64,000 nt of DNA from Styela clava (taxonomy: Eukaryota): the NCBI RefSeq assembly GCF_964204865.1, contig NC_135255.1, positions 992,001 through 1,056,000 of the forward strand. Reading direction: 5' to 3'. The notes below the pieces were generated by a model. That model did not search any database. It worked only from the letters and a program-made list of their open reading frames with translations, and was not told where the DNA came from. Every line of letters starts with the position of its first letter. Position 1 is the first letter of the stretch. This document shows, piece after piece, positions 1 through 64,000 of the stretch. Made by a program: the position numbers and the translations under genes.

Positions 1-3000
1 ATCAAGTGTGATACATGCCTGAAATTTTTGAAAAAAGCAAAACAAGAGTTTGACAAGCAATACAAGCTTGAATAAAAAACGAAACAAATATGGTACAAGC
101 AAAGCAATTGTGAGACAATCAATCCAAGATTGATAGAATCAGGACTTGTGTGAGAACGTCGAAAATATGTGAAACATTGAGAACAGGCGTGGGACAACCG
201 TGATAAGTTTGAGACAAGCATTACAAAAAGTGGAATATCAGGACAAGTGTGGGAAAATCATGTCAAGCATGGGACAAACAGGACAAGGGTGAAATGAGAC
301 CGATAAGTGTTATTTGGGCAGGACAAATGTAGGACACCTAAGAAAACCTTGGAAACAATCAGGACAAATCGAGGTCGAGCAGAACAAGTTTGAGACAGGC
401 ATTACAAGTGGTGGACTATCAGAACAAGTGTGGGGAAAGCAGGACAGGTATGGGGCAAACATAAAATGTGGGATGCAAGCAAGACATCTGTGAAATAAGT
501 GGGATATTTCATTGAGTTTTAGAAACAATGTAGCAGAAGAACACGTAGAGAAAAGGGTGACACAAGCAAGTCGAGATTGATTCAATCAGGATATGTGTTA
601 AACAAATATAATATGTGTGGGTCAAGCAGAGAAAGTGTGACACAATCAATCCACGTTTGATACAATCGGGACGTGCGTTTAAGTTTAAGTGAGCCAAGCC
701 TGACAAGTTTAAGATAAGCAGGCAGGACAATTAAAGAACAACAGAGACAATCCTGAAAAAATCAGAACAAATCTGGGACACGCAGGTCGAGTTTGAGACA
801 ATCATTACAAGTGGTGAACTAATCAGAACAAATCTGGGACACGCAGGTGAAGTTTGAGAAAAGCATTACAAGTGGTGAACTAATAAAACAAGTGTGCAAG
901 CAAGACAAGTGTGATACAAGCATGACATGAAATAGGCAAGACAATTATATAACAAGCAATACAAGCGTAAAAAAAAAACAAATGTGGGACAAGCAGAGCA
1001 AGTGTGGCACAAACAAACCAAGTTTGATACAATCGGGACGTGCTTGAGATCGCCGGAAAAGTATGGGACAAGCAGGATAGGTGTGGAACGATCGCGACAC
1101 GTATGAGACATGCATTATAAGTGGCTGAATATCAGGACAAGTGGTCGAGAAGTTAGCCAAAAAATGGGACAAACAGAACATGTGTGGTGCGAGGAATACA
1201 TGGGTGAGACAAGCAGGACAAGTGTGAGCTAAGCCTGACAAGTTCAAGATAAGCAGGACAAATATAGGACAACAGAGACAACCCTGAAAAAGCAGGACAA
1301 ATATGGGACACGCAGGTCGTTTGAAATAGGCATTACGAGTGGTGAACTATTGAGACAAGTGTGGGAAAAGCAGGGCAAGTATGGAACAAACTGGAAATGT
1401 GTGTTGCAAACAAGACAACTATGAGACAAGCAAGGCGAATTTGATCCAATCAGGACATGTGTGACAAGCGTGCAACAAATAGAATAAGTGTGGGACAAAG
1501 GGGCATATTTTAGACAAGCATTGCAAGTATGATACTATCAGGACAAGTGTGAGAAAAGTAGGACAAGTATAAAACAATTAGGCACAGTGGGGTGCAAACA
1601 GGACCCGTGTGAGACAACCAGGACAAGTGTGATACAAGCACGAAATGTTTGAAATAAGCAAAACAAGTATATGACAGGCAATATAAGCGTGAAAAAATTT
1701 GGGACAAGCAGAGAACGTGTGAGACATTCAATTCATGTTTGATACAATCAGAACGAGTGTGAACGCCGGAAAAGTGTGAGACAATCAGAACAGGTGTGGG
1801 ACAATCTGGACAAGTTTGAGACAAGCATTACAAGATGTGGAATAAGGACAAGTGTGGGAAAAACAGGTCAAGTATGAGGCAAACACGACATGTGTGATGC
1901 AATCAATACATGCATGAGACAAGCGGGACAATTTTGAGCTAAGCCTAAAAAGTGTGAGTTGAGCAGGACAATGGTGGACAACTATGACAACTCGGTTACA
2001 AGCAGGACAAATGTGGGCTAAGAAGGACAAGTTTGAGAAATGCATTACAAGTGGTGAACTATCAGGACAAGTGTGGAAAAAGCAGAACAAGTATGGGACA
2101 AACAGAAAATGTTTGATGCAAGCAAGACATCTGTGAGACAAGCAGGAAAAGTTTGATATTTTCATTGGGTTATAAGAACAATGTAGCAGAGGAACAAGCA
2201 GAGAAAAGGTGAGACAATCAAGGCGAGTTAGATTCAATCAGGCCACGTGTTAAACAAGCATGGAAAGTGAGACCCAAATAGTGTGGAAAAAGCTGGTATG
2301 TTTGAGACATGCATTACTAGAGTGATACTATCAGGAAAATAAAACAAACAGGCACAGTAGTGAGGTGCAAACAGGACCAGTGTGAAAAAGCAAGACAAGT
2401 GTGAGACAATCAATGCAAGTTTGATACAATCAGTATATTATGAACAGTACATGTGTGATGCAAGCAAAATATCTGTAAGACAAGCAGGACAAGTTTGATG
2501 TTTTTTTTTCGGGTTTTGAGAACAATGTAGAAGAAGAACAAGCTAAAAAAGGTGAGACAAGCAAGACGAGTTTATTTCAATCAAGGCATGTGCTAAACAA
2601 GATCAACCGGACACAAATAGAATAGGTGTGGAAGAAGTGGGCACATATGTGAAAATATCAGGACAAGTGTGAGAAATGTGGGACAAGTATAAGACGAACA
2701 GGCACAGTGAGGTGCGAACAGGAACAGTGTTAGACCAGCAAAACAAGTGTGATACAAGCATGACATGTTTGAAATAGCAGGACCAGTATATTACAAGTGT
2801 GAAAGACATGAAACAAATGTGGGACAAGCACAGCAAGTGTGAAAGAGGTAATTAACAGTTAAATAATTAAGCGGTGTAATATCAGGACAAGTGTGGGAAA
2901 AGTAAATCAAGTATAGGACAAACAGGACATGTGTGATGCAAGCTATATATGTATGAGAGAATCAGAACAAGTGTGGGCTGAGCCTGACAAGTGTTAGGTA

Positions 3001-5538
3001 CTAGTGACACAAGCATGGCAAGTATATGGCAAGCGTGAAAGAAATGAAACAAATGTGGGACAAGCAGAGCAAGTGTGAAACAGTCAATTCAAGTTTGATA
3101 CAATCAGGACTTGTGTGAGAACGCCGGAAATATGTGAGACAATCAGAACAAGTGTAGCCTGAGCCTGACAAGTGTTAGGTACTAGTGATACAAGCATGAC
3201 ATCCTTGAAATAGCAGGACCAGTATATTACAAGCGTGAAAAAAAATGAAACAAATGTGGGACAAGCAGAGCAAGTGTGAAACAGTCAATCCAAGTTTGAT
3301 ACAATCAGGACTTGTGGGAGAACGCCGGAAATATGTGAGACAATCAGAACAGGTGTGGGACAAGTTTGAGACAAGCATTATAAGTGGTGGAATATCAGAC
3401 AAGTGTGGAAAAATCAGGTCAAATATGGGGCAAACAAGACATGTGTGATGCAAGTAATACATGTGTGAGACAACCAGGACAAGTATGAGATGAGACCCGA
3501 TAAGTGTTATTTAGGTAGGACAACTAAGAAAACCCTGATACAGGAAAGAAAAATGTGTGTCGAGCAGGTGGTCGAGCTTGCTTGTCCCACACCTGGTTGA
3601 GACAAGCATTGCAAGTGTAATACTATCAGGACAAGTGTGAGAAAACTAGGACATGCAAAGAGGAACAGTGTGAGACAAGCAAGACATGTTTGAAATAGGC
3701 AAGAAAAGTAAAATGACAAGCAATACGAGCGTGAAAAAACGAAACAAATGTGGGACCAGCAGCATCTTGAGACAATCAATCCAAGTTTGATACAATCAGA
3801 ACGTGTGTGAGACAAGAGAAGCAGTTGTGGGACGAGCAGGGCAATTCAGAGACAAGCATTACAAGGGGCGGAATATCAGGACAAGTGGAGGAAAAGCAAT
3901 TAATAGGACAAACAGGACATGTGTTATGCAGGCAATAAGACAAATAGTCACACCGGAATGCGAACAGGAACAGTGTAAGACAAGTGTGATTCAAGCATGT
4001 TAGAAATACGAAAGTCAAGTATATGACAAGCAATACAAGCGTGAAAAAACAAAACAAGTGTGGGGCCAGCAGAGAAATCTTGAGACAATCAATCTAAGTT
4101 TCATACAATCAGGACGTACGTGAGAACGCCGGAAAAATGTGGGACACGCAAAACAGGTGTGGGACAAGCATTACAAGTGGTGGAATATCAGGACAAGTGT
4201 GGAAGAGCAATTCAAAAATGGGACAAACAGGATATGTGTACTGCAAGGAATACATGTGTGATACAAGCACGACAAGTGTGAGTTAAGCCTGGCAAGTTTA
4301 AGATAAGTAGGACAAATGTAGAAAAACAGAGACCTCTAAACAAGCAGGACAAATGTGGGACACGCTAGACAAGTTCAAGACAAGCATTACAAGTGTGAAA
4401 AAGTAGGACAAGTATAAGACAAACAGACACCGACAGACAGAGTGGAGTACAAACAGGGCCAGCATGAAACAAGCAAGAGAAGTGTGATACAAGCATGACA
4501 TGTTTGAAATAAGCAAACAAAGTAAATGACAGGCAATACATGCGTGAAAAACGTACAAATGTGGGACTAACAGAGAAATCTTGTTACAATCAATTCAAGT
4601 TTGATACAATCAGGACGTGCGTGAGAACGTCGGAAAAGCCTGACAAGTGTTAGATAAGCGAAAATTATATAGGACAAATAGAAAAACCTGATACAAGTAG
4701 GGAAAATGTGGGATAATCAATCCAAGTTTGATACAAGCGTTATAAGTGGTGGACTATCGGGACTAGTGTGGTATAAGCATGGCAAGTATCGGACAAACGG
4801 GACATGTGTGATGATGTAAACCATTTTTGGGACCTGCCGGACAAGTGGTATTTTTCATTGGGTTTTAGCAGATGGGCAAAAAGAGAAAGTGTGAGACTAG
4901 CATGGCGAGTTTGATACAATCATGACATGTGTGTGAAATAAGCCTGGCAAGTATGAAAAAAGCATAATAAGTGCGGGGAAACTCCCACGTTCTAAGCATT
5001 ACAATTGTGGGACTACCAGGACAAATGTGGGAAGAGTTGGACAAGTATAGGACAAATAAGACAAATGGGTTGCAAACTGGACTAGAGTGAGACAAGCAAG
5101 GCAAGTTGAATCATTCAGAAGTGCGTGGCGCAAGCAGGATAAATGCCGGACAAGTTGAGACAGGCATTACACGTGGTGGAATATCAGGAAAAGTGTGTCA
5201 AACGCAGGACAAGTATGATACACACGGGACCTGCGTGATGCAAGCAAGCCACCTGTGGGACAAGCACTACAAGGGTGATATTTTGATTGGGTTTTAAAAT
5301 AATGTAGCAGACGGACTAGCAGAGAAATTGTGAGGCGAGCAAGGCGAGTTTAAGTCGATGAAGACATGTGTTAAGCAAGTCTGACAAGTGTGAGACAAAT
5401 AGAATAATTGTGCGACAAGCGGGCGTGTTTCAGACAAGCATTACAGGTGTGATACTATCAGGACAAGTGTGAGAAAATTAGAACAAGTATGAGACAATTA
5501 GGCACAGTGGGGTGCAAACGGGACCCGTGTGAGACAAC
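1..5538. repeat. Degenerate satellite built on ~10/20-bp units (consensus ~GGACAAGTGTGAGACAAGCA) with longer recurring modules; runs off the left edge of the window
   Basis: Very many GACAAG, TGTGGGA and GAGACAAGCA motifs with strong purine/pyrimidine strand asymmetry. Longer blocks recur (e.g. aatccaagtttgatacaatcaggac, gacaagcattacaagtggtggaatatcagg). Local ~181-bp duplication at ~2978 and ~3159. Confidence 0.9.
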
Positions 5539-7913
5539 TGTGGCGACCCTTGTTTTATCTGTTAAATGATGTCATGTGATGTTGTTTCCATATTTGGTGT
5601 TTTGGCATTGGGGACCCTGGGGAGCACTGTGGCACTGTCGATCTATTCTTCTGGGTGTCGATTTGTTCTCTGGTCTCTGTCGGGTTGTCGGGGATGTTTG
5701 TTTGTGGTTTTGTGACTGCGGTGCTTCCTGGTACTTGTCGCTTTATTTCCTATTTTACATGAACTAATGGATGGCATGTCAAGGCTTTGGTCAATAACGT
5801 GCCTGTTTTGTTTTTGATTGATACCGGTGCGGGTATCTCGCTCATTGTTAACGCTGTTTACTCGACGTTGCAGAAAAATTAGGACATTCCAGAACTGTAT
5901 CATTTTCCAGTACCACTCCATACTACCAGTGTCGAGTCATTAGTGTCTCATGGTGCACTTGATGTTAACCTGACGATTGAAAGCTAGTCTGTGGAGCATA
6001 CCTTTGTCGACGCCGATCTAGGGTCATGGATGGGCATGCTGCGTATGGACTATCTGGCAAATGGGACTGTGTTCTGTATCCCTCGTCGGGTCGTTTTGTT
6101 TTTGTGGGACGGGATGTTATTGTGCAGCACCAGACGTCGGTTCCCTGCTGTCGTGTGACTGTAGATGACGGTATGGGTATACCGGCCCGCTCGGGAGTTG
6201 TTGTACTCGTTCAGCTACAGCAGCCTTGGCCGTCTGGAGACTTGACATAGAAGCCGTTATTGAGTCAGTGGAGATGTGCAGCATCAATTTGGTCGCTTCG
6301 ATGACGTTGGTGGACCTAATCCAGAAAGACAAACTTTACGCATGTCTAAGCGTGAACATGCCCACCCTGCATATTTTAAAGACTTTGTGGAAATATTTTG
6401 TTTTGACCACTGCTTCTTTTGTTGTTCAAATTTTTCTGAGGAAGATGAAAACATTCTTTCATAATGTTCAATCTAGAAGAGAGGGGTAATGTGACGACCC
6501 TTGTTTTATCTGTTAAATGATGTCATGTGATGTTGTTTCCATATTTGGTGTTTCGGCATTAGGGACACTGGGAGGCGCTATGCCCCTGTCGATCTGTTCT
6601 TCGGGGTGTGGCTGTTAGCGAGTGCTGTGGTTGGCAGGGTGCAGTTCTCTGAGTGTGGTTGGTTTTCGGATGGATTCTGGTCATGAGTGTCTGTGGGAGT
6701 GCCTCTGGTCTCCGGTGGGTTGTCGGGGATGTTAGTTTGTGGTTTTGTGACTGCGGGATGGGGATTTGTTGGATGTTTTTGTGCTAGACAGTAGACTGAT
6801 ATTATTGTTTCAGTACAGTGCCAGTGCAGTTATTTTAGCGTTGTATTTTTGATTGTTGTCAGGGAATTAGCTATCATCAGTACTGTTCAAAGTGTTTTTA
6901 TTGTGTATATTCTGTTTTCTTGCATTGTGCTGCCTGGTACTTGTCGCTTTATTGTATGTGTGACGACCCTTGTTTCATCTTTTAAATGATGTCATGTGAT
7001 AATATTGCTATATTTTGTATTTTTAACACTGAAGACCCTGAGAGCGCTGTGACACTGTCGATCTGTTTTTTGGTATCCTGTTAGCGTATGCTGTGGTTTG
7101 CAGCAGTGATTGTTTCAGTTAGATTTTGAGTGTTTAAGGGTATTCTATATCTGTAAAAGTGCCTCTAAGTCTCAAGTAGGTTATCAAAGATGTTTTCTCA
7201 TGGTTTTATGACTATTAGATTGGGATTGTCAGATATTTTGATGCTAGACAGTAGGATGATATTGTTTTAGTACCCGTACAGTGCAATTACAGTTGTTTTG
7301 ACGTTGTATTTTTAGTTTATTCATGAAATTGGCTATCAACAGTGCTGTTCAAATCTTGTGCACCTGTGGAATTGTTTGTGGTTTTTTTAAAGTGCCCGTC
7401 ATGGGTTATTCAGATTCTCAGCCTATTTTTCAAATTGTAAGTAGCTGGTTTAGTGTACCGGATTATAGGGGTTATTTTGGCTGCTATTGAAAGTTGTCTT
7501 TGATTTCAGGGTCCGTCTTTAATTTTATTGTTTTCTCATATTGTACTGCCTGGTATTTGTTATTTTTATTGTATGCTTTTCGTTTCATTGATTTCATTGG
7601 AGTATTTGGTTGTATTAAGATTGTAATTAATAAATAGAACAAAATAGTATAAATTGAAGTGAATATTGGGAGGAAACTTGACGTCAGATCATATTGGAAG
7701 ATATTCTGAACTTGGATAATTATTACATAGACTGCCGGTACGCTACATATGCTTGTCGTTTTGTTTGGAATATTCGGTTGTGTTGAGATTGTTAATTAAT
7801 AAATATAAAATACTATGAATTGAAGTGAATATTGAGAGGAAACTTGACGTCAGATCATATTGGAAGATATTCTTAACTTGGATAAATATTACATAGACTG
7901 CCGGTACGCTCCA
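5539..7913 (+). mobile_element. Internally deleted Gypsy LTR retrotransposon inserted in the satellite (truncated 5' LTR from 5539; 3' LTR 6490-7913)
   Basis: TG...CA ends with 4-bp TSD CAAC (5535-5538 / 7914-7917). LTR head tgtg(g/a)cgacccttgtt is repeated at 5539 and 6490. Polypurine tract agaagagagggg lies just before 6490. Protease remnant VLFLIDTGAGISLI at ~5800-5850 and pol C-terminal-like remnant RMSKREHAHPAYFKDFV. Confidence 0.85.
6959..7747 (+). mobile_element. Solo LTR of the same family nested inside the 3' LTR
   Basis: tgtgacgacc...ggtacgctaca, flanked by 4-bp TSD TATG (6955-6958 / 7748-7751). The uninterrupted junction (attgtatgcttttcg) is present inside this LTR itself. Confidence 0.85.
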
Positions 7914-8190
7914 CAACCAAAACTAGTGTGATACAAGCATGAAATGTTTGAAATAGGCAAATAAAAGTATATGACAGACAATACAAGCGTTAAAAAACGA
8001 AAAAATGTGGAGATATCAGGACAAGTTGGAGGAAAGCAAGTCAAAAATGAGACAAACAGGACATATTATGCAAAGAATACATGTGTGAGACAAGCAGGAC
8101 GTGTGAGCAAGCTTGATTTGTGTTAGGTAAGCAAAACGTGAGACAACTCTTATAAATCAGGACAAGTTTGAGTGTGAGACAAGCAGGATA
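7914..8190. repeat. Continuation of the GACAAG satellite after the LTR-element insertion
   Basis: The same motifs resume in register after the CAAC target-site duplication. Confidence 0.85.
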
Positions 8191-9604
8191 TCGTGGTTTC
8201 CCTAACAATAATTTATCAAGTTAATTTTAAGTTTATATAAACCCGAGTGATTAGGATTTATTATAAATACAAGAATTTCTTATTGTGTCCTTTGGGTTAC
8301 ACCACCTTGCACAAAATTAGCTTGCTCCTTATTAAGTTAATTTCGCTCCCAGTTTCGACCGTTCAATACGATGAGATTCAACGGGAGTTTGCAGAATAGC
8401 GTGGGGGTTTGGCAGGCGCGCAAAAGTTAAATACCACTGATTTAGTTGTTAGGTAAAGCTGCCAGGCTGCGAAAATATGGAGCGCGCGAATGATTTGGTG
8501 ATCTAATAAGGACTTTGTTGGAACGAGCCGTCATCCGAATATCAATTTTAGATTCAGTAATAATTGCGACTCATAATAACGCAATGACTAATTTGTCTTG
8601 GTTTTTAAATTGGTAATTACATTCCATTATTTATCGTTACCGTCTGCTTGCAGCAAAGAGTAAGCTATATTGCCGCAATAGTTTTCTCCTTTGCAAATTC
8701 CGTGTGTCAAATAGATACAAATCATGGAAATACAAACCAGGCAATAATTCCAACTATCTGTAGTAAAATAGATGCTTTTTAGTCGAAATTGTGATGACTT
8801 GCTTATGATATATTACTATTGAAGAACCTAACAATAGTGAAGGTATTTTCCAAAGTCGGTACTAAAGGCCTGCCCAACCTTTTTCTTCTCGCGGGCCACT
8901 TTCAAGTGACGAAATTCGTTGTGGGCCGCAAACGTTTGTACCAAACATTAATACCAGCTAAGTCCTGATTTCGGTGTAGGTTATTTACATAATAAATAAA
9001 AGGCAAGTTTATTAACATCAAATCAATCACTTTAATTACTGTTTTCTGGTTACTGAGTGGGGCTGACAAATTATTCGAATATCTAGTCGAATATTAGAAT
9101 AGCAGTTTACAATTCGAATACCTGGTAACACGAGGCGTGGACAATGTTCAAATGAGCATAATGTGCGCCACTGTTGCGGGAATATCAAGTTTAAGTGGGC
9201 CGTTTCGTAAAATTTGAAATACCAATACAAATATTCAATGAAGCAACATTACAAAGATTTCTGGGCGAATAGCCTATATATACTGATTTGTGACCAATAT
9301 GCAGCAATGCCATTAAGCCAATTTTTTTAAAATTATTGACGGATACGCAGCGCCAGTTATATAATAACGAGTGTTTGTCCTTTATTGTGTGATAATAAGT
9401 GTTTGTACTGCCGACGCATCTGAAGCGTCGACTGATTATGATATGCCTCGCTGATTTCGTTTTCCTCGTATTATTTCTCTCGCGCAATTGCGCGTGGTAT
9501 CGTGGATAATAAATTCATTCCTGTCTTGGATTTCATACAAGACGCTGCTTGTTTTTCTGTGTAGGTCTTTGGCGTTGTAAGATAATTACGACCTATTACT
9601 GGCG

Positions 9605-9616
9605 TGGTGGCAGCGG
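9605..9616 (+). promoter_or_regulatory. Primer-binding site TGGTGGCAGCGG complementary to the 3' end of tRNA-Leu
   Basis: Directly abuts the 5' LTR end and is the reverse complement of the ...ccgctgcca-CCA acceptor end of eukaryotic tRNA-Leu(AAG/TAG). Confidence 0.8.
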
Positions 9617-9659
9617 AGACGAACTCTAAGGCTGTATATCTCCTATACTGAGGTCAACA

Positions 9660-12600
9660 ATGGCAGCTGTTAAAGCACCAAAGCAGTGGCCTCTGAAGAA
9701 ATGTGAGTCAATCACTTCCTTCGAAACATGGAGACAAAATCTGCTATACACTTTAGCCCTGGACAATAACTTTACGCCTTTTCTTGCCCCTGACGTCCAA
9801 TGGGAGAAACAAACCAAAGCTAACCCACTGAGAGGTCTGACCGATGATGGAGAGGCAGCAGCTGAAGACCGCAGAAAGTCGGCAATTCAAAAAAAAACGC
9901 CACTTTAGAGTTGATGCTCGGACAAATAGCAAATTATTGTACGATTATGTCTCGCAACACCATCGTCAATAATTCCACATCTTTGAACTGTATTTGGCAA
10001 GCGCTCCGCATGCATTATGGGTTTCATACTACCGGCGCCCATCTCCTGGAGTTAACCAATATCAAACTTGAAGATGGGGAAAGAGCAGAAGACCTTTACC
10101 AACGCCTAATGTCTTTTTTTGAAGACAACCTCGCTGCCACAAATAGCTCAATTACTCATCACGGCTCTGTGCCAACGGAAGACGAAGACTTAATTGGAAA
10201 ATACAATCGTTTATTTCTGGTTGTCTTTGTTGCACCAGGATTTACCAATGCTCGTTAAGCAACGTTATGGAACTGAGCTGCGTTCTCGCACACTAGCTTC
10301 TATCAAACCTGAAATTTCAGGAGCGCTCGAGTCACTATTAAACGAGCTGACCTCCATGGAATATGCCAAAGTGTGTAGATCTCTTCACTCTCAAAAGTTG
10401 AATTCAAAGAAGGATAGTTCCAGCCGCCGCAACATTAACATACGTCAATCATGCCCTCTGTGCAAGGAAGGGGGTCGACCGTTCAAGCATTACCTGAGCC
10501 GCTGCCCTTTCCTTCCTGACAACGATAAACAATTCATGGCTAAAGCACGTATGATCAGTACGGATCAGGATGACATGGATCCTTTGGTGGACATAAGTTC
10601 AGCATCTTCTGACTGTCCTGAGGTAAATTCTAACTCTAGTCATTATATTTACCGCTCACGACGTGTTAACATATGTCATTGCCCTCACCTGGTCTTGTAC
10701 TGTAAAGGAAAACCCATCCGTGTCGTGCTTGACACTGGTGCTGAGTGTAATATGATATCTCTATCCCTTGCTAGTCTTTTGGGCGCCAAAATATCTAAGT
10801 GCTCTCAAAGAGCTCTACAGGCTGACGGATCATCATTTTTAAATGTACTTGGAGAAACAGCTATTACCCTATCACTTGATGCTGTTTCTATGCCTTTTAA
10901 AGCACTGGTAGTTCAACATTTAGATTCCGACATTTTGGCTGGCACCCCGTTTATGGTCGAGAACGATATCATTTTGCGATCTGCAAAGCATACCATCAGT
11001 ATTCGCAACCTTCCTCCACTCCCATATGATGATAAACGTCTCAATAGTGAGGCTAGTCACCCGCCTCATATTATTAGACACTACAGCAAGTCACGCGTCC
11101 TTTGGCCTGGCGAAACTATGACAGTTCCCTTACCAAATCACTTGCTTGATGTTGACGAGGTGGCTGTCGAGCCTCGCACCGATTGTCAGTCCGTTACCAC
11201 TGAAAAATGGTTAACGCCTTGCATTGCTCCCCGCCATAACGATTACATCCTTATTCAAAATTCACCATGCGAACCTGCACGTATTGACAAGCATCAACAA
11301 TTCGCCCAACTTTTACCTGTTATATCTCAACAATCCATTACCCAGTCTACCAACCATAATTCCTTCGTTCGACCATCCCCTCCGTTTGCAACCAACATAA
11401 AAGTCGATCCTGAACATATCCTGCCCTCAGACATTGTCGCAAAATTTCAACACTTACACCAAAGGTTTGATAGCGTGTTTAACCCGAGCCCTCCCGGTTA
11501 CAATGGAGCTGTTGGTCCCTTCAAAGCTGTGGTTAATATGGGACCTACCCAGCCCCCTCAACGGAAAGGTAGAATACCTCAATATTCGCGTGATAAATTG
11601 GTTGAGTTACAGCAAAAGTTTGATGAACTTGAGGCATTGGGTGTTTTCCAAAAACCAGAATGCGTTGGGGTCACTGTGGAATATTTAAACCCCTCCTTCT
11701 TAGTCAAGAAAGCCTCGGGGGGTTATCGTCTAGTCACTGCATTCGCAGACGTTGGGAGATACTCAAAACCACAACCTTCCCTTTTACCTGATGTTGACTC
11801 TACTCTGCGCAAAATTGCATGTTGGAAATACATAGTCGTGTCGGATCTCACAAGTGCCTTCTATCAAATCCCACTTGAAAAGAAGTCTATGAAATATTGT
11901 GGTGTGGTAACACCATTTCGTGGTACCCGGGTATATACCAGATCTGCTATGGGAATGTCTGGATCTGAAACTGCTTTGGAAGAGCTTATGTGCCGGGTTT
12001 TAGGTGACCTATTACAGGCTGGTATCGTAACTAAAATAGCAGACGATTTATACTGTGGGGGAAATACTCCTGAGGAATTGCTCCGTAACTGGAGTAGTGT
12101 GCTTTCTGCCTTATCAAAATGTGGTTTATGTTTATCTGCTTCAAAACTATTATAGCCCCCAAGTCAACCACCTATTTGGTTGGATATGGTCAGAAGGCAT
12201 AATTAAAGCATCCCCACATCGTATTGCCACATTATCCACATGCGACCCACCTAAAACTGTAGCAGCTATGCGGTCCTTTTTTGGAGCTTACCGTGTTCTT
12301 TCTAGAGTCATACCCAAATGTGCAAATTTTTTGTGTGACCTACAAAAAGTCACTGATAACCGTGCTTCCCAAGAAACTATTTTGTGGAATGATGAGCTAC
12401 TTCAACAAAGTTTTCACTCTGCCCAATCTCATTTATCTAGCAACAAGTCTATAACGTTACCAAGACCCAGTGATTTATTGTGGCTAGTTACTGATGGTTC
12501 AGTTTCACATCCGGGTTTAGGAGCCATACTGTATATTACACGTGAGGGCGAGACACACCTTGCTGGTTTTTTTAGCGCTAAACTTAAGTCTCGCTTCACT

Positions 12601-14265
12601 TCCTGGATTCCATGCGAAATCGAGGCCCTCAGTATTGCATCTGCTATCACGCACTTTGCTCCCTATATCATCCAATCTGCAAATACTACACGGGTTCTAA
12701 CAGACAGTAAGCCTTGCTAATCGTAATGCACCGGAGTGTTGTACTAATAACTGTCAAATTTGTGCTTTTATTGATGATATCAAGCAACAACCTGTCATGC
12801 GTGAGGTTTCTGCTCACGACATTTTATCAGGCCACACTAAAATGCGTTTACTTCTGGATCTGCCTGGCTTACAATTCAAAAAGAATGTGCGGATCTTCGG
12901 CGAGTCCACGCTCACCTACAACAAGGCACCAGACCATCAAAAAAGTTGACTAGGATCATTGACGTGAAACGTTACCTCATGCATGCCACTATTGCTAGTG
13001 ATGGATTACTTGTTTATCATACATCTCGCCCTTTTTCCTCTCGCCAAGATCGTATTATTATTCCACGTCATTTCGTTGATGCTATTTTAACTGCTTTACA
13101 TATTCGATTAGAGCACCCCTCCGCTCACCAATTGGCATCTGTATTTAATCGTTATTTTTTTTGCTCTTGATTCTGATGCTATGATTAAACATGTTTCTAA
13201 TGCCCGCCATCAATGTGCCTCCCTAAAAAAGTTTGTGTCCCGCCCCATACCACAAACTACCAGTGATAACTTGCCATCCGTCGGATCAATGTTTGCTGCA
13301 GACGTTATTAAACAAAGAAAACAATTGATATTGGTCATACGAGAATGTGTTACCTCTTTCACACGAGCCTGCTTAATTGAAAATGAAAGAGAAGAGACTT
13401 TACGTAATGGTCTTGTGTGTTTAACTTTGGATATGACACCCCTTGATGGCCCACCAGCATTAATACGCACAGACTCTGCTCCTGCCTTTGCTTCGATGGC
13501 GAAAAATAACAGACTAGCCAAGCATCGACTTACACTCGAGCTTGGCCATTCGAAGAACATCAATAAAAATCCCATTGCTGAAAAAGCCGTACAAGAAGTG
13601 CAGGAAGAATTACTAAGACTTGCACCGGACAATCAGCCTGTTTCTCATGTCACATTATCAGTGGCCCTTGCTAATCTTAATTCACGACTACGCAAGAGGG
13701 GATTATCATCACGGGAAATGTGGACCCAAAGAGACCAATTCACTAATCAACAAATTCCCATGGAAGACAGACACATGATTGAAGAACAATATGCTAGTCG
13801 ACTCCAGAACCATAAGTCCAGCCAAAAGTCAAAATGCCGTAACCCTATTCCTATGTCTCCCATGATTCGTGTAGGTGATCTTGTATATTTATATGCTGAC
13901 CGCAAAAAAACTAAAGACCGGGACAGGTACTTGGTTGTGTCTGTCAATGGTGACTGGTGTAATATAAAAAAAATTCATTGGTAATCAGCTTCGAGCCAAT
14001 TCGTACAAAGTTCGAAAGTCTGATTGTTTTTTAGTTTCACCCACATTACCTTCCCCTTCCCAAGTTATACTTCAACTCTGAGGATTTCTATCCTCCGCTA
14101 CAACCAAGCTCATTTGTAGGTTTACTCCCCCAATTACCTACTGCGAATGTTCCCCCTCCTGAACCACCAGAATTATTTTTGCAAGATGGCCCAGCACCAC
14201 AATCTCGCTACCCCCGTCGTGAGCATCGTAAGCCTTCATATTTGAGTGATTACATTTTAGAATAA
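9660..14265 (+). pseudogene. Frameshifted gag-pol polyprotein of the LTR element
   Basis: Gag start MAAVKAPKQW, Zn knuckle CPLC-x8-H-x4-C, protease LDTGA, RT (DLTSAFYQI...KIADDLYCGG), RNase H (LWLVTDGS), integrase (H-x4-H, FAADVIK, RTDSAPAF, AEKAVQE), C-terminal SRYPRREHRKPSYLSDY*. Split over ORFs starting at 9660, 9911, 10194, 12055, 12946 and 13181. Confidence 0.9.
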
Positions 14266-15332
14266 GCCCGGTTTTGCATTTGTTTTGATTACAGTTTCGT
14301 TTACTATGGCATTCGGTTTTTAAGAAACCTATACTTTCTCGTCATTCTACTAAGTTTTAGTAATTTTTTTTCATAGTAATACCCATTATGGGAGCATGCG
14401 CCAGTTATATAATAACGAGTGTTTGTCCTTTATTGTGTGATAATAAGTGTTTGTACTGCCGACGCATCTAAAGCGTCGACTGATTATGATATGCCTCGCT
14501 GATTTCGTTTTCCTCGTATTATTTCTCTCGCGCAATTGCGCGTGTTATCGTGGATAATAAATTCATTCCTGTCTTGGATTTCATACAAGACGTTGCTTGT
14601 TTTTCTGTGTAAGGTCTTTGGCGTTGTAAGATAATTACGACCTATTACTGGCCTATTACTATTTCCAAAATCTTGATATAAAATAGTAAAAACATAAAAA
14701 GTCTGCTTACAAACTTCATAGGGCGGGCCGCAAAAAAACAGTTCGGCGGGCCGCGGGTTGGGCAGCCTTGCTTCATCTTTCCTTTCCAAAAACACATTTT
14801 ACCAGTGGCGGCGCGTCAATAGGGCCAACCGGGGCAATGCCCCGGTTGTTTTTTCGGTATAATAAAAAATATTCGAAAAATACCTCAATATCGGTTGCAC
14901 AGACTGTCTACACTAGCCATATTCTCCCGACATGGTTCATTTTTCGCTCGCAAAGCCTTCGCCGAACGTCGACGGGGCGACGCCGATTTTTCCCCGGTTG
15001 CTCATTGTATATCGTGTTCTCTCTTCTATCTTCCACTCGCCGCGTTTGTCTCGTTTGTTTTCTGTTTCTTTTACTAAATCATCGGGGCTAGCCCCGAAAT
15101 TATGACGACACAATGCCAACGTTTCTTACAACAACGTGTTGACATATTCAGGCATTCCTTCTCGTTCGTTGGTTGCTTGAAGAGTTGATAGTTTCCTCGC
15201 CTTCGTTTTTGTCGCTTGTTTCGCTATTTGAATCAGTTAGAGACCTTTAGTCCATTTGCTTTCGATTTTCCACATTCCTTTTGAGCTCCTCACTTCTTTC
15301 CGGCTTCGCATTTCTTAGCCTTAGACCTCATA

Positions 15333-18300
15333 ATGAATAAGGTTGATGCACTACTTCGCACTCCGTTTTCGCAGCTGCCGCTGGAACAAAAATTAGAGGT
15401 ACAACGTCTTGGGCCTTATCAACCTAAAAATTGTTCACTGGAACAATCCCATGACGGAGGAAAGCGTCGGCGTACATTCTGCGCAGAAACTTGGTATAAA
15501 AAACACGAATGGTTGTGTTACAGCGAGGACAAAAATGCACTTTTTTGTTTTTATTGCCTACTTTTTGCTACCGCCCGTGACTCACGTTGGTGTAAATTTG
15601 GTTTTAGAGATCTTAAACATCTTTCCGGGCGTGCCAGGGATCATCAATCTTCTATGGAGCATCTGGACAATGCAGTAAAATACCGAACATTCGGAAATGT
15701 TAATATTGCAGCACAGTTGGATGAAGGACGCGCGGTTTCTATTCGTCGGCACAACCAAAACGTCTTGAAAAACCGCTATGTTCTCGGTCGATTGATAGAT
15801 GTTTTGAAGTTCATTGGTTGTCACGAGATGTCCCTCCATGGGCACGATGAACGGGCTGGCTCTTCTAATAGAGGGGTATTTTTGGATATGGTGGAATACA
15901 CCGCACCGCATACAGTATTGAGAGATCATCTTGATGCCGCAACTGTTTCGAAAGGGACATCTAAGGATATCCAAAATGATTTGCTCGACTCAATGTATAA
16001 AATTTATTTACAACATTTGGCTCTGGAAATTGAGAATTGCCAGTTTCTTTCGATTCAGTCTGACGAGACAACTGACATCACGTGCGTTTCCCAACTGGCT
16101 GTGATTTTTCGGTTTGTGAAAGATGGTAAACCTACCGAGAGATTTCACAGCTTTGTACCAATCGTTGATCGCACGGCTTGCGGGATATCGGCTGTACTGA
16201 AAGAAGTGTTACAGCCTTACAACGCGAAGTCAAAATTGATAATCCAATCCACGCGTGGTGCAGGGCGTGTCCGAAATTAGGTCTGAGCTCATTGAGTGTT
16301 CCAATGGCATTCAGAGCTCTCCGGTTTGGGACGATTGACCCCAAAAATTTTTCAAAATTTGCACGTCAATTTCCCATCCATTTGTTGGCTACTGTCTCCA
16401 AATTTTACCCATGATAAACGTGGGTAAATTGGAAAATGAATTGCGATGTATATACATAGGCTTACCGTACGTCCCGGTTTAGCCGGGACAGTCCCGTTTT
16501 TAACAAGCTGTCCCGGCGTCCCGGCCGGTAGACTCAAATGTCCCGGTTTGGCAGCTCGGCTGCCATGGGTAAAAGTTCATATTCAATATTATTATAATTT
16601 TTTTTTATTGAAGACAGCCCACTTACCACCACTGATTTGCGACACACTTTACATGTTCAGAGAGAGAGAGAGAGAGAAATTTGTCTATTGTTATGTCACA
16701 ATTGTGATATGTTTTAATGCGTCACCTGACGTTAACTGCTCTGCCGTTAAGTTGTCGAAATGCCAAAAAGAAAGTGCAAATTTTCCAATGAGTTGAAGAG
16801 AGATTTTCCTTATTTGAAGCAAACTGAAGGAGGAAAAACACTTTGTACTCATTGCAGATCTGTTTTTTCTATTAGTCATGGCGGTCGTTCAGATGTCAAC
16901 GATCATCTCCAAAGCAAGAAGCACCAATCATTATCGGCTCGACTCACCAACTTCTTTGCGATAATAAATTCGAAAGATTCTTTGTTTTTGGCAGCCAAAA
17001 GGCCACAGTTGCCTATCATACTGCTGTTCATGGCCAAAGTTTTCACTGCACCTCTAACTTAATTTCAAATTTTTTTTAGCCTAAATTTGCATTAGCCAGA
17101 ACTAAATGCGAGTCGGTGATTGTTAATTGCATTGCTCCACTGCTATCCTCTGAACTCGTATCAGTAACCATCGGTGCATTAAGCAGAAAAGATTTATAGC
17201 TTGTTCCAGTTGTGGTTCGTTATTTTTTACCTGATGTTGGTGTGAAAAAAACTATTAGAATTCAAATGTTTACCCGGGGAAACCGCCGAAACTTTTACTG
17301 AATACTTGCTCTCTGTTCTCGATCAAAAACATTTGAAAGGAAGAGTTGTTGGATTCTGTGCGGATAACTGCAACACCTACGTAGGAGGCGTAAAAAGACG
17401 CGGTACAAATATTGTTTATTTCAAACTGAAAGAAAGCACAAATTTTACATTTACACTGTCCGAGTAACAGAACTGAAATCATTCTGCGACTTTGTTGATA
17501 TTGAATATCAACGGCTATTGCAGCATGGCAACATTCGGTTTCTCTCATTATTACCTGCTCTGTAGAGGATTACGGAAATTGAAGGCTTGAAAAGTTATTT
17601 CAATTCTCTAGAAGGATGCCCGACTCTTCTACAAAAATGTTTCGACGATCCAGCGTACGAACTTTACTTGAAATTTGTCCTTGGCCAGCTCACCTACTTC
17701 AAAATTGTTCTCATTTTGGAAAAAGATAATACTAATGCTGTAGATGTTGCAAATATTTTGCCTGAGTTGAAGCAAGAAAAAATGGAAAGTGTGTTTATTC
17801 CATCGCAAGCGATGGATAAAGAAATATTTATCCGAGCATAGATCAAATGCAATTTGGCTTACTTTGCCCGTTGAGGATAAGTGGATAGAAATGTTCAAGA
17901 ATTTTTCAAGCAAAAACATTAGTATTTTGAATTTGCCGAAAATTATTGAATTTGTATTTTGTTTGCCTGAAACATCGGCATCTGATGAACGGCTTTTCTC
18001 AATTGTTAAAATTTTTTGGTCTGAAAGCAGGGGCGGAATGCTAGAAGAAAATATTAGCACTCGTCCCTTGCAAAATTAATGGGGATCTGCCATGTTATCA
18101 GTTTTATGACAAAATCAAATCGAACCAAGTATTTTTAAGAAGCGTTCTTTCTGCGGACAAATACTTTTGGTCTAAATAAATAATACAAACTAATTTTTTG
18201 TGTTTTCCTAATTTAAAGACCAGTAAAGATTAACAGCTGTATATACCCTCAATGGCATGGTAGAAGTTTTAATATTACTAAGATTGGCAATAGACTGAAT

Positions 18301-18696
18301 GTTTGCCAAATCGCACCGTCCCGGTTTTTTGTTTCAGATATATGGTAAGCCTATATATACACCAATCAAACTTTTTTGAACATCACATCAACTTGCGCGC
18401 TCTATGGGTTCCTCATAGATAACACTCTAGTAACTACCTTTGCGGCGTCTGCAAAATTTCTGAACATCATTTTGACGACGCCTATTTCTTTCGCCGAAGC
18501 AGAGCGAACATTCAGCACGCTGAAGCGTATTAAAACGTATCTCAGAAACACAATGAAGCAAGATAGATTAAATTTCTTGGCTGTTTTATCCATCCACAGA
18601 GACGTTATGTCTGGGATGCATGACTTTAATCAGCGCGTTATTGAGCATTTTGCTTCCAAGAAACCGCGGCGTGTTGCATATATGTTCAAGCAGTAG
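15333..18696 (+). pseudogene. ZMYM1-like hAT transposase remnant (TTF-type Zn finger, DUF4371-like region, hAT dimerisation domain), deleted and interrupted
   Basis: WLCYSEDKNALFCFYCLLF, SIQSDETTDIT and ERTFSTLKRIKTYLRNTM. Internal deletions relative to copy 2 and an insertion at 16457-18353. Confidence 0.88.
16457..18353 (+). mobile_element. Blackjack-like hAT transposon with decayed transposase, nested in hAT copy 1
   Basis: TIR taggcttacc / ggtaagccta with TSD TATATACA (16449-16456 / 18354-18361); the empty site is visible in copy 2. Subterminal gtcccg repeats. Transposase fragments MPKRKCKF...CTHC...HLQSKKH and CLPETSASDERLFS. Confidence 0.9.
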
Positions 18697-19369
18697 AAGT
18701 CTAGCAGCATATATATCTATGAGTGAGCGACGCATGTCCTTATCTTTGCATTATTTTTCCTTTCTTCATAGTAACGTTTTAAACCTTATTTTAGGTTTTG
18801 TCTGCTTTCCCGAAGTTTCTGTTAATATGTCATTGTATTTATCTGGGTAAATATTGCCTTTCCTTTTGAAAGCGGTTTCAAAATAAACTATGTCTATATT
18901 TATTAATCCCTTGACTTGGACCGGTTTTAAAGACACTTTCTTATCGTTAAAAATTGTCGCTTTTGCCGATTGGTTGTTACCGATGGAATGGTTTTTATAC
19001 TCATAAAATGATGGGAGAACTTACAGCGCTCATCCTGTCCCCGTAGATGGGGGTGACTTGGTCCCGCAGTAGCTTGCCCCGGTTGTCAAAATGACCACGC
19101 GCCGCCACTGCATTTTACACTGAAAGCAGTTCGCAGGGATAAAAGCATCAAAAGTAAGAGGTAAGGGGTAAAAGAATTATTATTCAATTCCACGAATTCT
19201 ATTAATTTACAACAAGCATTTTCTATGTGACTAACAGTTGAGGTTGCGTGAAACTAACTACCTTTCCTTGCTCTCTATGCCTTTGCGCAGATGGATCCGT
19301 ATGCTTATTACGCAAGGATGCTGTAGCAAGAGTGTAAATGGCTATTCTATTCAATTCAAAAGTCTTGCT

Positions 19370-20470
19370 GCACACGAACACAAATATATTTCTGTAACGT
19401 TTCGTCTGACCGAGGTCAGACTTCTTCAGACAAGCATTTTACAACTATAACAAGAAACGCAATTGCATGCACATAAATATTGGTTTCAAATGTTGGGTCT
19501 GTTTGCGATAGAGAGATATAAATAAAATTGGGACAGTGCCAGAACAATAGGGAAGCTAAATTTGATTTAAAATCAATAGATACCCCACAGTGTAGTGAGT
19601 GACAATTAAAAAGAAAATTAAACAATTTCATGCTGTTATCCCGTAACTCCGACTGTGGTATCTCCTAAGTTCATTAAGGGTCATGGCTGCAATCTAAGTA
19701 AATGAACATAACCGCGAAATAGAAATCAAGTGTAAGTGACAATGAAATGTAATGTTCAAATTAGCATAAATTGTGAATTTATCCATCTTTTAAATTCATC
19801 CCTAGTGGTTCTAATGTTTTGAATTTGTTAATAAAATAGGTTTCTTTCGTTTGCCGGTATACTTGATCTCGATATAGTTTTTCTATTCCAATTACCAGAA
19901 AGTCGTTGATGGAATGGCCTGATTGATTGAAATGTTTGCCAACTGCAAGATCTTTGTTTTTTTGATTGATGCTTCTAATGTGTTCTGTAATTCTGTATTT
20001 TAAATGTCTGCCTGTTTCACCGACGTACTGCATGCCACATTTTCTACAGGTTATCAGGTATATGACATTTTCTGAATTGCACGTTATTCTTTGATTGATG
20101 TTCATTTGAAGTCTTGTGACGCTGCTAATGCTTGTTTTAGTTTCCTCTGAATATTTGCAGGTTGAGTATGATTTCCTGTTGCATTTATAGAAGCCTGATT
20201 TTACTTCTCTTGATGATTCCGGTTTCAACTTGGCCCGAACTAGTCTGTCCCGTAATGTTGGGCACTTTCTGTATGCAATTTTGGGGGCGTGCCGGGAAGA
20301 TGTTTCTCAGTCTTTCGTTGTTGTCTAGTATGTATTGATATTTAGAGAAAATGTTTCCGAAGTTTGGTTGATTAGGATGGTAATTAGTAACGAAAGGCAA
20401 TAGTTGTTGATCATTGTGTTTTATTTTTGGTGTTAACAGTGAATCTCTAGTTATTTCTTTTACCATGCCT
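19370..20470 (-). mobile_element. 5'-truncated Penelope-like retroelement (linker, GIY-YIG endonuclease and 3' terminal region)
   Basis: ORF 19779-20228 contains NVIYLITCRKCGMQYVGETGRHLKYRITEH...LEPLGMN. The frameshifted upstream ORF 20185-20466 contains PFVTNYHPN. A hammerhead lies downstream. Confidence 0.88.
19392..19434 (-). ncRNA. Minimal type I hammerhead ribozyme in the Penelope-like element terminal region
   Basis: Minus strand reads tgt-CTGAAGA-a-gtctgacc-tc-ggtcagac-GAAA-cgtt-aca: CUGANGA and GAAA cores, long stem II, palindromic AACGTT stem III and short stem I. Confidence 0.75.
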
Positions 20471-21285
20471 ATTGTTTTGTCAATCGAGCCGTAGATTCCA
20501 TAATATTGTTTACCAACCTTGATGTTTTTCGGGGTTTAATCTTCTGATAGAGTTAGGGGTGACTAATCACATATCAGAGGCACGTTTCGTGTTGTGTCAC
20601 ATCAAAAATCCATATCGTACACAAGGGACACACTAAGATTACTCCGTATATTTCTTACTTAACATATAAACCTTTGCCAAACTAGATTTAATGTGATCGT
20701 TACACCCCAACACAGGAAAGCCTGTAATCAGCGCGTTTCGGATATTTCTCATAAAACATACCAGTCCCTCAGCTGAATATTTAGACTGAATGAAAAGAGA
20801 TGGGCAGCACACATTTACATTTACACGAGTCAGTAGTTTAGCCATGCTATAGCTACTTGATTACGTCAGAGTCGACTTTAGTCTTTATAATTTTTTACCA
20901 TTCAAATGTTTTTTTACCCTCCATTTTCCCCATATACCTGTATCTATTTTTTATTTTGTGGTGGGACATTTGCAGGGTTGTACATGAGAATGGGATTTCC
21001 CAGACTTGACCATGGAAAACGGCCTTGGGGATGGGGCGGCACAGAAAATTTTTGTCCCATGAACAAGCCTGAGTATTCACCTGGGCCTAGTTAAGTCCGG
21101 ATTTCCCTAGGAGCTCTTGTATATTTCTTTTTTATTCCTATATTCGTGGCCCTCATTGGGATTTCTATTGAAATCTCCAGTTTTATTGATAGGGATTTTG
21201 ACGGACTTTAGTAGCGGAAATGACAAGTCTTAATCACATCGGAATGTTTAGGTGTTAGCTGAGCATCCAGCAGATCGGCGGGTAG

Positions 21286-21883
21286 CGATTGACTTGATTC
21301 TGCACCGGTTGGATTGTATTTTTTTCATATTTCCGCTTGAGCTTCTGTATACAGACCTGATTCGATATGAAATCGCAAATGTTGCCCTTCATAGTCAAAG
21401 AACAAATCTCTCAGAAATATTTTTTATTGCACAGACATAGCTGTTATGTAAAATTCTATCTCCGTATTAAGACAAACCTTTCTTTATTGGTTAATTTCTT
21501 TACATGCTGCTTTTATACGGAAAAGTTATTGCATTTTAAGCAGGGCCTATTCGCCCGATTCGTGTCGTAGAATTGAAACTACTGCAGCTTTATCGATTGT
21601 TAGATAATTTTCTTGCTAGACATTACTCGATGATGGATATTTTTTCATTCTATTCGTCGTCCAACAGGGATTCGCCGTTTCCGGTTCTACCTGGGTTGAA
21701 TAATGAGACTACAAAGCTTGATTGTGATTCATTTAAAATGAGGAATCGATCAAAAGTGAAAAAACTTTTACTAAAAATTTTTTCAACAGTACCGTCGCAA
21801 TAGAAATTTCATTGAAAAACACCGCGATTATTATATTCTGGTAATGCAAAATAACATATAGAATAGCATAAAATATAATCACA
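21286..21883. repeat. Direct repeat copy A, immediately 3' of the AKR stop
   Basis: Aligns with 23723-24168 from cgattgacttgattctgcac to taatcaca, with ~160 bp extra in this copy. Confidence 0.85.
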
Positions 21884-21899
21884 AAAACATTTTTTCTGT

Positions 21900-22862
21900 C
21901 TATTGTGGCAAGAGTTCCGCGGGATCAAACGGAAAATATTTATGAGTTTCGAAAAAGGAATCTTTGCAGGGCATTATTCTCAAATGCCTATCGAGTTCTT
22001 TGATCTTGACAAGGTCAAGGTCTTCAAGAGAGAAGTCAAATATTTCGAAATTTTCCTGGATTCTTCTGGGATTTACACTTTTAGGAATGACTGACGTGCC
22101 TCTGTTTACCAAGTACCGAATTATGACTTGTCCAACTGATTTTTTATATTTTTCCGCCAACTGTTTCAAGACGGGATCATCGAGAACGTTTATTCCTGCT
22201 TTTATGACCCATGGTCTACCAGGAGATGCAAAAGGACTGTATGATGTGACTGCTATTCCTTTTGACTTGCAAAAGTCCAGCATTTGTTTTTGATCCAAAT
22301 AAGGATGAAATTCTATCTGATGTACTGCGGGAATGACTTGTGCATGACCTAGCAGACGACTGAGTTGGTCGAGGTTAAAATTTGATATCCCGATTGCTCG
22401 AACTTCACCAGATTTATAAATCTCTTCAAAAACCTTCCACGTATCAACGTAATCTATTGACTCATCGAATGGCGAATGAGAACCTCGTTTAAGAGCCTTT
22501 CCATCGTATTTCAGTCCAAAGGGCCAATGTATCAAAAACAAATCCAAATAATCCAGCTTTAGCTTGCGAAGACTTAAAGCTAAACCTTCTTTAACATGTT
22601 CAGGTGATTGGAACGCAGACCAAAGTTTGCTTGTTATAAACAAATCACTTCTTTTAACATCCCCTTTGCTGATGGCGTCATTTATCGCATCGCCAATGAT
22701 ATCTTCGTTGCAATATATTGCAGCACAATCAAAGTGGCGATATCCCACGCTGATTGCATATTTAACAGCATTTTTCAGATCTTGGGGTTTGGAGAGCGAA
22801 GTCCCTAGACCTGTGACAGGCATTTTACTTCCAGTATTTAGTGTAATGAATTTTGGCATCAT
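21900..22862 (-). CDS. Aldo-keto reductase family 1 (AKR1A/1B-like) oxidoreductase, intronless, 320 aa
   Basis: Uninterrupted ORF with GYRHFDCAAIY, FITSKLW, LDLFLIHWP, AIGISNF, QIEFHPY and VIPKSVNPRRIQENF. Catalytic tetrad D/Y/K/H intact. Confidence 0.95.
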   Translation of the reverse strand: MMPKFITLNTGSKMPVTGLGTSLSKPQDLKNAVKYAISVGYRHFDCAAIYCNEDIIGDAINDAISKGDVKRSDLFITSKLWSAFQSPEHVKEGLALSLRKLKLDYLDLFLIHWPFGLKYDGKALKRGSHSPFDESIDYVDTWKVFEEIYKSGEVRAIGISNFNLDQLSRLLGHAQVIPAVHQIEFHPYLDQKQMLDFCKSKGIAVTSYSPFASPGRPWVIKAGINVLDDPVLKQLAEKYKKSVGQVIIRYLVNRGTSVIPKSVNPRRIQENFEIFDFSLEDLDLVKIKELDRHLRIMPCKDSFFETHKYFPFDPAELLPQ

Positions 22863-23722
22863 CTACAATGAAGTTTGGCTAAATAAGTATGAGTTATGGC
22901 TGTATATATGCAAAGAGAGATAAATTCCCATCTATCGCAGCACTATTTGTAACCGATTTGGTTTACCTTGATCTAACTGAACGAGATGTGCCTAAAATGC
23001 CTGATACGTAATACGTAATTTTGTTTTCCTCAATGCCGATTCTGTCGTGGCTATGCCTTTTTGAAACTGTAAAAATATCACTAAATAAAGTTTCAGAAAA
23101 TGTGATCAATTATAATATTTGAACTGCATGTGATATTTTATTCATGATATTATATACAGGTATTCACTCTTTACAATACATTATCTCATGAGCGTTGTGC
23201 TTGGATTTAAAATATTCATTTGATGTTTCGTGAATTAAAATTCGAAAATACTTGTAAGACTCTTCATTGTCGATAAAAACTATAAAACTAGTTTTGTTTT
23301 TCGATTTGTATTATTTTTTCCTGATTTTGCCCTAATATTTCATCTAATCATACAATACAATCGACTGATGACTTCATGCGACTGAAACTCATTCGATGTA
23401 ACTGCAAACCATACTAATGAATTATATAATTTGAGTAACTTCCGCATTCTTAGGTGCCTAAAGTTTTACATCATCAACACTGGTGGGAATCCTAACTTGA
23501 ACTTTAAGAGTATGATAGAATACAGGAAAATTGTCCGCGTATTATCCTATTACGACTTCAGCCTGTAACTGGTATCGAGTCTCGACAAGCTTTCACTACT
23601 TACCGATATACGTTATTTACATAATGTTGTTTACCACGGTGTCGGACTCCGAATGCAGGTTATGTTTGTGTTGTGAGAAAAGTAAACATAAGCGTCCGGA
23701 GGGAATTAAGCATGGCCAATAA

Positions 23723-24168
23723 CGATTGACTTGATTCTGCACTGGTTGGGTTGTATTTTTTTTTATAATTCCGCTTGAGCTTCTGCATTCAGACCGGTTC
23801 GATATGAGTCCGCAAATGTTGCCCTTCATAGTCAAAGAACAAATCTCTCAGAAATAATTTTTATTGCACAGGCATGCATACCTGTTACCTAAAATTCCAA
23901 ACCCGTATTAAGACAAACCTTTCTTTAGGGGTTAATTTCTTTACATGTTGTATACTTGTATACGGGAAAATTATTGCATTGAATGAGACTACAAAGCTTG
24001 ATTTTTATGCAAGTCGGTTTGAAATGAGAAATCGAATGAAAGTGAAAAAACTTTTACTAAAATTTTATTAACAGTACCCTCGCGAAGGGAATTTCATTGA
24101 AAAACACCGCGATTTTTATTTTCTGGGTAATGCAAAATAACATGTAGAATGTAATAAGCATAATCACA
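23723..24168. repeat. Direct repeat copy B, upstream of the AKR gene
   Basis: Shares long blocks with copy A, e.g. gcaaatgttgcccttcatagtcaaagaacaaatctctcagaaata and gaatgagactacaaagcttgatt. Confidence 0.85.
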
Positions 24169-24655
24169 TTGTGAATGAGCGACAATGTATTTGATGGTTA
24201 GAACATCGACAGAGTCGTGGTAGTTAATGAATGGCCAAGTAAAAACAAGGCAATATTTCTTTGAAATTCAAGATTTCCCGAAAATGGTCGTTTACCAACC
24301 TGGAAGATGTCCCAGAAAAATATTTATTGAAAAAGCAAAGAAGAAACGGTCACAGTTAAGAAGTAGCCTACCTTATTTAATACTATGGAAGGGGTTATTA
24401 TCTCGACCGCGAGCTATTGGCAAAAAAGTTCACAATTATTAGCTATTACTGAAGTGTATTCGCGAGTTTGCGCGTGACAACCTGAATTAAATTTTTCGAA
24501 AATCTACATTTAATTTCAAAATGCCGAAGACGCTGACATTAAGAAGTACAGAGAGCAAGACTTGCTTTCTGCAAGTGCACTAGAATCGCCCAATAGTTAG
24601 TTATTTATTAACAAGCTATGAAAGCTGCGCAACGTTTCCAACCACGCCAAAAATA

Positions 24656-24871
24656 TGGATCTTTTGCAGAAAGCACCCGCCGCTAATGCGAGATTTGAGA
24701 AAAACATCTCCACCCGTTCTAAGTATTGCTGCAAATTGCTTCCCCACGTTTTAAGCAATTGTGCGTTGGCTAACCCTGACATCGCTGAATTCCATCAATG
24801 AATAAAAATTGTAACTAGATAGTTTCTATTTGTTTTGAGAGGTGGCGAGGCTGTTTTCCGCAAAAGATCCA
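24656..24871. mobile_element. Small MITE-like element with ~30-bp imperfect inverted repeats
   Basis: tggatcttttgcagaaagcacccgcc matches the reverse complement of ggcgaggctgttttccgcaaaagatcca. Confidence 0.5.
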
Positions 24872-27552
24872 AGTAAACAAAGTGTCTGGGAGGCTTTCAG
24901 AACTTCCATTGTTAGATCATGGTTGGGTCATTGAGCATACGAAGCATAAATTTAAGTCGAAGTTTTTCGGGAAACTTTCACTATCGCGTGTCACAAAGGT
25001 CAAAATGCAGCGAAATCGAATAAGTACGGTAAATGGATATGGCAACTAAAACTGATAAAAAAACATGGCGAAAACTCTTGTCTCTTGAAAAAATGTTGTC
25101 CCTCAATATACATATTCAACATCTAAAACAAGAAACTTGTTTAATTAACTGCTTTGTACCATTTACTGCGAGCACAATGTTATAATCTTAAAATACGGAA
25201 TCGTCCGTTGGTTCATATTCACCAAAACTCTTTTGTAAACTGCAAACCATGACATCTTTCTCCCGTTAAAATCACAAAAATGAACAACATATAAGATTTC
25301 CATGTCTTCTTAGTTAGCATGTTGTAATAGAGGAAGCATTGGTAAAAATATAACATCACAAAACAGATAAAACAAAATTTCACAAGAGATATTTTACGAT
25401 CACAATTCAAGCTCAAATAAAAGTTAAAATGTCTTCTGATTTTACTTACAACCACCCATTGCAATTGGGGATCGACTCCCACTGTTTGCATTATGTCAAC
25501 CAATCATAAACCAGAAAGATGCAAAATAAATCAAAGTATTTAATTACTGTTGTTATATTTCAGTATATTCTGCATATTCCCATTCACTGATGAACATTGG
25601 TCTACAATTACTGAACAAATAAGATTCAGATTTCACATAATATTTTACAGAACCTTCTTAACTGAAGCTAAAAATACTGGTGAGGTTTTGTATGAGGATA
25701 GCTAACATATTAAAATTTGAGCATCTCTCATCTATATAAATTGCCAACGAAACAATTGAGACAACATTAATGCAATGGCAGTTTCTGATTAATCTGTAAA
25801 TTGTGAACGTTATAATAGGTAGGAAAATGGGTATACAGTACAGCATAGATACAACACAAGTCTAGAAAAGAAGGTTCACTGATTGTTCATATTCATTTAC
25901 AATCAGAACAATACAACCAATAAATATTTCAGATCTTACATCATCGGTTGAGCTAATTGAACATGTTCATTGCACAGAATGCTGCTATGAAATTAAAATA
26001 TAGCACTTTGTTCTCTGATTATTAAAGTATATAAATTCATGTCACTAATAGTAATGTTTGATATATATATTTATATACACAAGGTTGTAGCACAAATACA
26101 ATTTGAAATGTGTTAGTCGGAAAACAACACAATACACATGGTTATAGATATGTCACCACATAATCATTCCTACTGAGGGCAACAATACCATAACAAATTT
26201 ATTATTTCCTATGTGAGTTAAGAGTATGATAATTATTATTATGTGTTAAATACATACAGAACATGCAAAGATTTTGCCATCCAATGGCGTGAAAGCATTA
26301 TCTTTACCAAAGGTGCTAACTCCCTTATTCTTAGTAGCTTAGAATGAAATATTCAACTACATGTAATAGCCAGGAAAGACTGAAACCTAACATTATATCT
26401 GATAAAAATATATGAGAAATAGTTTTAGATATCTAACAAATCAGGCCATGTTAATTGAATGAAGAATATTATTAAAGTTTATGAAGATTGAATTTGATAA
26501 TGCAGGAAGATTATTATTGTCAGTCTATTCTAAGTCAGCCCGTCATATGTCAATAATTCCAAATAATACATCGCTTGTTCAAAAATTTCAGCTTTGTGTC
26601 ATTGTTTTAACATACTCCATAAAAATCCATATCACCACAAAAAACTTTCATTTCATAACTATTTCATAAAATAAATATGCACTAACGTGAAATACTGCCA
26701 CTTTCAAGCTGATATTAAAGCTTGTTGAAAGAGAATTCATTTAGTGAATTTCAATCAACAGATGATACCTAAAAACTAAGTTTTACTCGGGATATACTCA
26801 AATACAGAAGCTTGATGTGATGATGTTCAGGGAATCCGGAACAAGCAGAATGAGGATTTTAGCTTTTTTTACTACAGTAATTGCAAATAAAAGATAATGA
26901 AATCCAGTTACAGGCAACCCCTAAAATCAAGATGATGAGTGATTGTGGCCATGGATATCATAACAACGAATATGAGCACTCTGATTTGGTACTACCGGTA
27001 ACATTTTCCCCTGAGCAAACTACATAAGAAATGGCAGCCTGTCATGGAATGCAGGTAAAAATGAACAGAAAATATTGAATTAACTCTGTGTATTTGAACT
27101 AGTGTAATTTGCAAAATTTACCACAAATTTCTGAATGTTGGAATCTTGGTAAATGCAATATCCATCAATCATGATATGTTTAACAAAAACCACATAGAAA
27201 AATATATTATAAAACCCTCTCGAAAGACCTAGATAAAAGAATATCTTATCTATAATAACGAGACAAGCTACAAAATGACAGAAGAATCCTAGTAATATTG
27301 TTGTCAGGGTACCAACAACATATTCTAATAGACATGTAGACCCAACTGCATTTAAATCTAACTTATGCTTTTCTTCGGAGGCTGCTATAAAACACCCAAT
27401 GCTCATATTGAGCAGTGTATATTCTGTACTTTTCTGAAGAGATGGAGAAGCTACTTATATAGATAAATGATTTGAGCTTCAGGTTTGAGTACAGGGCTTC
27501 AGCAAAATATGACTTAATAATATGAGAGCGTGCAGCTTCATTGAGGAATCTA

Positions 27553-50617
<23,065 letters not shown>

Positions 50618-51225
50618 CTTTCTATAGTGGGATGTCAATATTCTTCACAAAAATATATGTAAAACAGTATTTCGACAGTGAGATTATATTATGGGCTTAT
50701 TATATATATTAAGTAAAATTGTCCATTCAATGTAAAACCAGAAGTTCTGAAGTGTAGTCCATTGATGAGTTTAACATAGATGCGTCCTAATACAGCAATA
50801 TCATGGTCTGAAAATGCAACAACATCTTACACATTATAAAACACAAAAACTGCTATTTTTCTCTGGTCTCTGATGGTTTTATGCAAAATACTGAAATAAC
50901 CAAAAATTAGATCAGTTGATTCTTTTATTCAGAAAAAAAGTAAATTGCAGGCTTATTGTATATAACCTCTCATATGTTGAAATGGCCCTATTTTCATTCA
51001 AAACATATTACAGTATTACGCTACTTTAAGCATGTAAGCTGTGACAATATCCTGATATCAGTATTTTTTCACTTTGCTTTTTTGACTAGGGACCAATATC
51101 TTGCTTCTAGCCAAACAGGAACATAATCATGGAAGTAAAATAGTCATGTTCTTCATACTGTAATAAATTTACAATTTTACAGCGCTCAAAACGTAATAAA
51201 TATCCATATAGGCTACCTACTTCGG

Positions 51226-51660
51226 GTCTAGTATAGTTTAGTACCACAAGTACATCCAGTGGGCGTAGCACAACGATTTTTGCATATGTTATTCCTAACC
51301 CTCAACTGACTATGCCATCCAAAAATTACGTCACCATCTCGTCATAGGGATTGTCAAAGTATAATTACGATCGCCCGAAATGGCATCTGCGCCGCCGATA
51401 ACAAATTTGCTAAAGCCGGCGATCTCACTCCTATCGTGATCGTTGCGACGAGAAAAATAGCTTGCTCGATTTCGGGTGATCGTCTACGCGGTTTGGACGA
51501 CCATCCGCATACTTCGGTGGGCCTTATTACGCCACTGTGACGTTGGAATGACGTAATTTTTCGGTGCCGTAGTCAGGTGGGGGTTAGGATTGACATATGC
51601 AAAAATTGTTGAGCCAGGCCAACTTGAAGTGGATGTGGTAGGTACTAAACTATACCAGAC
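51226..51660. mobile_element. Foldback/MITE with ~110-bp imperfect inverted arms
   Basis: gtctagtatagtttagtacc...tttttgcatatg...cctaaccc...aattacgtca is mirrored by tgacgtaatt...gggttagg...catatgcaaaaa...ggtactaaactataccagac. Confidence 0.75.
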
Positions 51661-52447
51661 GGCTAATTCTGTACTTGTACCGGGTATACTGATACGGTAT
51701 ACCGTCAGCGCGCAATGGTCTATAGACTATCAGTGCCTCCCAACTCTGTAACTGCCTAACCTTTTTCAGTTTGTCACCCACCCCTGCACTTGTACCTATA
51801 TACAATGATACGGTAGTCATCAGGCAGAGACTGATGGTGAACATTTCAAGCATATCTGCATATGGAGAAATGAAACTCGACTGGTTAACAAGACAAATAT
51901 AAGACCTATAATTACAACTTGATTCAAAAATGTATTTATCGACGTACCGTTACCGGCAACGTGGTCATACCATTACTACATAATTAAACATCAATAAGTT
52001 CTATTGAAAAACGTTTTAGCAGTTTACAGGCTCCGGAGTACAGGCGACTCCCTCGTTTTATGAGTCTGATCAGTTTGGTAAAATTATCGGCACGACTTCG
52101 CCGCCAGTGGAAATCATTGAGGCATCATATGTTTCTGGGATTGGTGTATGTTTCTGGGATTGGTGTTAGGTCAGGTCGGGTCGATGAAAAAATAGACATA
52201 GAGAGAGAGAGAGATTTATTATATTGTTACCCAAAAAATACAGTCATCAATGCAGTAAAAAAGTAGAAACAATAGAATTGCTTTGGCATGGACCGGAGAG
52301 AGCGATACGACTATACGGTCATCAAGGTCAACTTCCACCAACAGTCAGAAAAAGAAGCGGACGAGACCCTTCTAAACTAATTCCTATAGGATAGTACGCA
52401 GTATTGGCACCGGTAAAGATTTCTGGACTCTTCTCTGCCGTATGGTG

Positions 52448-52936
52448 GTTTACGTAACTGCTACCAGGTTACGGCTTCCTTCACCATCGGGGCCATGTAT
52501 CTGAAACAAATAACTGGCCAACTGATCTCATACGGGTACCCGACATTGACAGGTAACCAAACGGGAGAGAGGGAGAGAATTTATCATTCGGTCAACGAGA
52601 AAATACATACGTTTACGTAACTGCTACCCGGTTACGGCTTCCTCCACCATCGGGGCCATGTATCTGAAACAAATAACTGGCCAACTGATCTCATACGGGT
52701 ACCCGACATTAACAGGTAACCAAACGGGAGAGAGGGAGAGAATTTATCATTCCGTCAACGAGAAAATACATACGTTTATGTAATTGCTACCAGGTTAAGG
52801 CTTCCTCCGCCATCGGGGCCATGTATCTGAAACAAATAACTGGCCAACTGATCTCATACGGGTACCCGACATTGACAGGTAACCAAACAGGAGAGAGGAA
52901 GAGAATTTATCATTCCGTCAACGAGAAAATACATAC
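52448..52936 (+). repeat. 163-bp tandem repeat x3 derived from a SINE body
   Basis: Near-identical units start at 52448, 52611 and 52774. They share ggttacggcttcctccaccat...ctgaaacaaa...tacccgac...ggtaacc with the adjacent SINE. Confidence 0.9.
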
Positions 52937-52938
52937 AT

Positions 52939-53295
52939 GGCGCAGCGGTGTGGCTCAACGGGCTAAAGCGTTAGGAATACGCTCGCCACCGCACCTCTAA
53001 TTACTCTGCGTGGGTTCGCAGGTTCGATTCCCATGCAGGGATGGTTATGTGCGAGAGGATCCTCGCCGTCGTTGGGTGGTTCACGTAACCGCTGGTCGGT
53101 TACGGCTTCCTCCACCACCAAGTCCATGCTTCTGAAAACAAACAATATAACTTATCCCATACCCGACTTGGAATGGTAACCGGACGAGAGGCCGTGGTTC
53201 GCCATATGGATAAGCCGTCTTATCGGCTTTCCTCTCCCCCGGGATAAATATGTAAATCCTATCCTAATACAAAAATAATAATAATAACATAATAA
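52939..53295 (+). mobile_element. Full-length tRNA-derived SINE
   Basis: Pol III A box tggctcaacgg (52951), B box ggttcgattcc (53021), and 3' tail tcctatccta followed by (AAT)n. Confidence 0.8.
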
Positions 53296-53699
53296 GTAAA
53301 TCAAAAGTTTTCGGTATGACTGGGTGGTAACGATACGACCATTTAAAGTCATCTGAGTCAGTTACAACTGAGACGACAACGTCTATAACTCTGTTTTATT
53401 CGGTATGCCCATATTTATTCTTACCACTTGAGTCACTAGTGAGCAGCTGAGTAACGCCAAAGTGGCTATAACAAAGTGACGTTCAATTTTCTTGTGGATA
53501 GTGGTGCGATGACTACTCTGATCGACATTTCCATCTTTGAGGCTATAGGTGGGAAGGAAGCACAATTGGCACCGCTCGAAGAATCTCTTGTTGCAGTGGG
53601 TGGGCATGATTTTTTATCACTGGGTACATTGGAGGTTGATTTGTCTATTGATTTTTTTGTATCACGACGCACTGTGATTGTCGCCAACTTAGGTATGAC

Positions 53700-54339
53700 T
53701 AGGCTTACCATACGTCCCGCTTTTTAGCGTCTTGTCCCGCCGTCCTGACAAGTCAGCTAATTGTCCCGCTTATGCGTTCAGCCAACCAGCATAATACAGT
53801 ACACGAACATGTTCTCATTACTGTTGTGGCTGCGAAGCGCAACGCTAGCCTATACTAATTGAAGGCGAATGCGTTATTTTGTTTGTTTCGTTGTTTCCCG
53901 CTAACATTGTTAGCTAACGTATCACATGTAAAATCAATTCTTATTGGTCCTGTTCGGACGTTCACGTGAATGTAACATTGAGCAACTTCTTTTTGAAAGT
54001 GTTATCTACAGGAAAGCATGCTTGGGCGAATAAGTAAATTCTCAATGCTTGAAAACGGCAGACTATATTTCATTATTCTTTATTCCTTTTGCTGTACAAA
54101 AAAATCTAAATTCGGATCATTTGTATCGTTAGCGTCTATTTTTCGAACTGAACCCGAAATTTCGACAGAGAATATGCGCATGAACTCTCGATGACAATAT
54201 AGTCAATGAAGACAGCCGGGATGACTTTAAATGTAGGCCTATGTAGTAAAATCGGAACTGTAAAGTTACAGGATCACAGCTAAGGGGTCGTGTCTTTGGA
54301 GGCGTCCCGCTTTGAAGTCAAAAAAATATGATAACCCCA
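53700..54339. mobile_element. Blackjack-like hAT MITE inserted in the Gypsy protease region
   Basis: TIR taggcttaccata / tatgataacccca, TSD GGTATGAC, gtcccg repeats. Confidence 0.88.
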
Positions 54340-55934
54340 GGTATGACTATCTCCGAGAACATGATTGCGTTCTTTACTTATCATCTAGACTAGACACATG
54401 ATGATAGAGGGTCATGGAATCAAACTGTTTACTGAAAAGTCTGTACCGTGTTGCCGTGTAACTGTTCCGGAAGATGTTACGATACCGCCATATTCTAAGG
54501 TTGTTATCCCTGCACAACTTAGTCGCCCATGGCCGAAAAGCAATTTGTCTGATGTCTGGATTATGGAAGGTCCACTGTTCCGATTCTAGCGGTCAACCAG
54601 AAAGGCAGACAACTTAAGATCAGAGCTGGATCTTTGCTGGGTATTGCACACTCTCGACTAGTAGCTCAGATTCAAGTCGACGAATCCGAAGGGGTTGTAG
54701 CTTCTGAATTACCAGAGTATCTACATGACATGGTCAATTCCGTTGAAGATCTATCCCCGAGTCAACGTGAACAATTGGTCAATTTGATTTGTGAATGGTG
54801 AACTTGGCCGTACTTCAGCAGCAAAGCATAGGATCATCACAACAACACCACATACGATTCGGCAGGCTTCTCGTCGAATTGGGGTGGGCACGTGGGAAGA
54901 TGGCCGAAGAAGCTGTTGATAGTATGCTGGCTCAAGGTGTCATTGAACCAAGTGATTCCCCATATTCTTCTCCCATTGTCTTAGTTCCTAAGAAAGATGG
55001 TTCTACCAGATTTTGCGAGTATTTCAGATTGCTCAATGACGTCACTTGCAAAGATGCATATCCCTTGCCGCGTATTGAGGATATCATTGAGTCCTTAAAC
55101 ACTCTCTAATCTTCGGGAAGTTTTCATAAGACTTCGCCGTGCCGGTATACTCTTGAAATTCCGAAATTAAAACTTTTCCGTCGAAGCACCTCTTATCTTG
55201 GTTATGTTATTTCATCTGAAGATGTCTGTTGCGACCCTGGAAATGTTGCGGCTATCAAAGAATTGAAAACGCCAAATTCTGTCAGCGATATTCGCAGTTT
55301 TCTTGGCACAGCGAACTACTACCGGATGTTTGTTCAAGACTATTCAACAATTCCCGGACCTCTTATTCGATTGAACAGGAAGAATATTGCCTTTGTATGG
55401 AGTACTCAATGTCAAAAGGCTTTTGAAACTCTGAAACACTGTCTGACATCAGCCCCAATTCTCAGTTTTTCTAGAACAATCGGCGAGTTCATATTGGATA
55501 CCGATGCTAGTGGTTTTGGAATCGGTTTCTTATGCCAGCAAGACTATGTCCCAGTCTCAACGTAGATACTGCGCTACACACCGGGAACTATTAGCCGTGG
55601 TGTGGGCTGTTCGTCATTTTAGCCATTTTCTTTTATAATTCGCACAGACCATGCTGCTCTCAAATGGCTGATCAATTTTCGTGAACCACAAGGGATGTTA
55701 GCAAGATGAATATTAACCCTTGGCGCTTATGACTTCAAGATTGAATACAGACCTGGAGTGAAACATGACAATGCTGACAACAAGACAGTTCCGATTGTAA
55801 TTGGCTAGATCAGGCGTCTCAAACTTGCGGCCCGCAGGACGATAATTTGCGGCCCCCACCTTGGTATGAAAGTTTAATGTTAGTGCGGCCCGGCCCAAGT
55901 CACTCAGCTCAGTTAGAACAATTGATGCATTTAA

Positions 55935-58799
55935 CAGTGGCGGCGCGTCAATAGAGCCAACCGGGGCAATGCCCCAGTTGTTTTTTCGGTATAATAAAAA
56001 ATATTCGAAAAATACCTCAATATCGGTTGCACAGACTGTCTACACTAGCCATATTCTCCCGACATGGTTCATTTTTCGCTCGCAAAGCCTTCGCCGAACG
56101 TCGACGGGGCGACGCCGATTTTGCCCCGGTTGCTCATTGTATATCGTATTCTCTCTTTTATCTTCCACTCGCCGCGTTTGTCTCGTTTGTTTTCTGTTTC
56201 TTTTACTAAATCATCGGGGCTAGCCCCGAAATTATGACGACACAACGTTTCTTACAACAACGTGTTGACATATTCACGCATTCCTTCTCGTTCGTTGGTT
56301 GCTTGAAGAGTTGAAAGTTTCCTCGCCTTCGTTTTTGTCGCTTGTTTCGCTATTTGAATCAGTTAGAGACCTTTAGTCCATTTGCTTTCAATTTTCCACA
56401 TTCCTTTTGAGCTCCTCACTTCTTTCCGGCTTCGCATTTCTTAGCCTTAGACCTCATAATGAATAAGGTTGATGCACTACTTCGCACTCCGTTTTCGCAG
56501 CTGCCGCTGGAACAAAAATTAGAGGTACAACGTCTTGGGCCGCGCAACCAAAAAAATGTTCACTGGAACAATCCCATGACGGAGGAAAGCGTCGGCGTAC
56601 ATTCTGCGCAGAAACTTGGTATAAAAAACACGAATGGTTGTGTTACAGCGAGGACAAAAAGGCACTTTTTTGTTTTTATTGCCTACTTTTTGCTACCGCC
56701 CGTGACTCACGTTGGTGTAAATTTGGTTTTAGAGATCTTCAACATCTTTCCGAGCGTGCCAGGGATCATCAATCTTCTATGGAGCATCTGAACAATGCAG
56801 TAAAATACCGAACATTCGGAAATGTTAATATTGCAGCACAGTTGGATGAAGGACGCGCGGTTTCTATTCGTCGGCACAACCAAAACGTCGAGAAAAACCG
56901 CCATGTTCTCGGTCGATTGATAGATGTTTTTGAAGTTCATTGGTTGTCACGAGCTGTCCCTCCGTGGGCACGATGACCGGGCTGGCTCTTCTAATAGAGG
57001 GTATTTTTGGATATGGTGGAATACACCGCATCCCCAGATACAGTATTGAGCGATCATCTTGATGCCTGCCGCAACTGTTTCGAAAGGGATATCTAAGGAT
57101 ATCCAAAATGATTTGCTCGACTCAATGTATAAAATTTATTTACAACATTTGGCTCTGGAAATTGAGAATTGCCAGTTCCTTTCGATTCAGTCTGACGAGA
57201 CAACTGACATCACGTGCGTTTCCCAACTGGCTGTGATTTTTCGGTTTGTGAAAGATGGTAAACCTACCGAGAGATTTCACAGCTTTGTACCAATCGTTGA
57301 TCGCACGGCTTGCGGGATATCGGCTGTACTGAAAGAAGTGTTACAGCCTTACAACGCGAAGTCAAAATTGATAGCTCAAACTTATGACGGCGCGGCAGTC
57401 ATGAGTGGGTCGAAACATGGTGTTCAAGTTTATATAAAAGAAGATTTTCCTCATGCGCATTTTTTACATTGTTATGCACACCAATTTAACCTCGTTATTA
57501 AAAATATGTGTCTTGATACCCCTCTCGTCCGTATATTTTTTGCAAATGTTTCGGGGTTTTCTTCATTTTTTTCCGTTTCGCCGAAGCGCTCTGACCTCCT
57601 TCGCCAGATATGTAGCCGCCGTCTCCCAGCTTGTGCACCAACACGTTGGAACTTCCAATCACGCGTGGTGCAGGGCGTGTCCGAAATTAGGTCTGAGCTC
57701 ATTGAGTGTTTCAATGGCATTCAGAGCTCTCCGGTTTGGGACGAACGCTCTGTGAGGGAGGCGGCAGGTCTAAAGCGTCTGCTAGAAGATGGTGAGTTTT
57801 CATTTTTCTTTACGCCGCGGGCAAACAACGCAGCGTTTGATTTTGTCTGCAAAGGAATGCTGTGACATTCTGGTGAATCAAATAGGCGATCGGTCTGCGC
57901 ACTGAACACCTTGCCGCGTTCTCTTTGATGAACCCCAAAAATTTTTCAAAATTTGCACGTCAATTTCCCATCCATTTGTTGGCTACTGTCTCCAAATTTT
58001 ACCCCATGATAAACGTGGGTAAATTGGAAAATGAATTGCGATGTATATACACCAATCAAACTTTTTTGAACATCACATCAACTTGCGCGCTCTATGGGTT
58101 CCTCATAGATAACACTCTAGTAACTACCTTTGCGGCGTCTGCAAAATTTCTGGACATCATTTTGACGACGCCTATTTCTTCTGCCGACGCAGAGCGAACA
58201 TTCAGCACGCTGAAGCGTATTAAAACGCATCTCAGAAACACAATGAAGCAAGATAGATTAAATTCCTTGGCTGTTTTATCCATTCACAGAGACGTTATTT
58301 CTGGGATGCATGACTTTAATCAGCGCGTTATTGAGCATTTTGCTTCCAAGAAACAGCGGCGTGTTGCATATATGTTCAAGCAGTAGAAGTCTAGCAGCAT
58401 ATATATCTATGAGTGAGCGACACATGTCCTTATCTTTGCATTAACGTTCCTTTCTTCATAGTAACGTTTTAAACCTTATTTTAGGTTTTGTCTGCTTTCC
58501 CGAAGTTTCTGTTAATATGTCATTGTATTTATCTGGGTAAATATTGCCTTCCCTTTTGAAAGAGGTTTCAAAATAAACTATGTCTATATTTATTAATCCC
58601 TTGACTTGGACCGGTTTTAAAGACACTTTCTTATCGTTAAAAATTGTCGCTTTTGCCGATTGGTTGTTACCGATGGAATGGTTTTTATACTCATAAAATG
58701 ATGGGAGAACTTACAGCGCTCATCCTGTCCCCGTAGATGGGGTGACTTGGTCCCACAGCAGCTTGCCCCGGTTGTCAAAATGACCACGCGCCACCACTG
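55935..58799 (+). mobile_element. hAT DNA transposon (Tip100/ZMYM1-like), copy 2
   Basis: TIR cagtggcggcgcgt / acgcgccaccactg, TSD GCATTTAA, near-identical to 14803-19110. Confidence 0.95.
56459..58386 (+). pseudogene. Frameshifted and internally deleted ZMYM1-like hAT transposase
   Basis: SDETTD, QTYDGAAVMSG, HCYAHQFNL, PTRWN and ERTFSTLKRIK, split over ORFs starting at 56459, 56638, 57059 and 57925. Confidence 0.88.
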
Positions 58800-61089
58800 G
58801 CATTTAATATATGATCAGGACAAGTAAAGCAAAACAAAATATTTTATAATCTATCCCCCGAAAGGAATATGCGGTACGGTAACCTACTAGTACTGTACCT
58901 GTAGGCATGATATTCGATGGACCTCTGACCCCGAAGAAAATTTTCTTATACTTTACCATTGCAAATTCTTGGTGCATAATTATTTTAGAGGTGGCTTCGC
59001 GAGTTGAAGCCTATAAACTGCGGGGTATATGTTTCACGTCATCATTTTGATTCAAAACATTTAACAACCTGTTTTTCAACAGTACCAGTAGAGAAGTTTA
59101 GCCTAGTCTATCACAGCTATTTCTAGACTAATTTTTGACTACGACAATTAAGCTACGACGCCCAAGCAATCAGAATGATCATTAAGTTCTTTGATCCATA
59201 CTTGAATTTCTGAAACACAACCCAAAACTAACAAATAGCATGCAGAAACCAGGTACCGGTAATGTTTACAAACATGCCTGAAAATCTTCCTGATTGACAA
59301 GTGTCTGAGCGTTTGCGAAAGTCTATTGTTACGTCACTTTTTGTGTCTTGCTGATTAGCCAATGTTACGGAATAAAAAAGGAAGTAGATGCTCGGGGGAA
59401 TGTCCATCGCGGAATTACTTACATTTATATTTTTTACATGTTTTGCGTATAAAAAAAACAGAGGAAAATATTTAACTTTTTAAGTTTAATGCTTTTATTG
59501 TGAAAAACCTGATGCGGCCCGGACTCACTAAGACTCCGTCTCGGCGGCCCTCGGGTAAATTGAGTTTGAGACCCCTGGACTAGATGCACACACAGATGAG
59601 CAAATTAAAAATCAAAATCAAAGTAAAGATCCTGATATTTCTGCTGTTTTGAAATGGAAACAAATTTCAGTTCTCAAACCTGACATTCAAGAATACATGC
59701 CTGAATCAACAGTGACCAAACGTTTGATTTCGCAATCGGATTTGATTTTTGTAGATATACTATGTAAATGTAAGTGGTACCATGCATAAAGAGTAAACAA
59801 ACATGCACTGAGTAATAAATGTTGAATCTCGGTTTGACAAAGAAGAATACAGTGAATATTATTCCACAAAATGCGATAGTAAAATATTTTATAGTTTCAC
59901 AAATCAAAAATCTAGCTAGGTTTAAAAAAATTTAATCGATGAAAATATACACATATTTTCTTGCAAATTGTTGGCCAGTATGGGTGGACATGTCCATGAA
60001 ACAAATATGTGCAGAGTATGATATCAATTATCAGGCACTAGTCATACCTGTAAATCCAATAAAACAATACGCAGATAACAAGTTAAAAATAGACTATTAG
60101 ACACATATCCACAACAGTATCCCATTCGAAATAGAACTTCTGCCTTTATAAGAAATATTTGGAAATGAACTCAAATTTAAATGAGAAGTCATTACAATTC
60201 TAGTGCCTATGAATTTGATTAAATTTTGAATTTGTTCGAGAAAAAAAAATGCTCCTTAATTAACAGCAGAGCGATATGAATGCACAGTACTACATTCGGT
60301 AAAATACCGATTCAAGATTTCGTCTGCTGACAAAAAAAAATGATAGCAATTCGTTCAATCTCTTTGGACATACCAATCCAAAAGACAGTTTCACAAACAC
60401 GGCGGATCATGCTTGCATAACCTAAATAAGAAAAATGATTTTGTTCCTATATTTCATTACGCATAGATTTTGGAATCTATATTCGTTCACCTTTCAAAAT
60501 AATATTATCTTGATGACATAATGTATCTCTTATCGAAAAATAGGGTTTCACACAATCGGGTAAGTTATTCTTATGCTCGGGTCATCCATGTTTAATATAT
60601 CTCAGTAACTTCATCGATTCGTCATATTTCATCATAGCTTGCTTTAGATCTTCAATTCTTTCATCTGGAATTTGCTCTTAAGGCCGGGGTGCACAACCTG
60701 CGGCCGCATTGGGTCGTCGAGGGCAAAATGCGCGGCCGTGCTGATGTGTGTGTTTTACTGCAAAATAAGGTATGTTCGTGTTTTATATTGGCGGTGGACT
60801 GTTACGTCTTTAACGGAAAATAAACTAGAATCGAGAATATAAAAAGTAACAATTGTAAACATTGCTCCATATCACCTTTCTTCAGCAAAAGTTACGGTGT
60901 ATTCTATTCATGTTGTTAATATTTTTTGACACCATTTTTAGAGTCTTAATATTCACTCTTTTATTTTCAGTCGGAATTTTTTGGTGGCCAATTCACCCTT
61001 TTAATTATATATATTTTGTGTCTCTATGCCGATGACGGCAAAATAACGATTTTTTATCGTTAACGTCAATTCCTTGATATATATTTTTC

Positions 61090-61286
61090 GAACTGAACCC
61101 GATATTTGGACAGAGAATATGCGCATGAATTCTCGATGACAATATGGTCAATGAAAACAGCCGGGATAGCTTCAAATGTGGGCCTATGTTGTGGATTCGG
61201 AAAATGCAAAGTTTCAAAATCACAGCTAAAAGATCGTTGTCTTTAGAGGCGTCCCACTTTGAAGTCACAAAAATATGGTAACCCTA
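61090..61286. mobile_element. 3' portion of a Blackjack-like MITE of the same family as 53700-54339
   Basis: Matches 54140-54339 and ends in tatggtaacccta. A Charlie-like left end (ggggtgcacaacctgcggccgc) lies upstream at ~60685. Confidence 0.7.
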
Positions 61287-62649
61287 ATTAAACTGAATAT
61301 CTCATATGACATATATATTCATTGAAATTTCCCGATTTGATAAAAATATATGGTCACAACACACAACACAGATACTTACGGAAACAAATCAAACCAGAAA
61401 CTATCAAAAAACTATTCAACTAATTTTTCTCACGGTTCCTATCTAATTTATTTCTCGATAGCTTCGTTTTGAGACGCGCAACTTTCGCAGTCACTAGCGT
61501 GTGACGGGAGCGGGAATTCTCCATTTGACGATGACAACTCGCTTATTTTCAAAGTGACTATAAACCAGTTTATAGTCGCTTTGCTTATTTTATAATTTGG
61601 CAGACAATTAAAAAAAAGATGAATAGGCGAGCAGAGCATTTTAGGTATTTCATGTTAAATGAATAGATAATATATATACATCAAAATAAAACGCAACCAC
61701 GAAAGATAAAAGTGATAACAAAATAATAAATACACCTGATTGTTGTTTACCATAACGAGGGAGGTCGTGACCCACAACAACAACAGAGAGTGAACTAATA
61801 TGAACCTGGTATCGATCCCGAAATTATGTACATTATCACTTTAGCTTTGTACCATCCAGTTAATTTATACCCACAATGCATCAAATATACATTTAAGAAT
61901 CGACACATTTCCAAGTAATTTTGCTTTCGATGAGCAATAGTTAATATAACAACAACCCAAAAAGGTAATAAAAAAACATTTGACCATTCTGAACTTTTTT
62001 GTTTGATATCATGTGGTCTATTGGTGCTTTCGAGGCCTATTTTCGATATCTAAATGCTAACTTGAAATCTCTCCTTAGGTTCTAATGTGAGTATTACGAC
62101 TAAATATTTAACATATATATATAACTCTATTACGGTAGTTAAACGGACCTGCCATAATTGCAGTACTTAAGCGGACGTCGTTCCTGTGGGCGTATCATTG
62201 TTTTTAAATACGTACTTGGAGAGCGCGAGAGCCGTTGACAACTACGGAGAAAAAGAGTCAACACAATCCTCTCGATAACAGATATAAAATTTTTGTCCGC
62301 TTAATTCGTCCACTTAATTCAGACCACCAAATGTTTTAGCCTATTTCGGCACTAAGCCGGACCCCTCTTATATGTCGCCCTGGATGTCTACATAAATGAT
62401 GTTGCTTTTATTTTAATACGCATTTTAAAGCGTATGACCTCGCTTTAGTTTCCGATGGATTTGAACCATTTAGCAATATTTATCACAAAAAATAGCATTT
62501 TTTTTCAATGCTCAGTCTTTTGTGCAAGGGAGATGCACTGTGTTTGGTGTAGGAAATAATCTCCCATGTCAAAAAATACTCAAAATGCAACGTGAAGATA
62601 GACAAATCGAAACAAATTGATCCAAACGTGTTATATATTTGAAACTGAG

Positions 62650-64000
62650 AAATACATAGAGCATATCACAAATGTTCGCCTATTCCAACCCTATGGTTCA
62701 ACATATGAATTAAACATATGCTATGTTGTGAGTGCCAAGATATCAATACCAAGTCAAAATTATGGCATTCCAATAATATTGATAAACATTGCGCAAAATA
62801 TATCTCAAAAACCCGCATATCTATATGGCTAGTTATTAAGCGTGACATATAATTGAAAAACAAAATTTCGAAATGCCATACATATTGAGAAACAATACAC
62901 AAAATATATTTCAAAGTATCACCAATTTGATTGCTAAAGTGTAAAATATTATTTTGAAAAGGAAGTGTGGTATATAATAGTAAAATAAAATATGAAAGTG
63001 CTAATAATATTGAGAAACAATAAAAGAAAATTATATATACGCAGAAGGAAACCGCAGAATGAAATTCGGAAATGCCAATAATATTGAAAAAATATCACAT
63101 AAACTTTATCTCAAATGTCCACCTATCCGGCCTTTTAAGTTATACAAATAATTGTAAATGGGAATTCTGGTATGTCATTATTGAAGACAAAAATCACACA
63201 AATTGGATTTCAAATGTTCATCTATTCGGTCACTCAAATGTGGCACGTAATTAAAAAATGTACACCAGCCCTATTGAGAAACATTACACAAAATATATCT
63301 TAAATGTCCACTTATCCGACCACCTAAGGGTGGCATACAACAATTGAAAGAAAATTTTTAAACCATATTGAGAAACATTACATGAAATATATCTCAAATG
63401 TCCACCTATCCGGCCTTTTAAGTTATACAAATAATTGTAAATGGGAATTCTGGTATGTCATTATTGAAGACAAAAATCACACAAATTGGATTTCAAATGT
63501 TCATCTATTCGGTCACTCAAATGTGGCACGTAATTAAAAAATGTACACCAGCCCTATTGAGAAACATTACACAAAATATATCTTAAATGTCCACTTATCC
63601 GACCACCTAAGGGTGGCATACAACAATTGAAAGAAAATTTTTAAACCATATTGAGAAACATTACATGAAATATATCTCAAATGTCCACCAATCCGGCCAC
63701 CTAAGTGTGGCATACAAGAATTGAAAAAAAAATTCTGAAATCATATTGAGAAACATTACATAAAGTATATCTCAAATGTTCACCTATTCGGCCACCTAAG
63801 TGTGGCATACAAGAATTGAAATAAAAATTCTGAAATCATATTGAGAAACTTTACACAAAGTATATCTCAAATGTCCACCTATCCGGCCACCTAAGTGTGG
63901 CATACAAGAATTGAAATAAAAATTCTGAAATCATATTGAGAAACATTAAACAAAGTATATCTCAAATGTCCACCTATCCGTCCACCTAAGTGTGGCATAA
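62650..64000. repeat. 95-bp satellite with a 283-bp (3-mer) higher-order repeat; runs off the right edge of the window
   Basis: aaatgtccacctatccggccacctaagtgtggcatac... units at 63679, 63774, 63869 and 63964. Near-identical 283-bp blocks at 63113 and 63396. Divergent monomers extend back to ~62650. Confidence 0.92.

What the first reader, a model, noticed from the sequence alone, without database searches (positions are those of the whole stretch)
9351..14652. LTR retrotransposon with non-canonical CG...CG LTR termini, IADD RT motif and tRNA-Leu priming
Seen: the 5' LTR begins CGCCAGT and ends ACTGGCG with the PBS directly attached, so it lacks the near-universal TG...CA. The RT catalytic motif reads KIADDL rather than YxDD, the Gag knuckle is C-x2-C-x8-H-x4-C, and the PPT is weak. 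From memory, this combination fits the little-studied Troyka group of Gypsy-like elements (CG ends, 3-bp TSDs), which TG..CA-based LTR finders would miss. Inference: its integrase processes CG rather than CA ends.
Basis: partly seen in the sequence, partly recalled or inferred. Interest (0 to 1): 0.7.

Follow-up and report, generated by a model that had tools for sequence, protein, structure and literature searches.

The report
Decayed Troyka retrotransposon with CG ends
This is a broken copy of a recently spread jumping gene of the already described Troyka type, whose end repeats start and stop in CG instead of the usual TG and CA; the less ordinary points are that its two DNA ends are likely made unevenly and that it carries a predicted, probably inactive, dUTPase-like domain.

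Summary
The element is real: LTRs at 9351-9604 and 14399-14652, a tRNA-Leu primer site, an IADD reverse transcriptase and a C-x2-C-x8-H-x4-C knuckle. Eight sister copies in the genome all have CG...CG ends and 3-bp target duplications (8 of 8), and identical LTR pairs (7 of 7 intact pairs). These are the published hallmarks of Troyka (Kojima 2025) = Kuafuorterviruses (Gong and Han 2024), now placed outside Gypsy. The host is probably a stolidobranch ascidian, a group already listed. The window copy is the most decayed: about 2% diverged, frame broken, purine tract mostly deleted, last G and right duplication lost with about 420 bp of the repeat it landed in. So the 'weak PPT' is damage to this copy. 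Not in the main text of either paper: the primer site abuts the CG end (18 of 21 related families), a pyrimidine-led 3-nt spacer follows the purine tract (15 of 15), and a degenerate dUTPase-like fold lies between protease and RT in 110 of 111 relatives (modest structural scores; sporadic dUTPase calls are in a published supplement). This scan noted Troyka before on other DNA. New member of a known kind.

The parts
8866..9350 (.). Left part of a multi-copy short host repeat (MITE-like) into which the element inserted
   Evidence: At least 40 matches in G000; uninterrupted copies continue past the insertion point
9348..9350 (+). Left target triplet CAG (its right duplicate is lost)
   Evidence: Uninterrupted host-repeat copies read ...CAG at this point in 8 of 8 loci printed, of 10 given
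9351..9604 (+). 5' LTR, 254 bp, CGCCA...TGGCG
9605..9616 (+). Primer-binding site for tRNA-Leu(AAG/TAG), no spacer after the LTR
9660..14265 (+). Remnant of a single gag-pol frame, broken by frameshifts, stops and a deletion of about 136 bp
   Evidence: one unbroken 1,614-codon stop-to-stop frame in 2 of 8 sister copies
10452..10505 (+). Gag zinc knuckle C-x2-C-x8-H-x4-C
10704..10952 (+). Retropepsin (DTGA at 10731-10742)
   Evidence: Pfam Asp_protease_2 E 1e-06; model matches the Ddi1 retroviral-like protease domain, Z 14.8, rmsd 2.4, 114 aligned
11037..11363 (+). Predicted degenerate dUTPase-like beta domain between protease and RT
   Evidence: Model pLDDT 86; fold searches; present in 110 of 111 relatives
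11550..12155 (+). Reverse transcriptase core, IADD at 12036-12047
   Evidence: Pfam RVT_1 E 1.1e-07
12400..12714 (+). RNase H, cut short by a deletion in this copy
   Evidence: Pfam RT_RNaseH_2 E 6.5e-12
12841..13984 (+). Integrase in pieces (H2C2 region, D,D(35)E core, no GPF/Y)
14390..14398 (+). Remnant of the polypurine tract (GGGAGC) and the ATG spacer before the 3' LTR
14399..14652 (+). 3' LTR, lacking its terminal G; 3 substitutions and 1 indel against the 5' LTR
14653..14675 (+). 23-nt filler at a deletion junction; begins with a copy of the LTR's last bases
14676..14771 (.). Right end of the host repeat; about 420 bp of the repeat are missing before it

Best explanation
The stretch is a decayed copy of a young Troyka (Kuafuortervirus) LTR retrotransposon family whose copies end in CG and duplicate 3 bp of target, and which likely moves by the usual copy-and-paste route through a virus-like particle. 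Shown: CG...CG ends, 3-bp duplications, a single gag-pol frame in sister copies, a PBS matching host tRNA-Leu, a purine tract, identical LTR pairs in the sisters. Inferred from general LTR-retroelement biology: RNA from the 5' LTR makes Gag-Pol; the protease cuts it; tRNA-Leu primes the minus strand; the purine tract primes the plus strand; the D,D(35)E integrase joins the 3'-OH of the CG ends with a 3-bp stagger. Inferred from the spacing: the cDNA is uneven, with 0-1 extra base at U5 and 2-3 at U3, so the integrase would trim mainly the U3 end. This copy is inferred dead: it landed at a CAG inside a short host repeat, then gathered about 2% substitutions and about 16 indels, lost most of its purine tract, and lost its last G, right duplication and about 420 bp of the repeat in one deletion.
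For: Termini and duplications: (8 of 8 sister copies). LTR identity and frames. Divergence of this copy (1.96-2.11% against each of 8 sisters; sisters 0.22-1.28% among themselves). Empty-site comparison. Primer. Protein relatives: 120 best hits at 67-72% identity over RT-RNase H, with LADD 59, IADD 56, VADD 1, MADD 1, other or none 3; named ones come from corals, sea anemone, Mytilus, Haliotis and Synaphobranchus, host groups that Kojima lists. Published Kuafuortervirus RTs share long runs with the window RT, and three published elements show TGGCG joined to a TGGTG(G/A)CAGC primer site (compared by eye). Tree: window RT plus 13 relatives split from 14 other RTs of the same genome at 100/100, identity 75-85% against 19-31%.
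Against: No named Repbase Troyka sequence could be compared by alignment; Kojima's supplement was not readable. The tree has no named Gypsy references and no root. The window copy itself shows neither the outer CG nor a duplication. The uneven-end model rests on spacing only; the RNase H cut sites are not known, and in this genome the base three before the LTR is a pyrimidine in only 1 of 3 lineages seen (ATG here; TAA and GCA in older relatives). For foamy virus a similar asymmetric model was proposed and then disputed (PMC1180852, passages).
Confidence: 0.95

Rival explanations
1. An ordinary Ty3/Gypsy element whose TG...CA ends have mutated or were mis-placed (for example the TG just before the 3' LTR is the true start).
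For: Domain order is Gypsy-like; best solved-structure match is Ty3 RT/RNase H, E 2.8e-26; TG precedes CGCCA at the 3' LTR in all 9 copies.
Against: The 5' LTRs start at CG after host DNA and the 3' LTRs stop at CG before host DNA, with 3-bp duplications only; the bases before CG vary among relatives (TCA, TTG, CCA, TAA); RT is 19-31% identical to the genome's other RTs.
Confidence: 0.02
2. The damage in the window copy is assembly error and the copy is as intact as its sisters.
For: Many of the indels are single bases; raw reads cannot be assigned to this copy among nine.
Against: It also carries 104-107 substitutions, mostly transitions, a 136-bp internal deletion, a purine-tract deletion and a flank deletion with filler, and its LTRs differ, while the sisters in the same assembly have identical LTRs.
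Confidence: 0.05
3. The domain between protease and RT is not dUTPase-derived but a generic beta-sandwich spacer.
For: Best Z only 6.2 (rmsd 3.6, 85 aligned), no Foldseek match under E 0.001, TM-scores 0.35-0.49; a profile search of PDB sequences found no dUTPase; 34 of 35 members have no Pfam dUTPase hit.
Against: All 38 listed Foldseek PDB rows are dUTPases or dCTP deaminase-dUTPases; the top 13 of 48,161 chains by VIA-align are dUTPases or proteins I recall as dUTPase-fold; 1 of 35 members hits Pfam dUTPase at E 0.0023; Gong and Han's Table S3 lists Pfam dUTPase right after the protease in 3 elements.
Confidence: 0.15

Closest known systems
Troyka LTR retrotransposons (Kojima 2025, J Gen Virol, PMC12440569; first reported by Kapitonov and Jurka 2008 as cited there)
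   Same: CGCCA...TGGCG termini, 3-bp duplications, LTR 255 bp (range 100-400), single Gag-Pol with knuckle-PR-RT-RH-IN, C-x2-C-x8-10-H-x4-C, no env, no GPF/Y; hosts include stolidobranch ascidians (2 species).
   Different: No tested difference. The main text has no occurrence of PBS, tRNA, polypurine, YxDD or dUTPase. Whether this very family is already named there could not be checked (supplement not readable).
Kuafuorterviruses (Gong and Han 2024, Virus Evol, PMC11673190), which include the Repbase Troyka elements
   Same: IADD/VADD/LADD motif, 5-6 kb length, near-identical RT motifs, recent activity judged by LTR identity; sporadic Pfam dUTPase calls after the protease in Table S3.
   Different: The main text does not treat target duplications, PBS, PPT or dUTPase; 'Styela', 'Ascidia' and 'Botryll' do not occur in the supplement.
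Ty3/Gypsy (Metaviridae)
   Same: Domain order; RT-RNase H aligns colinearly with Ty3.
   Different: TG...CA ends, 4-6-bp duplications, YxDD; Gly three residues before the integrase's catalytic Glu in 6 of 6 Gypsy-type frames where the loop was found, against Pro in 85 of 85 Troyka-type proteins.
Foamy virus integration (proposed asymmetric end processing; PMC1180852, passages)
   Same: One end proposed to be trimmed and the other left intact.
   Different: Mirror image (foamy: U5 trimmed, U3 intact; here U3 would be trimmed); CA ends; that paper argues against the asymmetric model.

Membership tests
Troyka | LTR 5' terminus CG (mostly CGCCA) | tested here: met
   CGCCAG at 18 of 18 LTR starts in 9 copies
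Troyka | LTR 3' terminus CG (mostly TGGCG) | tested here: met
   TGGCG at 17 of 18 LTR ends; the exception is the window's 3' LTR, cut by a deletion
Troyka | 3-bp target-site duplication | tested here: met
   8 of 8 sister copies, no 2/4/5/6-bp match; lost in the window copy
Troyka | Single Gag-Pol, order knuckle-PR-RT-RH-IN, no env | tested here: met
   One 1,614-codon frame in 2 of 8 sisters, ending about 150 bp before the 3' LTR
Troyka | Gag knuckle C-x2-C-x8-10-H-x4-C | tested here: met
   x8 in the window; x8 29, x9 68, x10 4, none found 19 of 120 relatives
Troyka | No GPF/Y motif in integrase; no tether between RT and RNase H | tested here: met
   Only GPF lies before the RT core; 5 of 85 relatives have GPF/Y in the last 350 aa; RT-RH colinear with Ty3
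Troyka | Groups with named Troyka elements in Pol phylogeny | tested here: inconclusive
   No Repbase sequences at hand; groups at 100/100 with proteins from Synaphobranchus, Mytilus, Porites and Haliotis, hosts that Kojima lists or abbreviates
Kuafuorterviruses | RT motif IADD/VADD/LADD in place of YxDD | tested here: met
   IADD in the window and in 8 of 8 sisters
Kuafuorterviruses | RT sequence close to the published members | tested here: met
   Window peptide words found in the published alignments (GMPGSETALEELM from a sister copy 16 times, KIADDLY 14, RLVTAF 14); compared by eye, not aligned
Ty3/Gypsy (Metaviridae) | TG...CA termini and 4-6-bp duplications | tested here: not met
Ty3/Gypsy (Metaviridae) | RT nested in a Gypsy clade | tested here: inconclusive
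   Separate from 14 unnamed RTs of the same genome (10 checked, all with Gypsy-type Pfam domains) but the tree is unrooted; both papers place Troyka outside
Trimeric dUTPase | dUTPase beta fold | tested here: inconclusive
   Consistent ranking but modest scores: Z 4.6-6.2, Foldseek E 0.003-0.017
Trimeric dUTPase | Catalytic motifs 3 (Asp) and 5 (Gly-rich tail); patterns recalled, not from a call | tested here: not met
   0 of 114 domains for each strict pattern; a motif-4-like xQ(L/V/I) in 110 of 114

The most novel reading that the evidence does not exclude
Across Troyka, reverse transcription yields an asymmetric cDNA: the tRNA-Leu primer abuts the U5 CG and a fixed 3-nt spacer follows the purine tract at U3, so the integrase trims one end only, with an active-site loop (N-K-N-P-x-x-E) unlike that of Gypsy and retroviral integrases; and every Troyka Pol carries an unrecognised, catalytically dead dUTPase-fold domain between protease and RT, kept for a structural role.
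Probability: 0.45. Interest if true: 0.5.

Novelty: new member of a known kind. Interest (0 to 1): 0.3.

Why it matters
The element itself adds one more family to a superfamily with hundreds of described members. What could matter to specialists is the mechanism: Troyka is an exception to the CA end rule and to the 4-6-bp stagger of LTR integrases, and Kojima reports no functional work. The primer geometry and the invariant Asn and Pro in the integrase loop give concrete predictions for how CG ends are made and read, and the dUTPase-like fold fills an unannotated part of Pol. The case also shows that a single copy can mislead: the weak PPT and the missing duplication are damage.

Tried and rejected
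Orientation-biased target choice: in G000 the duplications have A in the middle in 6 of 8 and T in 0 (p 0.03, post hoc), and G last in 7 of 8; in 17 distinct metagenome flanks (19 rows, three sharing one flank; counted by hand) the middle is A 8, T 7, C 2, with C first in 9 and G last in 8, so only a weak symmetric C-(A/T)-G preference remains. First tree held a non-RT row (L133) and lacked P0091; rebuilt without L133 and with P0091, also using fewer homologue rows and LG+G4; the six older Troyka-like loci L131-L136 were left out for lack of an unbroken RT frame. Profile search of the linker against PDB sequences gave no dUTPase. The linker profile hit none of the Gypsy-type frames from L117-L130, which does not exclude a similar fold there. 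Gln to Asn in the integrase loop as the cause of CG specificity: that position is variable in Gypsy frames (R, A, M, Q) and Pro at the position before it is kept in 39 of 85 Troyka-type proteins, so it is a correlation only. Sequencing runs: no RNA holder listed; laying four runs gave no empty allele for this site. Paper searches for prior description: troyka + retrotransposon (4 papers); kuafuortervir/trojicaviridae/troyka (15 papers, 14 listed); dUTPase with LTR retrotransposon terms (listings only); end-processing terms. The 2008 Repbase Report and Kojima's supplement were not seen and may describe the PBS and PPT. No source for Ty1 or Ty3 end geometry was found in passages read. No complex prediction was run.
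Full report
Observation. The window holds two direct repeats at 9351-9604 and 14399-14652. The first begins CGCCAGT and ends ACTGGCG and is followed at once by TGGTGGCAGCGG. Between them lie pieces of a gag-pol frame with a C-x2-C-x8-H-x4-C knuckle, a DTGA protease, an RT with IADD, RNase H and integrase. The 3' LTR lacks its last G, no target duplication is visible, and only GGGAGC remains of a purine tract.

Sister copies. A search of G000 with the LTR gave 19 matches, which resolve into the window copy and 8 other full elements, one with a split 5' LTR; no solo LTR was among them. All 18 LTR starts are CGCCAG; 17 of 18 ends are TGGCG. The 8 sisters have 3-bp duplications (TAT, CAG, AGG, GAG, CCG, TAG, CAG, CAG) and no 2-, 4-, 5- or 6-bp match; the chance of one match is 0.0195. 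All 8 have a long purine tract followed by ATG and then the LTR. The 7 intact LTR pairs are identical, and 2 of 8 sisters carry one unbroken 1,614-codon frame. Sisters differ from each other by 0.22-1.28%; the window copy differs from each by 1.96-2.11% and has about 16 indels, one of about 136 bp. The family therefore spread very recently, and the window copy is its most decayed member.

The missing right end. The flanks are two parts of a short multi-copy repeat. In 8 of 10 loci given, an uninterrupted copy reads ...CAG at the insertion point and has 226-442 bp (mostly 414-442) before the part that resumes at 14676. The left CAG is thus target DNA, and one later deletion removed the last G, the right duplication and about 420 bp, leaving a 23-nt filler (inference).

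Primer. The PBS pairs over 12 nt with the 3' end plus CCA of host tRNA-Leu(AAG/TAG); 7 of 8 sisters pair over 11 nt.

Relatives. The RT-RNase H part of a natural sister frame found 1,231 proteins among 7,987 scored; the best 120 are 67-72% identical. Their motif is LADD 59, IADD 56, VADD 1, MADD 1, other or none 3; the knuckle spacer is 8-10 in 101 of 120. Named hits are from corals, a sea anemone, Mytilus, Haliotis and Synaphobranchus. In an unrooted RT tree the window and 13 of these form one side of a 100/100 branch against 14 other RTs from G000; 10 of the latter were scanned and have Gypsy-type domains. No named reference is in the tree. The best solved-structure match is Ty3 RT/RNase H at E 2.8e-26. 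A host gene in the window is 81% identical to a Styela clava protein, so the host is probably a stolidobranch ascidian.

What is known. Kojima 2025 (PMC12440569; abstract through discussion read; supplement not readable) defines Troyka by CG...CG ends (573 of 603 LTRs begin CGCCA, 522 end TGGCG), 3-bp duplications, C-x2-C-x8-10-H-x4-C, one Gag-Pol, no env, no tether and no GPF/Y, lists two stolidobranch species, and places the group outside Gypsy. Gong and Han 2024 (PMC11673190; abstract through discussion and parts of the supplement) describe the same lineage as Kuafuorterviruses with IADD, VADD or LADD. Their RT alignments share long runs with the window RT (by eye). Every defining feature that could be tested on the family was met. 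This scan's notes hold Troyka findings from other genomes, and a diatom Copia with CG ends, which suggests CG ends alone are not diagnostic (unchecked).

End geometry. Among 80 metagenome loci (56 families at 90% RT identity), 27 families had enough upstream DNA; 21 had a Leu-type PBS, preceded directly by TGGCG in 17, TCGCG in 1, TGGTG in 2 and an unrelated word in 1. Five published elements show the same joins (by eye). In G000 the spacer is ATG here and TAA and GCA in older relatives, so the pyrimidine rule has exceptions. Neither paper's main text contains PBS, tRNA or polypurine. Retroviral integrases remove 2 or 3 nt to expose CA (PMC3395085, abstract and passages). The inference is that Troyka cDNA carries 0-1 extra base at U5 and 2-3 at U3. 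A like model for foamy virus was proposed and disputed (PMC1180852, passages), so this needs direct sequencing of ends.

Integrase. The second Asp and the Glu of D,D(35)E are kept in 85 of 85 and 84 of 85 full-length relatives. The loop before the Glu has invariant Asn, Lys and Pro, where 6 Gypsy-type frames have a variable residue and Gly. In RSV and foamy integrases this loop contacts the terminal viral bases (PMC7955051 and PMC3395085, passages). A link to CG ends or to the 3-bp stagger is a guess.

Protease-RT linker. A 109-residue domain is found in 110 of 111 relatives long enough to hold it. Its model (pLDDT 86) ranks dUTPases first in three libraries: 38 of 38 listed PDB rows by Foldseek (E 0.003-0.017), the top 13 of 48,161 chains by VIA-align (Z 4.6-6.2, best rmsd 3.6 over 85) and most named viral rows. 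Scores are modest. One of 35 members hits Pfam dUTPase at E 0.0023, a PDB profile search found none, and recalled catalytic motifs 3 and 5 occur in 0 of 114 domains. Gong and Han's Table S3 lists dUTPase after the protease in 3 elements, so the call exists in print as a sporadic hit; that it is general and likely inactive was not found in the texts searched.

Verdict. A real, decayed copy of a young Troyka family: new member of a known kind, interest 0.3. The end geometry and the linker fold are the parts worth a follow-up.

Noticed in passing
L028 (G000:C19:4635000-4643600): An insertion of about 8 kb with terminal inverted repeats and an apparent 9-11-bp duplication sits inside the 5' LTR of one sister copy; MULE-like by duplication length (recalled).
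   Followed up: no
L021 (about 2337-3932 on the element strand) and L026 (about 615-2067): Insertions of about 1.6 kb and 1.45 kb inside two sister copies whose LTR pairs are still identical, so other elements are moving very recently in this genome.
   Followed up: no
L131-L136 (G000 C18, C6, C1, C8, C9, C16): Older, broken Troyka-type relatives (49-84% RT identity); one keeps TGGCG joined to the Leu-type PBS, two keep a purine tract before CGCCA.
   Followed up: partly
window 8866-9350 and 14676-14771: Multi-copy short repeat of about 1 kb with inverted ends, at least 40 copies; hAT-like by recalled end motif.
   Followed up: partly
window 15285-16280 and 56473-58386: Two related hAT-type transposase remnants (DUF4371, Dimer_Tnp_hAT); their upstream DNA is 97% alike over about 500 bp.
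   Followed up: no
window 21900-22862 (-): Intron-less aldo-keto reductase frame, 81% identical to a Styela clava protein; basis for calling the host a probable stolidobranch ascidian.
   Followed up: partly
window 19779-20306 (-) and 55110-55565 (+): GIY-YIG fragment (Penelope-like, recalled) and a Gypsy-type RNase H fragment.
   Followed up: no
window 1-8000: Strong GC skew (0.25-0.31) with AT skew changing sign, probably simple or tandem repeats.
   Followed up: no
G000:C3:24,856,000-24,923,000: Tandem array with about 100 or more tRNA-Leu genes interleaved with tRNA-Ala.
   Followed up: no
P0023: A Troyka-type Pol deposited as a hypothetical protein of a Deltaproteobacteria MAG, probably animal DNA binned with a bacterium.
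   Followed up: no
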